Assembly: GCA_018673485.1 (NCBI GenBank)
Contig: JABHCP010000012.1
Coordinates: 30,393-94,392, forward strand
Source: Candidatus Uhrbacteria bacterium
GTDB taxonomy: Bacteria > Patescibacteriota > Patescibacteriia > UBA9934
Length of the DNA: 64,000 nucleotides
Direction: 5' to 3'
The notes under the pieces were generated by a model. That model was not told where the DNA came from, did no database searches, and was given only the letters and a program-made list of their open reading frames with translations. The position numbers and the translations under genes are program-made. Below, in pieces: positions 1 through 64,000 of the stretch; the stretch's first letter is position 1, and each line of letters opens with the position of its first letter.

Positions 1-465
1 AAGGGTGATGAGAATTTGAGTTATACAATCGTGGGTGATGGAATGATGAAGCCTGCGATTCTTAATTTTATCAAAGAACATAGCTTGGAAGATCGAGTCG
101 AGCTTTTATCAGCTGTACCTGATCGCAAGTTGCCGGACCTGTATTCAAAGTCAGATATTTTTGTAATGCCAACTACTAAGTCAGAAGGGGACAGGGAGGG
201 ATTTGGAATAGTGTACATTGAGGCTCAGCTTTTTGGTATTCCAGTTATCGCAACCAGTCATCCTGGAGTTGATGAGGCGATAAGAGATAGGGAGACGGGA
301 TATCTTATTGATGGCTCACAAGATGAGCTTAAGATGGCGATTGAAAATCTGAAGAATTCTGAAGTTCGAAAGAGGATGGGTGCGGCTGGATCAGAATTTA
401 TTAAGTCTAGCTTTATGCGAGAAAAACAATTCAAGAAATTTTATAAGATTTTAGATTGTGAATAA
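1..465 (+). CDS. Glycosyltransferase family 1 (GT4-like), C-terminal portion; 5' end lies outside the window
   Basis: EGFGIVYIEAQLFGIPVIATSHPG motif typical of the GT1 C-terminal Rossmann domain; the reading frame is open to the window start. Confidence 0.75.
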   Translation, partial: KGDENLSYTIVGDGMMKPAILNFIKEHSLEDRVELLSAVPDRKLPDLYSKSDIFVMPTTKSEGDREGFGIVYIEAQLFGIPVIATSHPGVDEAIRDRETGYLIDGSQDELKMAIENLKNSEVRKRMGAAGSEFIKSSFMREKQFKKFYKILDCE

Positions 466-1177
466 GCCACTCATTTCAGTCGTAATCCCAACGTACCAGC
501 ATGCAAGTACTCTGACGGAGTGTTTGGATTCGGTTTTAGCGCAAACCTATAAAAATATTGAGATTATTGTCGTTGACGACGGGTCAACTGATAATACGCA
601 GGAAGTACTGGCAAAGTTTAAAGATCGAGTTTCGATAATTAAACAGGAGAATCAGGGGTCAAACCTAGCGCGAAATCGAGGATGGAAAGAAGCAAAGGGT
701 GAGTATTTAATTTTTTGTGACGCTGACGTGATTATGGACTCAAGGATGTTGGAGAAGCTTCACGGTGCATTGCAGTCAAACGTAAATGCTAGCTTTGCAT
801 ATTCTTCATTTAAGTTTGGGTGGAAATCATTTAAAGGTGTTGAGTTTGATTCTGAGTTTTTAAAGAAGCGAAATTTTATTCACACATCAGCTTTAGTGCG
901 GGCAAAGGACTTTCCGGGATTTGATCCAGAGATTAAACGTCTGCAAGATTGGGATGTATGGCTTACGATGTCGCAGCGTGGATTGAGTGGTGTGTTAGTT
1001 GATGAGGTTTTATTTTCTGTGCAGATTAGTGGCGAGTCAAGAATTGGCTCATCGTGGTTGCCGTCGTTTCTATATAAAATTCCATGGCCTATTTTGGGGT
1101 GGACACCAAGGAGGATTAGAAAGTATGAAGATGCTCAAAGAATTATTTGCAAAAAACACATGATATGCGAGAAATAG
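458..1177 (+). CDS. Glycosyltransferase family 2 (GT-A fold)
   Basis: N-terminal ISVVIPTYQ...IIVVDDGSTDNT signature; GTG start overlapping the upstream stop by 8 nt. Confidence 0.75.
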   Translation: MNKPLISVVIPTYQHASTLTECLDSVLAQTYKNIEIIVVDDGSTDNTQEVLAKFKDRVSIIKQENQGSNLARNRGWKEAKGEYLIFCDADVIMDSRMLEKLHGALQSNVNASFAYSSFKFGWKSFKGVEFDSEFLKKRNFIHTSALVRAKDFPGFDPEIKRLQDWDVWLTMSQRGLSGVLVDEVLFSVQISGESRIGSSWLPSFLYKIPWPILGWTPRRIRKYEDAQRIICKKHMICEK

Positions 1178-2022
1178 ATGTATCAATTGTTGTAGTGACT
1201 TATAAAGAGAATTTGGATGTTCTCAAGGCTTGTTTTGATTCTGTTAAAAAGTCAGAAGGGGTAAGCTACGAATTGATAGCGGTCGACAACGGGCAAAGCG
1301 ATGCGACGCGTGGACTTTTGCAATCATATGAACATGCCACATACCTGCGCAACAAAGGGAACTTAGGATTCGCTGCTGCAGTGAATAGAGGTATGTCGAT
1401 TGCGCGTGGTAGATATGTTTTGCTTTTGAATCCCGATGCGCGATTCAAGCCAGACGTTTTAATTAAGATGTTGGAAAGACTCGATAAAGATACAGGTGTT
1501 GGAGTAGGAAGTTGCGTGATTAAATATCCAGACGGAACGTTGCAAGAGAGTATTCGCAGGTTTCCAAAATTTTTGGATCAGCTTTTAGTGATGCTCAAGG
1601 TTCCACATTTTGTGAAAAAGTGCCGCCCCATTGATAAATACATGATGCGTGATAAGGATCCGTATGAAACTCAAGATGTCGACTCAATTATGGGTGCTTT
1701 CATGTTTATTCGGCGTGAGGTTATTAACCAAATTGGATATCTTGATGAACGCTTTTTTATTTGGTTTGAAGAGGTCGATTATTGCAAAATGGTGCACGAC
1801 AAAGGTTGGAAGATCAGGCATTATGCTGATCTAGAGATCGAGCATCACAAGGGGCACATGTTCGATAAGCTCGCCACGATTCAAAAGCAAAAGTGGATTC
1901 GCCAGAGCATGCGAAAGTATATCAGGAAGCACGAAGGATGGTTCGCGTGGTTCGTGCTTTGGACTCTGGCACCTGTATTTATCAGCCTTGGATACCTGGC
2001 CGCGTTTATTAAGAGAAAATAA
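1147..2022 (+). CDS. Glycosyltransferase family 2
   Basis: VSIVVVTYKEN...ELIAVDNGQSD GT2 N-terminal motif; start could instead be 1165. Confidence 0.7.
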   Translation: MQKTHDMREIDVSIVVVTYKENLDVLKACFDSVKKSEGVSYELIAVDNGQSDATRGLLQSYEHATYLRNKGNLGFAAAVNRGMSIARGRYVLLLNPDARFKPDVLIKMLERLDKDTGVGVGSCVIKYPDGTLQESIRRFPKFLDQLLVMLKVPHFVKKCRPIDKYMMRDKDPYETQDVDSIMGAFMFIRREVINQIGYLDERFFIWFEEVDYCKMVHDKGWKIRHYADLEIEHHKGHMFDKLATIQKQKWIRQSMRKYIRKHEGWFAWFVLWTLAPVFISLGYLAAFIKRK

Positions 2023-2059
2023 TTTTTCACATTTGTCCCGATCGGGACAAATGTGAAAA

Positions 2060-3682
2060 ATGAATAATATGAATATTAAAAAACAATTCGTAGGTGACGC
2101 AATGTGGATTGCATTGAGTTTAATGGGCATCATGCACGCACTTGCATTTTTTGTGCGTGATACTGGATTCGAGTTGCCGATATTTATTATATTCGGCATT
2201 TTTGTTTTGATAGTTTCCTGGCGATCGCAGTTGAATGGATTACTGATCGCGTTTGCTGAGATCTTTGTAGGTGGTCACGGACATTTGTTAGACATCGAGG
2301 TCCTCGGATTTTCATTATCGATTCGAATGTTAATCTTCGCGATCGTGATGACTGTGTGGTTGATTAAATACGCTCGGATCCCCCTACTTTTCAAGGAGGG
2401 GCCAGGGGTGGTTATTTCTCGTATGATTTTTGTCCGTGATTTACCTTGGCTGGTGCTGATCGTGGCTGTAGCTGTCGGAACACTGATCGGTTTTCTACAA
2501 AATGATCCATCTGCGGCATTCGACGATATGAATGGATATGTGGTGATCGGATATTTATTACCCATACTGACTATCAAGTGGGGTCAAGAAAACAAGAGAA
2601 AGTTACTCCAAGTTTTATTTGCGTCGGTTGTATGGATTATGGGATTCACGGTTGCACTCGCATATGCATTTACTCACATCGACGGTGACAACCTGCACAA
2701 TCTTTACACATTCGTTCGCGATTCAAGATTGGCCGAGGTCACGTTGCAGGTTATTGGATCGGACGTTCCATTTTTGAATCGATTTGAGGGTGATTATTGG
2801 TATCGAATTTTCATGCCAACGCAGACCATTGTCATGTTCGGAATGTTGTTGATGTATGCCTCGGCAATGTATCTCTGGCGAAAAAGCAAAAGCCCGTGGT
2901 TCATGTGGGTTATGTTTGGACTTTCAATTTTGACCATCATATTAAGTTTGTCGCGTAGTTTTATTTTGGGTGCAGTCGCTGGCGGTTTGATTATATTTAT
3001 AACAGCTTGGATGTTTGGAAAGGGGAAGTGGTCGATTGTTGTCAGGACTCTTGGTTCTGTTGTGGTTTCGATCTTCGCGGTCTTGTCGATCATTGCGATT
3101 GTGCAAGTTCCAATACCGCAAAGACCCGACTTGAGTGATGCTGCGTTTTTTGAAACGTCATCAGACACAGGGCGATCCGAGGCGGTAGTAAGTCGCTGGA
3201 ATCTCCTTGATCCGATGATGGATGAGATAATTGAAAGCCCGATTATTGGATCGGGGTTTGGTAAAGAGGTAACGTATACATCAGAAGATCCTAGGATAAT
3301 ATCTGAGCTTGGAAATCAGGGATATACAACTTATAGATTCGAATGGGGATGGCATGATATTTGGCTTAAAATGGGTCTATTAGGGCTTGCGGGCTTCATT
3401 TGGTACATTGTGTCGATTGTGCGTGTTGGGTGGTTTACAATGCAGTCCAAGGGCCACAAATGGCTAGTTATTGGATTGGTCGCCGGGATTGTTGGGCTTT
3501 TCGTAACGCACACGTTCTCACCATATCTAAATCACCCAATCGGACTAAGTCTGATGCTATTTATCATTCCGTTTATTGATTGGGATGGGTTCGCAAAGAA
3601 GCGTAAGGAGGCGTATATAGAGGTTAGAAAAAAGAAACTGATGAAACGACCAGCGACAGTAGTTGCATCAAATATTAAATAA
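2060..3682 (+). CDS. Polytopic integral membrane protein, possibly O-antigen ligase/polymerase-like
   Basis: 540 aa with more than 10 hydrophobic helices, immediately downstream of the glycosyltransferase cluster; assignment is by context only. Confidence 0.4.
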   Translation: MNNMNIKKQFVGDAMWIALSLMGIMHALAFFVRDTGFELPIFIIFGIFVLIVSWRSQLNGLLIAFAEIFVGGHGHLLDIEVLGFSLSIRMLIFAIVMTVWLIKYARIPLLFKEGPGVVISRMIFVRDLPWLVLIVAVAVGTLIGFLQNDPSAAFDDMNGYVVIGYLLPILTIKWGQENKRKLLQVLFASVVWIMGFTVALAYAFTHIDGDNLHNLYTFVRDSRLAEVTLQVIGSDVPFLNRFEGDYWYRIFMPTQTIVMFGMLLMYASAMYLWRKSKSPWFMWVMFGLSILTIILSLSRSFILGAVAGGLIIFITAWMFGKGKWSIVVRTLGSVVVSIFAVLSIIAIVQVPIPQRPDLSDAAFFETSSDTGRSEAVVSRWNLLDPMMDEIIESPIIGSGFGKEVTYTSEDPRIISELGNQGYTTYRFEWGWHDIWLKMGLLGLAGFIWYIVSIVRVGWFTMQSKGHKWLVIGLVAGIVGLFVTHTFSPYLNHPIGLSLMLFIIPFIDWDGFAKKRKEAYIEVRKKKLMKRPATVVASNIK

Positions 3683-3685
3683 ATA

Positions 3686-3714
3686 AAAAGCCAGCTGTTA
3701 ATGCTGGTTTTTGC
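3686..3714 (+). terminator. Rho-independent terminator hairpin (aaaaagccagc-tgttaa-tgctggttttt)
   Basis: GC stem followed by a T-run directly after the stop at 3682. Confidence 0.5.
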
Positions 3715-3768
3715 AAAAAGAAACACCCCAACTAGGTGGGGCGTAACGAATGATGTGTGGGCCGCTAG

Positions 3769-3865
3769 TGGCCACGACTGCTACCGATTCAACGAATTGA
3801 TATCAGCGCTAGTTCACATCGGTCCAAATTTCAGTCTAGGTGACAGGCAGGCCGCTAGTGGCCAC
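3769..3865. repeat. Two direct copies of the 16-mer GGCCGCTAGTGGCCAC (3769-3784 and 3850-3865) at the boundary of a high-GC locus
   Basis: Exact 16-bp direct repeat read from the sequence; a CCCCA-N-TGGGG hairpin lies at 3723-3745. Confidence 0.5.
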
Positions 3866-4457
3866 AGTTCCCATCTGAACCCCGATGTTGTTGGGGTCCA
3901 CAGCGGTAGTTTCCGCTGCTTTCTTGGATTTCTTCAGTCGGATCCGGTTGGACCGACGTGACTTCAAATCCGTAGTGGCTTACCTCTACCAACCTCTTGC
4001 CGCGCCGTTTTTGCCATACGTGCCAGCGGTGAAAGTGGTGCAGGTCTTCTGGATTGTTCATCCAGATGGTGAAGTACCGAATTACCTCTTCGAGGATTTG
4101 TTCCTCATCGAGCTTTTTCGGACTCCAGAACACTAGCAGTAGTTCTCTGCCGGGCGTTCCATTGATCTCGAATGGTCCGAGATCCAGGGTCTCGAGAATT
4201 CCATTCTTCTCTGCTTGGGCGAGGACTGATATTCTCCCATCAGGTCCGCATGTGTAGAGGTAGACCCAACGCTCACTCCTCTTCGAGGACGACACGTGCA
4301 AGGTGAGATCATCTCCCATGACGAGTTGTTCATCGAAATGGAAAGTCAGCCGTTGCTCACCTCGAGTGATTGTACCGGAGACACCAGCAGCGTTTGCTGG
4401 TCTCAAGGGCAGGGCCAGGGTGAGTAGGGCGACGAGCAGGGCGAGGGTGCGCTTCAT
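3855..4457 (-). CDS. Hypothetical secreted protein encoded in a high-GC locus
   Basis: Start at MKRTLALLVALLTLALPLRPANAAG (signal peptide); GC about 58% against a roughly 38% background; hairpin (gggacaatcctgtcc) and AAAGGA precede the ATG. Confidence 0.55.
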   Translation of the reverse strand: MKRTLALLVALLTLALPLRPANAAGVSGTITRGEQRLTFHFDEQLVMGDDLTLHVSSSKRSERWVYLYTCGPDGRISVLAQAEKNGILETLDLGPFEINGTPGRELLLVFWSPKKLDEEQILEEVIRYFTIWMNNPEDLHHFHRWHVWQKRRGKRLVEVSHYGFEVTSVQPDPTEEIQESSGNYRCGPQQHRGSDGNCGH

Positions 4458-4607
4458 GGGGTCCTTTCTTGCTCTGTTGGACAGGATTGTCCCGACTGCA
4501 TTCCAAATAATTGAATTATTTTGCATTTGAAACACAGGCGGGCAGTCGAAGGCGAATCCTTCGACCACGGAGTGGTCCGTTGGGACCTGATAGAGAAGAC
4601 GGCTACA

Positions 4608-5120
4608 TCAGGGGTTGATCTTGTAGACTAGTCCCCAGAAGCCGTTGGTGCGCACCATACCATTGAGGTGATGCGTCAGTCCGATGTGGCTCGGGTTTGC
4701 GACGTGACAGGTGTTGCTCCTGTACGTCTTGTTTCCTTCGTTGCGCAGGGCGGAGACGTTTGATGTCCCTCGCGCCCAGACCACGTGATCCCAGGTCAGG
4801 TCGTAGGTCTCAGGGACTTCGAACATCGGCTGGGCGGTGTAGAACGGGTACCTTTCCAGCCGTTCACCCTTGACGAGCATCGCTCCACGGATGACGTCTC
4901 GGAAGTTGACCGTTTCGTACACTTCTTCGCTGCCAACGAAGAAGGTGGCCTCTGGGTTTTCTGCGTCGAAGCTCAGCACCATGAAGATGCTGTTGGGAGC
5001 CTCGACTTCTTCCTGCGTGCAGGCCAAGGGGCCGCCGGCGTAGGCCGGGTTGGGGTTGGACACCGCGAATGCGGCCATGATGGCCAAGATCGCGAGGACG
5101 ACAGCGTTGGTGCGCTTCAT
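4608..5120 (-). CDS. Hypothetical secreted protein encoded in a high-GC locus
   Basis: MKRTNAVVLAILAIMAAFAVSNPNPAYAGG signal peptide; leader is CCCGCAAAG, hairpin (gacgga cccct ccgtc), GAAGGCG, ATG. Confidence 0.6.
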   Translation of the reverse strand: MKRTNAVVLAILAIMAAFAVSNPNPAYAGGPLACTQEEVEAPNSIFMVLSFDAENPEATFFVGSEEVYETVNFRDVIRGAMLVKGERLERYPFYTAQPMFEVPETYDLTWDHVVWARGTSNVSALRNEGNKTYRSNTCHVANPSHIGLTHHLNGMVRTNGFWGLVYKINP

Positions 5121-5213
5121 CGTAACGCCTTCCGACGGAGGGGTCCGTCTTTGCGGGAATTAATCATCCCACCTGTATTTCAAAATAAATTGTTAAAGAA
5201 AGAGAACGAAAAA

Positions 5214-5241
5214 GAATAGCATAAAAATGCAATTCTGTCAA
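5214..5241 (-). promoter_or_regulatory. Sigma70-like promoter TTGACA-17bp-TATTCT on the minus strand, reading into the high-GC locus
   Basis: Reverse complement of 5213-5241 is ttgacagaattgcatttttatgctattct. Confidence 0.4.
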
Positions 5242-5257
5242 TAGTAATGCGCTAGTT

Positions 5258-6196
5258 TTAGCCTAATATAGTGTTGTTGAGATCCTTATGACCCTGAATG
5301 AACGCTGTAGCTGACATCTTTGAACTATTTTGTGGTTGAAGTTCAAGCACTTCAATTACCTTTGTTTTAGTCCCAATGAATAATCGGTTTTCTTCGATTT
5401 GTGCAAGTCCTGGTGCTAAGCTCTTGTCTGAGATTTGCAGGTCATGAATCTTGATAGTTGTTTTGGTCTCATTGCGCTTCCAGATTGTGAAAACCCCTGG
5501 CCATTCGATTAAAGCTCGGAATTGTGCGTAGATGGCGTCAGCTGGTTGGTTCCAGTTGATCTTGCCATCAGCCTTAGTTAGCATTTTGCAAAATGTTGCT
5601 TGTTCGTGATCTTGTTCTTGCGGCTTAACTTTATCGGCTACATATTTCTTTATCGTATCGATAAGTAGCGGCGCTCCTGTCTTTGCAGCTTTTGCACGCA
5701 GGCTTGTTGATGTTTCATCGTTGCCGATTTTCATTTTTTGTTGCGACAGAATAGGTCCATGGTCCATCTTGTCATCAACTAGCATGATCGAGACCGCTGT
5801 CTCGGATTCTTCGTTTAGTATTGTAGATTGAATTGGTGATGGTCCACGATATTTTGGAAGTAGGGAAGGGTGAACATTTACTGTGCCAAGTTTTGGAATA
5901 TCTAAAACTTCTTGTGGAATGATTTTCCCGTAAGCGATAATTACAAATAGATCAGCTTCGAGCTTCTTGAGTTCTTCAGCGATATTGGATGTTCGAAGAT
6001 TGTCAGGTTGAAAAACTGCAATGTCATTCTCTTGAGAGAAAATTTTTGTCTCAGGTGCTGTCAAAATCTTTTTTCGCCCAACAGGTTTGTCTGGTTGGCA
6101 AACTACTCCTTTAATCGAAAATACCTCATCAGCATGTAATGTAGCGAGGAATTCTTTTGCAAATTCAGGCGTTCCAAAAAAGACTGTTTTGATCAT
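5258..6196 (-). CDS. fmt: Methionyl-tRNA formyltransferase
   Basis: MIKTVFFGTPEFA...VVCQPDKPVGRKK N-terminal formyltransferase motifs; 312 aa. Confidence 0.85.
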   Translation of the reverse strand: MIKTVFFGTPEFAKEFLATLHADEVFSIKGVVCQPDKPVGRKKILTAPETKIFSQENDIAVFQPDNLRTSNIAEELKKLEADLFVIIAYGKIIPQEVLDIPKLGTVNVHPSLLPKYRGPSPIQSTILNEESETAVSIMLVDDKMDHGPILSQQKMKIGNDETSTSLRAKAAKTGAPLLIDTIKKYVADKVKPQEQDHEQATFCKMLTKADGKINWNQPADAIYAQFRALIEWPGVFTIWKRNETKTTIKIHDLQISDKSLAPGLAQIEENRLFIGTKTKVIEVLELQPQNSSKMSATAFIQGHKDLNNTILG

Positions 6197-6272
6197 ATTA
6201 ATTTCGATATTAGCAGATTTTTTGATAAGATTCAATGGTTAAGATCGATATTAAACATTTATATAAAGGTGT

Positions 6273-6809
6273 ATGGAGATCATTGTCTGCACAGAGAACA
6301 GGGCAAAAGTTCAAGCTATAACGGAAGTTTTTAGCAACTTGCACCCTGAGGCGAATATTATCAGTAAAAGCTTTTCGTCAGATATTTCCGATCAACCAAT
6401 GAGTGAAGAGGAAGGGCTCGACGGTGCTATAAATCGTGCGAATAATGCCAGACGGGAATATTTAGAAGCACATTATTGCATTGGCATGGAAGGGTTTGTT
6501 GATGTTAATAAATTCGGTATGTTCCTCGCTGGCGCTGTGGCGATTATTGATCAGCAGGGTATAATTGGCTTAGGGACGAGCGCTAAAGTTCTGTTGCCTA
6601 AGTTTATTGCAAAAGAAATTGAGGCTGGTGTCGAGTTGGGCCCACTTGTAAAAGACTTAATGGATGATGTAAAAGGTGAAATTCGTCATAGTGCAGGTAC
6701 GACAGGTGTTTTAACAAAGGGTCTTTATAATCGTGTTGATGAATTTAAGGATGCAACAAAGTGCGCATTGGCAAGATTTCAGTCACCTAAACTTTTTGAG
6801 ATTCAATAA
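6273..6809 (+). CDS. yjjX: Inosine/xanthosine triphosphatase (YjjX family, non-canonical purine NTP phosphatase)
   Basis: 178 aa; MEIIVCTEN...KVQAITEVF and EEGLDGAINRANNARREY resemble the YjjX pattern. Confidence 0.6.
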   Translation: MEIIVCTENRAKVQAITEVFSNLHPEANIISKSFSSDISDQPMSEEEGLDGAINRANNARREYLEAHYCIGMEGFVDVNKFGMFLAGAVAIIDQQGIIGLGTSAKVLLPKFIAKEIEAGVELGPLVKDLMDDVKGEIRHSAGTTGVLTKGLYNRVDEFKDATKCALARFQSPKLFEIQ

Positions 6810-7020
6810 TTCTGAAATTATTGTTTTGATCCTTGCTGAGGTTAGCGCTAACTTATATCAGGGTATGTAAGTATTTGACTTACTCAATATATCTGCTAGA
6901 CTTATTTTAGATAGATAAATATGTTTATAAATATAGCAAATAGTCAGGGATGGCGATGGAATTGCAAAGAAACTGCATGACCATTGTTTTGTTTGTAAAT
7001 TTTTAATAAAAAAATTAAAA

Positions 7021-7053
7021 CTCCACCTGGTCAGCAGGTGGAGTTTTTGTTTT
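7021..7053. terminator. Hairpin terminator ctccacctg-gtcagc-aggtggag followed by a T-run, flanked by an A-run (likely bidirectional)
   Basis: 9-bp perfect stem followed by TTTTTGTTTT. Confidence 0.5.
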
Positions 7054-7156
7054 GACGCTTGTTTCTTGTGACGTAATAATCGCCAGCACAAAACTTCTAT
7101 CATATTTGTAAATGAGGTGCGCTGGACTCATTTATAAAAACAAAAGGAGACTCGTC

Positions 7157-7369
7157 ATGAGTAATTCTTGTACCCATAAGTGGGAATATGTTGGAAGAAT
7201 ACCTGGATATTGGTGTTCTCGTGATCTGTATTGCTGCATTCATTGTGGCCATACCTGCAGAGGATCAGAATTCGATGCATTTGGATATGCATGCGGCACT
7301 GCAGGAAAACCTGAAGCTGGTGAGGGTGGCAATGAAGCTGCAACCTCTGATAAAGAGAGCAGAGATTAG
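7157..7369 (+). CDS. Small Cys-rich hypothetical protein (about 70 aa)
   Basis: AAAGGAGACTCGTC-ATG ribosome-binding site; MSNSCTHKWEY...CCIHCGHTCRG cysteine cluster; start could be 7112 instead. Confidence 0.4.
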   Translation: MSNSCTHKWEYVGRIPGYWCSRDLYCCIHCGHTCRGSEFDAFGYACGTAGKPEAGEGGNEAATSDKESRD

Positions 7370-7401
7370 ATATACGTCTTTACGTTAGGCGTATCTCAAA
7401 A

Positions 7402-7438
7402 CCCCGTGTCAATTGAATTGACACGGGGCTATTTTTTT
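7402..7438. terminator. Bidirectional rho-independent terminator (ccccgtgtcaattgaattgacacgggg then T-run)
   Basis: 11-bp perfect stem between convergent genes, with A/T runs on both sides. Confidence 0.65.
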
Positions 7439-7448
7439 CAAAATTGAA

Positions 7449-7934
7449 TTATTCTATCGGCATTATTTTCTGCGCACGGTCAGTGAATAGGATTCCGTCG
7501 AGGTGATCGATTTCGTGTTGGAAGATGATTGCGTCGAATGTGTCGGTTTCGATAGTCATATCTTCTCCGTTTCGATCGAGTGCTTTTAGTGTGATCGCCC
7601 TAGGTCTTTGCACGATTCCAGTCAAAGTTGGGACAGAGAGGCAACCTTCTTCATTCTTTACTTTTCTAAGTGATCGCTTGGTAATCTCGGGATTTGCAAA
7701 AATCTCGGGGACCCCATCTCTTGTTACAGCAATTATTCGCCAGTGCTTACCTATTTGAGGTGCAGCTAGACCGATACCACATTCTACCTGCATGGTTTCA
7801 ATCATGGTATCGCAAAATTCCTGAATCTCTTTGGATTGCAGTTGTTCTTTTGTGATTTCTTTTGATCGTTCCTTTAGAAACGGATCAGGAGTTGTTATAA
7901 CTGGAAGTATCATAGTGATTGGTAGGAAGTTCAA
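7449..7934 (-). CDS. def: Peptide deformylase
   Basis: GIGLAAPQIG, EGCLSVP and QHEIDHLDG metal-binding motifs. Confidence 0.85.
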   Translation of the reverse strand: MNFLPITMILPVITTPDPFLKERSKEITKEQLQSKEIQEFCDTMIETMQVECGIGLAAPQIGKHWRIIAVTRDGVPEIFANPEITKRSLRKVKNEEGCLSVPTLTGIVQRPRAITLKALDRNGEDMTIETDTFDAIIFQHEIDHLDGILFTDRAQKIMPIE

Positions 7935-7942
7935 AGTGGCTT

Positions 7943-8034
7943 AGAAGATCTCTCGTGGGACTCGAGATGGGGGCGGAGGTATGGTCGAGATGGTGATTGA
8001 CATTATCCATTTCGATGCATCAGAGAAATCTTCT
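7943..8034. repeat. Palindromic dispersed repeat family R2 (AGAAGATCTCTC...CGAGATGG...TTCCATTTCGA...GAGAAATCTTCT), copy 1
   Basis: Shares termini and core with the copies at 26388, 26903 and 58079. Confidence 0.6.
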
Positions 8035-9760
8035 AATAATATTTAGAATACTTGCTTAATATTGTAACATTGTCTGGAAGTTCTTTTAATCTTTTCAGGA
8101 TTTCTTTTCTTTGTTTATTGTCTGTTGTTAGTAGAAATGAGCCTTCTTGTTCAATACATTCATCGCGAATGTCACTTGGAACTAAGTCCAATTTCCCTGA
8201 CATGATGAATTGATCAGCGTATGGAGGAAGTTTATATTGTTCTCTTAGTTCATTTTCTTGTTCAAGAAACGATTCCGAATCCAGCATCGGTTTGATAACT
8301 TTCGGCATCCAGGTTTGAATGATGCATTGCGCTTTATGGTGATGTGCCATGTGCATAATTCGATGCAATCGATACGCAGTTGTGATGGAAGATTCGTAAT
8401 TGTCACCTAGTGATTTCTCCGCCATCAGTTCAACTATTAACTCGAATCTATTTTCCGGAAATGGTTTGTAGATACTTTGAAAGTAGTGCTCGGTGACGAT
8501 TGAAACATCGGCGTTCGAATCAGTTGAGTGCTCTTTGTCAATTACTTGAATTTTCGCATTCGTAAATTTCTTTTGCAGATTGTCAGCGATTTTTTTGTTG
8601 CCAATCCCTCGTGTGCTTAGTGTTTTTTTGTTGCATGCCGGGCATGCCTTTGGTATCCACATTTCCGTTGCGCAAACCGGGCATACGAGATCATCCAAAC
8701 GGACATGAGGTTTTGAGCCGCAACTACCGCACATTGGAATGTGGTGACAGGATCGACACTGTAGATGCTTGGCAACACCCTTGCAGTTGTAGGAAATTAG
8801 CACTTTTTTGCCATTTTGTAAAGCATTAGATATGGCATCGAGTGAAGTTTCAGAAATCAGAGGGATGCCAGTTTTTTCCCTTGAGTCAGCTAGGTTGATG
8901 ATTTGAGCCTCGGCTCTCGGAGTTATGTGTATCGGATCATTTGCTTGTTCTAGTCTTGAAAGCGACCCCACGGTAATGATTTGTGCTTTGTGTTGGTCGG
9001 CGAGCAACTCTGCGGCAAGTCGGGCATTGTAACGAGGGTTACGGCTGTAGCTGACATGATCGTCACTTTGCGGGTCGAATACTATGACCGTATCGATTTT
9101 TTTAGCAGGGATGAGTGAACTTTGTTTTGTACCGATTAGAATCTTTAGGTCTCCGCTTTGCCAATTTTCCATTATCCATCTGCGCCTTGCTATTGAAGTA
9201 TGACCGTGTAGCTTTGCGTGAGGTTTAGATAAAAATTGTGAAATAGTTTCAGCGTCATATTCTCGCGGGCATAAAACAAGAACCTGATTCTTGGCTTTTT
9301 TTACAGCCAAGCTCATTGCCACTATTGAACCCTCAAAGCTTGTCTCGATCGAGCCGCGATTGTCGTTAAGGGATGTTCCAATTATCTTTGCAGTTTCTTT
9401 ATCCATCGATCCTGACTTTGAACCTGACCCGTGTTGTGGCGTTGATTTGGAATGCGTGAGGCCTTGCAAGGCACTTGTAAGTACCGTACTAGGGGACTGC
9501 AGTATTTGCTCTGCGATGAGCTCGAGTCGCTTGATGTCACCTGACGTCATGAACTTTGTGTATCGAATGGATTCGATTGTTTGCAATCGCTTAAACTCAG
9601 ATGTATCGGTAATCCCACGAACAATGCCCGCCACCGATCGACCTTTGAGGGGCATATAGACAAGATCGCCGATTTGCACGTTGAGCTCTTCTGAAATTTT
9701 GTAATCAAAAAACGCAAATCTCCTTGGCAATCGCCTTAATGGAATGATTTGCGCGTACAT
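8033..9760 (-). CDS. priA: Primosomal protein N' (PriA-like) with apparently degenerate helicase ATP-binding motifs
   Basis: N-terminal 3'-DNA-binding-like domain (MYAQIIPLRRLPRRFAFFDYKI...GRSVAGIV) and a C-terminal Cys4 zinc module (CRSC...CGSC...CPVC...CPAC); the expected Walker A GxGKT reads FEGSIVAMS and Walker B reads DPQSDDH. Confidence 0.65.
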   Translation of the reverse strand: MYAQIIPLRRLPRRFAFFDYKISEELNVQIGDLVYMPLKGRSVAGIVRGITDTSEFKRLQTIESIRYTKFMTSGDIKRLELIAEQILQSPSTVLTSALQGLTHSKSTPQHGSGSKSGSMDKETAKIIGTSLNDNRGSIETSFEGSIVAMSLAVKKAKNQVLVLCPREYDAETISQFLSKPHAKLHGHTSIARRRWIMENWQSGDLKILIGTKQSSLIPAKKIDTVIVFDPQSDDHVSYSRNPRYNARLAAELLADQHKAQIITVGSLSRLEQANDPIHITPRAEAQIINLADSREKTGIPLISETSLDAISNALQNGKKVLISYNCKGVAKHLQCRSCHHIPMCGSCGSKPHVRLDDLVCPVCATEMWIPKACPACNKKTLSTRGIGNKKIADNLQKKFTNAKIQVIDKEHSTDSNADVSIVTEHYFQSIYKPFPENRFELIVELMAEKSLGDNYESSITTAYRLHRIMHMAHHHKAQCIIQTWMPKVIKPMLDSESFLEQENELREQYKLPPYADQFIMSGKLDLVPSDIRDECIEQEGSFLLTTDNKQRKEILKRLKELPDNVTILSKYSKYY

Positions 9761-9795
9761 ATATTAATAAAAAGTTAAAGGCAGAAAGTTTAAAG

Positions 9796-10587
9796 TTATT
9801 TCAAAACGAAGTTGGCGACCATGAATCCAACACCAAACGGTGCTTCATAACTTAAAATACTTGGTTTGACTGATACTCGTTCTAAAAGTCCAAAAAGAAT
9901 CAATAGTTGTTGGTAGGCGGTTTGTTGCGCATTTTCTACAAGATCACTGTCTATACTGATCAATGCGGCTGTATTTTTCTGCGATACTAATTCCTTTATT
10001 TTTTCGTCAAATAACAGCCCATCTTTGTGAAATCCAGCTGGGGATTTACTCTCGAGCGCATGTGACAGGTCACCTGATGCGATCACTGCAATGCGTTTGT
10101 CTGCATTGAATACGATGTCCTTAAGCGCTTGTCCAAACTGAAAGTGAGCTTTGGCGTCCAAACTTGAATATGTGATGGGAATGAGTTTAACGTCCGGTAG
10201 CTTTTCGGTGAGCAATCCAATCGCGACAGCCGACCCGTGGTCGAGTGCTTCGTCTGTGGTGAGCGTTACAGGCTGATCTTGATTGCGGAGATTTCGTTGT
10301 AGCCGGTCGATTGTTTCTATATCGGGGTGGAGTTTGCGATCAAACCCTAGGTCTCCAAACGCAGACATGTCAAAGGTATACGGATTGCTGATATTAATTG
10401 AAAACGCATCCTGATAAGTTGTTGGGTGCTCACTCAAAAGCAAGATAACGTCAGGATGTGACGCATATAGTTCTTCGGCTAGCTCTTCCATCGCATCGAG
10501 TGTTTTTTGAAGTTTCACACCTTTTTCCTTGTGGATCGAGGGAAGGAGTAGGGGGGAACTTGGAGTAAGTGCTGCAAATACTAACAT
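9796..10587 (-). CDS. MEMO1 / AmmeMemoRadiSam system protein B-like (class III extradiol dioxygenase fold)
   Basis: IASGDLSHALESKSPAGFHKDG and surrounding pattern resemble the MEMO1 family; family-level assignment only. Confidence 0.5.
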   Translation of the reverse strand: MLVFAALTPSSPLLLPSIHKEKGVKLQKTLDAMEELAEELYASHPDVILLLSEHPTTYQDAFSINISNPYTFDMSAFGDLGFDRKLHPDIETIDRLQRNLRNQDQPVTLTTDEALDHGSAVAIGLLTEKLPDVKLIPITYSSLDAKAHFQFGQALKDIVFNADKRIAVIASGDLSHALESKSPAGFHKDGLLFDEKIKELVSQKNTAALISIDSDLVENAQQTAYQQLLILFGLLERVSVKPSILSYEAPFGVGFMVANFVLK

Positions 10588-10597
10588 AGTAGAAGAT

Positions 10598-11941
10598 TTA
10601 TTCGATTGCGTCACCGAGTCGGTGCAATGCGAGCGTTTCGTCTGATACGTCAATTATGTCGTTCCATTGCCAACCAAATGAGTTAAATATGCTTTCTGAT
10701 CCAATCGGTAGTCTCTCACCCTCGGCAATAACGTATACGGTTGGATCGGTTGTTGTCTTAATAAGATATCCGTCAGGGATTAGTAGGTGAGCGGCCTCAG
10801 CGTATTGCTCGACCTCCACTGGTTCGATAATTCTAGATGATAATCCAAAGCGAGCGAGCGCTATATCTTGAGTTAAAACTGCGTGTCGAAGCCCACCTTG
10901 GAGATAGTAATATGCATCATTTGTAGAGAGCTGAACTAGTTCACCGGTAACGCTTGCGGTGGACGCTGTGATTGTTGCACCTTGCTCGTAAAGCTCCACG
11001 TCGTCACTGTCTATTTCATTTAATTCATCATCTTTAAATCCAAGTGTGTAAAATGAATCAACAGAATCAAACGGCCTTAGTGAATCATCAACTAGTAAAT
11101 AGATGTTCTCATCGTCATCATGGAGAAGGGAATAGTTCGGGAAATCAATTGCCCGCCCGTCGGAATAATTATCAAGTGTTTCAGGATTAACCTCTATGAT
11201 TAGATCGGAGTTAAAGCGTGATAATAGGGCGGACCAACTATTAATCGGTCGCTTGAATCCATATTCAATGTAGTAAACTCCGCTTTCGCCTGCAGCCTGC
11301 AATAGCGAGCCGGTGGGGTAGTTAGTGCTAAACCATCTGTCCCAAATCGTGACAAAGTTTTCATTTCCATGCAGGTGCGGCGTGTAGGCATAGAGTGCTG
11401 CCGTCGCTGCATTGATTGGTGTAACGGTGGTGTCATCGATCTCTACATCAACACCTGGACCGTACACACCTTGGGTGGTTCCGTAATTATCTATGTCTTC
11501 TAAGTATCCTTCCGAGAGTTGCATTGCAGCCGAGTTGACTTGTTTTCCAAATCCTTTCCAGCGCTGTATTGCCTCGTCCTGCTTGGAGCAGTCATCGCAA
11601 ACCGCATAACCCATAGCCCAGTCCAACTGACTATCAGACGGGTCATCATCCTCAACTAGTGATTGTTCTTTTTGCAACATCACCAAAAGTACTTTTGGAC
11701 TGATGCCTCTAGTCTGTGCAGTTTCCCAAATTATATTGGTTGCATAGGTATCGTCACCTTCCCAGTCTTCAGTTAAATAATCACCAAGAAACCCTCTGTT
11801 TAAGTAATGCTGAATTTGATTGAAGTCCAGAGCAAAAGGATCAGTAAAGTCCCAGTCAGAAATCAGGTAATTTGGGTCAAAAGCAAATACCTGAGCAGGG
11901 AACAGTAAAGACAGGAATATAAACATGACAAGCTTTCTCAT
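10598..11941 (-). CDS. Hypothetical secreted protein
   Basis: MRKLVMFIFLSLLFPAQVFA signal peptide; acidic, Tyr/Asp-rich mature part. Confidence 0.5.
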   Translation of the reverse strand: MRKLVMFIFLSLLFPAQVFAFDPNYLISDWDFTDPFALDFNQIQHYLNRGFLGDYLTEDWEGDDTYATNIIWETAQTRGISPKVLLVMLQKEQSLVEDDDPSDSQLDWAMGYAVCDDCSKQDEAIQRWKGFGKQVNSAAMQLSEGYLEDIDNYGTTQGVYGPGVDVEIDDTTVTPINAATAALYAYTPHLHGNENFVTIWDRWFSTNYPTGSLLQAAGESGVYYIEYGFKRPINSWSALLSRFNSDLIIEVNPETLDNYSDGRAIDFPNYSLLHDDDENIYLLVDDSLRPFDSVDSFYTLGFKDDELNEIDSDDVELYEQGATITASTASVTGELVQLSTNDAYYYLQGGLRHAVLTQDIALARFGLSSRIIEPVEVEQYAEAAHLLIPDGYLIKTTTDPTVYVIAEGERLPIGSESIFNSFGWQWNDIIDVSDETLALHRLGDAIE

Positions 11942-12090
11942 AGTGGAGTTATTATAGCAGTTATCAGGGCTCAATGCACAGCGCTCAGTGTATGATTTTG
12001 GTGCCTATTAGTGCTCTAAAACTGTGAACTGAGTACTGTAAACTGTGTACTTTTATTGCCTAAAATTAGCCCCAAATCCACGGTTAGCTA

Positions 12091-12119
12091 TTGACAAACT
12101 TGTCATTTTGTGCTATAGT
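12091..12119 (+). promoter_or_regulatory. Sigma70-like promoter TTGACA-17bp-TATAGT reading into a high-GC locus
   Basis: ttgacaaacttgtcattttgtgctatagt; exact consensus -35 with a 17-bp spacer. Confidence 0.45.
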
Positions 12120-12363
12120 ACTTCTTGTAAGATCAAGCAATTGATCCCTTGCAAACAACTTGAGAGAGCCCTAACTTCTGGGTAAAAGAAGTATCCATCA
12201 ACATCGCTATTGTGGCGTGTTGGTAGAAAGCCGGTTATCTCTCTTAATTAAGAAAGGTAGCCGGTTTTCTTTATAGGTGAGGTAGTCAGACCTGAATAGA
12301 CAATGTCTAAGTAGATCTGACCACCTCGACCACCACCACAAGCCCACCCGGGCTGGAGCCACC

Positions 12364-12444
12364 ATGAACACCATCCTCTCCCTGATCGCCGCCTTCACTT
12401 GCACCGCCGGCCCCGTCGCGCTGATCGCCAGCGTGATGATGTAG
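12364..12444 (+). CDS. Putative 26-aa hydrophobic peptide (MNTILSLIAAFTCTAGPVALIASVMM)
   Basis: Hairpin (agcccacccgggct), GGAGCCACC, ATG; followed by the hairpin cacctgattcgtcaggtg; resembles the signal peptide of the lipoprotein at 12681. Confidence 0.3.
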   Translation: MNTILSLIAAFTCTAGPVALIASVMM

Positions 12445-12680
12445 TCCTCGTGCTACATCGGCCATCTTCTCACCTGATTCGTCAGGTGAGCTACCCCCAA
12501 CCTTTGATCAAGTATCGAAGTTTGAGAGTAGCTCATAGCACTCCTCGAGCATAGGAAAGAGCGCACCTTACATATCTCTCACTCCACTTTTTCCTTTGCT
12601 CAAGGAGCGTATGCGAGTCGAATTTCTCGACCAACACGCAAGAATGACCCCCATCGCCTTCGGGCGAGAGTGAGAACATC

Positions 12681-13196
12681 ATGAACATGACCAACATCCT
12701 GCGCGTCGCCCTGTACTCCCTGATCGCCGCCCTGAGCCTGACCACCACCGGTTGCTTCGACCTGTCGAACGCTGGTGTGGACTGCTACTGGGACAGTGAG
12801 TCCGGCGCCCCCATCTGCGATGTGGGTGTGGGTACCGGCTACGGCAGTGGCAGCGGCAGCTACGAAGACACCGTCTGGGTGATGTGGGAGTCCTCCAAGC
12901 CAGAGCGTTTGACGGACTTCACCATGACGTGCACGTTCGATGACCGTGAGAACGAGAAGTTCTCCATCATCGCTGACGTCTATATCACCGACAGTTACTA
13001 CGTGGATGCCTATTTTCCGGGCGTGCCCAGCCACTTCGATGCAGTGTGCAGTGGTATGGCATACTTCAACGGAGTGGAGATCCCGTTGTTCTCCGGTGAG
13101 GTCCCGACCGGCGACGTCCTAGTCGTTCAGTGGGAAGATGAGCAAGTTGACAATTTCTGGGCTCGTAACAACGAGCTGGATATTGACTACAACTAG
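12681..13196 (+). CDS. Hypothetical lipoprotein encoded in a high-GC locus
   Basis: MNMTNILRVALYSLIAALSLTTTGC lipobox-like signal; hairpin (cgccttcgggcg) about 20 nt upstream of the ATG; GC about 58%. Confidence 0.55.
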   Translation: MNMTNILRVALYSLIAALSLTTTGCFDLSNAGVDCYWDSESGAPICDVGVGTGYGSGSGSYEDTVWVMWESSKPERLTDFTMTCTFDDRENEKFSIIADVYITDSYYVDAYFPGVPSHFDAVCSGMAYFNGVEIPLFSGEVPTGDVLVVQWEDEQVDNFWARNNELDIDYN

Positions 13197-13263
13197 CCTC
13201 ACCATCCAACCCCTCCTTCTCGACCCCCGCATGCCTAGCATCGCGGGGGTTCGACACGTCTAG

Positions 13264-13300
13264 GAAATGTTTAAGTTGTTGAAAATGTTTAAAGTGTTTA
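13264..13300. repeat. AT-rich dispersed repeat family R4 (GTTTAAGTTGTTGAAAATGTTTAAAGTGTTTAC)
   Basis: Related copies at 17021-17100, 18858-18895 (inverted), 22705-22742 and 43421-43510. Confidence 0.5.
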
Positions 13301-13480
13301 CTTTGAGATAAAAAATTATCCATGATATGAGCGATCGCTCACATCATGGATAATTTGTATGCATAACTATTTTGCAAAACAGGATGGCTGCGCCAGCCGA
13401 AGCCAACATCTGTATAGCTGTGAATCTATCTCCGCAGAACAATCTTTGATATACCACGGTGATAGTAAAACAGCGAAGGC

Positions 13481-13557
13481 TGGTGGACCCTACCGGGCTC
13501 GAACCGGTGACCTCTTGCCTGCCAGGCAAGCGCTCTAGCCAACTGAGCTAAGGGCCC
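13481..13557 (-). tRNA. tRNA-Ala (anticodon GGC), CCA encoded
   Basis: Manual fold: acceptor GGGCCCT/AGGGTCC with a G3:U70 pair; D arm GCTC/GAGC; anticodon loop CUGGCAG; T arm ACCGG-TTCGAGC-CCGGT; discriminator A. Confidence 0.85.
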
Positions 13558-13566
13558 ATGAACACG

Positions 13567-13575
13567 ATTATATCA
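13567..13575 (-). promoter_or_regulatory. Extended -10 element TGATATAAT upstream of tRNA-Ala
   Basis: Minus strand reads TGATATAAT about 11 nt before the tRNA 5' end, preceded by the perfect palindrome CAGGCTTAGCC-N5-GGCTAAGCCTG (13574-13600). Confidence 0.35.
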
Positions 13576-13639
13576 GGCTTAGCCATTTAGGCTAAGCCTG
13601 ATTGACTAGGTCTGTGAATCTCAGTTTTGTATTTATATG

Positions 13640-14260
13640 ATATAGCAAAGAGCCGCCTGGCAGAGATTGCGAGGAGGCTCAAGGGTGCTCACACCGGCCG
13701 AGTAGGTCATGGCGCACGGCGATCGGTTTGGTGACCGATGTGGGCAGGGCGAACGTGTAGAATATGACCCGTACCAGGCCTTTTCGAAGTCCCACTCCCG
13801 GTTGGGTGTGATTTTTCAAGGCACAGGTCATAAGAGGGTGGCTGCGGAGCGGGTCATGGCCCTCGCTCACACACCTCCACGGCACTTGCAGTACGTCGCA
13901 TCGTTCGATTGCTCCCGGCCCGCACTAATGTTATGGGCTTTGGCGTCGATCGCGTCGTTTGGTAGCGTGGCCTGTTGAGGTGCTTAGGCTGGAGCTCACC
14001 GCTCCGCAGCCTGGTTTGAAAGAGGGGGTTCTCACGCGACGCGCTTCCTCCCTAGTGACTGCTCAGCGTGATTGCTGTGGTGGTACGACAGTTGCCGGAT
14101 CGTCGATCACCCGCCCCGAAAGCCCGGGACTTGCATTTGGACTCTTTCTAACCAAGATTGGTGGCCGTGAAAAGCAGCGTCGACCTGGCAGTCGATACAG
14201 TCCGAATTGCTCGAACCACACTGCGGACGGTCTGTCGCCCTCACGGCCATAGAATGAACT
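13640..14260. other. About 620 bp high-GC segment without a convincing ORF: candidate structured non-coding RNA or decayed foreign cassette
   Basis: GC about 60%, yet only short out-of-phase ORFs of 100 aa or less on either strand; RNase P and tmRNA hallmark motifs were looked for and not found. Confidence 0.3.
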
Positions 14261-14305
14261 TGAGATAATTAAAGCATTGCGCCAGTGAATTGTCAAGAAT
14301 AAGCA

Positions 14306-14327
14306 AAAACCCACATTGTGGGTTTTT
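14306..14327. terminator. Bidirectional terminator aaaacccacattgtgggttttt, plus a second hairpin at 14334-14358
   Basis: Perfect stem with A/T runs on both sides, immediately downstream of clpB. Confidence 0.55.
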
Positions 14328-14363
14328 GTTGATGGATTCCTGCTTTCGCAGGAATGACAAGTT

Positions 14364-17003
14364 TTATCGAACAGTGATTTTTACTGCGTCTTGTATGACG
14401 TCGATTGTTACGGTGCTTTCTTCTGGGACTTCGCCTTGCACTATCTTCATGGCTAGTGGGTCCAGGATTTTGTGTTGGATGATTCTCTTGAGCGGACGAG
14501 CGCCGTATTGAGGATCATAGCCTTCCTTTGCTAGATACTTTTTGGCACGCTCAGTAACCTTCACTATAATCTGTTTTTGACTGCTTAGGCGCTGTGCCAC
14601 TAAGTCAACTTGGAGTTGAACAATGTCGGCGATGTGACTTTCTGAAAGTGCGTGGAAGAAGATTATTTCATCCACTCGGTTTAGGAACTCTGGTTTGAAT
14701 TGTTCGCGCATCATTTCCATCACGCGGTCTTTAACTCCGTTGGATTCATTGTGCTCGCGGACAGAGTCATCATCAAAACCAATGTTTCCAGCTTTTTCGG
14801 AATTGAGTATAAACTCAGAGCCGATATTGGATGTCATTATAATGATTGTGTTTTTGAAGTTCACACGTCGACCCTTGGCGTCAGTTAGGTGGCCGTCATC
14901 CAAAACCTGCAAAAGCATGTTGAAAATGTCTGGGTGTGCTTTTTCGATTTCATCAAAGAGAATGACAGAGTAGGGGCGTCGTCTCACTTTTTCTGTAAGT
15001 TGTCCGGCCTCATCGTGGCCGATGTATCCAGGAGGGGATCCGATCATTTTGCTTACACTATGCTTTTCCATATACTCTGACATGTCCACGCGGATGAGTG
15101 CTTCCTCGTCGTCAAACATGAAGTCTGCCAATACCTTTGCCAGCTCTGTTTTACCAACTCCAGTTGGACCCAAGAATATAAATGATCCGATCGGTTGCTT
15201 TTCCTCACTGATTCCAGCGCGTGATCGTCGCAGGGCATTGCTCACCGCAGTAATCGCTTCGTCTTGCCCGATAACTTGAGATTTCAAATCATCTTCCATG
15301 GTGGCAAGTTTTTCCATTTCACCCTGGAGCATCTTGCTCATTGGAATGTGTGTCCAGCGCGAAACGATTGATGCGATTTCTTCTGGCCCGATTTCTTCTT
15401 TTAATAGCCCACGTTCTTCTTGGAAGTTTTTAAGTTCAGTCTGAGCATCCTCCAGGTTTTCTCGTTTTTCAGGAATTACGCTGTAACGGATCTCTGCAAC
15501 TTTTTGCAAATCACCTTTACGCTCTTCAATGTCTGATTCGTTCGTAAGTTTGTCGATTTCATCCTTTAGATTTCTAATCTTCTGGATAATTGCTTTTTCG
15601 TTTTTCCAACGCAGCTCAAGCTCTGAGGATTGCTCTTTTGAGTCACCAATTGATTTTTCGATTTGCTTCAGTCTTTGCTTTGACTGCTTGTCTTTTTCTT
15701 TGAGTAGTGATTGCTTTTCAATCTCCAAGCGCATTTCTTCACGCTTGAGCCGATCAAGCTCCTCAGGCATTGAGTCGATTTGCATTCTAAGTGCTGCCGC
15801 TGACTCATCCATCAAGTCGATCGCCTTGTCTGGCAAGAATCGCTCAGTAATGTAGCGACTTGAAAGCTCAGCTGCTGCAACAAGTGCTGCGTCACTAATC
15901 CGCACTCCGTGGTGAATCTCGTATTTTTCCTTAATACCACGCAGGATCGCAATGGTATCAGGCACAGATGGTTCCTCAACTATCACGGGTTGGAATCTAC
16001 GTTCAAGCGCTGCGTCTTTCTCAATGTACTTTTGATATTCTTTAAGTGTTGTTGCACCAATCACACGCATCTCACCACGAGCAAGAGCAGGCTTTAGCAT
16101 GTTACTCGCATCCATGGGGCTTTCTTCACCTTTACCAGCACCAACTAAGTTATGTAGCTCATCGATGAATAAAATCATCTTACCGTCTGACTGTTCAATT
16201 TCCTTTACCACCGCTTTTAGACGTTCTTCAAACTCACCGCGGAATTTTGTTCCAGCAACGAGTGCTCCTAGGTCAAGTGAGATAATCTCGCGGTTCTTTA
16301 GCATTTCAGGAACATCTTCGGCAACAATTCTCTGGGCTAGTCCTTCAGCTATTGCAGTCTTACCAACTCCAGCTTCTCCAATGAGCACTGGGTTGTTCTT
16401 TTTGCGGCGAACTAATACTTGCATCAGCCGTCGAATTTCTTCGTCTCGTCCAATGACTGGGTCGAGTTTTCCAAGGCGTGCATATTCAGTTAGGTTTATG
16501 CTGTATTTTTCCAGCGCCTGGAACTTTGCTTCCGGATCAGCCGAATCCACCTTTTGATTTCCACGCACATCTTTGAGCGCTTCAAGGGTTGGTTTTACTT
16601 CAATTCCTTGACCAGTTAAGAACTGAGCGACTTGTTTATTTTGCAAGAGCGCTAAAAACAAATGTTCTGTTGAGATAAAATCATCACCAAATTGTTTAGC
16701 TTGGTTTGCGCTGTTTTGCATTGTCTTAGCTAGGGCAGGGGAGAGAAGAACCTGTCCCATTCCACTTTGATTAAAACCAAAGTTTTTTGGAAGAGATTGC
16801 AGTATTTGATCGACCTGCGAAATAAGTCGATTCACGTTGATCTTCATTTTTTGCAAGAGTGACGGAATAATTCCAGCGTCTTGATTTATAAGACTAGCAA
16901 GAAGATGAATCGGGTCAACCGCCTGCTGACCATTTTCATTAGCCAGCATCTGAGCCACCTGAATGGCTTCCTGAGATTTAGAAGTAAAGTTATTGGGTAT
17001 CAT
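14364..17003 (-). CDS. clpB: ATP-dependent chaperone ClpB (AAA+ disaggregase)
   Basis: 879 aa; two AAA+ modules ([18 protein letters not shown] and [15 protein letters not shown]) separated by a coiled-coil M domain. Confidence 0.9.
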
Positions 17004-17020
17004 AATGATTGTTGAAAGTG

Positions 17021-17100
17021 ATGAAGATGTTTGAAATATTTACTTCGAAATAAACACTTTAAACAAGTGAGGCCAGAGGCCAAACGATTGGACATTTTAA
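17021..17100. repeat. Repeat family R4, long copy (about 75% identical to 43426-43510)
   Basis: gtttgaaatatttacttcgaaataaacactttaaacaagtgaggccagaggccaaacgattggacattttaaac aligned by eye to 43430-43510. Confidence 0.55.
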
Positions 17101-17148
17101 ACATTATTAGCACTCCCAAGTATAGAGTGCTAATTCGAATTCGTCAAA

Positions 17149-17343
17149 CTGTGGACAGAGGTTCAACCTCTGTCCACAGGTAGGAGTCGAACTCTCAGAG
17201 GATAAGCTTCCTGTGGATAACAGTTAAACTGCTGTCCACAGCGGATGCGAGAAACCCACCGGCGCGAGGCGGCGGTGGGTAGAAGGCTAGCAGTCCGACT
17301 CTCGGGAGCCGGACTCTCAGATGGGGAACTTCCTGTGGATAAG
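17149..17343. promoter_or_regulatory. Cluster of five DnaA-box-like 9-mers with a 13-bp perfect inverted repeat and a roughly 31-bp direct repeat, in the clpB upstream intergenic region
   Basis: TTATCCACA, the exact consensus, on the minus strand at 17212-17220 and 17335-17343; CTGTCCACA variants at 17150-17158 (minus strand), 17170-17178 and 17232-17240; palindrome ctgtggacagagg-ttcaa-cctctgtccacag at 17149-17179. Confidence 0.45.
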
Positions 17344-17391
17344 TGGCAGAACATTGTGAATAAGGGGGATTTATCGTAGGATATAGTCATT

Positions 17392-17802
17392 ATGACTTTA
17401 AAGAAAGCTTTTTTAATCATTGCGATTGTATTGGTTTTTCATTTTGTTGGTTTGGCCTTTGATGCCTATGGAGTGTTTGAGTGGTACGACATTCCAATGC
17501 ACATTGGTGGTGGATTCGCTATGGCCGCATTAGGGCTGGCGATTTGGATTGAGGGTGTTGAAGATGTAACTTTCAAAGGTTGGTTTCAAAAGCACTTGAA
17601 ATGGTGGCTTGTTCCTGGAATAGTTCTCGGATTCGTTTCATTGATCGGGATACTTTGGGAATTGCATGAGTTCATTCTTGATGAGATTTTTCCACGTGCA
17701 CTGGAGTTGAAGCATCAGCCAGGTTTGGCAGACACCATGATGGATTTTGTAATGGATTTACTTGGCGGTGTTATCGCCTTGATCGTATTTTGGCGACGTT
17801 AG
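17392..17802 (+). CDS. Hypothetical small membrane protein (4 predicted helices)
   Basis: 136 aa, hydrophobic segments throughout. Confidence 0.5.
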   Translation: MTLKKAFLIIAIVLVFHFVGLAFDAYGVFEWYDIPMHIGGGFAMAALGLAIWIEGVEDVTFKGWFQKHLKWWLVPGIVLGFVSLIGILWELHEFILDEIFPRALELKHQPGLADTMMDFVMDLLGGVIALIVFWRR

Positions 17803-17803
17803 T

Positions 17804-18766
17804 ATGAAACATGAACTATTTAAAATTTCGATAGATGATTTAAACGACGCGGAGCTTGAGACTGAGCTTGTTTCTTTTTTATATTCAAATTCAACAAAAC
17901 TCATTGCGACACCAAATGCCGAGATGCTTGTTGATGCAATTCAGGATAATGGCAACCCCCCTGAATCCCCCCTTGCCCATTCGACAGGCTCAGGGCACCC
18001 TGAGGAATCGAAGGGTGGGAAGAGGGGAGGCGCATTTCGTGATGCGCTTTCGAATACAGATCTGAACTTGCCCGACACAGTCTCGATTCGGTTTGCGGTA
18101 TCTGCTTTGACTGATAATAGACTTAAGAATCGACACACGGGCGTTGATACACTGCAGAGCTTGATAGAACTTTGTGCAAGGGAAGGGAAGAGTGTTTTAT
18201 TCTTTGGAGGAAATGTCGAGACTCTAAAGCTTGCAAAAAAGAAAGTTGAAGGTAGTCTTCCGCAGACCCTCCTTCGTGAGGAGATGGGGCCAGTGATTAC
18301 ATCTACTCAGTATCAAGGAAGAGATAGAGACGGTTTTAGTATTTCGATTCTGGATCCTGGCGCTGTTGAGCTAGTTGACGATGGGGTTGTCATCGAAAGC
18401 TCGATGATGAATAGAATCAACAAAATCAAGCCAGACGTCATTGCGATCGCTTTGCCTCATAAAAAGCAGTTGGCATTCATGCGTCAATTTAAGGATGAGT
18501 TTCCAAGCGTAAAGATTATGATCGGTGTAGGGGGTGCGCTTGATATGATCAGTGGCAGATTAAAAAGGGCGCCAAAATGGATGCGTAGGACTGGCTTGGA
18601 ATGGCTGTGGCGTGTGTTGATAGAACCAAGCAGGATTGGTAGGATTCTAAAGGCGAGCGTTGCCTTTCCCGCACTGGTCACGATTGAAACAATCAAGCGC
18701 GGCAGGTTCATTAAGGCAGTTAAGAACACAGCTCCTGAGATCATTCGGCAGTTGAGTGGAAAGTAG
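17804..18766 (+). CDS. tagA: WecB/TagA/CpsF-family glycosyltransferase carrying an in-frame repeat-derived insertion
   Basis: C-terminal GGALDMISGRLKRAPKWMRRTGLEWLWRVLIEPSRIGR family signature; residues GNPPESPLAHSTGSGHPEESKGGKRGG are encoded by repeat R1 at 17951-18030. Confidence 0.75.
   Translation: MKHELFKISIDDLNDAELETELVSFLYSNSTKLIATPNAEMLVDAIQDNGNPPESPLAHSTGSGHPEESKGGKRGGAFRDALSNTDLNLPDTVSIRFAVSALTDNRLKNRHTGVDTLQSLIELCAREGKSVLFFGGNVETLKLAKKKVEGSLPQTLLREEMGPVITSTQYQGRDRDGFSISILDPGAVELVDDGVVIESSMMNRINKIKPDVIAIALPHKKQLAFMRQFKDEFPSVKIMIGVGGALDMISGRLKRAPKWMRRTGLEWLWRVLIEPSRIGRILKASVAFPALVTIETIKRGRFIKAVKNTAPEIIRQLSGK
17951..18030 (+). repeat. RPE-like palindromic repeat R1 (GGCAACCCCCC...CTCAGGGCACCCTGAG...GGGAAG.GGGAGG), intragenic in-frame copy
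   Basis: Near-identical copies at 18772-18851, 36417-36495 (reverse) and 38839-38920 (reverse). Confidence 0.8.
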
Positions 18767-18771
18767 TCAAC

Positions 18772-18851
18772 GGCAACCCCCTGTCGTCCCCCTTTGCCCA
18801 TTCGACAGGCTCAGGGCACCCTGAGTTATATCGAGGGGTGGGAAGGGGGAT
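18772..18851 (+). repeat. Repeat R1, intergenic copy
   Basis: ggcaaccccctgtcgtccccctttgcccattcgacaggctcagggcaccctgag...gggaaggggga. Confidence 0.8.
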
Positions 18852-18857
18852 ATGAGA

Positions 18858-18895
18858 GAAAACATTTTAAATAACTTCAACATCTTAAACATCAT
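18858..18895. repeat. Repeat family R4, inverted copy directly upstream of gltX
   Basis: aacattttaaataacttcaacatcttaaacat is the reverse complement of an R4-like sequence. Confidence 0.4.
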
Positions 18896-20359
18896 ATGAC
18901 TCCAGCACGAACGCGTTTGGCACCTAGTCCGACAGGTTTTATTCACATCGGAACATTGCGTACGGCACTCTTTGATTATTTTTTAGCAAAGCAAACTGGC
19001 GGTCAGTTTGTTTTAAGAATCGAGGACACTGATCAGAGTAGGCTTGTGGAAGGTTCTTTGGAAAATTTACTCGAGACATTCAAGTCAGTCGGAATTGAGC
19101 CTGACGAGGGTCCGGTTTTGCAAGACGACGGATCAACTATCGAGAAAGGTGAATACGGTCCTTATGTTCAGTCAAAGCGATTGGATATTTACAAGCCATA
19201 CGTTGAGAAGCTAATTGAGCAAGGCGACGCGTACCAGTGTTTTTGTACAAAGGAACGACTTGATGAAATGAGAGAAAAGCAGCGAGCTACGAAGCAGACT
19301 CCAAAGTATGACCGAAAGTGTTGCGCACTAACTGCGGAAGAAGTGAAGGCAAAGATTGATGCAGGAGAATCATATGTAGTACGAATGAAGGTGCCAGAAG
19401 GTGAAACTATTTTTGAAGATATTGTTCGAAATTCGGTTAAGTTTCAAAATTTAGATGTAGACGATCAGGTAATTCTGAAGTCTGACGGTTTTCCGACTTA
19501 TCATTTGGCCGTCGTTGTTGACGATGCGCTCATGAAAATCTCGCACATCGTGCGTGGTGAGGAGTGGCTTTCATCAACTCCAAAGCATATTATGCTCTAC
19601 AAGATGTTGGGGTTTGAAATGCCGACTTTTGCTCACGTTCCGTTGCTTTTGAATCCAGACAAGACAAAGCTTTCTAAACGTCAGGGTGACGTTGCGGTTG
19701 AGGATTATCTTAAGAAGGGCTACCTCGTAGAAGCGCTGCTCAACTTTATCGGCACACTCGGATTTAATCCAACTGGAGACCGAGAGATTTATTCTTTCGA
19801 TGAGTTGGTGGAGATGTTTGATTTATCAAAGGTAAAAAAGAGTGGCGCGGTAATGAACATCGAAAAGCTCGACTGGATGAATAATCAGTATTTGAAAAAA
19901 ATGGAGGCCAAAGACCTAATTGAGGTTGCAAAGCCATTTGTGAGTATCGATCTTGAAAATGAAACGGTCGGCCGTGCTTTGATAATTGAACGCGATCGAA
20001 TCAATCGACTAGACGAGTTGCAAGAAAAACTCGAGCCTTATGTAGCTGAGTTTGCATACGACTCTGAACTCTTGATCTGGAAAAAGGCAGACGCAGCTGA
20101 CGCTAAGGCACAACTCGAAGGCGTTAAGAAGTTCGTTGAAACGTTAGAAGACGCAGCCTTTGTGAATGTTGAAGCGCTCGAGAGGGAAGTGCGCGCATAC
20201 ATCGAATCCAACGATCTGCAAAACGGAAACGTACTCTGGCCACTACGCGTAGCACTATCAGGTGCCGCAAAATCAGCCTCACCATTTGAGTTATTGTGGG
20301 TGTTTGGAAAAGAGAAGGGGATTGAGAAGATCGATAAAGCGATTGGGTTGCTCGCATAA
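18896..20359 (+). CDS. gltX: Glutamyl-tRNA synthetase
   Basis: RLAPSPTGFIHIGTLRTALFDY class I HIGH region and KLSKRQ (KMSKS-type) motif. Confidence 0.9.
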   Translation: MTPARTRLAPSPTGFIHIGTLRTALFDYFLAKQTGGQFVLRIEDTDQSRLVEGSLENLLETFKSVGIEPDEGPVLQDDGSTIEKGEYGPYVQSKRLDIYKPYVEKLIEQGDAYQCFCTKERLDEMREKQRATKQTPKYDRKCCALTAEEVKAKIDAGESYVVRMKVPEGETIFEDIVRNSVKFQNLDVDDQVILKSDGFPTYHLAVVVDDALMKISHIVRGEEWLSSTPKHIMLYKMLGFEMPTFAHVPLLLNPDKTKLSKRQGDVAVEDYLKKGYLVEALLNFIGTLGFNPTGDREIYSFDELVEMFDLSKVKKSGAVMNIEKLDWMNNQYLKKMEAKDLIEVAKPFVSIDLENETVGRALIIERDRINRLDELQEKLEPYVAEFAYDSELLIWKKADAADAKAQLEGVKKFVETLEDAAFVNVEALEREVRAYIESNDLQNGNVLWPLRVALSGAAKSASPFELLWVFGKEKGIEKIDKAIGLLA

Positions 20360-20411
20360 CTGACTTGAAAATAAAAAAAAGACAAGGCCGCCTTCACGGG
20401 CGGTCTTTGGG

Positions 20412-20440
20412 TTGACAGGTATTGATTTATACGCTATATT
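20412..20440 (+). promoter_or_regulatory. Sigma70-like promoter TTGACA-17bp-TATATT reading into a small high-GC gene
   Basis: ttgacaggtattgatttatacgctatatt, followed by hairpin (ctggcatgttgccag), then AAAGGAGG. Confidence 0.45.
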
Positions 20441-20482
20441 CCGAGGCTAATTTCCCTGGCATGTTGCCAGAAAGGAGGAAAA

Positions 20483-20737
20483 TTGGCTCAGTATCAAGAG
20501 ATCAGAACCGTGGCTGGAACTACCCTCCGCATTGGTGGGGTCGGCGGCAGTTACCTGTCTTTCGTTGAGACCGTGACAGAAGGGAATCTCAACGGACTCA
20601 TTACCAAGGGCTGGGAGCTCATCAAGGTCATCACACATTGCTCGGTCGAACACGACATGACTGCGGTTGCCTACGTCGTCGGCCGACCCCCCGGCGTTGA
20701 CCCTGACGGGGACAAAGCTCAAGGGGTCGAAGAATAA
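20483..20737 (+). CDS. Hypothetical 84-aa protein in a high-GC cassette (TTG start)
   Basis: AAAGGAGGA 7 nt upstream of the TTG start; GC about 58%; product MAQYQEIRTVAGTTLRIGGVGG... with no family recognised. Confidence 0.5.
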   Translation: MAQYQEIRTVAGTTLRIGGVGGSYLSFVETVTEGNLNGLITKGWELIKVITHCSVEHDMTAVAYVVGRPPGVDPDGDKAQGVEE

Positions 20738-20759
20738 GGGGTACCCCAACCCCGATCAC

Positions 20760-20795
20760 TGGACGCTCGCGCGTAACGCGGCGTCCTTTTTGCTT
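20760..20795 (+). terminator. GC-rich hairpin terminator (ggacgctcgcgcgtaacgcggcgtcc then TTTTT)
   Basis: Stem-loop plus T-run ending the high-GC cassette. Confidence 0.55.
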
Positions 20796-20800
20796 TGATA

Positions 20801-20832
20801 CTACATTCTACTTTCTACATTCTACCTTCTGC
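20801..20832. repeat. Heptad tandem repeat family R3 (CTACNTT)n / (GTAGAAN)n, copy upstream of the M23 peptidase gene
   Basis: ctacattctactttctacattctaccttctgc, followed by GCGATATAAT; inverted partner at 22110-22141. Confidence 0.65.
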
Positions 20833-20873
20833 GATATAATAAACTAAGACTTATTATAAAAAGCTACTTCAAT

Positions 20874-20911
20874 GGCAACCCTCTCCAGCTCCCCCCTGGG
20901 AAGGGGGAGGG
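20874..20911 (+). repeat. Short form of repeat R1 (GGCAACC-N-CTCCCCC-loop-GGGGGAGGG hairpin), which supplies the GGAGG ribosome-binding site of the next gene
   Basis: ggcaaccctctccagctcccccctgggaagggggaggg, then tagaact-ATG. Confidence 0.7.
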
Positions 20912-20918
20912 TAGAACT

Positions 20919-22103
20919 ATGAATTTATATAAACGCATCACATCTGCGATGTTGGTTTTAACTACCGTGCTGAGCTTGTCGGGTGCGGGTTTTGTTTTTG
21001 CGCAGACGGAAGACCTAAACGAGTTGCAAGATCAGATCAGTGTTAGGAAGACGCAGATTGATCAAATTAATGACAAGATCGATGGATATCGTGAAAAGGT
21101 GAATCAGTATGCTTCGGAGGCGGCTAGTTTAGAGACTGACATTGCGATGATCGAGAACCAGGTTGCACTGACTGAGCTTGATATTGAGGCAACGCAGATC
21201 GAGATTGAGGCGCAGGAACTTCAAGTTCAATTGTTGGATCAACAAATCAAGGAACAAGAGGTAGAGATCGCGGTTCAGAAAGAAATTTTGAAGGAAATGG
21301 TATTTGAGTTGAATAAGAATGATGAGGTTGGATTTATTGAGGTGCTGTTTAGCTCGAGTGACTTTAATGAGCTTTTCGCTGAAGTTGAAAATTTGGAAAC
21401 AATAAATGCGGATCTTCAGGATGCATTGGATCAAACCAAGGCTACAAAGGACCGTTTAGAGAATAATAAAGCAGATCAGGAAGATAGGCTGGAAGACCTT
21501 GTGTTACTTGAGGGCGAGCTTGAGTCACAGATGGCTACATACGAGCAACAAGCAAATGCCAAGGATGTTTTACTTGCCTACACAGAAGAGTCAGAGGCGC
21601 AGTATAAGGTTCTGTTAAGCGAGATGCGACAAGAGCAACAGTATATCTCAACACAGATTGCAGCATTGCAGTCTGAGATGGATAGCGCTATAACGTCGAG
21701 TGATGAATATGGAGGCGAGACAATTTTCACTTGGCCAATGGATGGTGTGATAACCGCGACTTTCCATGACCCGACATATCCGTTTCGACATCTGTGGGAG
21801 CACAGTGGGCTTGATATTGCGACGACTGCTGGCACACCGATAGTTGCAGCGGCGCCAGGTTACGTGGCATGGAGCAGATACGGCTCTTCATACGGAAATT
21901 ACGTTATGATCATTCACACTAATGGCTACGCAACACTTTACGCACACATGAGTAGTGCTGCGGTCAGTGCTGATCAGTATGTGAGTAGGGGAGACGTCAT
22001 TGGTTACGAGGGAACAACTGGATTTTCAACTGGACCTCACCTGCACTTTGAGATTCGAGAGAATGGAATCCCAGTCGATCCACAATTGTATTTAGTTAAT
22101 TAA
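20919..22103 (+). CDS. M23 family metallopeptidase with N-terminal coiled coil (EnvC-like)
   Basis: Signal peptide, a long Q/E-rich coiled coil, and C-terminal HSGLDIA...GNYVMIIHTNGYATLYAHM...GPHLHFEI M23 motifs. Confidence 0.8.
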   Translation: MNLYKRITSAMLVLTTVLSLSGAGFVFAQTEDLNELQDQISVRKTQIDQINDKIDGYREKVNQYASEAASLETDIAMIENQVALTELDIEATQIEIEAQELQVQLLDQQIKEQEVEIAVQKEILKEMVFELNKNDEVGFIEVLFSSSDFNELFAEVENLETINADLQDALDQTKATKDRLENNKADQEDRLEDLVLLEGELESQMATYEQQANAKDVLLAYTEESEAQYKVLLSEMRQEQQYISTQIAALQSEMDSAITSSDEYGGETIFTWPMDGVITATFHDPTYPFRHLWEHSGLDIATTAGTPIVAAAPGYVAWSRYGSSYGNYVMIIHTNGYATLYAHMSSAAVSADQYVSRGDVIGYEGTTGFSTGPHLHFEIRENGIPVDPQLYLVN

Positions 22104-22109
22104 TGAAAT

Positions 22110-22141
22110 GCAGAAGGTAGAAAGTAGAAGGTAGAATGTAG
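22110..22141. repeat. R3 heptad repeat, inverted partner of 20801-20832
   Basis: gcagaaggtagaaagtagaaggtagaatgtag is the reverse complement of the upstream copy with 2 mismatches. Confidence 0.65.
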
Positions 22142-22149
22142 ATTTTACG

Positions 22150-22955
22150 CCGTCATCCTGCCTGTCCTTCCTAAACTCCATGTGGAGCGAAGGCGGGAGC
22201 AACATTGTATTGTCGCCATGCGAAGCCTGGCCCGGCTTCGCCGGGAAGGATCTATTGATTGGTGGGGAAGATCGATAGGTGAGAATAGAAGATTTCTCCC
22301 GTGGGTCGAAATGGCAACCTTGAGGTTTAAGTGGGATTTATAGATTAGATATTTGAAAAGGCAAGATAGAGTTATTTCGTTTTACGACACAAGAGAGAGG
22401 GGGAGTGACACCACCGGAGAAGGGGGTGTTTTTGGTCTCATGAGACCCCTATATGATTAGTGTAATTCACACAATGACACGATGAATTTACAATTTCTAA
22501 TAAAATTTTATATAGACAGAAATTTTTTAATTATATTTGTACTATAGTAGATAATCACCATAAATCTGCTAAAGTTAGTTACCTTTTTAAACTATACCTG
22601 TACCCTGCATCACGTGAAATATACGGTGGTGTCGTATAAGATATATTGTGCGACACATAGTATTTAACAAAATGCGCTAGCGCCTTTATGCCCTGTTGTG
22701 TGAAGTTTAAGTTGTTGAAGATGTTTGAAATGTTTATATCGAAAGGGTGGTTTCCCCTGTGTCATCCTGAGTGGAGCGAAGGATCTACTCATTGAACTCA
22801 ACTCGACTCGAGTGGATTCTTCGCAAAGCCTCAGAATAACAATTATTTGAGTTCGATCGAAGTGGGTTAATATGCAATTATTTACTCCAACAAAAAAGCG
22901 TCGCATTCTAATTTTACGACACTCCCCTTTCTCCTTCGATACGCTCAGGATCTTC
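22150..22955. repeat. About 800 bp repeat-rich non-coding region: GTCATCCTG...GTGGAGCGAAGG direct repeats (22151-22200 and 22762-22790), an R4 copy (22705-22742), and a candidate MITE bounded by an inverted G-rich terminal repeat (22380-22408 and 22905-22930)
   Basis: GAGAGGGGGAGTGAC at 22392 against the reverse complement of cactcccctttctcc at 22913; direct TTTTACGACAC at 22377 and 22907; AT-rich interior with no ORF longer than 80 aa. Confidence 0.45.
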
Positions 22956-22957
22956 GG

Positions 22958-23839
22958 CTACTTTACGTAAACTCGATTACCAAATCTCAAATCGATATAT
23001 TCAAGTTCATGTACTGTCTCACCATACTCGTCGATTATGAGCTGTAAGTTATCAAATTGTTCTTGTGAGTCCCCTACCCCGTTGATATAGATGTCAACAC
23101 CAAGGGTCGATCTAACTGTAAGCCAGACTTCATCCTTGTGATCAATGATATAAGAAATAGGTGTGATAGATGTTTGGCGCAGCATCAGATCGAATTCCTC
23201 GATGGTTGATAGTAGTATCGGAGTTACGATTTGCGTTTCTAGCTCGATAGCATGGTTCTCAAGGTCCCAGATTGTGAAAACAGTAGACTGTAAGCTTTGA
23301 GATGGTGCAACCTGAGTGTTGATTTGTTGCTCAACTTCAGCGTGCTCTAGCTCGGATAACTCACGGATTGCAATTCCATCAGAGTCTAGGAAGAACATTC
23401 TATTGTTCGTGACCCATACAGCGCGCGTGATGCGCTCAGAGGCTTGTATGCTGAGCGTTCTACCACTACGCGATACATCTATCATCTTGAGCTGGAAGTC
23501 ATCTTTGAGAGCCTCTTGGAGCTTTTCGGTACGCACAAACCATATGTGTTTACCGGGCAGTACACCTAGGACTGGATTGCTGACAAACTGCCAAGTTGAT
23601 TGCTCTATAGCATCGGGATAAATAGTAACCAAGCCTTCAATCTCAATCGTTTTGATCTGCAGCCAAGGAATCACCATTAGCCCCCAAGTGATGAGAATTA
23701 AAATAAATATCGCCACCGGAGCAATCAAATACTTTTTCCACGAAGACTTATTTTTTTTATGCGCAAACAGCGGATTCTCATATTGAGATCTTTTGTATCT
23801 GGTAGCCTGATGAGATTTAAGAAAGTTACGCTTTTTCAT
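22958..23839 (-). CDS. ftsQ: Cell-division protein FtsQ/DivIB-like (single transmembrane helix, POTRA-like domain)
   Basis: Basic N-terminal tail, one helix (LIAPVAIFILILITWGLMVI), periplasmic beta-rich domain; topology-based call. Confidence 0.45.
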   Translation of the reverse strand: MKKRNFLKSHQATRYKRSQYENPLFAHKKNKSSWKKYLIAPVAIFILILITWGLMVIPWLQIKTIEIEGLVTIYPDAIEQSTWQFVSNPVLGVLPGKHIWFVRTEKLQEALKDDFQLKMIDVSRSGRTLSIQASERITRAVWVTNNRMFFLDSDGIAIRELSELEHAEVEQQINTQVAPSQSLQSTVFTIWDLENHAIELETQIVTPILLSTIEEFDLMLRQTSITPISYIIDHKDEVWLTVRSTLGVDIYINGVGDSQEQFDNLQLIIDEYGETVHELEYIDLRFGNRVYVK

Positions 23840-23846
23840 AGTTCGG

Positions 23847-23954
23847 TCCCCCTCCTTCCCAAGGAGGGGTTAGGGGTGGTTGCCGTTTGATCTAATTCGA
23901 TCGAATTCAGTTCACCGGCAACCCCCTCCAGCTCCCCCTTGGGAAGTGGGAGGG
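23847..23954. repeat. Inverted pair of short R1 elements (23847-23884 reverse, 23917-23954 forward) flanking a 32-bp spacer that contains the AATTCGATCGAATT palindrome
   Basis: Read on the minus strand, the left copy supplies GGAGGGGG 8 nt upstream of the ftsQ-like ATG. Confidence 0.7.
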
Positions 23955-23955
23955 T

Positions 23956-25104
23956 TTAGATGATAATTCTTGGTAACAGCGGGTTGATACGCGTTGTTAC
24001 TTCGTAGTTGATTGTGTTTGACCAGCGGGCATGGTCTTCGGCTGTGATTTCGTGCATGCCATCGCGGCCGATTAATGTGACTGTGTCACCTGGTTTTACT
24101 TGTGGTAGCACAGAAATGTCCACAATGAACATATTCATGCAGATGTTGCCCAAGATTCGACATTTTTGTCCTTTAACGATCACATGCGCTTTATCGGAGA
24201 GTGATCTGACTAATCCGTCGTAGTATCCAACTGGTAATACCGCAATACGCATCGGCCGGTCGCTGATAAATGTTTGATCATATCCAACCGGTGTTCCACT
24301 TGCAATGTCTTTAACTTGAGCGACACGTGTTTTCCAGGTAATTATCGATCTTAGTTTGAAAGATGGCTGCTTGTTTGATTTTTGAGTTTTAATTCCGTCT
24401 GACGGCCACATGCCATATTGAGACAGTCCAACACGCACCATTGAGTGGTGAGTTTCAGGATAGATAAGAGTTGAGGCTGAGCACGAGATGTGTGTAAGGC
24501 TCGGCTTGAGTCCGAATGTTTTGCAGACTTCGATCAGCTCGTTGAATTTTTGGTTTTGCTCTAGTGTTATGTGTGGCTTTGTTACTTCCTCTGAGGATGA
24601 AAAGTGAGATGCCAGACTAACTAACTCGACACTTCCCTTTTGTTTTTCGATTGATGCCAACAAGTGCTTGAAGTCGCGTTCCAAAACTCCTTGCCGTTGC
24701 GTTCCGGTTTCGATCTTTACATTTACATACGCTTGTCGCTGTTGCTTTAAAGCTTCGGCGCCGAGCAATCCCACAGTTCGTTCGTCATAAACTGTTTGTA
24801 CGCAACCAAGCGCTACAACGTCCGTAATGCGATCCTCGACTGTATATCCAAGTATGAAGATTGTTGCATCAGGCGCAAGCGCGCGAAGTTCTTGAGCTTC
24901 ATCGATTGAATCAACTGCAAAGTGCTCTACATTGTTTTGTAGGGCAATCTTTGTGATTTGCTCAAGACCGTGGCCGTAGGCATTGGCTTTTACAACAGAG
25001 CAAAAGGCCACTTCAGGATCTAGAAGTGACCGAATTGCTTGAATGTTATTTTTATATGACTCTGCGTTTATCTCAACCCAGGTTTTTGCTCGCATTGAGC
25101 TCAT
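23956..25104 (-). CDS. alr: Alanine racemase
   Basis: AFCSVVKANAYGHGLEQI PLP-binding lysine motif; 382 aa. Confidence 0.85.
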   Translation of the reverse strand: MSSMRAKTWVEINAESYKNNIQAIRSLLDPEVAFCSVVKANAYGHGLEQITKIALQNNVEHFAVDSIDEAQELRALAPDATIFILGYTVEDRITDVVALGCVQTVYDERTVGLLGAEALKQQRQAYVNVKIETGTQRQGVLERDFKHLLASIEKQKGSVELVSLASHFSSSEEVTKPHITLEQNQKFNELIEVCKTFGLKPSLTHISCSASTLIYPETHHSMVRVGLSQYGMWPSDGIKTQKSNKQPSFKLRSIITWKTRVAQVKDIASGTPVGYDQTFISDRPMRIAVLPVGYYDGLVRSLSDKAHVIVKGQKCRILGNICMNMFIVDISVLPQVKPGDTVTLIGRDGMHEITAEDHARWSNTINYEVTTRINPLLPRIII

Positions 25105-25105
25105 A

Positions 25106-26377
25106 CTATTTTAGGGTTGTGAGTCGTTCTTTGCCGCCCATGTATCCGCGCAACGCTTCTGGAATGATTACAGACCCATCTTCTTGCTGGAAGTTCTCCA
25201 AGATAGAAATCATTGTTCGTCCAATTGCAAATGCTGTTCCGTTTAATGTATGAACGAACTGCGGCTTCCCTTCTTCATCTTTGAATCTTGTGTTTAGTCG
25301 TCTTGCTTGGAAATCAGTACATGTTGAGCATGAATGAGTCTCTCTGTATTTTTCCTGTGAAGGAAGCCAAGCTTCAATATCGTATTTGCGTGCCGCTGGA
25401 AGCCCAAGATCACCAGTTACCATCTTTAGCACTTGATATGGAACGCCGAGCCCGTTCATAAGCTTTTCTTCAATCTCCAAGATCATGTTGTGTTCAGCGT
25501 CTGAGTCCTCTGGCTTGCAGAAGCTAAACATCTCAATTTTATCAAATTGATGAACACGTAGAATTCCTTTTGTATCTTTTCCGTACGTTCCAGCTTCGCG
25601 ACGGTAGCAAGGTGAGAAACCAGCGTAACGCATTGCTCCTTTGCCTAGGTCGAGAATTTCGTCCATGTGCATTGGTCCAACAGATTGCTCTGAAGTTCCG
25701 ATGAGGTACATGTTATCTTTTGGTAGGTAGTAGATTTCATCGTGTCCGCCGTGCTCTAAATATCCCATGGCTCGCATTGATCGTGCGTTTACCATGTGTG
25801 GCGTTGTGACTGGAGTGAAGCCGTATTTCATCACCGTATCGAGTGCGTACTGGATTAGTGCGAACTCAAGCATCACACCATCACCTTTAAGATAAGAGAA
25901 TCTTGCCCCGGATACTTTCGCAGCGCGCTCAGTGTCGATGATTCCAAGCGCTTGACCGATTTCCATGTGATCCTTGGGAGTAAAGCTAAACTCTGGAATT
26001 TCACCAACAGTTCTAAGTACTTCGTTTTCACTTTCGTTTGATGCTACTTTAACGTCGCTCAGTGCTGGGTTTGGAATTTTGTGTAGAAGGTCGTCAAGCT
26101 CTTGCTCTAATGGTTGAAGTTCAGCCTTGAGTTCATCTCCTTTTCTGTCCACTTGTTTCATCTCAGTCAGTATCGCTTCTTTTTCAGCTTCATCTGCTTG
26201 TGGGATTCTTTTTGAAGCCTCATTTTTTTGAGTGGCAATTTGTTGAATGTCTTGTTGCAAAGCTCGAACTAGTTTGTCTAGCTCCAAGACTCGCGTAAAG
26301 TCTATCTCAACGTTCTTGGCTTTTGCTGCCTCGCGAATTATGCTTGTATTTTCACGTAGTTTTTTTAAGTCGATCAT
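25106..26377 (-). CDS. serS: Seryl-tRNA synthetase
   Basis: N-terminal coiled coil MIDLKKLREN...; class II motifs (RREAGTYGKDTKGILRVHQF, GSGLAIGRT-like); start could be 26410. Confidence 0.9.
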   Translation of the reverse strand: MIDLKKLRENTSIIREAAKAKNVEIDFTRVLELDKLVRALQQDIQQIATQKNEASKRIPQADEAEKEAILTEMKQVDRKGDELKAELQPLEQELDDLLHKIPNPALSDVKVASNESENEVLRTVGEIPEFSFTPKDHMEIGQALGIIDTERAAKVSGARFSYLKGDGVMLEFALIQYALDTVMKYGFTPVTTPHMVNARSMRAMGYLEHGGHDEIYYLPKDNMYLIGTSEQSVGPMHMDEILDLGKGAMRYAGFSPCYRREAGTYGKDTKGILRVHQFDKIEMFSFCKPEDSDAEHNMILEIEEKLMNGLGVPYQVLKMVTGDLGLPAARKYDIEAWLPSQEKYRETHSCSTCTDFQARRLNTRFKDEEGKPQFVHTLNGTAFAIGRTMISILENFQQEDGSVIIPEALRGYMGGKERLTTLK

Positions 26378-26387
26378 ATTTATTTCG

Positions 26388-26476
26388 AGAAGATCTCTCC
26401 CCTTCGACAAGCTCAGGATCTGTGACTGGGCGTCGAGATGGTGAAAATTCCATTTCGAACGAAGTGAGAAATCTGC
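26388..26476. repeat. Repeat family R2, copy 2 (upstream of serS)
   Basis: agaagatctctcc...gggcgtcgagatggtgaaaattccatttcgaac...gagaaatctgct. Confidence 0.6.
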
Positions 26477-26479
26477 TAG

Positions 26480-26884
26480 TTATTTTCTTAACAGTGATGA
26501 TTTGTATGTGTCTGGTTTAAAAGGCCTGAGTTGGATTACTGGAATATCACCGTTGTATTTATCCAGCCATACCGTGATTGCTTTTTCTAGTTCATCTTGG
26601 TCATAGCCAATTGCAATGATGTCTGGTTGGACGATGCTTATTGCTCTAAATGCTCCGATGTCCAAATCACCTGGGATGATTTGAGATATTTGAGACTGCT
26701 TTTTAAGAGCTTCCTTTCTTTGCTCGAACGGTTCAATCGGATCTTTACCCTTGAGCTCACGGACAACCTTGTCTTGAGTTAGGCAGACAACTATGTTGTC
26801 ACCGAGCTCTTTCACTTGATCAAAGAAGTCGTCGTGTCCTGGGTGAAGTCCATCAAATGTACCAAAGACAAGTACGGTTTTCAT
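26480..26884 (-). CDS. Cytidylyltransferase-like nucleotidyltransferase, RibL-like FAD synthetase candidate
   Basis: MKTVLVFGTFDGLHPGHDDFF (HxGH nucleotidyltransferase motif) and overall pattern resembling the archaeal-type FMN adenylyltransferase RibL. Confidence 0.55.
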   Translation of the reverse strand: MKTVLVFGTFDGLHPGHDDFFDQVKELGDNIVVCLTQDKVVRELKGKDPIEPFEQRKEALKKQSQISQIIPGDLDIGAFRAISIVQPDIIAIGYDQDELEKAITVWLDKYNGDIPVIQLRPFKPDTYKSSLLRK

Positions 26885-26902
26885 ATTTATCGCTTTTAAG
26901 TT

Positions 26903-26966
26903 AGAAGATCTCTCCTGGGCGTCGAGATGGAATTTATTTCCATTTCGACCCATGGGAGAAATCTTC
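26903..26966. repeat. Repeat family R2, copy 3 (short form)
   Basis: agaagatctctcctgggcgtcgagatggaatttatttccatttcgacccatgggagaaatcttct. Confidence 0.6.
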
Positions 26967-26984
26967 TAACGTCGAAGATTTGAT

Positions 26985-28505
26985 TTATCCCTGTTTATCC
27001 TCAGGCTGCGTAGAAGGTGCGCTCGACTCGGACGAGTCTGACGAATCGTGTCTTGGTTTTAGCGCTGGGAACAATATTACATCCTTGATAGTTTTCGATG
27101 CTGTTAGAAGCATAACCAGTCTATCGATCCCAATTCCATATCCGGCCGTCGGTGGCATTCCGTGTTTTAGAGCGGTCAGATAGTCATCATCGATTCGTTG
27201 AGCTTCCTCACTTCCCTGCTCTCGCAAAGTTTCTTGTTCACGGAAGCGATCTTCTTGCTCGAGTGGGTCGTTTAACTCGTTAAATGCGTTACACATTTCC
27301 ATTCCAAGCACTACTAGTTGCGCACTGGCACTATAATGTGGGTTGTTCTCCCGACGCTTTGCAAGTGGCTTCATAGCCGCTGGGTAGTCTGTTACAAAAG
27401 TTGGTTGAATCACTTTAGGTCGGGCGCCATGCTTGTACAGAGCGTCAACAAGTTCTCCATAGCCATAAACTCCTTCGGTCTTAACACCAGTCTCGTCCAT
27501 TACATTGCGTAGTCCAGATTCATCAGTGTAAGCGTCAAGGTCGATTTGAGTGTGCTCAATAATTACCTCGCGGAATGTTTTACGCGGAATGTTTTTAAAT
27601 GACAGTACTGTATCGTCAATCACGACTTCATCCTTTCCATCTGTGATTGCGTGCAGTGCAGCGAGCACTAGACCTTCAAGATGATCGATGAGCTCTTCGA
27701 TTGTGGCATATGCCCAGTAAGCTTCGATTTGAGTGAATTCAGGATTGTGTTGTGGGCTGATGCCTTCGTTGCGGAAGCAGCGTGCAAATTCATAAACCTT
27801 TTCCATTCCACCAACAACTAATCGCTTAAGATAAAGCTCTGGCGCGATTCTTAAGTACAAGTCTGTATGAAGTGTATTGTGATGAGTTGTGAATGGTTTT
27901 GCGTTTGCTCCTCCTGGAATTGGCTGAAGTATTGGGGTCTCGACTTCCATGAATCCATTGCCTTCCAAGAATTCTCGCATTGCACGAACCATTTTTGCGC
28001 GAGAGAGCGCAAGTTTCATTGAATCCTCGTTTGCAATTAGGTCCAAGTATCGCTGACGGTATCGAGTTTCTAAATCAGTGAGTCCATGAAATTTTTCCGG
28101 AAGTGGTAGCAGACTTTTAGTAAGTATGCGAATGGTTTCAGCTTTGAGTGATTCCTCTCCCTTCTTAGTTGTAAACACAGCTCCAAAAAATTCAAAGAAG
28201 TCTCCGACGTCTGATGTTTCAAAAAAGTTATTATAATCATTTTCACCCAAGGTCTGCTTGTGAAGAACAACCTGCATTTTTCCTGAGCTGTCTTGCAGTA
28301 CTACAAATGCAATTCCGCCGTGTTTTCGAATAGCACGAATTCGACCACAGACTGTGATCTTTTCCTGTGACGATTCTAACTCTTCAAAGTTTTCAAAAAA
28401 ATCTTTGGCAGTGTGCGATCGGTGAGCACGAGCAGGATATGGATTTGTCCCACCATCTTGCAATGCTTTAAGTCGATCACGTCGAATTTGTTCTTCTTCA
28501 ATCAT
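26985..28505 (-). CDS. lysS: Lysyl-tRNA synthetase, class II
   Basis: OB-fold N-terminal domain (GGIAFVVLQDSSGKMQVVL) and class II core (FRNEG, GGANAKPF, GIGIDRLVM). Confidence 0.9.
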   Translation of the reverse strand: MIEEEQIRRDRLKALQDGGTNPYPARAHRSHTAKDFFENFEELESSQEKITVCGRIRAIRKHGGIAFVVLQDSSGKMQVVLHKQTLGENDYNNFFETSDVGDFFEFFGAVFTTKKGEESLKAETIRILTKSLLPLPEKFHGLTDLETRYRQRYLDLIANEDSMKLALSRAKMVRAMREFLEGNGFMEVETPILQPIPGGANAKPFTTHHNTLHTDLYLRIAPELYLKRLVVGGMEKVYEFARCFRNEGISPQHNPEFTQIEAYWAYATIEELIDHLEGLVLAALHAITDGKDEVVIDDTVLSFKNIPRKTFREVIIEHTQIDLDAYTDESGLRNVMDETGVKTEGVYGYGELVDALYKHGARPKVIQPTFVTDYPAAMKPLAKRRENNPHYSASAQLVVLGMEMCNAFNELNDPLEQEDRFREQETLREQGSEEAQRIDDDYLTALKHGMPPTAGYGIGIDRLVMLLTASKTIKDVILFPALKPRHDSSDSSESSAPSTQPEDKQG

Positions 28506-28510
28506 AGAAA

Positions 28511-28548
28511 TAGGTAGTAGTAAGTACGAAGTAGCTAGTAGAAAATAG
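28511..28548. repeat. R3 heptad repeat directly upstream of the lysS start codon
   Basis: taggtagtagtaagtacgaagtagctagtagaaaatag; the minus strand reads CTAC...CTTACTACTACCTATTTCT-ATG. Confidence 0.6.
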
Positions 28549-28645
28549 CCTTTTTACAGACGTATTCTACTCTGTGCGCTTTACCGTGTCAAAATTTTCT
28601 AAATAGGTCCTATGGGTCCAATAGGACTTATACGACCCATTCTAA

Positions 28646-28682
28646 AAGCCGGTCGATCGACCGGCTTTTCTGTTTTTTTACA
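28646..28682. terminator. Bidirectional terminator built on the agccggtcgatcgaccggct palindrome flanked by A/T runs
   Basis: 10-bp perfect palindromic stem, then TTTTCTGTTTTTTT. Confidence 0.6.
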
Positions 28683-28713
28683 CTGCGAACTGAGTACTGC
28701 GTACTGCGCACTG

Positions 28714-29175
28714 TTATTCTATCGAAATTACTTTGTACTCTGCTTCACCGGCTGGGGTTTGGAGTTTTGCTGACTCTCCGACGCTAAGGCCGAGGAATGC
28801 GTTTCCTAGTGGTGATTCGTTGCTAATTTTTCCGGCCATTGGGTCTGACTCAGATGCGCCAACGATTTCGAAATCTTTTTTATTTCCGTTAATTTCAGCT
28901 CCAAAACGTACTCCAAGGCTGATGCTAGATTCGCCTGACTTCGAGTCAACTATTACGGCATTGCGAATCATGTCCTCGATTTCGATGATCCGGGACTCGT
29001 TTTGTCCTTGGCGATCCTTTGCATCGTGATACTCAAAATTCTCAGAGAGATCTCCAAGTTCCTTAGCTGATCCGATTTGCTCGGATAATTCCTTACGGTT
29101 TACGGTCTTTCGCGTACGAAGCTCTTCTTTGATTGATTCAAGAGCATCTTGCGATAAATACTGTGGTCCTGACAT
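28714..29175 (-). CDS. greA: Transcription elongation factor GreA
   Basis: LSQDALESIKEELRTRK...LGDLSENFEYHDAKDRQ coiled-coil finger, then an FKBP-like C-terminal domain. Confidence 0.85.
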   Translation of the reverse strand: MSGPQYLSQDALESIKEELRTRKTVNRKELSEQIGSAKELGDLSENFEYHDAKDRQGQNESRIIEIEDMIRNAVIVDSKSGESSISLGVRFGAEINGNKKDFEIVGASESDPMAGKISNESPLGNAFLGLSVGESAKLQTPAGEAEYKVISIE

Positions 29176-29184
29176 ATTAAGATA

Positions 29185-29210
29185 TGAAACACCGCCCTTT
29201 GGGCGGTTTA
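29185..29210. terminator. Hairpin terminator aaacaccgccc-tttg-ggcggtttatt
   Basis: Perfect stem followed by a T-rich tract. Confidence 0.5.
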
Positions 29211-29270
29211 TTGATTACTGTAATGCTAATAGTAGCCCAATTTTGCAAATATGTCAATGTGGCTGTGGAT

Positions 29271-30068
29271 TTAAATCCATCCCATATTTTTATACCGTTC
29301 TTCTTGTTTATCTGGGTCCCATGATATCCAACCATCGATTATCTTTTTTGTGTGTGACTTTTTGATGAGAGGTATGGCCATTGTGCCAAATTCAGTAATA
29401 GCGCAATGTTCAACCTCTTCAGGCAGAAGGCCGTTTGGTGACATGAAGAATGTAAAAAGATATTCTCCAATAAGGAAATAATAGATAGTACCATCTCTTC
29501 TTGATTTATGCTTTTGTGGTTGCATTATGACATCATCGAGGTGTTTATATCCATTTAATTTATATATTACGCATGGAAAATCGTCACTTTTCAGTTCAAT
29601 CTCACCATTTAAATATCCCCTGAATTTTTTTTCGTGCAGTCCGAGTTCTATGTCTTTGTATTCATTTTTTATGGATATATTCATTTTCCATAAAATGGAA
29701 ATCAAAAAACTTTTGAATTTATTGTAATCAACTTTTATATTTCTAATGTTTTCGAACTTGAAATTTTCATATTGATTCATAAGTTCATAGTTGCCGGTCA
29801 AATCTTCTTTAGCTGGGTATAGCAATTTTTTTGCATAAGCTTCGAATTTTCCTATCCGACCCTCACATGTATCGCAGAGAATATGATTATCAAAAATACC
29901 AGTTTGTACTGTGCGTAGTCTATTTCTGGTTCTTGCGTTGAAGTGTAGCATTTTGTAATTTTCATCCAGCGCATGAATTTTATACAAAAAATTTGGAATG
30001 ATATGCGATTTATATACAAGCATCTTGGTCACAAGACAAAGTTTGCATTCCCCCATTTTCATCTTCAT
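29271..30068 (-). CDS. Hypothetical AT-rich protein with two CxxC pairs, translationally coupled to pbp2
   Basis: 265 aa, CKLC...CDTC; the start overlaps the pbp2 stop by 4 nt; GC visibly lower than its neighbours. Confidence 0.5.
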   Translation of the reverse strand: MKMKMGECKLCLVTKMLVYKSHIIPNFLYKIHALDENYKMLHFNARTRNRLRTVQTGIFDNHILCDTCEGRIGKFEAYAKKLLYPAKEDLTGNYELMNQYENFKFENIRNIKVDYNKFKSFLISILWKMNISIKNEYKDIELGLHEKKFRGYLNGEIELKSDDFPCVIYKLNGYKHLDDVIMQPQKHKSRRDGTIYYFLIGEYLFTFFMSPNGLLPEEVEHCAITEFGTMAIPLIKKSHTKKIIDGWISWDPDKQEERYKNMGWI

Positions 30069-31975
30069 AAGCTTTCATTAGAAAACCAGTAATTCAAAAT
30101 ATCGAGCGTAATTGGAACGGCGATGTAGTAGTCCCCTCCTCCTTCTTCGATTAGTACTGTTATTACAATCTCGGCGTTATCATATGGGGCGAAGCCGGTG
30201 AACCAGGAGTGCGGGACGCCAGCTGTGGACCATTGGGCGGTTCCGGTTTTTCCAGCGACTGTAACTGGTGCGGATTGCAGTGCAGTGGCACTTCCGTCTG
30301 TTACAGTTTGGCGCATTGCGTCTTGGATGATTGTTGCGGTGCTTTCGTCGATAATTACTTTTGATTCAACTTCAAGTTCCGAATTTATATGTGGAGTTAC
30401 TAGCGATCCGCCATTTGCAAAAACTGCGGTTGATTGAGCAATCTGCAGTGGAGTTGTGAGTAAGTCACCCTGCCCTATTGCTACGTGGTAGGTGTCTCCG
30501 ATGTACCATTGCTCGCCCTTCACCTCCTCTTTCCATTCCATACTAGGTAAAAATCCATCAGCCTCGCCAGGCAAGTCGATCCCTGTTGTATCACCAAACC
30601 CAAACAACGAAGCGTATTGCATCATTCTGTCGAGCCCAAGTCCTTCAAAGGTCTCGCTTCCACCACCGATGTAGTAGAAAAATGTGTTAACAGAGTCGGC
30701 TATCGCGTGATAGACGTTTGTAAGACCGTGCCCTCCTGCGCGCCAATCTGGGAAAAACCAAATACTTACCCATATACCACCGGTTGACGTGAATGTTGTG
30801 TATGGTGTGATGACTTCTTCGATGAGAGCGGCGGCGGCAAATACTGGTTTAATGGTTGACCCTGACGGGAATTCTCCCGAAGTAGCACGCGGGTACAGTG
30901 GCTGGTCTTCATCATTTACGAGTTCGATATAGCTTTCTTCATCTATCCCCGAGGCGAATAGATTTGCGTCATATGCGGGCCACGAGACAAGCGAGAGTAT
31001 TGATCCGTCTTGCGCATCCATCACGATCACAGAACCGCGTGAGGCTCCGGTGCCCTCCATCCTCGCCGTTAAGGTGTCTTCAATATAGCTCTGCAGATTT
31101 GCGTCGAGCGTGGTGTAAAGATTGGTGCCGTTTTCAGGTTCGACTTTTGATATGATTCTTTCGATATTTCCTCGAGCATCAACTTCAAGCAGTTCTTCGC
31201 CGTAGGATCCTCGTAATTGTTTTTCATATTCCTTTTCAAGCCCTTGTTTTCCAATGTGATCGAATTGTCTGTAGCCAGTTCCTTTTACAAGATCGTATTC
31301 TTGTTCACTGATACCAGATGTGTAACCTAGAATGTGAGAGAGCGTTGGAATCTCATCGGTTATGTATTGCCGCAGTGCGTTTGTCTCGACAGAAAGCCAT
31401 GGGTATTGCGATTCATATGACATGCAAAACAGCGCTTGATCGTACGATATATATTCAGCCAATAGAATGTCGGTATCAGGATCTTCGTCGTATTGAGTGG
31501 TAATTTCGTTAACATCAATCTTTAGATGGTTTGCGATGGTGTAAATATCATCATGATATTCAGTATCAAAAAGCGTATATGACGGTACGATGATGTTGAA
31601 TGTAGGTATATTTTCAGCAAGAACAATTCCATTGCGGTCATATATCACACCGCGTTGTGCAGGTAGTGTTTTGTGTAGAATTCTGTTCTCCTCAGCCAGC
31701 ATTCTGTACTCTTCCCCATTCACGATTTGTAAATACGCAGTCTTTACGACAAAGATTGAAAACACTAAGCACACCATTAATATAGCGCTTGTGAATCTAG
31801 CCTTGGGGACTATCGAGCCCATGAATGATCGATTCGGATCGCTATTTGATGTTGATCTATTTGAAAAAGCTTCTTCAAAGAAAACATTGTCATCGTACTC
31901 TCCACCCAAATTCAAATCCCCACCATCAAATGATGGGAATGGATTGTGTTTTGGTTGATTTGATTGAGGGCTCAT
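30065..31975 (-). CDS. mrdA: Penicillin-binding protein 2 (elongasome transpeptidase)
   Basis: SGSTIKP (SxxK), SxN and KTGTAQ motifs; lies downstream of mreBCD. Confidence 0.8.
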   Translation of the reverse strand: MSPQSNQPKHNPFPSFDGGDLNLGGEYDDNVFFEEAFSNRSTSNSDPNRSFMGSIVPKARFTSAILMVCLVFSIFVVKTAYLQIVNGEEYRMLAEENRILHKTLPAQRGVIYDRNGIVLAENIPTFNIIVPSYTLFDTEYHDDIYTIANHLKIDVNEITTQYDEDPDTDILLAEYISYDQALFCMSYESQYPWLSVETNALRQYITDEIPTLSHILGYTSGISEQEYDLVKGTGYRQFDHIGKQGLEKEYEKQLRGSYGEELLEVDARGNIERIISKVEPENGTNLYTTLDANLQSYIEDTLTARMEGTGASRGSVIVMDAQDGSILSLVSWPAYDANLFASGIDEESYIELVNDEDQPLYPRATSGEFPSGSTIKPVFAAAALIEEVITPYTTFTSTGGIWVSIWFFPDWRAGGHGLTNVYHAIADSVNTFFYYIGGGSETFEGLGLDRMMQYASLFGFGDTTGIDLPGEADGFLPSMEWKEEVKGEQWYIGDTYHVAIGQGDLLTTPLQIAQSTAVFANGGSLVTPHINSELEVESKVIIDESTATIIQDAMRQTVTDGSATALQSAPVTVAGKTGTAQWSTAGVPHSWFTGFAPYDNAEIVITVLIEEGGGDYYIAVPITLDILNYWFSNESL

Positions 31976-32466
31976 GTTTTGCGCGGAATTTTAAATAGTG
32001 AGCCAACAGGCCTAAATCTTTGGATAAGTATAAAGCCAATAATGAGCAAGATCGTCATTTCAAAAATTATATAGCCTAATGATTTGAGATATGGGTGGCC
32101 TGAGAATATATCTATTCCAAGGATTCCGCTCGTAAATGTAAAGGTTGATATGAGGATTATCCCAAGCCCGATAAGCGCGTATACTGACCTTCTTGTAAAT
32201 ACTCGCATCGTTAAAGCAGTACCAACGATGACAACGAGAATGTATGGAATGATATTCATCGATTCCGCTCCAAGCATTGAGAGTAGCATTGGGGACAGAA
32301 GCAACCACATTATTCCAAATGTTATTGGGAGCATGTGGAGCATTAGTACGCCAATGGAAAGCGTTAATGGAAAAAGAAAGATTGGATATCCAAACGTGTT
32401 AATGATGCTGAGCTCTACCACTGTCGAGACGATGAGAAGGATTGTAAATACAATGCTATTCCTCAT
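31972..32466 (-). CDS. mreD: Rod shape-determining protein MreD
   Basis: 164 aa, 5 hydrophobic helices, position between mreC and pbp2. Confidence 0.6.
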   Translation of the reverse strand: MRNSIVFTILLIVSTVVELSIINTFGYPIFLFPLTLSIGVLMLHMLPITFGIMWLLLSPMLLSMLGAESMNIIPYILVVIVGTALTMRVFTRRSVYALIGLGIILISTFTFTSGILGIDIFSGHPYLKSLGYIIFEMTILLIIGFILIQRFRPVGSLFKIPRKT

Positions 32467-33286
32467 ATATCCGTACGCTGGTTGTGTCGATGATCAGAAC
32501 GTTTGAGTAGCTTGTAGACTGGTATATTGGCTCGATCATTGCCTGCTGGAACGATGCGGTTTCTTCTTTAATGATCTCGTAGATCGTACCAATCACAAGG
32601 CCGTCAGGAATTCTTTCATGTAAGTTTGAGGTTATGATCGCGTCGCCGATGTTTAGCTCTCTATCTTGAGGGATGTATTCCATTGAAAGTAAGAATCCAC
32701 TTTCACCTACGAGCAACCCACTGGTGTCAGATTGTCCTAAAATACTGACTGGGATTCTGGTGCTGTTGTCTTCGAGTAGTCTTATTGTTGAAGTGTATTC
32801 AGACACTGAGTCAACTACTCCTATCAAGTGCCCATCACCGACCACTGCTGGTAGACCAGTTTTTATTCCGTCGTGTGACCCTTGGTCGATCAGTAACGTA
32901 TATGATTGTGAAGGTGAGCGGGACAGGATTCTGGCGGCGATTGTTTTGTAGTCGACTGATTGGGAGTACCCGATGAGCTTCTCGAGGTCATAAACTCTCT
33001 TTTCGAGTTCATCAAGATATGATGACTCAACTAAGTATTCAGAACTGAGATTTTTATAGGTCTCGAGCTGGCTTTTTAGGGATTCAGAAGATGAGAATGT
33101 TTGAACAATATAAGTGTTCAACCCTGAACTAATTTTGTAAAACTGTGCTTGTGTGTTGTGCAAGATTGTTGATGCTGGTGTCCATTTCGCAATTCCAATA
33201 AAAACTAAAATGGCTACAAAAATAATTGCAGCCGTTTTAAATGGGTGCAGAATTGCAGACCCAGATTTTCGTTTTATTATTGACAT
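32456..33286 (-). CDS. mreC: Rod shape-determining protein MreC
   Basis: N-terminal helix, coiled coil, then beta domains with the GLPAVVGDGHLIGVVDSV pattern. Confidence 0.75.
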   Translation of the reverse strand: MSIIKRKSGSAILHPFKTAAIIFVAILVFIGIAKWTPASTILHNTQAQFYKISSGLNTYIVQTFSSSESLKSQLETYKNLSSEYLVESSYLDELEKRVYDLEKLIGYSQSVDYKTIAARILSRSPSQSYTLLIDQGSHDGIKTGLPAVVGDGHLIGVVDSVSEYTSTIRLLEDNSTRIPVSILGQSDTSGLLVGESGFLLSMEYIPQDRELNIGDAIITSNLHERIPDGLVIGTIYEIIKEETASFQQAMIEPIYQSTSYSNVLIIDTTSVRIYEE

Positions 33287-33289
33287 GTG

Positions 33290-34342
33290 TTATGCGTATG
33301 GTTCATCTGACGTTGATGGTAGAGCGATTTCTCCAAGCAACTTTTGATCTTCAAGCAACGATCCAGTTCCTCGAGCTACGGTAGTTAACGGGTCCTCAGC
33401 AATGTGCACAGGCACCTCGGTTTCCTTAGCAATAATTTGATCAAGTCCGGTGAGCAATGCCCCACCACCACAGAGTGTGATGCCGCGTTCGTAAATGTCG
33501 GCAACAAGCTCAGGGGGAGTCGACTCAAGTGTTGTTTTAATATTTTCAATTATGACCTTGATGGACTTTTGCAGAGCCTCTCTAATCTGACCATCGTTTA
33601 CAATTACTTCTTTTGGAAGACCAGTCATAAGGTCTCGTCCACGCATTTCGATGTCCATTGGTTCCATTCGCGAGACCGCACTTCCAATGCGACACTTCGC
33701 CTGCTCGGAAACCTTATCACCTACTAAAAGGTTGAATACGTCCCGTGTATATTGGGTTATATTCTTTGTCATCTCCTCACCCGCAACCGTTAGTGACTTC
33801 CAAGTTACAATTCCGTTTAGTGATATGACGGCAATCTCAGTTGTACCTCCACCAATATCTACAACCATATTCCCTACCGATTCCGAGATTGGCAACCGTG
33901 CTCCGATTGCAGCGGCCATAGGTTCCTCGATGAGTATTACTTCACGAGCTCCGGCATTGATTACCGCATCCTCTACAGCCTTGCGCTCGACCTCTGTGAT
34001 CTCCAGTGGCACTCCGATAATTATTCGTGGTCGAGGGACAAGAGTAAATGTTTCATCGTGAATTTTATCGATGAAGTACTTGAGCATTTTCTCTGTTACT
34101 TCAAAGTCAGATACCACACCTTTGGTAAGTGGTTTTGATGTACGAATGTGTGGAGGAGTTTTCCCAAGCATGTCTTTAGCGGAATGGCCGACAGCAACTA
34201 TCTGGTTTGTTCGATCATTGATGGCAACGATCGATGGCTCATTAATAACAACACCCTTTCCTTTAACAAAAAGAAGGGTATTTTCTGTTCCCAAATCAAT
34301 ACCAATATCCTCCGAAAATCGACCAAAAAATTTGTTCAACAT
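33290..34342 (-). CDS. mreB: Rod shape-determining actin homologue MreB
   Basis: IGIDLGTENTLLFVKGKGVVINEPSIVAI phosphate-1 motif; 350 aa. Confidence 0.9.
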   Translation of the reverse strand: MLNKFFGRFSEDIGIDLGTENTLLFVKGKGVVINEPSIVAINDRTNQIVAVGHSAKDMLGKTPPHIRTSKPLTKGVVSDFEVTEKMLKYFIDKIHDETFTLVPRPRIIIGVPLEITEVERKAVEDAVINAGAREVILIEEPMAAAIGARLPISESVGNMVVDIGGGTTEIAVISLNGIVTWKSLTVAGEEMTKNITQYTRDVFNLLVGDKVSEQAKCRIGSAVSRMEPMDIEMRGRDLMTGLPKEVIVNDGQIREALQKSIKVIIENIKTTLESTPPELVADIYERGITLCGGGALLTGLDQIIAKETEVPVHIAEDPLTTVARGTGSLLEDQKLLGEIALPSTSDEPYA

Positions 34343-34407
34343 AAGGGCTTACTGAGTCTTTATCTTACTCGATGCCTCATAGTCCTTCAAGGGATCCTGT
34401 GGAATTA

Positions 34408-34815
34408 TTATTCCCCGTGTCTGTGCGCGCTACCCTCAATGGATAGAAAGATGAATTCTAGAATAGAAATCGCTAATATAAATATCAAAAGTGTCACAGT
34501 TGTTAGGTATCCAAGTGCTAGGAGTATGAGCGCCCCTTCAACCAATATTGAAAGAAAAACACCCTGCCTTAGCGAAACCTTGATCACAGACTCAACAGTT
34601 GAGTGCTTTTTTCGCTTCATTCGCACCAAAGTCGCAAGGGATGCAAATATTCCGATCAAAGCCACGAATAGTGTGATGTAGAAAGCTAAGAAGCCAAAAA
34701 GTCCGGCGGTGACTGGATTTATACTAATTAGCACAATTAACCATGCGCATACCGCAATCGCAGTTCCTGAGCAAAGAAATAGTAGATATTGTTTTACTGA
34801 CATAAAATGGTTCAC
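34408..34815 (-). CDS. Hypothetical small membrane protein
   Basis: 135 aa, 3-4 hydrophobic helices. Confidence 0.45.
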   Translation of the reverse strand: MNHFMSVKQYLLFLCSGTAIAVCAWLIVLISINPVTAGLFGFLAFYITLFVALIGIFASLATLVRMKRKKHSTVESVIKVSLRQGVFLSILVEGALILLALGYLTTVTLLIFILAISILEFIFLSIEGSAHRHGE

Positions 34816-34821
34816 TTATTT

Positions 34822-35364
34822 TCACGACCCCATCGTTTCAATTATTGAATTATAATCAATTTTATCGAAGTCACTGGTCTCGATTTTAATTACAGAACCT
34901 GGTAGTTCTAGTGGAGAGAATGATGCCTCACCCGAATAGTCGTTTGATTTTAAGCTTTGTTTGGCTTTTTCAAGATACTGTTCATCACCATGACCAGAGT
35001 GGCGTTCACCTGATTCCAAGCGTTGGATGAATCGTTCGGCCAGAACTTTTGGTTCAGCGTGAAGATATATTTGGATCAGATCGGCTCTGTTATGCTGAGA
35101 TATCTTAATCAAACGTTGAACTTGCTGATCATCGATAAAGTCACTCTCGACGATGCAAGATTGGTCTTCATTTAAAGCTTCCTTAAGATTCTCAAATAGG
35201 TCATCGTAACTTTCTTGAATAAGTGAACCTCTTTCATCCTGATCAAATCGTTTTTCCTTATAGTGATCCAAAGAAAAAATCTGCCAATCTAATAGCTCTG
35301 ATAATTTCTTAGCCACGCCAGTTTTTCCAGTGCACCAGGCCCCGGATATCACAATTATTTTCAT
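34822..35364 (-). CDS. P-loop NTPase, kinase-like
   Basis: Walker A motif ISGAWCTGKTGVA at the N-terminus; 180 aa. Confidence 0.5.
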   Translation of the reverse strand: MKIIVISGAWCTGKTGVAKKLSELLDWQIFSLDHYKEKRFDQDERGSLIQESYDDLFENLKEALNEDQSCIVESDFIDDQQVQRLIKISQHNRADLIQIYLHAEPKVLAERFIQRLESGERHSGHGDEQYLEKAKQSLKSNDYSGEASFSPLELPGSVIKIETSDFDKIDYNSIIETMGS

Positions 35365-35435
35365 ACACCTTTATCATATAAGTGTACCTTGAACAAAATT
35401 CCTATTATAGATTCTATATTCAATATTCAATTCCA

Positions 35436-35834
35436 TTATACCAACGTATCGGCAGAATGATCGAGTGCGTGTGGATCAATCCGAACGTATACCTTTTCAA
35501 TTATTGCGTCAGGTATGCTTTCCTCGATCAATTTTTGAAGTTCTAACCGCATTGAATTGGCTAAGTGCGCCGCGGCTGAGTGTCTGCAAACTATATTCAA
35601 AGTCCTGTGAACACACGAAAGTACTCTGAGGTCTTTACGAAATTTAGCCTCGATTATTTGATCTAAAATAAGGTTTCCTTCGCGAACAACCATAGCAGCC
35701 TTAACTTGTGACCCAATCCCATGTCTTTTCAAAGTAGCAGAAACAAGCGTTCCCATCGGAATCGCATGCTTACGAAACGCCCGATTAGCACGCTGCGGCC
35801 GCCGATACTTATATGTGGATTTGTCCCAGGTCAT
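35436..35834 (-). CDS. DUF721 (DciA-like) family protein
   Basis: C-terminal pattern VLSCVHRTLNIVCRHSAAAHLANSMRLELQKLIEE...KVYVRI resembles DUF721/DciA. Confidence 0.4.
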   Translation of the reverse strand: MTWDKSTYKYRRPQRANRAFRKHAIPMGTLVSATLKRHGIGSQVKAAMVVREGNLILDQIIEAKFRKDLRVLSCVHRTLNIVCRHSAAAHLANSMRLELQKLIEESIPDAIIEKVYVRIDPHALDHSADTLV

Positions 35835-35852
35835 AATTAGATATGGATTGAA

Positions 35853-38828
35853 TTAAAACGAGCTGTCTTCGCAGATGTCTTTGAAGTCGCAGTATTGGCA
35901 GTGGAATCCGGGGGTTGGGCTGAAGTCACTGGCTTGCATCTTCTCTACTGCTTTAATTACTTCATCGATTAGTTTTTGCTTTTCTTTATCTGTTGGTTCA
36001 AAACTCACTGAAGAGTTGTCTTCCAGATAGTGGTAGGTTGCTTTCGTGATCTTGAGTGGTGGATCGAAACACCGTTCACACGCTAGCGCATAAAGCACGA
36101 GTTGCTTGCGTTCAGGCCAGCTGAGCTTATCCTTTGGTTTTCCAGTTTTATAGTCTACGATCTCATATCCATCATCTAGCTTATCGATCCGATCGATTCT
36201 TCCCTTGGTGGAGATGTCACCAATTTTGAGGGTGAAGTCCTTTTCGATGAATGCGATCTTTGGTTTTGTTTCGGTAAGAATATGGTAGTACTCAGACATC
36301 GTGTCCTTACCCTTTTGATGATACTCAACACGTGTCTCAGCGTCAGGATACCACTCATCAATCCAAGCGCTTTCATAAAGCTCAAGTAATCGACTCTCTG
36401 GCGGAATCTCATCTAATCCTCCCTCCTTCCCACCCTTCGATTCCTCAGGGTGCCCTGAGCTTGTCGAATGGGCAAGGGGGGATAGAGGGGGGTTGCCTTC
36501 CACATACTCACGGGCGAATTGTTCGAGTGCGTTGTGCATTGTCTTACCAAAACTCATTTGATAGCGACCAAACACAGGTACGCGCAAGATGTGGGCATAT
36601 TTGTATTGTAATGGACAGCTTGAGAATGCAGCAATCTGCGTGAAGCTGATGTTGCTCGGTAGCTGATGGTCTACTGTAGCTTTCTCATCGATTGGATCGG
36701 CCTGAGGCTCAAGCGATTTGTTTTGACCAGAATCTTGCGCTTCAATCTCAAGTTCTTTAACAAACCGTGATGGTTTGCGTTTGCGGGTACCACCATAGTC
36801 GTCAGCTGAGAAAAGATAGAGATGTTCTTTGGCTCGAGTCATGGCAACATAGAGCAGTCGTCGTTCTTCCTCGATATGTTCATCACGATCTGCGTCGATT
36901 TGAGTGTTGATGAGTCCCTCTGGAATTCCGATTGGACTACTGCGACGTTGTGTTGGGAATCGTTGCTCAACCATGTTTACTAAAAAGACGAATCGAAATT
37001 CTAATCCCTTTGATGCGTGAATAGTCATTATCTGAACCACGTCAGGGCCAGCGGTTGGATCCCCTGAGAGCGCACCGGATTCGCCACTTGATCGCTCATG
37101 TTCGAATTCTTCTAAAAAGTGATGAAGAGTTTTGTCGTCATTTGAATATTCAAAGCGCTTAACGCGTTCAAAGAACTTTTGCAAAAGTCCGTTCTCTTCA
37201 ATTTGTTGTGGTTCTGGCAGTTGCTGTGCCGTGGCGATGATCCCAGTTTGTTTTACGATCTCTACAAATAATTCACTACTTGGTTTTCGTTTTGATAGAG
37301 CCCGCAGTTCTGTCAGCGCTTCGATTATCTCGGTGATTCTTTCGCGACTTGCATCAGATATATCATCGGTTTGCTCTAAAACTTCAAAAAGCGAGAGGCC
37401 CTTCTTTTTACTGTGCATTGAAAGCTTGGCAATGTCGATTTCTGAAATTCCAAGCTCTGGATGGCTTAGAATTCTGTAAATCGAAGGACTGTCATACGGG
37501 AGGTCAATTACGCGCATCCAAGCCAAGCAATCAAGTATTACCGGCTTTGTGTATAGCCCTGAGAGGGCCAGGAAGCGGTATGGCATGCGAATCTGGTCCA
37601 TGATCTCTACAAATGGCTCAGCATGCGAATTTGCGCGAACTAGAATGGCAAAGTCACTCCAATTGCACTCGTGTTCTTTTTGCAGATCAACAATTCTTGA
37701 GATTACTCCATGAAGCTCACTTTGCAGATCATCGGCATGGATATGGTCGACTTTCCCCTCTATTCCAAGGTTTGGCAACAGCTCCTTATTGATTTGCTCG
37801 CGATGTTCAAGTCTGTGTGGATTATTGTTCTGGATTACGTTATACGCGTGGTGCAATACTTTTTCTGAGCTTCTGTAGTTTTGATTGAGAACAATCTGCT
37901 TTGCGTCTGAAAAGTCTTTTGAGAAATTCAAGATATTGGAAAGTGATGCTCCGCGGAATTTGTAAATTGATTGATCGTCGTCCCCCACTACCGTGATATT
38001 GAAAGGTTCTTTAAGCAAGAGTTTGATGAGTTCGTATTGTGCAGAGTTAGTATCCTGAAATTCATCAACAAGCACGAACTTAAATTGTTCCTGATACTGC
38101 CTAGCAATCCGAGGACGCGATCGAAGAAGCTCAATCGTATAACTAACAAGATCTGCAAAATCAAGCGCACTATTTTCAAGCAAGATTTGTTGGTAGGTGT
38201 GATACGCATTAGCGAGCTCATTGATACGCGCATTTTCCTGCTCTTGTTCTTCCGGACTAATCTCATCTCCCTCCTTCCCAAGGGGGGATTCAGGGGGGTT
38301 GCCGTCATTCAAATCAAGATCCTCAGCAAATTTCAAATACTGCTCTGGCGTGATCATCTCATCTTTAATTCGTGAGAAGTGCTGCAAGAGCGCGCGGATA
38401 AACTTAGTTGGATTTGATTTTGGTTTGTAGTAATCAAGTTCAAAACGATCAAAGTTTTTCCTGATCAATAAGTAGGTATCAATCTCATCGAGAAGCGTAA
38501 ATTCATGCGGCACGCCAATATCAAGCGCATGCTGGCGCAAAATCCGCTCACAAAATGCATGAAAGGTTGAGATCCACATGTCCACGTAGCCGATTGGGAG
38601 TAATTGATCGACTCGCTCTTCCATCTCCGTTGCCGCTTTCTCTGTAAAAGTGAGTGCCAAAATCTCCTCAGGCTTCGCCTTCCCCTGCTCAATCAACCAG
38701 GCAATCCGCTGCGTTATAGCAGTAGTCTTCCCAGTCCCCGCCCCCGCAATAATCATAAGCGGCCCCCGATCATGCGTAACAGCCTCCAACTGCGCCTCAT
38801 TTAGATTTTCGAGTAGGTTTTGATTCAT
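35853..38828 (-). CDS. UvrD/PcrA-family helicase fused to a C-terminal PD-(D/E)XK Cas4/AddB-like nuclease with a 4-Cys cluster; carries two in-frame repeat-derived insertions
   Basis: Walker A IIAGAGTGKTTAI; C-terminal CPLQYKY...DRIDKLDDGYEIVDYKTGK...CQYCDFKDIC; encoded peptides GNPPLSPLAHSTSSGHPEESKGGKEGG and GNPPESPLGKEGDE come from repeat R1. Confidence 0.8.
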   Translation of the reverse strand: MNQNLLENLNEAQLEAVTHDRGPLMIIAGAGTGKTTAITQRIAWLIEQGKAKPEEILALTFTEKAATEMEERVDQLLPIGYVDMWISTFHAFCERILRQHALDIGVPHEFTLLDEIDTYLLIRKNFDRFELDYYKPKSNPTKFIRALLQHFSRIKDEMITPEQYLKFAEDLDLNDGNPPESPLGKEGDEISPEEQEQENARINELANAYHTYQQILLENSALDFADLVSYTIELLRSRPRIARQYQEQFKFVLVDEFQDTNSAQYELIKLLLKEPFNITVVGDDDQSIYKFRGASLSNILNFSKDFSDAKQIVLNQNYRSSEKVLHHAYNVIQNNNPHRLEHREQINKELLPNLGIEGKVDHIHADDLQSELHGVISRIVDLQKEHECNWSDFAILVRANSHAEPFVEIMDQIRMPYRFLALSGLYTKPVILDCLAWMRVIDLPYDSPSIYRILSHPELGISEIDIAKLSMHSKKKGLSLFEVLEQTDDISDASRERITEIIEALTELRALSKRKPSSELFVEIVKQTGIIATAQQLPEPQQIEENGLLQKFFERVKRFEYSNDDKTLHHFLEEFEHERSSGESGALSGDPTAGPDVVQIMTIHASKGLEFRFVFLVNMVEQRFPTQRRSSPIGIPEGLINTQIDADRDEHIEEERRLLYVAMTRAKEHLYLFSADDYGGTRKRKPSRFVKELEIEAQDSGQNKSLEPQADPIDEKATVDHQLPSNISFTQIAAFSSCPLQYKYAHILRVPVFGRYQMSFGKTMHNALEQFAREYVEGNPPLSPLAHSTSSGHPEESKGGKEGGLDEIPPESRLLELYESAWIDEWYPDAETRVEYHQKGKDTMSEYYHILTETKPKIAFIEKDFTLKIGDISTKGRIDRIDKLDDGYEIVDYKTGKPKDKLSWPERKQLVLYALACERCFDPPLKITKATYHYLEDNSSVSFEPTDKEKQKLIDEVIKAVEKMQASDFSPTPGFHCQYCDFKDICEDSSF
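36417..36495 (-). repeat. Repeat R1, in-frame intragenic copy (reverse orientation on the window plus strand)
   Basis: Its reverse complement is nearly identical to 17951-18030. Confidence 0.8.
38268..38304 (-). repeat. Short form of R1 (termini only), in-frame intragenic copy
   Basis: Reverse complement is ggcaacccccctgaatccccccttgggaaggaggg. Confidence 0.7.
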
Positions 38829-38838
38829 ATGCTTATAT

Positions 38839-38920
38839 CCTCCCCCTTCCCACCCATCGATATAACTCAGGGTGCCCTGAGCGGAGTCGAATGGGCAAGG
38901 GGGAGTTAGAGGGGGTTGCC
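38839..38920 (-). repeat. Repeat R1, intergenic copy that supplies the GGAGG ribosome-binding site of the helicase gene
   Basis: Minus strand reads ...gggaagggggaggatataagcat-ATG. Confidence 0.8.
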
Positions 38921-38962
38921 TTTAATCTCATTCGATCGAATTATTGGTCTCATTTTACCATA

Positions 38963-38991
38963 ATTGACAAAAGGCCTTTTTAATGATAGAT
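38963..38991 (+). promoter_or_regulatory. Sigma70-like promoter TTGACA-17bp-TAGATT for high-GC cassette A
   Basis: ttgacaaaaggcctttttaatgatagatt. Confidence 0.45.
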
Positions 38992-39057
38992 TTAATCGTC
39001 TTCCAGATACCAACTCGCCCGCAAGGGCATGGGCTTAAAGCCCGAAGGAGGCGTAAG

Positions 39058-39729
39058 ATGCCTCAGTGTACCCCCGAAGGTGCGATCGATCTCGTGGACT
39101 TTATTGGCCACACTCACAAGATGCTCGGTCTCATCGACCCAGTCGGGTTGCCCGAGACCGCCTCGCGTATCGATGACGTTGCACATATCCTGGCTGAGAA
39201 CGGCTGGGAGAATGTGACAGAGATGTTCGAGCGTGCTGTCTTGGATCCAAGTGTGCGTCCGATCGCGCATAATATCGAGATGATGAATACGCACATCGGC
39301 CACAATGGCTACAGTGGCACCTACATGCGGTTGACCAGCGGTGATGGCCGATTCCGTGTGGTGATCGCTCCAAGTGACGTATGTGGTATCGAGACCGGAC
39401 AATGGTGGCTCGCTACTGTGACCATGTACGATGTGTCGGGTCCCTCCAGGTCGGCTGCCGCGTACGCTCACTGTTTCGGCGCCCACTACTGGTACGGCCC
39501 TACACCGCATCAGGTCCGTTGCGAAGCCAATCCTGGTTGCATGGCGATGAAGCTTGAGATCTCGCCGTGGCATACCGATGTGGTCATAGGTAGTGAGGGG
39601 CTCTTCGACCGATTGCGCTCCGACAACTATGGCCGCGAGATTCGCATCATGGCCCGCTGTCTCGGCCGCAACCACTTCGCTCGCAACGGGCCGAATTTCG
39701 ACTTCCTCAGGAATATCGAGTTCGAGTAG
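39058..39729 (+). CDS. Hypothetical protein, high-GC cassette paralogue A (224 aa)
   Basis: Leader is CCCGCAAGG, hairpin (gggcttaaagccc), GAAGGAGGCG, ATG; paralogous to 39930-40577 (shared YMRLTSGDGRFRV / YLRIDSADGRIRV and PHQVRCEANPG / PHQVHCEPNPG). Confidence 0.55.
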   Translation: MPQCTPEGAIDLVDFIGHTHKMLGLIDPVGLPETASRIDDVAHILAENGWENVTEMFERAVLDPSVRPIAHNIEMMNTHIGHNGYSGTYMRLTSGDGRFRVVIAPSDVCGIETGQWWLATVTMYDVSGPSRSAAAYAHCFGAHYWYGPTPHQVRCEANPGCMAMKLEISPWHTDVVIGSEGLFDRLRSDNYGREIRIMARCLGRNHFARNGPNFDFLRNIEFE

Positions 39730-39824
39730 TGATCGCGACTCGCCCCCCCCCGTACGTCTCGAACCCCCACCTCGTGGGGGTTCTTCGTTTTCAGCAAAAA
39801 CATTGCTAATTCTGGCCAAAAGCC

Positions 39825-39853
39825 TTGACAAAAGGGCTTTTTTCTGCTATTGT
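39825..39853 (+). promoter_or_regulatory. Sigma70-like promoter TTGACA-17bp-TATTGT for cassette B (a duplicated copy of the cassette A promoter context)
   Basis: ttgacaaaagggcttttttctgctattgt. Confidence 0.45.
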
Positions 39854-39929
39854 TAGCAGTTCAAAAAGAACACCTGTGTGTGAAACTTCGCCCGTAAGGG
39901 TATGGGCCTAAAGCCCAAAGGAGGCTGTA

Positions 39930-40577
39930 ATGCCTCAGACCGAAGAAAGTCAGGAGTGCATGGGCGTGAGCGAGTTCGTCAACGCTGTTCACATCATGCT
40001 CGCTCTCCCCAAGCTCGATCTGCCTGAGGACGCCAAGAGCGTCGGTGAGATCCAGGAGGTCCTGCTGGAGAACGGCTGGATGGATATCGCGAAACGCCTC
40101 CGACTCACCGTACGTAAGCACGGTGAGTCGGAGCCCGACTACCGGGGTCCGTACCTGCGTATCGACAGCGCCGATGGGCGTATCCGCGTCACGATCAGTG
40201 ACCGGTGCCCTCGCCCGGAAACCAATGACTGGCAGAGGTGGTACGGTGATGTGATGCTGTTCGATATCTCCGACAGCCACCCGTGGCGCCATGATGACCA
40301 GATCCGCAAGTTCGGTTGTCACATGTGGCAGGACGGCCAGCACCCTCACCAGGTCCACTGCGAGCCCAACCCGGGCCAGCGGATCATGTACCTGAGCTTC
40401 TGGCCCAGTAACGTCGTGGCCGTGCCCGACCATGATGTGCAGGATCACTTCAAGTGGGCCCGCTTCCGCAGTCAGTGGGGGCTCTACATGGACCGAATTG
40501 TGAACGTTGTGGGTGAGTACTTCAACGAAGGTGACTCCTACACCGAGGCGTTCCTGAAGTGCACCTCGGTCGAGTAG
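39930..40577 (+). CDS. Hypothetical protein, high-GC cassette paralogue B (215 aa)
   Basis: Leader is CCCGTAAGG, hairpin (gggcctaaagccc), AAAGGAGGC, ATG; followed by hairpin gaacccccacctcgtgggggttc, the same hairpin found after paralogue A. Confidence 0.55.
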   Translation: MPQTEESQECMGVSEFVNAVHIMLALPKLDLPEDAKSVGEIQEVLLENGWMDIAKRLRLTVRKHGESEPDYRGPYLRIDSADGRIRVTISDRCPRPETNDWQRWYGDVMLFDISDSHPWRHDDQIRKFGCHMWQDGQHPHQVHCEPNPGQRIMYLSFWPSNVVAVPDHDVQDHFKWARFRSQWGLYMDRIVNVVGEYFNEGDSYTEAFLKCTSVE

Positions 40578-40636
40578 CTTGCCTCTGACCGATCTTATCT
40601 TGAACCCCCACCTCGTGGGGGTTCTGTGCATCCAAA

Positions 40637-40669
40637 AGAAAACAACCGCCTTGCGACGGTTGTTTTTTG
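40637..40669. terminator. Bidirectional terminator aaaacaaccgcc-ttgcga-cggttgtttttt
   Basis: Stem with A/T runs on both sides, between convergent genes. Confidence 0.6.
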
Positions 40670-40685
40670 TATCAATTAGTGAGCG

Positions 40686-42797
40686 TTACTCGCTTAGTTG
40701 GAATCTGGTTTTCATCATTGCTTTGTCAACGAAATCAGATGTTGCCATATTGTTTCCAATTGAGAATCTGGCAAAGGTTGAAGCGTCTAGGTCGATCACA
40801 TAATCTGCCCAACTAAGTCCGTAGACATTATTGGCTGTGTCCTCGTCTGGTACCCATCGTAAAACATTTCCTTCATCAATTGCGTATACCTTTGGATCTG
40901 ACTGAATTTTCACTAAGACTGATCCTGGCTGTGGAAGCATTGGGTCACCCATTTCGAGCGTAGAGAGTGTTGCATCAGTTACCCAGCTTACCTCGTCAAA
41001 TGAATCAGCGTAGGAGAAAAATGCATTCGTGTCCCAGAAAGGTCGTCGTTTTCCGTCTTCATCAACAAAGTAGATTGAGTTGAATGAGCTTGATCGGATG
41101 AATTGACCTTTAGTGATAGTTGAGATATCTTCCTCTTCCCCTGTGACTGGGGAGAACCCTTTATCACCCGTGTATTCTGCAAAGTTTGGCCCCGATGCCG
41201 AATCTTCACTTGTTGATTCTTCCGCACCGTCAGGAGAAAATACTCCCTCAAGACAATTGTCCGTTTCATCACTTTCGGTAACGGTTTCATTTGCATCAAC
41301 GCAAACCTTGATTGTAGAAGTCTCTGTGAGTCGCTGTGGTGTGATTACGAATTCGCCACCCGCGATTGTAGCTCCAGCAGTTGGTAATGTAGCTGTAGAG
41401 TAGTGCCATTCGCGTATGCCATTTATCCAAAAAGTGATATCAAATTCAGATACATTTGCACTTCCCGTGTTTGTAACCGTTGCTTTAATAAGGTCTGTAT
41501 AAGGATTGTTTCCTGGATCATCGCCAATTTCCAAGCTACTCAAGGTGAGGTTCGTGTCAGATTCTGAGCCTGTCGTTGTTTCTTCAGCTTCTGTTGCAGT
41601 TCCCTCTGTGTATTTATAAAGCCCCATGTAGCCAATTTCACCTTCTCGACATACCGCGTAAAGCTCGTCATCTGCAAATATAATAGAATAATACATTGAG
41701 CTTGGCTCTGTGAATTCTGAAGATCCTACAGTGTTCCAGTCTGATCCGTCATACATTTCGACCGTTGAGCTATATTCTGAACCCGTTCCTGTGTCTCCGT
41801 AGATTAAGAAAAGCTCATTGTCAGAATTTCTTGCAAATTGCGTGCCTGTATTTCCAGAGGTGTAGTGATTTTCAATGGAACCATTTCCAAGAGTTTCCCA
41901 TGTATCTGTTGATCTTGTGTACCGATATAGTTCCATTCCATACGCGTAAAGATCAAATCCATCCTGATTTGCCGACATGTAATAGTCGTTGAGCGTTGAC
42001 TCAAATGGCCCATAAAGTAGTGAGCTCCATCCGCTTTCACCTAGAACATATGCGCTGGTGTTGTATTCCACCGTGCAGCTGCCAGTTGTGCACTCCCCGT
42101 CTCCTGCGATATTCATGATTAGATATATTTCACCATTATCATCGATATCAAACTGCATCTCTCCAATGCTTGAGTAATACGGCCAAAGTGCATATTCCCA
42201 GCCGTCATTTTCGTTTCCATCAACATCTGTTGAGGTGTTGCCTGTATAGGCATGAATCATCGTGGACGGAGTGTCTGAGGTATGTCCTCCGTTTGCATCG
42301 TCAATATAGACAAGATAAACCGTATCATCTGGCGCTATCGCGAATTGTAGGTTTACGGGGTATTCGTCTTCTATTGCAACACCATAGCTTCCAAGGTTTC
42401 CAACATCGTCCCAAGAGCTCCCATTGTATTTTTGAACATAGACTCCCCCCTCGTGATAATAGCTAATATAAAGCTCATCACTTGAATTTACAGCGAGTTT
42501 AATATCATCATATCCGCCATCTAGATCAATATTTTGCAGTGACGTGACAGCGCCGTCTTCATATTTCTCAATACTAATCCACATATCATGAACTACATAG
42601 TCCGCAATCGATGTACCGGTTCGGTCATACTCGATAAAGGATGTGTAGATGACCCCTTCGCTGTCGGTCACGATAGATGAGTGGGTCGATGGATTGCTAG
42701 ACAGTGTTTCCATTTTTTGCCAATCTGATGTGGCATTAGCCATCCCCGGCCCTAGCACGAGGGTTAGGAGCGAAAGAAAGAATATTTTTTTCATCAT
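40686..42797 (-). CDS. Large hypothetical secreted protein (703 aa)
   Basis: MMKKIFFLSLLTLVLGPGMANA signal peptide; Asp/Tyr/Gly-rich repetitive beta-type composition. Confidence 0.55.
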   Translation of the reverse strand: MMKKIFFLSLLTLVLGPGMANATSDWQKMETLSSNPSTHSSIVTDSEGVIYTSFIEYDRTGTSIADYVVHDMWISIEKYEDGAVTSLQNIDLDGGYDDIKLAVNSSDELYISYYHEGGVYVQKYNGSSWDDVGNLGSYGVAIEDEYPVNLQFAIAPDDTVYLVYIDDANGGHTSDTPSTMIHAYTGNTSTDVDGNENDGWEYALWPYYSSIGEMQFDIDDNGEIYLIMNIAGDGECTTGSCTVEYNTSAYVLGESGWSSLLYGPFESTLNDYYMSANQDGFDLYAYGMELYRYTRSTDTWETLGNGSIENHYTSGNTGTQFARNSDNELFLIYGDTGTGSEYSSTVEMYDGSDWNTVGSSEFTEPSSMYYSIIFADDELYAVCREGEIGYMGLYKYTEGTATEAEETTTGSESDTNLTLSSLEIGDDPGNNPYTDLIKATVTNTGSANVSEFDITFWINGIREWHYSTATLPTAGATIAGGEFVITPQRLTETSTIKVCVDANETVTESDETDNCLEGVFSPDGAEESTSEDSASGPNFAEYTGDKGFSPVTGEEEDISTITKGQFIRSSSFNSIYFVDEDGKRRPFWDTNAFFSYADSFDEVSWVTDATLSTLEMGDPMLPQPGSVLVKIQSDPKVYAIDEGNVLRWVPDEDTANNVYGLSWADYVIDLDASTFARFSIGNNMATSDFVDKAMMKTRFQLSE

Positions 42798-43007
42798 ACT
42801 GTTTATTTAATTATAATAATTATTTGTTTTTTTAGAAGATCTCAGATGATCTGAGGCCTTTGCGTACAACCATCATACCAGCAATGATATTTTTTAAATA
42901 TATAGTTTTCCACAGATCATTCTAATAAAAAAAACAACCGCTGATTAATCCAGTAGATCCCTCGACGTTGCTCGGGATGACGGATTAGTTGGCGGTTGTT
43001 TTTTTGT

Positions 43008-43415
43008 TTATTCGATTTCTGCGATTGTTACTATGTTGTTCTCGTCAATCTCTGCGAGAGCCATTACAACTTTCAATCCATTGTACTTACCTTCCAAAAT
43101 TACTTTTGACTTCTCCATCTGTTCGATCTGGAACGCGTGCTCAGCCTCTATTCCAGCAAATGCTGAATGTCCGCCGTATCCTCCGCAATCCATGTGATGC
43201 ATGATAATCAGTGTATCGATTAAGTGCAGTCGTTTTGAAATGTCGATCTGTGTTGCGACGAATCCCTCGGGATCTTCTATGAGATCTTTGGTAGCTCCGG
43301 CAACAGAGATGATATCGCAATTGTTAACGATTCCATTATTTTCTAAATACTCTTCGATGGCTGACTCTAGACGAAAGTCCATGCAACGGACGAGAGCGTG
43401 TGTACATTGGCTCAT
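43008..43415 (-). CDS. Minimal beta-class carbonic anhydrase-like protein (tentative)
   Basis: CxDxR (RCMDFR) and HxxCG (HHMDCGG) zinc-ligand motifs in the expected order, but only 135 aa. Confidence 0.35.
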   Translation of the reverse strand: MSQCTHALVRCMDFRLESAIEEYLENNGIVNNCDIISVAGATKDLIEDPEGFVATQIDISKRLHLIDTLIIMHHMDCGGYGGHSAFAGIEAEHAFQIEQMEKSKVILEGKYNGLKVVMALAEIDENNIVTIAEIE

Positions 43416-43420
43416 ATGAT

Positions 43421-43510
43421 TGTTTAATTTGTTTAAATGTTTAAAGTGTTTACTTCGAAGTAAACAATTTCAACAAGTGAGGGCAGCGCCCGAACGATTA
43501 GACACTTTAA
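43421..43510. repeat. Repeat family R4, long copy
   Basis: gtttaaatgtttaaagtgtttacttcgaagtaaacaatttcaacaagtgagggcagcgcccgaacgattagacactttaaacc. Confidence 0.55.
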
Positions 43511-43944
43511 ACCTTCCTTCCTACATCGCGATACTTTCCTTTGGAAGCAACTTTGTGTCGCGCCATTTCACGTTCCAGGTGAACGAGTGCGTCGGCGTAG
43601 GCGACGTCACTTTGATCGCGCGCTTCTTCTAGTCGTTTTTGAGCAAGATCTCTTGCTTTCTCGATCTCCTCAATCGCTAGCTCGTCAGAACGCTCAGCAG
43701 TATCTGCTAGAATTATCACTTCGTTGTTAGGTCGAACCTCTATCAATCCGGTCGAAACCGCGAGCAATGATTGGTCTTTACCGTCTTTGAGCCGCATCTC
43801 ACCAGCACGTAGGAGTGAGACTAGTGGAATGTGGTTTGATAGAATTGTGATTTCTCCATTTTCTGTCATTACAGAAATCGAATCAACCGAGTCCTCAAAA
43901 ACGACACGCTCTGGAGTTACAATTTTTAGGTTTATTTTTATCAT
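43507..43944 (-). CDS. atpC: F-type ATP synthase subunit epsilon
   Basis: MIKINLKIVTPERVVFEDSVDSISVMTENGEITILSNHIPL... epsilon fold; last gene of the atp operon. Confidence 0.8.
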   Translation of the reverse strand: MIKINLKIVTPERVVFEDSVDSISVMTENGEITILSNHIPLVSLLRAGEMRLKDGKDQSLLAVSTGLIEVRPNNEVIILADTAERSDELAIEEIEKARDLAQKRLEEARDQSDVAYADALVHLEREMARHKVASKGKYRDVGRKV

Positions 43945-44088
43945 AGTGATTGCTTTGGAATGTATACGCTCAACACACACACCATCTCGAAGGCCGGAGG
44001 CCGAGAGATCCCGTTGTTTGAGCGATGTCCACAGTTATACTGCGGGATCCTTCGGTAGGACCTCAGGATGACGGCTGATGGAACAAAA

Positions 44089-45477
<1,389 letters not shown>

Positions 45478-46377
45478 TTATTCAATTGCCGCTTTACCAC
45501 TTGAGATCTCAGCGATTTCCTGAGTGATTGAAGCTTGGCGGATACGGTTGTAAGTGAAGGTTAGTTCTTTGAGCATGTCCTCTGCACTGTCGGTTGCGTT
45601 TCTCATTGCCATCATTCGTGCGGAGTGCTCGGAAGCTGCGGACTCGAGAAGTGCCTGGTAGAGCATCGTTTCAATGAGCCTTGGCAACATTCGCTCGAGC
45701 ACTCTGCTTGGACTTGGTTCAAATATGTATTCATTGGCGAGTTCGAGCTTTTCCGGTTCTTCTTTTTTATCTACCTTACCGAGCTCGTCGTCAGGTTTTC
45801 CTAGTGGCAGTAGTTCAAATACTCTAGGTTTTTGTGTCAGGCTTGATACGAAGTCCGTATAGCCAACGATCACTCGTTTGTATTCCTTTTTGTAGTACGC
45901 TTCCATTATCATGTTTCCGATCGGCAGGATGTCAGAAAATGTTGGTTTATTTGATAGATCTTCAAATCGGGCAATGACTTCTATATTGTTTCGTGAAAGC
46001 GCGTCGCCACCACGCCGCCCTACTGCAATTGCCTCGACTGTTGTACCATCGTCGATCTTTTTGATCTCTGACAATGCCTCTTTCACCATGTTGGCGTTGA
46101 ATCCACCGGCCAATCCGCGATCAGCAGTAAAGAGTATGAATAGCGTCTTGTTGGCGTCCGCGTTTTCCTCAAGCAGAGGATGCGACACATTCTCAGTTGC
46201 GCGACCAATCATGTTTATTGTGTCCCAAGAATTCTGAGAAAATGGACGTGTACCAATAACTGCCTGCGTTGCTCGACGCATTTTGCTCGCAGCAACAAGC
46301 TCCATTGCCTTTGTGATTTTCATCGTGTTAGCAATGGATTTGATTCGTCGCTTTACTGTTTTGGTAGAAGCAGCCAC
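45478..46377 (-). CDS. atpG: F-type ATP synthase subunit gamma
   Basis: 299 aa; MAASTKTVKRRIKSIANTMKITKAMELVAASKMRRA N-terminal helix. Confidence 0.85.
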   Translation of the reverse strand: MAASTKTVKRRIKSIANTMKITKAMELVAASKMRRATQAVIGTRPFSQNSWDTINMIGRATENVSHPLLEENADANKTLFILFTADRGLAGGFNANMVKEALSEIKKIDDGTTVEAIAVGRRGGDALSRNNIEVIARFEDLSNKPTFSDILPIGNMIMEAYYKKEYKRVIVGYTDFVSSLTQKPRVFELLPLGKPDDELGKVDKKEEPEKLELANEYIFEPSPSRVLERMLPRLIETMLYQALLESAASEHSARMMAMRNATDSAEDMLKELTFTYNRIRQASITQEIAEISSGKAAIE

Positions 46378-46380
46378 AGA

Positions 46381-47922
46381 TTAATCTTTATCTTCTTCTG
46401 ATTTATCTTTGATTTGCTCCGGAGCGAATCCCTTTACAAAATCATCAGCAAGTTTTTTGATTTGTGTTTTTGTGTCGTCTGAGATTTCCTTGTCGTCAGT
46501 AACTTTCTTTAGAATTGCAGACCCTGCAGTTTCAAGATAGTTTAGGAATTTGTCTTCAAACTCTAGAATTTTATCTACCTCAATGACATCAAGATAACCT
46601 TCGTTTAGAAGTGTGATCAAGATTGATTGTGCAGCAAATGAAATCGGTCGGTATTGACCTTGCTTCATAAGTTCCATTGATCGCTTTCCACGCTCAAGTT
46701 GTGCCTTTGTTGCTTCATCAAGATCGGTTGCAAACTGTGCGAAAGCTTCCAACTCACGGAACTGTGCTAGGTCAACCTTTAGAGTCTTAGCAACTGATTT
46801 CATCGCTTTTGTTTGCGCTGATGATCCTACACGTGAAACTGAAAGTCCAACGTTAAGTGCTGGTCGCTGTCCTTTGTAGAAGAGATCGCTCTCCAAAAAG
46901 ATCTGACCGTCGGTAATTGAAATAACGTTTGTAGGAATGTACGCCGAAACGTCACCACCTTGAGTTTCAATAATTGGAAGTGCAGTGATTGATCCGCCAC
47001 CTTGCTCTTCACTCAGTCGAGCTGATCGCTCCAACAGGCGTGAGTGCAAGTAGAAAACATCTCCAGGATAAGCTTCTCGTCCTGGTGGTCGACGCAGAAG
47101 TAGTGAAATCTCTCGATACGCCCATGCGTGCTTGGAAAGGTCATCATAAATCACAAGTATGTCCTCTCCCTTGTCCATGAAATACTCAGCAATTGCACAT
47201 CCGGCATATGGCGCGATATATGAAAGTGATGCTGGGTCGGACGCTCCGGCGAGCACGATAGTTGTGTATTCCATCGCTCCCTCTTTTTCCAGTCGAGCTG
47301 TGATGTTTGCAATTTTTGATTCTTTCTGACCAATTGCTACATAGATACATTTAACACCTTCACCTTTTTGGTTGATGATTGTGTCAATTGCGATTGCAGT
47401 TTTTCCAGTTTGTCGGTCTCCAATGATCAACTCACGCTGACCACGTCCAATCGGGATCAATGAATCAATAGCTTTCAATCCAGTATGCAAAGGAACTGAT
47501 ACGGATTGACGTGAGATAACTCCAGGTGCAATTTTTTCGATTGGCTGGTAGTTGTCTGATGTAATTTCACCCTTACCGTCCAATGCTTTACCAAGTGGGT
47601 TTACTACTCGACCAACTACTTGTTCATTAACTGGAATTGAAAGAATTCGTCCAGTTGATTTTACTGTGTCGCCTTCATTGATGTTTTGTGCATTTCCCAA
47701 AACAATAGCTCCGATGCTTTCTTCCTCAATGTTAAGTGCTACTCCCATAACGCCACCTTTGAACTCCAAGAGCTCCATAGATTTTGCTTCAGAAAGTCCA
47801 CTTAGCCGAACTACACCGTCGGCAACAGACAAAACTGTTCCAACTGATTCAACTTGTGCTTGTGATTTGAATTGCTCAACGGTCTTGCGCAATTCGTCAA
47901 TTATTTGTTGTTTTTGTGCCAT
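46381..47922 (-). CDS. atpA: F-type ATP synthase subunit alpha
   Basis: [19 protein letters not shown]-loop; 513 aa. Confidence 0.95.
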
Positions 47923-47927
47923 ACACC

Positions 47928-48311
47928 TTATTTACTTAAAGTCATTTTTAGTTTTTGAAGCGTGCCCGCTATCGATCCGTCTATACGCTTATCATCGATT
48001 CTTATTACTGATCCACCGATTAATCGCTCATCAACTCGCCGTACGATGTCTGCTCCTTTGGCGAGCTTCTCGATCTCTTCGTTTGCCAATTCTGTTAATG
48101 GGTGAGCAGATACCACTGTGATCTTTGATACTCCGTATTTTTCCTTCCATGCTTTGTGGATGTGCATTTCTATTTCGCGCCAACTTCCCAGTAGTTTGTT
48201 CTCTGCCAGGAATGCTACGAATTCTTTCATTACATCCGGAACTGCTTCGTACTCTAGGTCTTCGAGTTGGTCTACTAAAACACGTGCTATGGTTTTTGCA
48301 TTAGTATCCAT
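47928..48311 (-). CDS. atpH: F-type ATP synthase subunit delta (OSCP), short form
   Basis: 127 aa, operon position between atpF and atpA. Confidence 0.6.
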
Positions 48312-48314
48312 AGA

Positions 48315-48950
48315 CTAGGTTAGTTTTCGTACAACCTCTTCTGCTATTGATTTAGACTTTGTTTCATCAATTTGATCTTGCAAAATTCTAGTTGCTGATT
48401 TTACCGCAATGTCAATTATGTCTTTTCGCACTTCTTTAATCATCGCAGTTCTTTCTTCAGTTAGTTGATCCTTACCTTTAGCAATCACTCGTTCGACTTC
48501 GCGTTTTGCAGCGCCGATGATTTCTTCTTGGCGCGCTTTACCTGAGTCATGTGCTTTCTCAATGATCTCTTGAGCTTGTTTTTGCGCATTGATGATCATT
48601 TCCTCTTTTTCGTTTTCGATCTCAGTAACTCGCTTTTCGATGTCGTCAGCTTGCTTCATGCTCTTTTCGATTTTTTCTGAGCGTTCATCGAGCATTTTTA
48701 CAATCGGCTTGTAAACAAACTTCCACAAAACAATCAACACGATTAAGAAGTTGATAAGTTGCGCTGCAAAGATTTGTCCGTTTAATCCAAACTGACCAGC
48801 AACGGCCGCGATTGGATTATCACTTTCAGTTTCGTGACCTACAGATTCTTGGAGTTCACCAACTTCTGCTTGATCCTCACATTCATGACCTTGGCATTCT
48901 TCAATACCTTCATCGTGAACCTCGTTAGTATTTGTTTCTTCTTGACTCAT
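48315..48950 (-). CDS. atpF: F-type ATP synthase subunit b with an acidic His/Glu/Cys-rich N-terminal extension
   Basis: Single transmembrane helix then a long charged helix; operon position. Confidence 0.65.
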   Translation of the reverse strand: MSQEETNTNEVHDEGIEECQGHECEDQAEVGELQESVGHETESDNPIAAVAGQFGLNGQIFAAQLINFLIVLIVLWKFVYKPIVKMLDERSEKIEKSMKQADDIEKRVTEIENEKEEMIINAQKQAQEIIEKAHDSGKARQEEIIGAAKREVERVIAKGKDQLTEERTAMIKEVRKDIIDIAVKSATRILQDQIDETKSKSIAEEVVRKLT

Positions 48951-49071
48951 AGTTTTTATAATAGTCTCAATTCCACCGAGCTAAATTATTTGCTTTAGCG
49001 AAGCTCGATGGTCAAAGATCATTAATAGAGTTTTTCCAGTTCGACACAATTATGCGCCGACTGGGAAAGTT

Positions 49072-49314
<243 letters not shown>

Positions 49315-49376
49315 TTAGTAACAGATCTCTAATGAGATTTGATCCATTTAGAATAATCTAAACAGATCGAATCACA

Positions 49377-50267
49377 CTAGGCGTGTGCCTCAACTTTTTC
49401 TTCTTCATGTTCTTCATCGTGACCATGGCTCATCGTTGCTACTACTAGGAATGCAAGAGTTAACATCGCAAACACTGTTGCCTGAATTACTCCTACAAGG
49501 AGCTCCAAGAACATGAATGGAATTGGAAGAACGTATGAGAATAGTCCGAGCATTACTGTCATCAATACTTCACCGGCAAAAATGTTTCCAAACAATCGTA
49601 GTGAGAGTGAGAGAGTTTTTGCAAATTCCCCAATAATCTCGATTAATCCGATGAAGAACTCAACACATGCAATGACTACAGCCATTGGACCATGTTTAAA
49701 AGCCTTGAAGATTCCTTTGAAGTTTAGGAACTTACTAAAGTGATTGAAAACTCCAAGTGAGCGCATTCCTGCAAAGTGAGTTGTCAAAATTGCGATCATT
49801 GCAATACCAAGGGTCAAGTTAAGGTCACTTGTTGCTGGGCGCAATAGTGGAATCAACTCAAAGTGGCCGTGTAAATATCCGTAAACTCCAATTGATCCAG
49901 TTCCTGGGAGTTGTCCAAGCCAGTTAGAGAAAAGTATAAAGAAGAAGATTGTTGCAACCAGTGGTAGGAACGCTCGGGCTTTCTTTTTATCTTCTGTAAC
50001 TTTTTCAATTTCGTTTAATGCGAACTCGATCAGTGTCTCAACTAGGTTGTAAAGTCCTTTTGGAATAATGCTAATTTTTTTTGTCACTAAGACTGCTACC
50101 AAAACAAAAAACGCGACTGCTATATACGCGTTTAACATGGAATTGGTGATTGTAAAGTTTCCGATCTCAAAAATAGGTTCTGCAGCAAGTGGAATGCTCG
50201 CGTACGCAAGTTTATTTACTATCCCCTTTTTCGTATAGCTCTCCATAGTACTTTGCCTTTTTGGCAA
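49377..50267 (-). CDS. atpB: F-type ATP synthase subunit a
   Basis: LSLRLFGNIFAGE motif carrying the conserved Arg. Confidence 0.8.
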   Translation of the reverse strand: MPKRQSTMESYTKKGIVNKLAYASIPLAAEPIFEIGNFTITNSMLNAYIAVAFFVLVAVLVTKKISIIPKGLYNLVETLIEFALNEIEKVTEDKKKARAFLPLVATIFFFILFSNWLGQLPGTGSIGVYGYLHGHFELIPLLRPATSDLNLTLGIAMIAILTTHFAGMRSLGVFNHFSKFLNFKGIFKAFKHGPMAVVIACVEFFIGLIEIIGEFAKTLSLSLRLFGNIFAGEVLMTVMLGLFSYVLPIPFMFLELLVGVIQATVFAMLTLAFLVVATMSHGHDEEHEEEKVEAHA

Positions 50268-50481
50268 TGATTACAACTGTAATTGTGAGTGCTGCTATCA
50301 GCAGTCCGCCTAATATCCATGGCTCTGTTCCAAATTTTTCATCAAGTCTTTTACCGGCCATCACGGCAAGCAGTGCAGGAACTGCAATTGTTACCCCGAA
50401 GTCGGCGGCAACGCGAAATGCGAGCACGTAATAGTAGCGATCTGACGCTTGATTTGATTGCTTTTTTGGCAAATCTACCAT
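50212..50481 (-). CDS. AtpI/AtpZ-like small membrane protein heading the atp operon
   Basis: 89 aa, 2 transmembrane helices, position immediately upstream of atpB. Confidence 0.4.
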   Translation of the reverse strand: MVDLPKKQSNQASDRYYYVLAFRVAADFGVTIAVPALLAVMAGKRLDEKFGTEPWILGGLLIAALTITVVIIAKKAKYYGELYEKGDSK

Positions 50482-50570
50482 GTGAAAAATTCGGCCATAG
50501 TATAGCTCGGGAATTCAAATGGGTCAAGCGGTCAATTTTTTGGCTTTTTACTTCACCAATCTAAAAGAAT

Positions 50571-50590
50571 AAACCCCTTTTCAGGGGTTT
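50571..50590. terminator. Bidirectional hairpin aaacccctt-ttca-ggggttt
   Basis: Perfect stem between divergent transcription units. Confidence 0.5.
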
Positions 50591-50610
50591 ATTCTCGCAC
50601 TCCGCTTAAT

Positions 50611-51699
50611 ATGCGGTTGCCGTTTAAAATCGGCTGCTTTGAACTCTTTCGAGCTCTAGCTATGCTTTCCATGTCACTGCAAAAATGCAGTCGCTGTTTA
50701 ATATCAGCTGCTCTTTCGAGCTCTGGATATTGTTACCATAGCATAGGTGCAGGAAAATGCAAGCACTGCAGTATGGGCCGGGAAGGTTTTTATAATAGCG
50801 GATATTCAAGTAGTATGAATCATATGCACTGCCCATCATGTCAAAAAAAGGATTTCATATGTTTTTTAAAGAAGATAAGAAAGGCAAAGATTTTTGTTTG
50901 CAAAAATTGTGATCTACATTTTTCAAAATCCGCAAAGCTATCGAGCAGAAAATGGTATGAGAAGTCCTTAAAAGATAAAACCGCAATGACTTTGCCAGAG
51001 GTCTGGCTTAAATGGCAGAAGAAAATTTATGCACAATTTTTGAGGCGCTCAGGCGAGGGGTTGAGCTTGCTTGATGTGGGTTGTGGAGATGGTAAGTTTT
51101 TAAAGCAGGCTCAAGATCGCGGATATCACGTGACTGGAATTGACTTGAACAGTATCCTGGTCAATCAAGCAAGAAAAGAGAAAAAGATTGAATATCATGC
51201 AATGGATTTTAAACAGTTCAGGAAGGAGTTCTCCAAGCAGCGCTTTAATGTCATCACTTTTTTTCAGGTGCTTGAGCATATGAAGAATCCGAATAGTTTC
51301 ATCAATATGGTGCGAGGTGCACTTAATCCTGGCGGATATATCGCATTCAGTGTGCCAAATAGAGATCGTTTTCGTTTTGCTACAAGCGTAGTTCCTCAAT
51401 GGGATTCACCTCCTCATCACAGAACCTGGTGGAATAAGGTGGCTATAAAACATCTGCTCAAGCGTAAAGGATTTCGCATTTTACAGTTAAAAGAATACAA
51501 AAAACAAGTTAAAATCCCTGTGAGAAGAGGTTGGAGTAAACAGGATGCCACGATTGTTCATCAGCTCTCATATTATTCGAAGTTTAAATACTATATTTTG
51601 AAAAATACTGCATTAAAGCTGTCTCGAAAGAAATTCATCAACATGCGTGCGAATGTTAAGGGGCCTTACTTGTATGTTTATGCGCGCTTGGAGAAATGA
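50611..51699 (+). CDS. Class I SAM-dependent methyltransferase with Cys-rich (zinc-ribbon-like) N-terminal region
   Basis: LLDVGCGDGKFLKQAQDRGYHVTGIDLN SAM-binding motif I; N-terminal CxxC...CxxC pairs; start uncertain, and direct nucleotide repeats lie in the first about 150 nt. Confidence 0.6.
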   Translation: MRLPFKIGCFELFRALAMLSMSLQKCSRCLISAALSSSGYCYHSIGAGKCKHCSMGREGFYNSGYSSSMNHMHCPSCQKKDFICFLKKIRKAKIFVCKNCDLHFSKSAKLSSRKWYEKSLKDKTAMTLPEVWLKWQKKIYAQFLRRSGEGLSLLDVGCGDGKFLKQAQDRGYHVTGIDLNSILVNQARKEKKIEYHAMDFKQFRKEFSKQRFNVITFFQVLEHMKNPNSFINMVRGALNPGGYIAFSVPNRDRFRFATSVVPQWDSPPHHRTWWNKVAIKHLLKRKGFRILQLKEYKKQVKIPVRRGWSKQDATIVHQLSYYSKFKYYILKNTALKLSRKKFINMRANVKGPYLYVYARLEK

Positions 51700-51783
51700 T
51701 GATTAATGACGTGAGAATGAGCTGAAAAGCAAAGATCACCAATCTGGAGACTGGTGATCAAGACGACAGCGGGAGCTGTAAGG

Positions 51784-51857
51784 TGGCGCCGATGGCAGGA
51801 ATTGAACCTGCGACCCCCTGCTCGACGGCAGGTGCTCTATCACTGAGCTACATCGGC
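51784..51857 (-). tRNA. tRNA-Asp(GUC)-like gene with an apparent 6-nt anticodon loop
   Basis: Acceptor GCCGATG/CATCGGC, D arm GCTC/GAGC, T arm GCAGG-TTCAATT-CCTGC, discriminator G, CCA encoded; anticodon stem CCTGC/GCAGG encloses CGTCGA. Confidence 0.55.
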
Positions 51858-51871
51858 TAAGGAGTGAGAAA

Positions 51872-51984
51872 TGGCTCTGGGGGCTGGATTTGAACCAACG
51901 ACTTCCTGCGTGATGGTAGGTGAACTAACCAGTTGTTCTACCGGCTTGGCAAACAGGCGAGCTAACCAACTGCTCTACCCCAGA
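51872..51984 (-). tRNA. 113-nt tRNA-like gene: canonical acceptor, D and T arms, with about 36 extra nt in the anticodon region (candidate tRNA-Gly(GCC) carrying an insertion or intron, or a disrupted tRNA)
   Basis: 5' TCTGGGG-TA-GAGC-AGTTGGTTA-GCTC-G-CCTGT-TTGCCA[36 nt]C-GCAGG-AAGTC-GTTGG-TTCAAAT-CCAGC-CCCCAGA-G-CCA; removing 51911-51946 gives a 77-nt cloverleaf with loop UUGCCAC. Confidence 0.45.
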
Positions 51985-52080
51985 TCACGAATATGATAAT
52001 ATATAACGCAAAAGTACATGTCAAGAAAACAGCACTTACGTGCTGTTTTTTTAGTGTAGTTCCAATAGGTCTTATAAGAC

Positions 52081-52929
52081 CTACATATCTAATTGGAAAA
52101 ACTCAATTGCGTTTTTTGTGGTTTGTTCTGCGACTTCTTTGTAACTCATTCCTTTTATGTCTGCGAGAACGTGAGCGATGTGTTTTACAAAAGATGGCTC
52201 GTTTCTTTTTCCGCGATTTGGCGCCGGTGATAGGTACGGAGCATCTGTTTCGATCATTATTGATTCCATTGGTAGTTCCTTGGCAATGCGTTGAATCTCA
52301 TCGGAAAACGTTAGAATTCCAGTAAACGAGATCATGAATCCAAGTTCGATGTATCTTCTTGCATCTTCAAGCGATCCTGTAAAGCAGTGCACTACACCAC
52401 GGCGTGGGAGTTTCCCCTCATCTACCGCTCGTTTAAGAACTTCATATTGCAAATCGTGAGCGTCCCGACAATGCACAACTATCGGCTTATTAAACTCAGT
52501 TGCAAAATCAATTTGTAAGTTTGTTGCTGCTGTTTGATCTTCGATGACTTTACTTTCCTCAACGTTTCGTGGCTTGTGATAAAAGTCCAAACCAAACTCC
52601 CCCACCGCAACGACCTTAGGATGTGAAACCAATTCTCGATAATACTCAGGATCAAATTCCTCAGTTCGAGTTTTTATCTTCCCAGGATCAAATTCGTTAT
52701 CATCATTAAACTCCTGTTTATGTAAATGAGACGGATGCAATCCCACAGTAGCCCAAACACCATCATACTTTTCCGCCACCTCAATCGCCTTCTTACTCGT
52801 ACTTGACTGCGTCCCAACCGTAATCATCCCAATCCCCTCATCAAGCGATCGTTTTATCACCTCATCCATGTCACCCTTGTACGCCGCGAAATGGACGTGG
52901 GTGTGCGTGTCGATTAGTTGAGGATACAT
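52081..52929 (-). CDS. tatD: TatD-family metal-dependent hydrolase (DNase)
   Basis: MYPQLIDTHTHVHF N-terminal metal-binding motif; 282 aa TIM-barrel hydrolase pattern. Confidence 0.8.
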   Translation of the reverse strand: MYPQLIDTHTHVHFAAYKGDMDEVIKRSLDEGIGMITVGTQSSTSKKAIEVAEKYDGVWATVGLHPSHLHKQEFNDDNEFDPGKIKTRTEEFDPEYYRELVSHPKVVAVGEFGLDFYHKPRNVEESKVIEDQTAATNLQIDFATEFNKPIVVHCRDAHDLQYEVLKRAVDEGKLPRRGVVHCFTGSLEDARRYIELGFMISFTGILTFSDEIQRIAKELPMESIMIETDAPYLSPAPNRGKRNEPSFVKHIAHVLADIKGMSYKEVAEQTTKNAIEFFQLDM

Positions 52930-52996
52930 AATATTGATAAAACCCCCATGTTGCTATGGCATAGGGGTCTCATTGTAATTAACGTATAAATATGGA

Positions 52997-53338
52997 CTAA
53001 TAAGGCAATTTTATTCCCCATTCTTTTGCCTCTTCTCTTGGGTCAGGAGAGACTGGGCATTCTTGGTCTGATTCCGCAGCCTCCATAGCCTGCTCCAATC
53101 TCTCCATGGAGCCATGTGCGCCACTGATTCCATTAATTGGATCATTTTGATATGCGCACCAGTGATAGCGCAGGGCATCCAAATTGCCAGAATTTTGAAG
53201 TACTTTTCCTGGTTCGGTTTCAACTGTAAACAATCCGTCTTCAAGAGTGGGTGCAAAAGTTCCAAATTTTGTTTCTTCAATTGGAAGTTTCTCATTTGTA
53301 TTTTCTGGATTTGTAGGTGTCTCTGACATATAATTCAT
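52997..53338 (-). CDS. Hypothetical protein
   Basis: Start placed at MNYMSETP to avoid overlap with the upstream gene; no family recognised. Confidence 0.35.
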   Translation of the reverse strand: MNYMSETPTNPENTNEKLPIEETKFGTFAPTLEDGLFTVETEPGKVLQNSGNLDALRYHWCAYQNDPINGISGAHGSMERLEQAMEAAESDQECPVSPDPREEAKEWGIKLPY

Positions 53339-53430
53339 TTTTTTAATTATTATACTTAAATTATTATATAATACCGTCCAACTATAAGTCAATATAATAC
53401 AATGTTTGTAACGTTGAAGTGAGTGTGAGC

Positions 53431-53919
53431 TTAGATAAACAGCCCAACGATCCACATTATCCAACCTCCTGTCCAAGACAGCCATTCTACGACTTGGGAG
53501 TCCAGGATTGCGGATTTAAGCCAGCCGTCAGTTAGTTGGTTTGTTGCGTAGTAGATGACGCCTGATAGGACCACAAAGGCTTCGAGAACGCCTAAAATAC
53601 CACCTAGGAGCTTGTTGATTCCTGCAACGAATGGAATTATGGTTAAAAGTTTGTAGGCGCGATCTAGGAGTTCAAATAGCCAAGCAATGAGTTGGCTTGC
53701 GACTGCCAATATTAGAACAAAAGCTATTACTTGGACGACTTGATAGTCACTTATCGGCCAGAGCGTATCAAGCCATTGTATTGCAAATATTGCTAGGAAC
53801 ATTCCACCCAAAAGTCCGACAAGACTTCCAAGTGTTCTAATGAAGCCATGGTAAAGCCCAGCGATTATAAAAAGTCCAGCAATCGCGATGAGTACTAAGT
53901 CAGCGAGTGTGAAGGTCAT
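53431..53919 (-). CDS. CvpA-family membrane protein
   Basis: 162 aa, 4 transmembrane helices, MTFTLADLVLIAIAGLFIIAGLYHGFIRTL N-terminal pattern typical of CvpA. Confidence 0.55.
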   Translation of the reverse strand: MTFTLADLVLIAIAGLFIIAGLYHGFIRTLGSLVGLLGGMFLAIFAIQWLDTLWPISDYQVVQVIAFVLILAVASQLIAWLFELLDRAYKLLTIIPFVAGINKLLGGILGVLEAFVVLSGVIYYATNQLTDGWLKSAILDSQVVEWLSWTGGWIMWIVGLFI

Positions 53920-53927
53920 AGGAGATA

Positions 53928-53965
53928 TAGGTAGTAGTAAGTAGAAAGTAGAGAGTAGAATGTAG
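53928..53965. repeat. R3 heptad repeat directly upstream of the cvpA-like start codon
   Basis: taggtagtagtaagtagaaagtagagagtagaatgtag. Confidence 0.6.
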
Positions 53966-53969
53966 TGGT

Positions 53970-54017
53970 GAGTTCGATCGAATCCCCCTCCTTTTTAAGG
54001 AGGGGTTAGGGGTGGTT
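53970..54017. repeat. Short R1-like hairpin element (ccccctcctttttaaggaggggttaggggtggtt) with TTCGATCGAA flank
   Basis: Variant of 23847-23884. Confidence 0.55.
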
Positions 54018-54041
54018 ATGTAATAGTTCCCAATTTTCGAT

Positions 54042-55472
54042 CTAATTGTCTCTTCGTGGAAATAGCGGATCGCCGGTTAGTATTTTGTCACCATCGTAGC
54101 GTTTGATGATCTCATCAGCTGCTTCGGGGATTATCGGCTTAAGAGATTGTCCAATGAATCGGATGTTTTCGGCTAGTTCGCTCAGTACTTCTTTTGCTGC
54201 AGCTTCATCTTCTTTGACGAGCTTAAATGGAGCTTTGATTTCGATTAGTTCGTTTGATTCTGAAACGATCTCAAAAACAAGATCGATATATTTTTTGAAA
54301 TCATAGTCTTTCATCGAAATTTCTAATTGAGTTTTTAACTCGCCCCAGTTCTTTTCGATCTTGTCTAGTTTCCCGTCAAAATACTTGTCAGACATAGCCG
54401 CAACTCGGCTAACAAGATTTCCAAGTTGGTTTGCAAGTTCTGCGTAGCGTTCTTCCATTCTTGGCATTGCAAAGTCGCCATCGTCGTGTGAAGGAATCTC
54501 ACGAAGTAAGTAATATCGCACAGCGTCAGTTCCGAACTCTTTTACGAGCTCAAATGGGTCAACGACGTTGCCTAAACTCTTACTCATCTTTTTTCCGTCG
54601 GAAGTGATGAACCCATGAATGAAAACTTGTGTTGATGGTTTCAATCCGGCTGACATTAGCATTGCCTGCCACATTGCAGTTTGCTGTCGCAGATTGTCCT
54701 TTCCTGCCACTTGTACTCCTGGCCAGAACTTAAAGTCACCAGACTCATCTGGCCAACCTAGAGTTGAGACGTAGTTCACAAGTGCATCAAACCATACATA
54801 CATTACGTGGTCCTCGTCTCCGGGAACTGAAACACCCCAAGGCATTTTTTCCTTCATTCGTGAAATGCTGAAGTCGCGAAGACCAGCGTCGACGAAATTC
54901 TTTATCTCGTTAAAGCGATATTCTGGCACAACAAAGTCTGGTTGCGCCGCATAAAGCTCTTGCAATGGTTTTTGATATTTTGAAAATGCAAAGAAGTAGT
55001 TTTCTTCATCGCGTAATTCAAGCTCCATGTTTGGATGGACTGGACACTTGCCTTCCTCGAGCTCTGAGTCTTGTTTTTCAAGCTCACAACCAATACAGTA
55101 TTTTGTTTGGTACCGATCTTTGTAAATGTCTCCACTTGATAGACATCGGTTCCAGAATTCTTGCGCTGCTTTTTTGTGATCAGCATTGCTGGTGCGAATG
55201 AAGTTTGTGTAAGTAAGATTCAATGCATCTTTGAGATTATCAAATCGTGCCGCATATTCATCAACGTAAGCTTGTGTGTCCTTTCCTTCTGTTGCTGCTT
55301 TTTCGAAAATCTTCTGCCCGTGCTCATCAGTCCCAGTATTAAATAGCACCTCGTGCCCACTAAGCGCATGAAAACGAGCAAGCGTATCTGCTTGAATAAT
55401 CTCGAGTGCGAATCCGATATGAGGGTCGGAGTTTACGTATGGGAGTGTCGTTGTGATGTAGTATTTTGGCAT
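54042..55472 (-). CDS. metG: Methionyl-tRNA synthetase
   Basis: YITTTLPYVNSDPHIGFALE (HIGH-region variant) and KMSKSLGNVV; start taken at MPKYY. Confidence 0.9.
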   Translation of the reverse strand: MPKYYITTTLPYVNSDPHIGFALEIIQADTLARFHALSGHEVLFNTGTDEHGQKIFEKAATEGKDTQAYVDEYAARFDNLKDALNLTYTNFIRTSNADHKKAAQEFWNRCLSSGDIYKDRYQTKYCIGCELEKQDSELEEGKCPVHPNMELELRDEENYFFAFSKYQKPLQELYAAQPDFVVPEYRFNEIKNFVDAGLRDFSISRMKEKMPWGVSVPGDEDHVMYVWFDALVNYVSTLGWPDESGDFKFWPGVQVAGKDNLRQQTAMWQAMLMSAGLKPSTQVFIHGFITSDGKKMSKSLGNVVDPFELVKEFGTDAVRYYLLREIPSHDDGDFAMPRMEERYAELANQLGNLVSRVAAMSDKYFDGKLDKIEKNWGELKTQLEISMKDYDFKKYIDLVFEIVSESNELIEIKAPFKLVKEDEAAAKEVLSELAENIRFIGQSLKPIIPEAADEIIKRYDGDKILTGDPLFPRRDN

Positions 55473-55478
55473 ATCGCA

Positions 55479-55510
55479 GGTAGTAGTAAGTAGGGAGTAG
55501 ATAGTAGATG
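55479..55510. repeat. R3 heptad repeat directly upstream of the metG start codon
   Basis: ggtagtagtaagtagggagtagatagtagatg; the minus strand reads ...CTTACTACTACCTGCGAT-ATG. Confidence 0.6.
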
Positions 55511-55522
55511 AGGCCTTCGATA

Positions 55523-56188
55523 TCATCGCGGAGCGATAACTATCACGAATTCGCCCTTAGTTGATGTTTGGTTTAGTTGCTCGATAACTTCTGGTGCAGT
55601 CCCACGGTAAATATGCTCGTGCATTTTTGTTAGTTCCCTGCCAACAATAAGCGTTCTGTCTTGTGGAAGTTGCTCGAGTGTTTTAATGATTCTGTGTTTT
55701 GATTCGTAGAGTGCGACAGTTTGCTTGATAGTTTCGATGTTTTCAAAATATGTCTTTCTTCCTTTTTTGTTTGGTGGGAATCCCAAAAATGTAAACTTAT
55801 CAGTTGGAAATCCGCACACGCTCAGTGCAGCAGCGATCGCTGAAGCTCCTGGGATCGGTACTACCGTGACATCTGCTTTGATCGCGACTTCAACCAATTT
55901 GCCTCCCGGGTCAGAGATTCCTGGAGTTCCAGCGTCAGTTACGAGTGCTACTGATGCTCCGTCAACTAGTTTGCTTACGATGTGACCAGCCTTTTCGTCA
56001 GTTGAGTGCTGATGATAGGAAATCGTTGGTGTATCGATTGAATAGTTTGAAAGTAGTTTTTTTGTTACTCGCGTGTCTTCGCAGGCGATAAGGTCAACGG
56101 TTTTAAGAGTCTCAAGCGCGCGCTCAGTTATATCACTGAGGTTTCCGATGGGTGTTCCAACAACGTATAGTGTTCCTTTACTCTGCAT
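55523..56188 (-). CDS. rsmI: 16S rRNA (cytidine1402-2'-O)-methyltransferase RsmI
   Basis: LYVVGTPIGNLSDITERALETLKTVDLIACEDTR tetrapyrrole-methylase-fold signature of RsmI. Confidence 0.8.
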   Translation of the reverse strand: MQSKGTLYVVGTPIGNLSDITERALETLKTVDLIACEDTRVTKKLLSNYSIDTPTISYHQHSTDEKAGHIVSKLVDGASVALVTDAGTPGISDPGGKLVEVAIKADVTVVPIPGASAIAAALSVCGFPTDKFTFLGFPPNKKGRKTYFENIETIKQTVALYESKHRIIKTLEQLPQDRTLIVGRELTKMHEHIYRGTAPEVIEQLNQTSTKGEFVIVIAPR

Positions 56189-57347
56189 CTTCTGGGGTTG
56201 TTTCCTCGGGTTCGATGTCTGAAGTATCTATAACTTCAACAAAAGCTACCGCTGAGTCAGTGTACTGCGCGTACCAGCACATCCAAAAACTTGGTTTTGT
56301 TTGTACGCGACTTAGTTGAGTGCCAGCGAGTTCGCCATCAATTGCGCGACCACTAACGTCCCATAATGATCCAGTTTGATCGTCGGTCATTGTTTTAGCA
56401 GTCCAGTCGTATGTGAATGTAAGTGTCTGATCGTTAACGTCTGCAAGATATGCAAGAGTTGTGCCGAGCGCTTCGTAGTAGAATCCCACGATGTTGATTC
56501 CACCAACAACCTCGTTGGCAACCATCTTTCCAAGCATTATTTGATCTGCAAATGCAATTGCATCGCCATTAATTTCCAAACCTTCAACTGCCCATTTTGT
56601 GCCAAGCATGTTGGTGGTTTGAGATACTGGGTAGTAAATGATTGTTGCATTGTCGTAATTCTGGTAAGGGTGCATGCCGTAGTCACGTACAAAACCAGTG
56701 TCACTAGAAAGCGCATAGCCATCTGGGTATTGCTCGCTCCAAATATCCCAGCTCATTACTTGGAATGGATATTCAGTTAGTTGTTCTCCGACATGTTTTC
56801 CAGAGATTGCGGTTCCGCGAAGTTGCAACCACAGTGATCCGTCTTTCGACTCGAGAAGTTGGTTGTTGTTGTAAATTTTCCCTGAGTTTGCTAGTTCAAG
56901 ATCTTTTCCGTCGAGCTCTGCCTCGTAAACTGCTGAGCTTTTGCAAAGTGCGCAATGAGTGATCGCTAAGTCAACACCATTGAATGAGTCATTCACCACT
57001 TCGTGCCAGTTTAAAATTTGATATGAGTAAAACCTATGCTCACCGTTGATCTCAATATCAATTCCCAGTACGTCGTCAGCTAGGTACGAGTCAGCTGTGT
57101 AAACGTCATCGAACTTTGGATCGGTTAGCGCTGGAAGCTCGGCAGAGTCATAAATGTCTGTTGGTGGAACTAGATATTTTTCACCGTCGTATGAGATGAC
57201 CTCGGGTAGTAGTCCATTATCAAGCTCAGCAGTTTCTAAATAGCTTTCGACACTCGCCATCCTCCAGGCACGAATGCCAAAAAGTGCAGCTAGGGCTACC
57301 ACGAAGATAATTACTGAAATGATGATCTGTTGATGTTGCTTTTTCAT
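56178..57347 (-). CDS. Hypothetical membrane-anchored exported protein
   Basis: N-terminal transmembrane helix (IIISVIIFVVALAALFGI), 389 aa, acidic. Confidence 0.45.
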   Translation of the reverse strand: MKKQHQQIIISVIIFVVALAALFGIRAWRMASVESYLETAELDNGLLPEVISYDGEKYLVPPTDIYDSAELPALTDPKFDDVYTADSYLADDVLGIDIEINGEHRFYSYQILNWHEVVNDSFNGVDLAITHCALCKSSAVYEAELDGKDLELANSGKIYNNNQLLESKDGSLWLQLRGTAISGKHVGEQLTEYPFQVMSWDIWSEQYPDGYALSSDTGFVRDYGMHPYQNYDNATIIYYPVSQTTNMLGTKWAVEGLEINGDAIAFADQIMLGKMVANEVVGGINIVGFYYEALGTTLAYLADVNDQTLTFTYDWTAKTMTDDQTGSLWDVSGRAIDGELAGTQLSRVQTKPSFWMCWYAQYTDSAVAFVEVIDTSDIEPEETTPEDAE

Positions 57348-57452
57348 ATTGTTGATAAGTCAATTTTTTGCCATTTTTACTTACTTTTAATGATTTGGCA
57401 AGTTAATCCGTCCTTAGTATACTACAGTCTTAACATAATCGTGAATACAAAT

Positions 57453-58076
57453 ATGAGCAGAATTAAAGATTATAATCCGCAGAGTTTGCCCTTTTCTGGT
57501 GAGCTTGAAGGGATGAGTGAGAAAACCATTCAGATACACCATGACAAGCTATATGTTGGCTACGTGAATAAGATGAATGAGATTGATGAAAAGCTGGCAG
57601 AAATAGCACATGGCGAACGTGAGGTACTAGGAAATCAGACATACTCTGAACTGCGAGCCTTGCGTCGCGGTGAGACATTTGCAACTAATGGCACGTATCT
57701 TCATGAGTATTACTTTAATGTGCTCGGCGGTGATGGATCGATTCCAGAGAATGAGCTTATGAGTGCGATCATTGAAAAGTGGGATTCTTTTGAAAATTTC
57801 AAAAAGTATTTTTCAGAAAGCGCGATGGCTGTGCGTGGCTGGCTGGTACTTTCTTGGGATGTGCAGCTTGGACGTCTTAAAGTTTACGGATGCGATACTC
57901 ACGATGAAGGTGGAGTTTGGGGATGCTTGCCAATTTTTGCACTTGATGTTTTTGAGCACGCATACTTCATTGACCATGGATCTGACAGAAAGGCTTACAT
58001 CGAAGCATTTTGGAAAAACATGGATTGGAATAAAGCCAATGAGATATTTGTGAAGTGGAATGGTATAAAAAGATAA
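57453..58076 (+). CDS. sod: Fe/Mn superoxide dismutase
   Basis: IQIHHDKLYVGYVNKMN (metal-binding His region) and DVFEHAYFIDHG (D-x-W-E-H-A-Y-Y equivalent); start at MSRIKDY. Confidence 0.75.
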   Translation: MSRIKDYNPQSLPFSGELEGMSEKTIQIHHDKLYVGYVNKMNEIDEKLAEIAHGEREVLGNQTYSELRALRRGETFATNGTYLHEYYFNVLGGDGSIPENELMSAIIEKWDSFENFKKYFSESAMAVRGWLVLSWDVQLGRLKVYGCDTHDEGGVWGCLPIFALDVFEHAYFIDHGSDRKAYIEAFWKNMDWNKANEIFVKWNGIKR

Positions 58077-58078
58077 TA

Positions 58079-58150
58079 AGAAGATCTCTCGTCGCCTACT
58101 CCTCGAGATGGGAATTAATTTTCCATTTCGAACAGAGTGAGAAATCTTCT
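58079..58150. repeat. Repeat family R2, copy 4
   Basis: agaagatctctcgtcgcctactcctcgagatgggaattaattttccatttcgaacagagtgagaaatcttct. Confidence 0.6.
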
Positions 58151-58240
58151 TGAATACTAAATCAACTCGCCACGTCGGTCGCAGCTAGTGTGATTTGACG
58201 TGGCGGAAGTACAACGGATAATTAATTAAAGAAAATATAT

Positions 58241-58765
58241 ATGATTCAATTAGAATCCAATGCGCCAGAATTTAGTGGTGTCATGTCCTATCATCAAGGT
58301 GAGTTTAAAAAGATCAGCCTAGCTGATTATAAAGGAAAATGGGTGGCGCTATTCTTTTACCCACGTGATTTTACTTTTGTGTGCCCTACTGAGTTGAAGG
58401 GGTTTGCTAAGCATGCGCAAGAGTTTGCAGATTTGGATTGTGAGATTATTGCAGTCTCAACTGACTCTGAGTGGTCGCATAAAGCATGGTTTGAAAAAGA
58501 TTTGCCAGACGTCAAGTATCCAGCGTTGGCAGATGTTACACATCAGATATCAAAAGACTATCAAGTCTATAACGAAGCTGAAGGTTTAGCTGAGCGTGGA
58601 TTGTTCTTGATTAGCCCTGAGGGGATAGTTAAATACATCGTTATTTCAGCTGGAAATGTCGGACGATCGTCTGCAGAAACTCTTCGAGTTCTAAAAGCCC
58701 TCCAGACTGGAGACCTGTGTCCGATGGAATGGGAAACTGGTCAGGAAACTCTCGGTAAGGCTTAA
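58241..58765 (+). CDS. Peroxiredoxin (AhpC/TSA family, typical 2-Cys)
   Basis: FFYPRDFTFVCPTEL peroxidatic Cys motif and C-terminal resolving Cys (GDLCP). Confidence 0.85.
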   Translation: MIQLESNAPEFSGVMSYHQGEFKKISLADYKGKWVALFFYPRDFTFVCPTELKGFAKHAQEFADLDCEIIAVSTDSEWSHKAWFEKDLPDVKYPALADVTHQISKDYQVYNEAEGLAERGLFLISPEGIVKYIVISAGNVGRSSAETLRVLKALQTGDLCPMEWETGQETLGKA

Positions 58766-58766
58766 T

Positions 58767-59129
58767 ATGGTAATCCGAGGGGAAAGAATAGTTGAGACTC
58801 AGGAGGATAGGGATATAAAGATATATGGCAAGCATATAGAGTTAGCGATTGATTTTGCGTTGCATAAAATAAACGACGAGCGTTATCAAGTGCAACAAGC
58901 AGTTTACTCTGCCATGCAAGCACGTAAGATTCCAGAGCGCGCTGTGTTTAATAGATTGAGAAAGATTGTGGAAAAACGTGTGAAGGAGGAGCTAAGAGAT
59001 ATGAAGATTTCTCAAGAACTTGCGAACACTGTCGCTGAGATCGAGAACGATGAAATGATGACCGACGCTGCTCGACTTGAAACAGAGAATACATCAGAGC
59101 GAGATAGAATTGACGCCGAGGCAGCTTAA
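58767..59129 (+). CDS. Hypothetical protein
   Basis: 120 aa, charged helical composition, starts 2 nt after the peroxiredoxin stop. Confidence 0.4.
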   Translation: MVIRGERIVETQEDRDIKIYGKHIELAIDFALHKINDERYQVQQAVYSAMQARKIPERAVFNRLRKIVEKRVKEELRDMKISQELANTVAEIENDEMMTDAARLETENTSERDRIDAEAA

Positions 59130-59134
59130 TATGA

Positions 59135-59159
59135 AAACCGAGTCGCAAGGCTCGGTTTT
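59135..59159 (+). terminator. Terminator aaaaccgag-tcgcaagg-ctcggtttt
   Basis: Perfect 9-bp stem followed by a T-run. Confidence 0.6.
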
Positions 59160-59216
59160 CAGTTTGTTGAGTATTGTGATAAAACAAGTAGGAACCGTGG
59201 AGCAAGGAGTTTTCCC

Positions 59217-59537
59217 ATGGCGCATATTTTCTCTCGATTGAGTCTGCGATATGATGAGTGTGGAAATTGGATCCCACTTGTAATTCGAGGCGTTGTGGTC
59301 GCGAGCGACAAGGAGGTGAATTTGCGCTGGGATGGAGGTGCTCGTTTGAATGTGCTACCACCTCGGTGTGTACAGCATCGTGGTAAGTCAGTTCGTTGTT
59401 TTCGTCAGAATCAATTCGTCGTCATGGTGGATGATGAGTCTGATGAAGAGCTTGATCACTTCAACCATCCTTTGCAGAGGGACAAGCCCACTGCATCATT
59501 GAAGCGCAAACGCCGCAAAAAACGTTCCAGCCGCTAA
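59217..59537 (+). CDS. Hypothetical protein with basic C-terminal tail
   Basis: 106 aa ending KRKRRKKRSSR. Confidence 0.35.
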   Translation: MAHIFSRLSLRYDECGNWIPLVIRGVVVASDKEVNLRWDGGARLNVLPPRCVQHRGKSVRCFRQNQFVVMVDDESDEELDHFNHPLQRDKPTASLKRKRRKKRSSR

Positions 59538-59561
59538 CCACCCTCTTACCACCCGAAACGA

Positions 59562-59597
59562 GAAACACCACCTCGTCCGGGTGGTGTTTCGTTTTTT
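59562..59597. terminator. Terminator gaaacaccacc-tcgtccg-ggtggtgtttc followed by TTTTTT
   Basis: 11-bp stem followed by a T-run. Confidence 0.6.
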
Positions 59598-60471
59598 AGT
59601 ATGCGTTAACAGTTATTGGCTTCATTGGCTTTGGTTCTTCTTCTTTGAGTATGACATAGTCTTCCATTCCTGGAGGAATGACTAGGCCCTCATATGACTC
59701 AAGGCCAGTCAGCATAATTCGAGCTCCATATGATTTTGTGGGAAGTTCCAAGCCCTTTGCGCTTTTTAGACCACTCAAATCAATTAGTCCTGAAATGTCA
59801 TTATTTAGTTTTAAGCCTTCTGGTGATGTAAGGCCGCTAAGATACAGCCCGTCCAATCTGCTTGGTAGTATTAGGCCCACAGCTGTTGTTAAAGAGCTCA
59901 TATCAAGTAAGCCTAGAACTTCCTCTGGCAACTTCAGACCTTCTGCGGATGTAATACCACTGATTTCAACATCACCGTTAACTACTTTGGGAAATGTTGC
60001 TGATTCTAGATCTTTTATGTCTATTTTTAAGTCACCGTGGTGAAATTCTATATTACCACTCATTGCAGTTTCTTGATCGGTGCTAATTTTGCCTTGTTCT
60101 ATACCAAGCGCAGTTGATAGATCAGTTTTAACATCTCTTTCGAGTCCTTTCTTGATTTGAAATCCTGCATGTACCATTGGTCTTACAACGTCATAGTATG
60201 TGTCCTCAGTTACAAGCCCTAAGGGTCTCAAGTCCTGAGGTAAATAAATCATTTTTAATTCTTCCGGATTGAGGTCCTCGCCTTGATCTATTTTTGCCTG
60301 TATTGCATCAAAATCTTCGATCCTTTTTTCTACATATTTACTGATGTATTCAGTGTCCTCCTCGATTGTATTTTCAGGTACTTCTGAGTTATTTGTTTTA
60401 TTTTCGAGCTTAGCGAGCTTTGATTCATCAAGGTCAACTGGTGGTCGACCCAACTCTGGTGAAATTGGCAT
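59596..60471 (-). CDS. Hypothetical protein with tandem roughly 11-residue LSGL(T/K)S.EGL.L repeats
   Basis: Internal periodic repeats visible in the translation (LSGLTSPEGLKLN, LSGLKSAKGLELP, LTGLESYEGLVIP). Confidence 0.45.
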   Translation of the reverse strand: MPISPELGRPPVDLDESKLAKLENKTNNSEVPENTIEEDTEYISKYVEKRIEDFDAIQAKIDQGEDLNPEELKMIYLPQDLRPLGLVTEDTYYDVVRPMVHAGFQIKKGLERDVKTDLSTALGIEQGKISTDQETAMSGNIEFHHGDLKIDIKDLESATFPKVVNGDVEISGITSAEGLKLPEEVLGLLDMSSLTTAVGLILPSRLDGLYLSGLTSPEGLKLNNDISGLIDLSGLKSAKGLELPTKSYGARIMLTGLESYEGLVIPPGMEDYVILKEEEPKPMKPITVNAY

Positions 60472-60484
60472 AGAATATTTTATA

Positions 60485-60715
60485 TTAAATATTTAATAAT
60501 TCTTTAAGCTTTGGTTTATCAAATCCGATCACTATATCTTCCCCGATTGCTGTTACAGGCACTCCCATTTGGCCTGATTTGTGAATCATCTCTTGGGCTT
60601 GTTCGTGACTAGCTGATACGTCTATTTCTTCGAACTCAACATTGTGTTTGTTCAAGAATTCTTTCACCAGTTTGCAGTACGGGCAAGTTGGAGTTGAGTA
60701 GACGGTGATTTTCAT
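60485..60715 (-). CDS. Glutaredoxin-like protein (thioredoxin fold, CPYC active site)
   Basis: MKITVYSTPTCPYCKLVKEFL; 76 aa. Confidence 0.7.
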   Translation of the reverse strand: MKITVYSTPTCPYCKLVKEFLNKHNVEFEEIDVSASHEQAQEMIHKSGQMGVPVTAIGEDIVIGFDKPKLKELLNI

Positions 60716-60723
60716 AGTGAATG

Positions 60724-60755
60724 AATTATATCGCAGAAGGTAGAATGTAGAAAGT
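60724..60755. repeat. R3 heptad repeat upstream of the glutaredoxin-like gene
   Basis: gcagaaggtagaatgtagaaagtagaatgtag; the minus strand reads CTACATTCTACTTTCTACATTCTACCTTCTGCGATATAAT..ATG, identical in register to the 20801 copy. Confidence 0.65.
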
Positions 60756-60798
60756 AGAATGTAGCTCGATTTCGTTCAAAACTGCCTACCGCCCCCCC

Positions 60799-62349
60799 CT
60801 ACAACGTTTCAATCCAACCGAGAAGTGTGCGTACTCCGAATCCTGTTCCGCCTTTACCTAGGTATGACGCCATTGGTTTTTCCGCAAATGCAGGTCCGGC
60901 AATGTCGATGTGCGCCCACTTTTGATCTTCATTTATAAATTCTTTTAGAAACAGTCCTGCTGTCAATGTTCCGCCATAACGTGAGCTTGAAATATTTCGC
61001 AAGTCAGCAATGTCAGATTCGATCAATTTCGCATACTTTCCATAAAGTGGCATTTCCCACATTTGCTCATCTGATTTTTCTGCGGCCGCCATTAGTGATT
61101 TTGATAAATCTGAGTCATTACCCATTACTGCACTAATTTCCTCGCCGAGTGCCACAACGCATGCGCCTGTCAAAGTCGCAAGATCGACAACATAGTCTGG
61201 TTTTTGTTTTTGTGCGTAAACAAGCGCGTCAGCCAGTGTCAGTCTTCCCTCTGCGTCAGTGTTCAAAATCTCGATAGTTTTATCGTTTGCGGCTCGAACG
61301 ATATCTCCTGGCCGAATAGCCTTTCCAGAAGGCATATTCTCTGTTGCGGCAATGATTCCGTGAACTTCGATATTTGGATTTGTCCTAGCGAGTGCTGCAA
61401 ACAATCCAAGCACTGCGGCCGATCCTGCCATATCGCATTTCATTGTTTCCATGTACTGCGCTGGTTTAATGGATAGTCCGCCTGAGTCAAATGTTACGCC
61501 CTTACCAACAACGGCAACTATTTTCTTTGCTTTTTCTGGCTTGTAGGTTAAGTGGATGAGTCTTGGTTCGGAATCTGCTCCCTGGGCAACAGCAAGATAT
61601 GCATTCATTTTTTTCTTCTCGATCTGCTCGCGGTTGTAAACTCGAACTTTGATGTTGGGTGACATCTTAGCGATCTTCTCTGCGGTTTGTGCTAGCCGTG
61701 TTGGTTTCATGTCCTGCGCTGGAGTGTTTACCAAGTCACGTGCCACTGTCACGCCATCAATGAGCATTTCAGCTTTCTCAATTCCCTTCTGTGCTTTATT
61801 CGCATCACGTCCATCCTCGGCGATCAAATAGATTTCTTCAAGAATGTTTTTTTGCTTTGGTTTTTTGTAAGTATCGAATTGATATGAGGCAAGCAGTAGG
61901 GCTTCGGCTATCTTCTGACCGGTGATTTTAGCATCGAACTTAACATCGTCTTCACCAAAGAGCTCGATGGCAACACTTGTCACTGGAAGTCCTTGTAGAA
62001 ATCCGTAAATAGATCCTGATACCTCACGAAGTGATGCACTGAGATTTGTTTGTTTGCCCAGCCCAACAATTAGTAAGTCCGAAAAGTTAAGCATTTGACC
62101 AGCCTTACCTTCGAATTCTTTTTTCTTAGCGTTTACTTTTAATTTACCGCCAGTTTCCTCACCAAGTCGCAGAATAAAATCATTTTCCCAATTCTCACCC
62201 TCGTAAATTCCAACAATGCGGATATCCACATCCTGAGTTAATATATCTCCTTTTTTTGCTGTGATGTTCACAAAGTCTTGTTTATATAAAGGTTTTACCG
62301 ATTTTTGTACGTTTTGTCCAGGAAAAAGATTGGTTCTTAATTTTGACAA
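60799..62349 (-). CDS. pepA: Leucyl aminopeptidase (M17 family)
   Basis: NTDAEGRLTLADAL signature plus upstream VGKGVTFDSGG motif. Confidence 0.9.
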   Translation of the reverse strand: MSKLRTNLFPGQNVQKSVKPLYKQDFVNITAKKGDILTQDVDIRIVGIYEGENWENDFILRLGEETGGKLKVNAKKKEFEGKAGQMLNFSDLLIVGLGKQTNLSASLREVSGSIYGFLQGLPVTSVAIELFGEDDVKFDAKITGQKIAEALLLASYQFDTYKKPKQKNILEEIYLIAEDGRDANKAQKGIEKAEMLIDGVTVARDLVNTPAQDMKPTRLAQTAEKIAKMSPNIKVRVYNREQIEKKKMNAYLAVAQGADSEPRLIHLTYKPEKAKKIVAVVGKGVTFDSGGLSIKPAQYMETMKCDMAGSAAVLGLFAALARTNPNIEVHGIIAATENMPSGKAIRPGDIVRAANDKTIEILNTDAEGRLTLADALVYAQKQKPDYVVDLATLTGACVVALGEEISAVMGNDSDLSKSLMAAAEKSDEQMWEMPLYGKYAKLIESDIADLRNISSSRYGGTLTAGLFLKEFINEDQKWAHIDIAGPAFAEKPMASYLGKGGTGFGVRTLLGWIETL

Positions 62350-62409
62350 GTGTATAAGATCTTGACTATATTGCTATATTTAGCTATTATTCTCGCGAAC
62401 TAAAAGATA

Positions 62410-62541
62410 TGCCACATTGTACACAAATGAAGCGCAAGAAGGCACGGGCGATTGAAGCCGATAAACGTGTTGTAGCTGCAAGAAAGCGACGAAGAGCTAA
62501 GGCGATTCGTTTGTCAAAGGCAGAAGACGCTGCAAAATAAA
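62410..62541 (+). CDS. Putative 43-aa highly basic peptide (MPHCTQMKRKKARAIEADKRVVAARKRRRAKAIRLSKAEDAAK)
   Basis: Not in the supplied ORF track because it is under 60 aa; followed by the same terminator sequence as the next gene. Confidence 0.3.
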
Positions 62542-62544
62542 AAT

Positions 62545-62576
62545 ACCCTTTCGATTCGTTCGAGAGGGTGTTTTTT
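62545..62576 (+). terminator. Terminator accctttcgattcgttcgagagggtg then TTTTTT (copy 1 of 2)
   Basis: Near-identical to 63344-63375. Confidence 0.6.
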
Positions 62577-62650
62577 ATCCCCAATGTTGTTGTTTGAGTT
62601 ACCGTTCTCATATAAAATAAAAATATAAAAAAATATTTAAATATTTCAAT

Positions 62651-63322
62651 ATGGGCGAACAAATACAGAAAAATCCTGAAGAGACTGTAGATCCAGCGGA
62701 AAGTGGTGAGATTAACTCGTCAGAGAAATCCGATGGTGAGCAGGAAGCCGATAGCCTGAAAAATGAATTGAAGGGTCTTTTGGGCGATGAAGATAGTAGC
62801 TTTGGGAAGCGAAGAGCTCGGGTTGATGCCATGGATAGATTAAAAGGTGAAGTCGGTGTAGAGGGTATGTTCCAGGAGATTATTTCTGCAAACGAAGAAG
62901 GTATGTTGGAGGATTCATTGATGTACGATCTTATTGGAAGGTATGTAAGAGAACATCTTCTCGGTACCGCAAAGATTCAGGCAAGAGGTAAGTTTTTCAG
63001 GCGTCAATATGAAAAATCACCATTGATTAAAGATGCGCCATTACGGGAAATGATTCAAGCAGTTCTTGATGAACTATTGTCAATAACTTCCTTTGACAAA
63101 GATATTCAAAATATTGCATTACAAGAGTTTGTTAATGAATATGATTCCCGGGTTATTGAGGAGGAGCGTAATGTGGAGGATGGTCAATGGAGGGCAAATG
63201 AAGCCAACTCAGAAGAAGATCGTCAAATGTGGCTTCGTAGAAAGAAGCATAGTGAGGCAGAAGTTATCAAGCGGCAAGCTAATAGAGATGAAGTTGAGGA
63301 AATGATCGCAGCGCTTAAATAA
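62651..63322 (+). CDS. Hypothetical acidic protein
   Basis: 223 aa, Glu/Asp-rich, no recognised motif. Confidence 0.45.
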   Translation: MGEQIQKNPEETVDPAESGEINSSEKSDGEQEADSLKNELKGLLGDEDSSFGKRRARVDAMDRLKGEVGVEGMFQEIISANEEGMLEDSLMYDLIGRYVREHLLGTAKIQARGKFFRRQYEKSPLIKDAPLREMIQAVLDELLSITSFDKDIQNIALQEFVNEYDSRVIEEERNVEDGQWRANEANSEEDRQMWLRRKKHSEAEVIKRQANRDEVEEMIAALK

Positions 63323-63343
63323 ATTTCACGTAAAATAAAAGTA

Positions 63344-63375
63344 CCCTTTCGATTCGTTCGAGAGGGTGTTTTTTT
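63344..63375 (+). terminator. Terminator accctttcgattcgttcgagagggtg then TTTTTTT (copy 2 of 2)
   Basis: Duplicate of the 62545 terminator. Confidence 0.6.
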
Positions 63376-63389
63376 ATACATAGATTGGA

Positions 63390-63418
63390 TTGACATATTG
63401 TACTGAGGTTGCTAATCT
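63390..63418 (+). promoter_or_regulatory. Sigma70-like promoter TTGACA-17bp-TAATCT upstream of a high-GC H+-PPase gene
   Basis: ttgacatattgtactgaggttgctaatct. Confidence 0.45.
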
Positions 63419-63504
63419 TTCCGCGCCTTTCGCAGAAATGAAGCGGAGGGGGAATGAACCCATGAATGTCTAACCTTCCTGGTAGACAAGAGGAGAAGTA
63501 CGTT

Positions 63505-64000
63505 ATGCAGAACTTTGCATACCTTGTGCCCGCAGCGGGTATCTTGGCGTTGATCTACGCCTTCATCAAGACCCAGTGGATCAACAGGCAAGATCCGGGT
63601 GACGCGAAGATGCAGGAGATCGGTCTGGCTATCCGTGAAGGAGCCATGGCCTTCCTGGCCACTGAGTACAAGGTCCTCGCGATCTTCGTCGCGGTGGTCG
63701 CGGTCCTCCTGGGCGTCGTCAACTTCATGCAGATCGGTCCGTCGGCATCGTTCGTTTCGTTGTCCTTTGTCGTCGGTGCAGGCTGCTCTGGCTTGGCTGG
63801 CTTCATCGGGATGCGAGTGGCTACTGCCGCCAACGTTCGTACCACGGCTGCAGCTCGCACCAGCCTTCCCGACGCTCTCCAGGTCGCCTTCTCCGGCGGC
63901 GCTGTCATGGGCATGTCCGTGGTCGGTTTGGCACTGCTCGGGCTCGGTGGTCTCTACCTGCTCTACATCGCCATGTTCGGTGGTGGTCCCGAGGCCGATC
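63505..64000 (+). CDS. hppA: Membrane-bound proton-translocating pyrophosphatase (H+-PPase), 5' part; continues beyond the window
   Basis: AGGAGAAG ribosome-binding site; translation [67 protein letters not shown]... matches the HppA N-terminus; GC about 62%; reading frame open to the window end; the minus-strand ORF 63555-63914 is its antisense artefact. Confidence 0.75.

What the first reader, a model, noticed from the sequence alone, without database searches (positions are those of the whole stretch)
63390..64000. H+-pyrophosphatase gene of about 62% GC behind a consensus promoter, a fifth foreign-looking cassette
The window ends in a clearly recognisable hppA N-terminus whose GC content is far above the genomic background. 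Again TTGACA-17-TAATCT lies about 110 nt upstream, with a GC hairpin and AGGAGAAG before the ATG. A horizontally acquired ion-pumping pyrophosphatase would be physiologically meaningful for an energy-limited reduced-genome organism. The supplied ORF track lists only the antisense artefact (63555-63914, minus strand).
Basis: partly seen in the sequence, partly recalled or inferred. Interest (0 to 1): 0.65.

Follow-up and report, generated by a model that had tools for sequence, protein, structure and literature searches.

The report
Horizontally acquired membrane pyrophosphatase gene
The window ends in the start of a membrane pyrophosphatase, a pump that turns waste pyrophosphate into an ion gradient; this small AT-rich Uhrbacteria (CPR) bacterium took the gene from a GC-rich marine bacterial lineage, which is a clear but not unprecedented case of gene borrowing and may hint at its partner organism.

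Summary
An ORF starting at ATG 63505 is the N-terminus of a membrane-integral pyrophosphatase (Pfam H_PPase, E=8e-42). It has GC 0.61 and GC3 0.75, against a gene background of GC3 about 0.40.

The window is part of a 'Candidatus Uhrbacteria bacterium' contig. There the full gene is 709 aa with GC3 0.81, and GC drops back to about 0.43 just past the stop codon.

The closest homologues (85-90% aa, 83-85% nt) lie in genomes of 66-70% GC. In those genomes the gene matches local composition and sits in a conserved prs-rplY-pth-hppA-rpsF-rpsR-rplI-dnaB block. The window's copy is nested inside that clade (bootstrap 90-100%). Its branch shows 66 GC-to-AT versus 3 AT-to-GC third-position changes, and dN/dS is about 0.1. 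So it is a functional, partly ameliorated horizontal acquisition.

Two other low-GC genomes hold independently acquired copies from the same donor lineage. One is a related Uhrbacterium with the gene at the same chromosomal position.

The promoter belongs to a lineage-specific motif, TTGACA-N15-GC-TAnnnT, found 6 times against 0.07 expected.

The "H+" label is not secure. The gate residues (A12.46, E6.53) are the Na+-type arrangement rather than the plant H+ type.

This is a new member of a known kind, of moderate interest.

The parts
63337..63375 (+). Intrinsic terminator of the upstream orphan 223-aa gene (62651-63322). It is the second copy of a 43-nt repeat and marks the native, AT-rich left border of the locus.
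   Evidence: The hairpin plus T-run folds at -18.5 kcal/mol, z -5.8, 0 of 200 shuffles as stable. The 43-nt repeat at 62534-62576 and 63332-63374 is 42/43 identical.
63390..63418 (+). Promoter: -35 TTGACA (63390-63395), 17-nt spacer ending in GC, -10 TAATCT (63413-63418). The transcription start is inferred near 63425.
   Evidence: Exact match to TTGACA-N15-GC-TAnnnT, which occurs 6 times in the window against 0.07 expected (listing). Activity is inferred, not shown.
63419..63504 (+). 86-nt leader with GC 0.50, a marginal hairpin within 63424-63450 and the Shine-Dalgarno GAGGAG at 63490-63495.
   Evidence: Sequence. Fold z -1.2 and -1.95. No Rfam family matches. No significant similarity to the donors' pth 3' end (z <= 1.1).
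63505..64000 (+). 5' part (165 of 709 codons) of the membrane-integral pyrophosphatase gene hppA. The gene continues to window-equivalent position 65634 on the parent contig (L001 10855-12984).
   Evidence: Pfam H_PPase E=8.4e-42. Full gene. NCBIfam NF001960 scores 919 bits against a cut-off of 546, and TIGR01104 scores 870 against 652. PDB 4A01 E=2e-160 and 4AV3 E=1.5e-154. GC3 is 0.75 in the window and 0.81 for the whole gene.
63555..63914 (-). Antisense ORF of 119 aa. It is not a gene but a by-product of the GC-rich sense frame.
   Evidence: Listed. The sense frame carries the Pfam match. Gene callers made the same antisense error on short public contigs that are 100% identical to this locus.

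Best explanation
What it is: the 5' end of a complete, functional gene for a K+-dependent membrane-integral pyrophosphatase. This is a homodimeric pump of 16 transmembrane helices that hydrolyses PPi and expels Na+ and/or H+.

Origin: it lies in a marine 'Candidatus Uhrbacteria' (Patescibacteria/CPR) genome. It was acquired horizontally from an uncultured marine lineage of 66-70% GC, probably related to Myxococcota, where the gene is a vertically inherited part of the prs-rplY-pth-hppA-rpsF-rpsR-rplI-dnaB block.

What was transferred: essentially only the ORF carries the foreign signature. In the recipient it sits between a native terminator and a convergent native mscS gene. It is driven by a promoter of the recipient's own strong type (TTGACA-N15-GC-TAnnnT) and has a good Shine-Dalgarno sequence.

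Since transfer: it has been under purifying selection while AT-biased mutation lowers its GC3 from about 0.92 to 0.81. That is roughly a quarter of the way to the host's 0.40.

Inferred role: in a small fermentative cell without a respiratory chain, the pump converts PPi released by biosynthesis into membrane potential or a sodium gradient. This spares ATP that the F1Fo ATPase encoded at 43507-50481 would otherwise have to hydrolyse, and it pulls biosynthetic reactions forward.

Shown here: gene identity, composition, donor clade, direction of transfer, selection, promoter-motif enrichment. Inferred: expression, ion pumped, physiological role.
For: Identity.

Organism and contig.

Composition: the whole gene has GC 0.63 and GC3 0.81, against neighbours at GC3 0.31-0.48. 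GC falls from about 0.61 to 0.46 within 100 nt after the stop.

Not a chimera: three independent ENA assemblies cross the junction 565-1070 nt into hppA at 99.96-100% identity.

Donor clade: the best hits at 85-90% aa and 83-85% nt all lie in contigs of GC 0.66-0.70. There hppA GC3 is 0.91-0.95, equal to its neighbours, in the same conserved context. More distant members at 72-78% aa have the same context, the most distant in a 0.59-GC contig (L007, L010, L013, L014, L097, L098, L099, L111, L112). The same pth-hppA-rpsF synteny occurs in named Myxococcales, Acidobacteriota, Gemmatimonadota and Calditrichota genomes, so the arrangement is ancient and vertical there.

Tree: the window's copy is nested inside the clade at 90-100% bootstrap. 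A position as sister to the clade gets 0-2%, including with Dayhoff recoding.

Direction and amelioration: the window's branch shows 66 S>W versus 3 W>S changes at third positions. Donor branches show 4-11 S>W. Codon usage is donor-like, shifted towards T-ending codons.

Function retained: dN/dS is 0.10-0.14. The catalytic and gate motifs align residue for residue with 4A01.

Promoter.

Not expression-driven: the ATP synthase and ClpB genes have ordinary GC3 of 0.32-0.46.
Against: The true donor is not sampled. Synonymous-codon identity to the nearest donors is only 0.62-0.64, against 0.55-0.57 expected from codon usage alone. Timing and the exact source are therefore loose.

Donor taxonomy is weak. 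One MAG is labelled 'Pseudomonadota bacterium'. The nearest named hppA relatives are Polyangiaceae and Myxococcota at 68-70%. Marker comparisons give only 40-60% identity.

The trees are neighbour-joining only.

No integrase, repeat or att-like site marks the insertion, and no close relative lies on viral contigs, so the transfer mechanism is unknown.

The F-ATPase c subunit lacks the Na+-binding motif, which fits a pure Na+ pump less neatly.

Expression is not shown.
Confidence: 0.85

Rival explanations
1. The pump is a true H+-PPase. It would feed the proton-motive force directly.
For: The F1Fo c subunit (49072-49290) has AEAIAIY with no Q/ES-T sodium motif, so the cell's ATPase looks H+-coupled. 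Residue 16.46 is Asn as in the Vigna H+-PPase, and the best PDB score is to Vigna 4A01. Some K+-dependent H+-PPases keep E6.53 (PMC5150537).
Against: The gate glutamate is at 6.53 (E244) and position 6.57 is Gly (G248). With A12.46 and G12.49 this is the Na+ or Na+/H+ row of the published classification (PMC10897367 Table 1). Public annotations call it a Na+ pump, but those names are generic. A marine habitat makes a sodium cycle plausible (inference).
Confidence: 0.35
2. There was a single ancestral acquisition in Uhrbacteria followed by vertical descent. The window's copy and the copy at the same locus in the related Uhrbacterium L016 would then be orthologues.
For: Both have hppA next to the same spoU-methylase / pilin / T2SSF / T2SSE block, and the neighbouring proteins are 47-70% identical. 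Both are preceded by a terminator plus a TTGACn-17-TAnTCT promoter.
Against: The window's copy is 87-90% identical to one donor subgroup, and L016's copy is 90% identical to another (P0145 in L097). The two are only 78% identical to each other. P0145+P0146 has 100% bootstrap and WINDOW+P0146 has 0%, also after recoding. The difference holds along the whole ORF with no mosaic ends.
Confidence: 0.07
3. The gene is native, and its high GC reflects gene-specific selection such as codon bias of a strongly expressed gene.
For: It sits behind the strongest promoter type. Five of the six exact copies of that motif head GC-rich islands.
Against: ATP synthase and ClpB have GC3 0.32-0.46. The branch leading to this gene is losing GC, not keeping it (66 S>W versus 3 W>S). 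Phylogeny nests it in a GC-rich lineage. The codons it uses are the donors' codons, not the host's preferred A-ending codons.
Confidence: 0.03
4. It is an assembly or binning chimera: a fragment of a GC-rich organism joined to a Patescibacteria contig.
For: Several public contigs end inside hppA, and another Uhrbacteria MAG has the gene split over two contig ends. This is typical of compositional breaks.
Against: Independent assemblies from different samples cross the junction at 99.96-100% identity. The 251-kb contig continues with native genes on the far side. The gene differs by 10% aa and 15% nt from every donor and carries AT-shifted codons. It has a host-type promoter and Shine-Dalgarno.
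Confidence: 0.02
5. Transfer went the other way, from Uhrbacteria into the GC-rich lineage.
For: None specific. It is raised only because two low-GC copies branch near the base of subclades.
Against: In the GC-rich genomes the gene matches local composition and lies in a synteny shared with several other phyla. In the low-GC genomes it is the compositional outlier. L012 keeps a 14-nt scar of the donors' pth end/RBS upstream of its start (z 8.1).
Confidence: 0.02

Closest known systems
Thermotoga maritima K+-dependent Na+-PPase (PDB 4AV3/4AV6/5LZQ)
   Same: Same family and length class (E=1.5e-154 over residues 13-703). It shares A12.46, G12.49 and the gate glutamate at 6.53 followed by Ser 6.54.
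   Different: Residue 16.46 is Asn here, and published notation writes the position D/N16.46 for the Thermotoga and Vigna pair. Ion specificity of the window's protein is untested. The organism is a marine CPR bacterium and the gene is a xenologue.
Vigna radiata K+-dependent H+-PPase (PDB 4A01)
   Same: Best-scoring solved relative (E=2e-160). The catalytic blocks are identical, the protein is K+-dependent (A12.46), and N16.46 and K16.50 are shared.
   Different: Vigna has the gate glutamate at 6.57 (E301) with Gly at 6.53. The window's protein has E at 6.53 (E244) and Gly at 6.57 (G248). It is therefore not the plant-type H+ pump.
hppA of the GC-rich marine lineage (e.g. P0122 in GCA_964476955.1, P0121 in GCA_016844905.1, P0124 in GCA_046766335.1)
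   Same: 87-90% aa and 83-85% nt identity over the full length, donor-like codon usage and shared indels.
   Different: There the gene overlaps pth and precedes rpsF in 66-70% GC DNA. Here it stands alone behind its own promoter in 43% GC DNA. GC3 is 0.81 instead of 0.91-0.95, and the cytoplasmic loop at residues 556-577 has diverged with a 2-aa insertion.
H+-PPase reported in the CPR bacterium 'Ca. Parcunitrobacter nitroensis' (PMC5220378)
   Same: A membrane pyrophosphatase drawn as part of the energy metabolism of a CPR genome.
   Different: That paper argues against recent lateral acquisition for its unusual genes. The present gene is demonstrably foreign and has an identifiable donor clade.
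Host-to-episymbiont gene transfer in CPR, e.g. Saccharibacteria taking genes from Actinobacteria hosts (own knowledge, not checked here)
   Same: A reduced-genome CPR bacterium gains a metabolic or energy gene from an unrelated, GC-richer bacterium.
   Different: No host is known for Uhrbacteria. Physical association with the donor lineage is only a hypothesis here.

Membership tests
Membrane-integral pyrophosphatase (Pfam PF03030 H_PPase; TIGR01104) | Profile match above the curated threshold | tested here: met
   The window fragment scores 144.1 bits against 29.7. The full protein scores 870.5 on TIGR01104 against 651.9, and 919 on NF001960 against 546.
Membrane-integral pyrophosphatase (Pfam PF03030 H_PPase; TIGR01104) | Full-length architecture of about 660-800 aa covering all 16 helices | tested here: met
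   709 aa. It aligns over residues 34-707 to 4A01 residues 72-756, and over 13-703 to 4AV3 residues 21-726. Helix topology itself was not computed.
Membrane-integral pyrophosphatase (Pfam PF03030 H_PPase; TIGR01104) | Conserved hydrolytic-centre and coupling motifs: GGGxYTKAADVGADLVGKVE, DNVGDNVGD, DAYGPxxDNAGGIAEM, GDTxGDPxKDT | tested here: met
   All four motifs are present and aligned with the Vigna enzyme.
Membrane-integral pyrophosphatase (Pfam PF03030 H_PPase; TIGR01104) | PPi hydrolysis coupled to cation transport | not testable with these tools
   Needs vesicle transport assays. The only indirect support is dN/dS of 0.10-0.14.
K+-dependent subfamily | Ala at 12.46 (Lys in K+-independent enzymes) and Gly/Ala at 12.49 | tested here: met
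   The sequence GNTTAAIGKG is identical to Vigna around A537. The rule comes from PMC10897367 and PMC5150537.
Plant-type K+-dependent H+-PPase | Semi-conserved gate glutamate at 6.57 | tested here: not met
   Position 6.57 is G248. The glutamate is E244 at 6.53 (LFESYVG against Vigna LFGSYAE).
Na+-PPase or Na+/H+-PPase | A12.46, G12.49 and gate glutamate at 6.53 with Ser 6.54 | tested here: met
   combined with Table 1 of PMC10897367. This is not exclusive, because some K+-dependent H+-PPases also have E6.53.
Na+-PPase or Na+/H+-PPase | Na+ requirement and Na+ transport | not testable with these tools
   Biochemical assay needed. N16.46 and the H+-type F-ATPase c subunit leave the question open.
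Horizontally transferred gene (xenologue) | Composition deviates sharply from the resident genome, with borders at the gene ends | tested here: met
   GC3 is 0.81 against 0.31-0.48, and the 100-nt GC profile steps at both ends of the ORF.
Horizontally transferred gene (xenologue) | Phylogeny nests the gene within an unrelated lineage where it is native | tested here: met
   NJ trees give 90-100% bootstrap and are robust to gamma correction and Dayhoff recoding. No ML tree was possible.
Horizontally transferred gene (xenologue) | Directional substitution towards the recipient's composition (amelioration) | tested here: met
   66 S>W versus 3 W>S at third positions on the window's branch, and 59 versus 2 on the independent L016 branch.
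Horizontally transferred gene (xenologue) | Mobility signature (integrase, att site, flanking repeats, phage or plasmid vehicle) | tested here: not met
   The flanks share no similarity with the donors or with the other recipients. The promoters share no common flank. The best viral-contig relative is <=61% identical. The 43-nt repeat flanks the neighbouring gene, not hppA.

The most novel reading that the evidence does not exclude
The GC-rich, probably Myxococcota-related marine lineage may be the physical host or prey partner of these marine Uhrbacteria, with repeated host-to-episymbiont transfer of hppA.

At least three low-GC genomes (window, L016, L012) hold copies that branch at three different places inside the donor lineage. 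Two related Uhrbacteria hold different donor alleles at the same chromosomal position. That pattern suggests either xenologous replacement of a resident copy or an insertion hot spot placed behind a strong native promoter.

The other GC-rich ORFan islands behind the same promoter type would then be further captured host or mobile DNA.
Probability: 0.3. Interest if true: 0.7.

Novelty: new member of a known kind. Interest (0 to 1): 0.5.

Why it matters
Hosts and energy budgets of most CPR/Patescibacteria lineages are unknown. This is a well-resolved case in which an ultra-small, apparently non-respiring bacterium has added a PPi-driven ion pump from an identifiable donor clade and keeps it under purifying selection. 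It gives a concrete energy-conservation gene to test.

Because the same donor lineage supplied the gene several times, it also gives a specific and testable candidate partner for marine Uhrbacteria. The test could use co-occurrence, proximity ligation or FISH.

The locus also defines a lineage-specific strong promoter motif that could improve annotation of these genomes. It exposes an annotation artefact as well: public gene calls on short contigs choose the antisense strand of this GC-rich gene.

Tried and rejected
- The genome-contig scan with the protein saturated on the ultra-conserved GAWDNAKK pattern. It returned only hits of <=65% identity, so it named neither the source genome nor the donors. 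Its named loci were reused only for the synteny test.
- Donor taxonomy could not be improved by cluster look-ups or a literature search for the assembly accessions. The only label obtained was 'Pseudomonadota bacterium'.
- I thought the 86-nt leader might be a relic of the donors' pth 3' end. Local alignment against six donors gave z <= 1.1, so this was rejected. The same test did find a real 14-nt scar in L012.
- A riboswitch or leader RNA in 63300-63560 was not found. Only chance-level Rfam hits appeared, all on the terminator, and fold z was -1.2.
- In-situ replacement leaving recipient-type ORF ends was tested by sliding-window identity. No mosaic was seen.
- A frameshift origin for the divergent loop at residues 556-577 was rejected. 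The region is in frame with a 6-nt insertion.
- A phage vehicle was not supported. No close relative lies in IMG/VR.
- The same donor could not be shown for the other cassettes. The C/D paralogue profile and the 170-aa island-A protein hit only themselves, and no cassette protein matched any donor locus held.
- No shared att-like sequence flanks the six promoter copies.
- Co-occurrence of donor and recipient in the same samples could not be judged from the few sample accessions returned.

Full report
WHAT IS IN THE SEQUENCE. An ATG at 63505 opens a frame that runs without a stop to the end of the window, 165 codons. The product matches Pfam H_PPase from profile position 1, with E=8.4e-42 and 144 bits against a cut-off of 29.7. 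The in-window coding part has GC 0.61 and GC3 0.75. Fifty-five other long ORFs of the window have GC3 0.31-0.47. The GC-rich stretch starts at about 63417 and averages 0.594, against 0.427 outside the islands.

Upstream lie four features. The first is a strong terminator hairpin of the preceding orphan gene at 63337-63375, with z -5.8. The second is TTGACA-17-TAATCT at 63390-63418. The third is an 86-nt leader. The fourth is GAGGAG, 9 nt before the ATG.

The minus-strand ORF 63555-63914 is the only one listed because the ORF tool omits ORFs that run off the end. It is an antisense by-product. Only the 'GC hairpin' is weak (z -1.2 to -1.95), and no known RNA family matches the leader.

SOURCE AND FULL GENE. 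The neighbouring 223-aa protein is encoded on NCBI contig JABGPN010000006.1 (251.6 kb, GCA_018644925.1). The window maps there as L001 position = window position - 52650. NCBI names the organism 'Candidatus Uhrbacteria bacterium' and the protein MBT3230363.1. The window's other genes fit a bacterium of the Patescibacteria/CPR type: fmt, clpB, a type IV pilus cluster and an F1Fo operon.

The full gene is 709 aa with GC 0.63 and GC3 0.81. GC drops from about 0.61 to 0.46 within 100 nt after the stop codon. Native-composition genes follow: a convergent mscS, a spoU-type methylase, pilins, T2SSF and T2SSE.

Three independent ENA assemblies cross the junction and extend 565-1070 nt into hppA at 99.96-100% identity. 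The join is therefore real.

WHERE IT CAME FROM. A search with the N-terminal fragment alone gave at most 68% identity. The full protein found a tight group at 85-90% identity (P0121-P0142). Below it came hits at 78% (P0143-P0146), 72% (P0147) and a mass at <=70% that includes Polyangiaceae and Myxococcota entries.

Every member of the 72-90% set that I could place on DNA and that is not a low-GC genome has two properties. It lies in DNA of 66-70% GC (0.59 for the most distant member). Its hppA has the same GC3 as its neighbours (0.91-0.95) within one conserved context. That context is STK-DUF429-NYN-TPR-prs-rplY-pth-hppA-rpsF-rpsR-rplI-dnaB-...-FHA-response regulator-XdhC-M23-PP2C-secA. It is seen in L007-L011, L013-L015, L097-L099, L111 and L112.

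The core of that arrangement (prs-rplY-pth-hppA-rpsF-rpsR-rplI) also occurs in named Myxococcales, Acidobacteriota, Gemmatimonadota, Calditrichota and Rhodothermales genomes. In the GC-rich lineage the gene is therefore old and vertically inherited.

Neighbour-joining trees place the window's protein inside this lineage. The clade window + crown + P0133/P0135 has 90-100% support. A position as sister to that clade has 0-2% support. Both results hold with gamma-corrected distances and Dayhoff-6 recoding. Nucleotide identity to the donors is 83-85% over 2.1 kb.

DIRECTION, AGE AND SELECTION. I looked at third codon positions where four donors agree. There the window's branch has 66 GC-to-AT and 3 AT-to-GC changes. 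Donor branches have 4-11 GC-to-AT changes. Codon usage is donor-like (GCC, GGC, GTC/GTG, CTC/CTG, ATC, ACC) with a drift to T-ending codons. It does not drift towards the A-ending codons that native genes prefer. This looks like mutation-driven amelioration.

dN/dS against the donors is 0.10-0.14, and every catalytic and gate motif is intact. The gene is therefore functional.

The transfer is not fresh. NG86 dS is 0.60-0.67, against 0.28-0.34 among donors. Identity of synonymous codons is 0.62-0.64, only slightly above the 0.55-0.57 expected from codon usage. Either the true donor is unsampled or considerable time has passed. A fall of GC3 from about 0.92 to 0.81, towards an equilibrium near 0.40, corresponds to roughly a quarter of one relaxation time (my inference).

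OTHER RECIPIENTS. Two further low-GC genomes carry copies.

L016 is labelled 'Patescibacteria group bacterium'. Its hppA has GC3 0.85 against 0.22-0.39 for its neighbours. The gene lies directly upstream of the same spoU-methylase/pilin/T2SSF/T2SSE block as in the window's genome, and those neighbours are 47-70% identical. Yet its hppA is 90% identical to the donor-type P0145 (L097) and only 78% identical to the window's copy. P0145+P0146 has 100% bootstrap and window+P0146 has 0%. The difference holds along the whole ORF. The L016 branch shows its own amelioration signature, 59 versus 2.

L012 (P0144, GC3 0.61 against about 0.40 for flanking genes) has a different context. It branches as sister to the crown and keeps an exact 14-nt copy of the donors' pth end/RBS upstream of its present start, with z 8.1.

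So the same donor lineage has supplied this gene to low-GC genomes at least two, probably three, times. Why two related Uhrbacteria hold different donor alleles at the same position remains unexplained. It could be xenologous replacement or an insertion hot spot.

PROMOTER. TAATCT matches TATAAT at only 3 of 6 positions, and the generic scan did not report the site. However, the composite TTGACA-N15-GC-TAnnnT occurs 6 times in the window against 0.07 expected, and no shuffle of 100 had more than one copy. Looser versions precede the tRNA cluster, the atp operon and other native genes. It is thus the recipient's own strong promoter type.

The donors have no promoter here, because hppA overlaps pth. 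Five of the six exact copies sit at the 5' edge of a GC-rich island. The copies share no flanking sequence that would suggest an integration site.

WHICH ION. The alignment to Vigna 4A01 gives D241 (6.50), E244 (6.53), S245 (6.54), G248 (6.57), A12.46, G12.49, N16.46 and K16.50. Published classifications assign A12.46/G12.49 with E6.53 to Na+ and Na+/H+ pumps, and E6.57 to plant-type H+ pumps (PMC10897367). They also note that some K+-dependent H+-PPases retain E6.53 (PMC5150537).

NCBIfam and JGI names ('sodium-translocating', 'K+-stimulated ... sodium pump') are generic. The F-ATPase c subunit lacks the sodium motif. I therefore put Na+ or Na+/H+ at about 0.65 and H+ at about 0.35. 'hppA/H+-PPase' is right as a family name only.

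THE OTHER ISLANDS. Islands at 3702-5228, 12211-14301, 20385-20856 and 38544-40675 hold ORFs with coding-type GC3 of 0.59-0.80. These include secreted and lipoprotein-like products and a paralogue pair. None matched Pfam or NCBIfam. The paralogue profile and the 170-aa protein hit only themselves among 5.8 and 1.84 billion proteins. Their foreign origin rests on composition alone. hppA is the only cassette with a traceable donor.

VERDICT. The finding is real and the horizontal-transfer reading is supported with high confidence. It is a new member of a known kind: a xenologous membrane pyrophosphatase in a CPR genome. mPPases have been reported in CPR before (PMC5220378). Interest is moderate. 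The repeated supply from one donor lineage, and the same-locus pattern, give a testable lead to the unknown partner of marine Uhrbacteria.

Noticed in passing
window 62534-62576 and 63332-63374: Two 43-nt copies (42/43 identical) of a terminator hairpin plus T-run flank the orphan 223-aa gene 62651-63322. There are no other copies in the window. This suggests a recent duplication or insertion next to the hppA promoter.
   Followed up: partly
window 62343-62576: A promoter-like site (TTGACA at 62343) and the first terminator copy bracket a unit of about 190 nt with locally raised GC. It contains a 43-aa ORF (62409-62540) that gene callers predicted on public contigs. It could be a small protein or an sRNA.
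   Followed up: no
window 5213-5241(-), 12091-12119, 20412-20440, 29229-29257(-), 39825-39853, 63390-63418: The motif TTGACA-N15-GC-TAnnnT occurs 6 times against 0.07 expected. Five copies head GC-rich islands and only one precedes a gene of native composition. The copies share no flanking sequence.
   Followed up: partly
window 3702-5228, 12211-14301, 38544-40675: These GC-rich islands encode ORFs with GC3 0.59-0.80: secreted proteins of 170 and about 200 aa, a 171-aa lipoprotein, and a paralogue pair at 39058-39729 and 39930-40577 with paralogous leaders. The two families searched have no homologue outside this genome.
   Followed up: partly
window 13600-14300 and 20385-20856: These stretches have GC of about 0.5 with no convincing long ORF. 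The second contains only an 84-aa TTG ORF at 20483-20737 behind a strong promoter. Neither has an Rfam match, even at E<=1. They could be unknown RNAs or small genes.
   Followed up: partly
window 51784-51984 (-): Rfam reports a tRNA match spanning 110 nt (51875-51984) that ARAGORN does not call. ARAGORN calls a neighbouring tRNA (51784-51857) with an undetermined anticodon. The tRNAs may carry an intron or be otherwise atypical.
   Followed up: no
window 43507-50481 (-): This is a complete F1Fo ATP synthase operon of native composition. Its c subunit (49072-49290) has AEAIAIY and no Na+-binding signature, so it looks H+-coupled.
   Followed up: partly
L002 3182-4363, L004 2699-3388, L005 2161-2817: On short public contigs that are 100% identical to this locus, the gene caller predicted long minus-strand proteins (393, 229 and 218 aa) antisense to hppA. 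This is an annotation artefact now present in public protein sets.
   Followed up: yes
L016 181-2286 and flanks: A related Patescibacteria genome carries an independently derived hppA (GC3 0.85 against 0.22-0.39 for its neighbours, sister to donor P0145) at the same position upstream of the spoU-methylase and type IV pilus block. It is also preceded by a terminator and TTGACC-17-TACTCT.
   Followed up: yes
L012 1134-1147 and 7171-8706: A third low-GC genome keeps a 14-nt exact scar of the donors' pth end/RBS (GCAAGGAGCTGATC) upstream of a shifted hppA start. It also has small GC-rich ORFs (GC 0.57-0.64) a few kb downstream.
   Followed up: partly
L001 12520-12585 (hppA residues 556-577; beyond the window end): The cytoplasmic loop reads KQIREFNLLGRDETMSIGEPDY, where all donors have RQFREIPGLREGKxGVKADY. 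It is in frame with a 6-nt insertion and is still GC-rich. It is the only strongly diverged segment of the protein.
   Followed up: partly
hppA N-terminus versus middle (window 63505-64000 and L001 11600-11700): The N-terminal 165 aa are nearly identical to donor subgroup P0125-P0132. The long 'AFDKNGGQITDSIG' insert matches subgroup P0121-P0124 and P0144. This hints at recombination among donor alleles or an unsampled intermediate donor.
   Followed up: no
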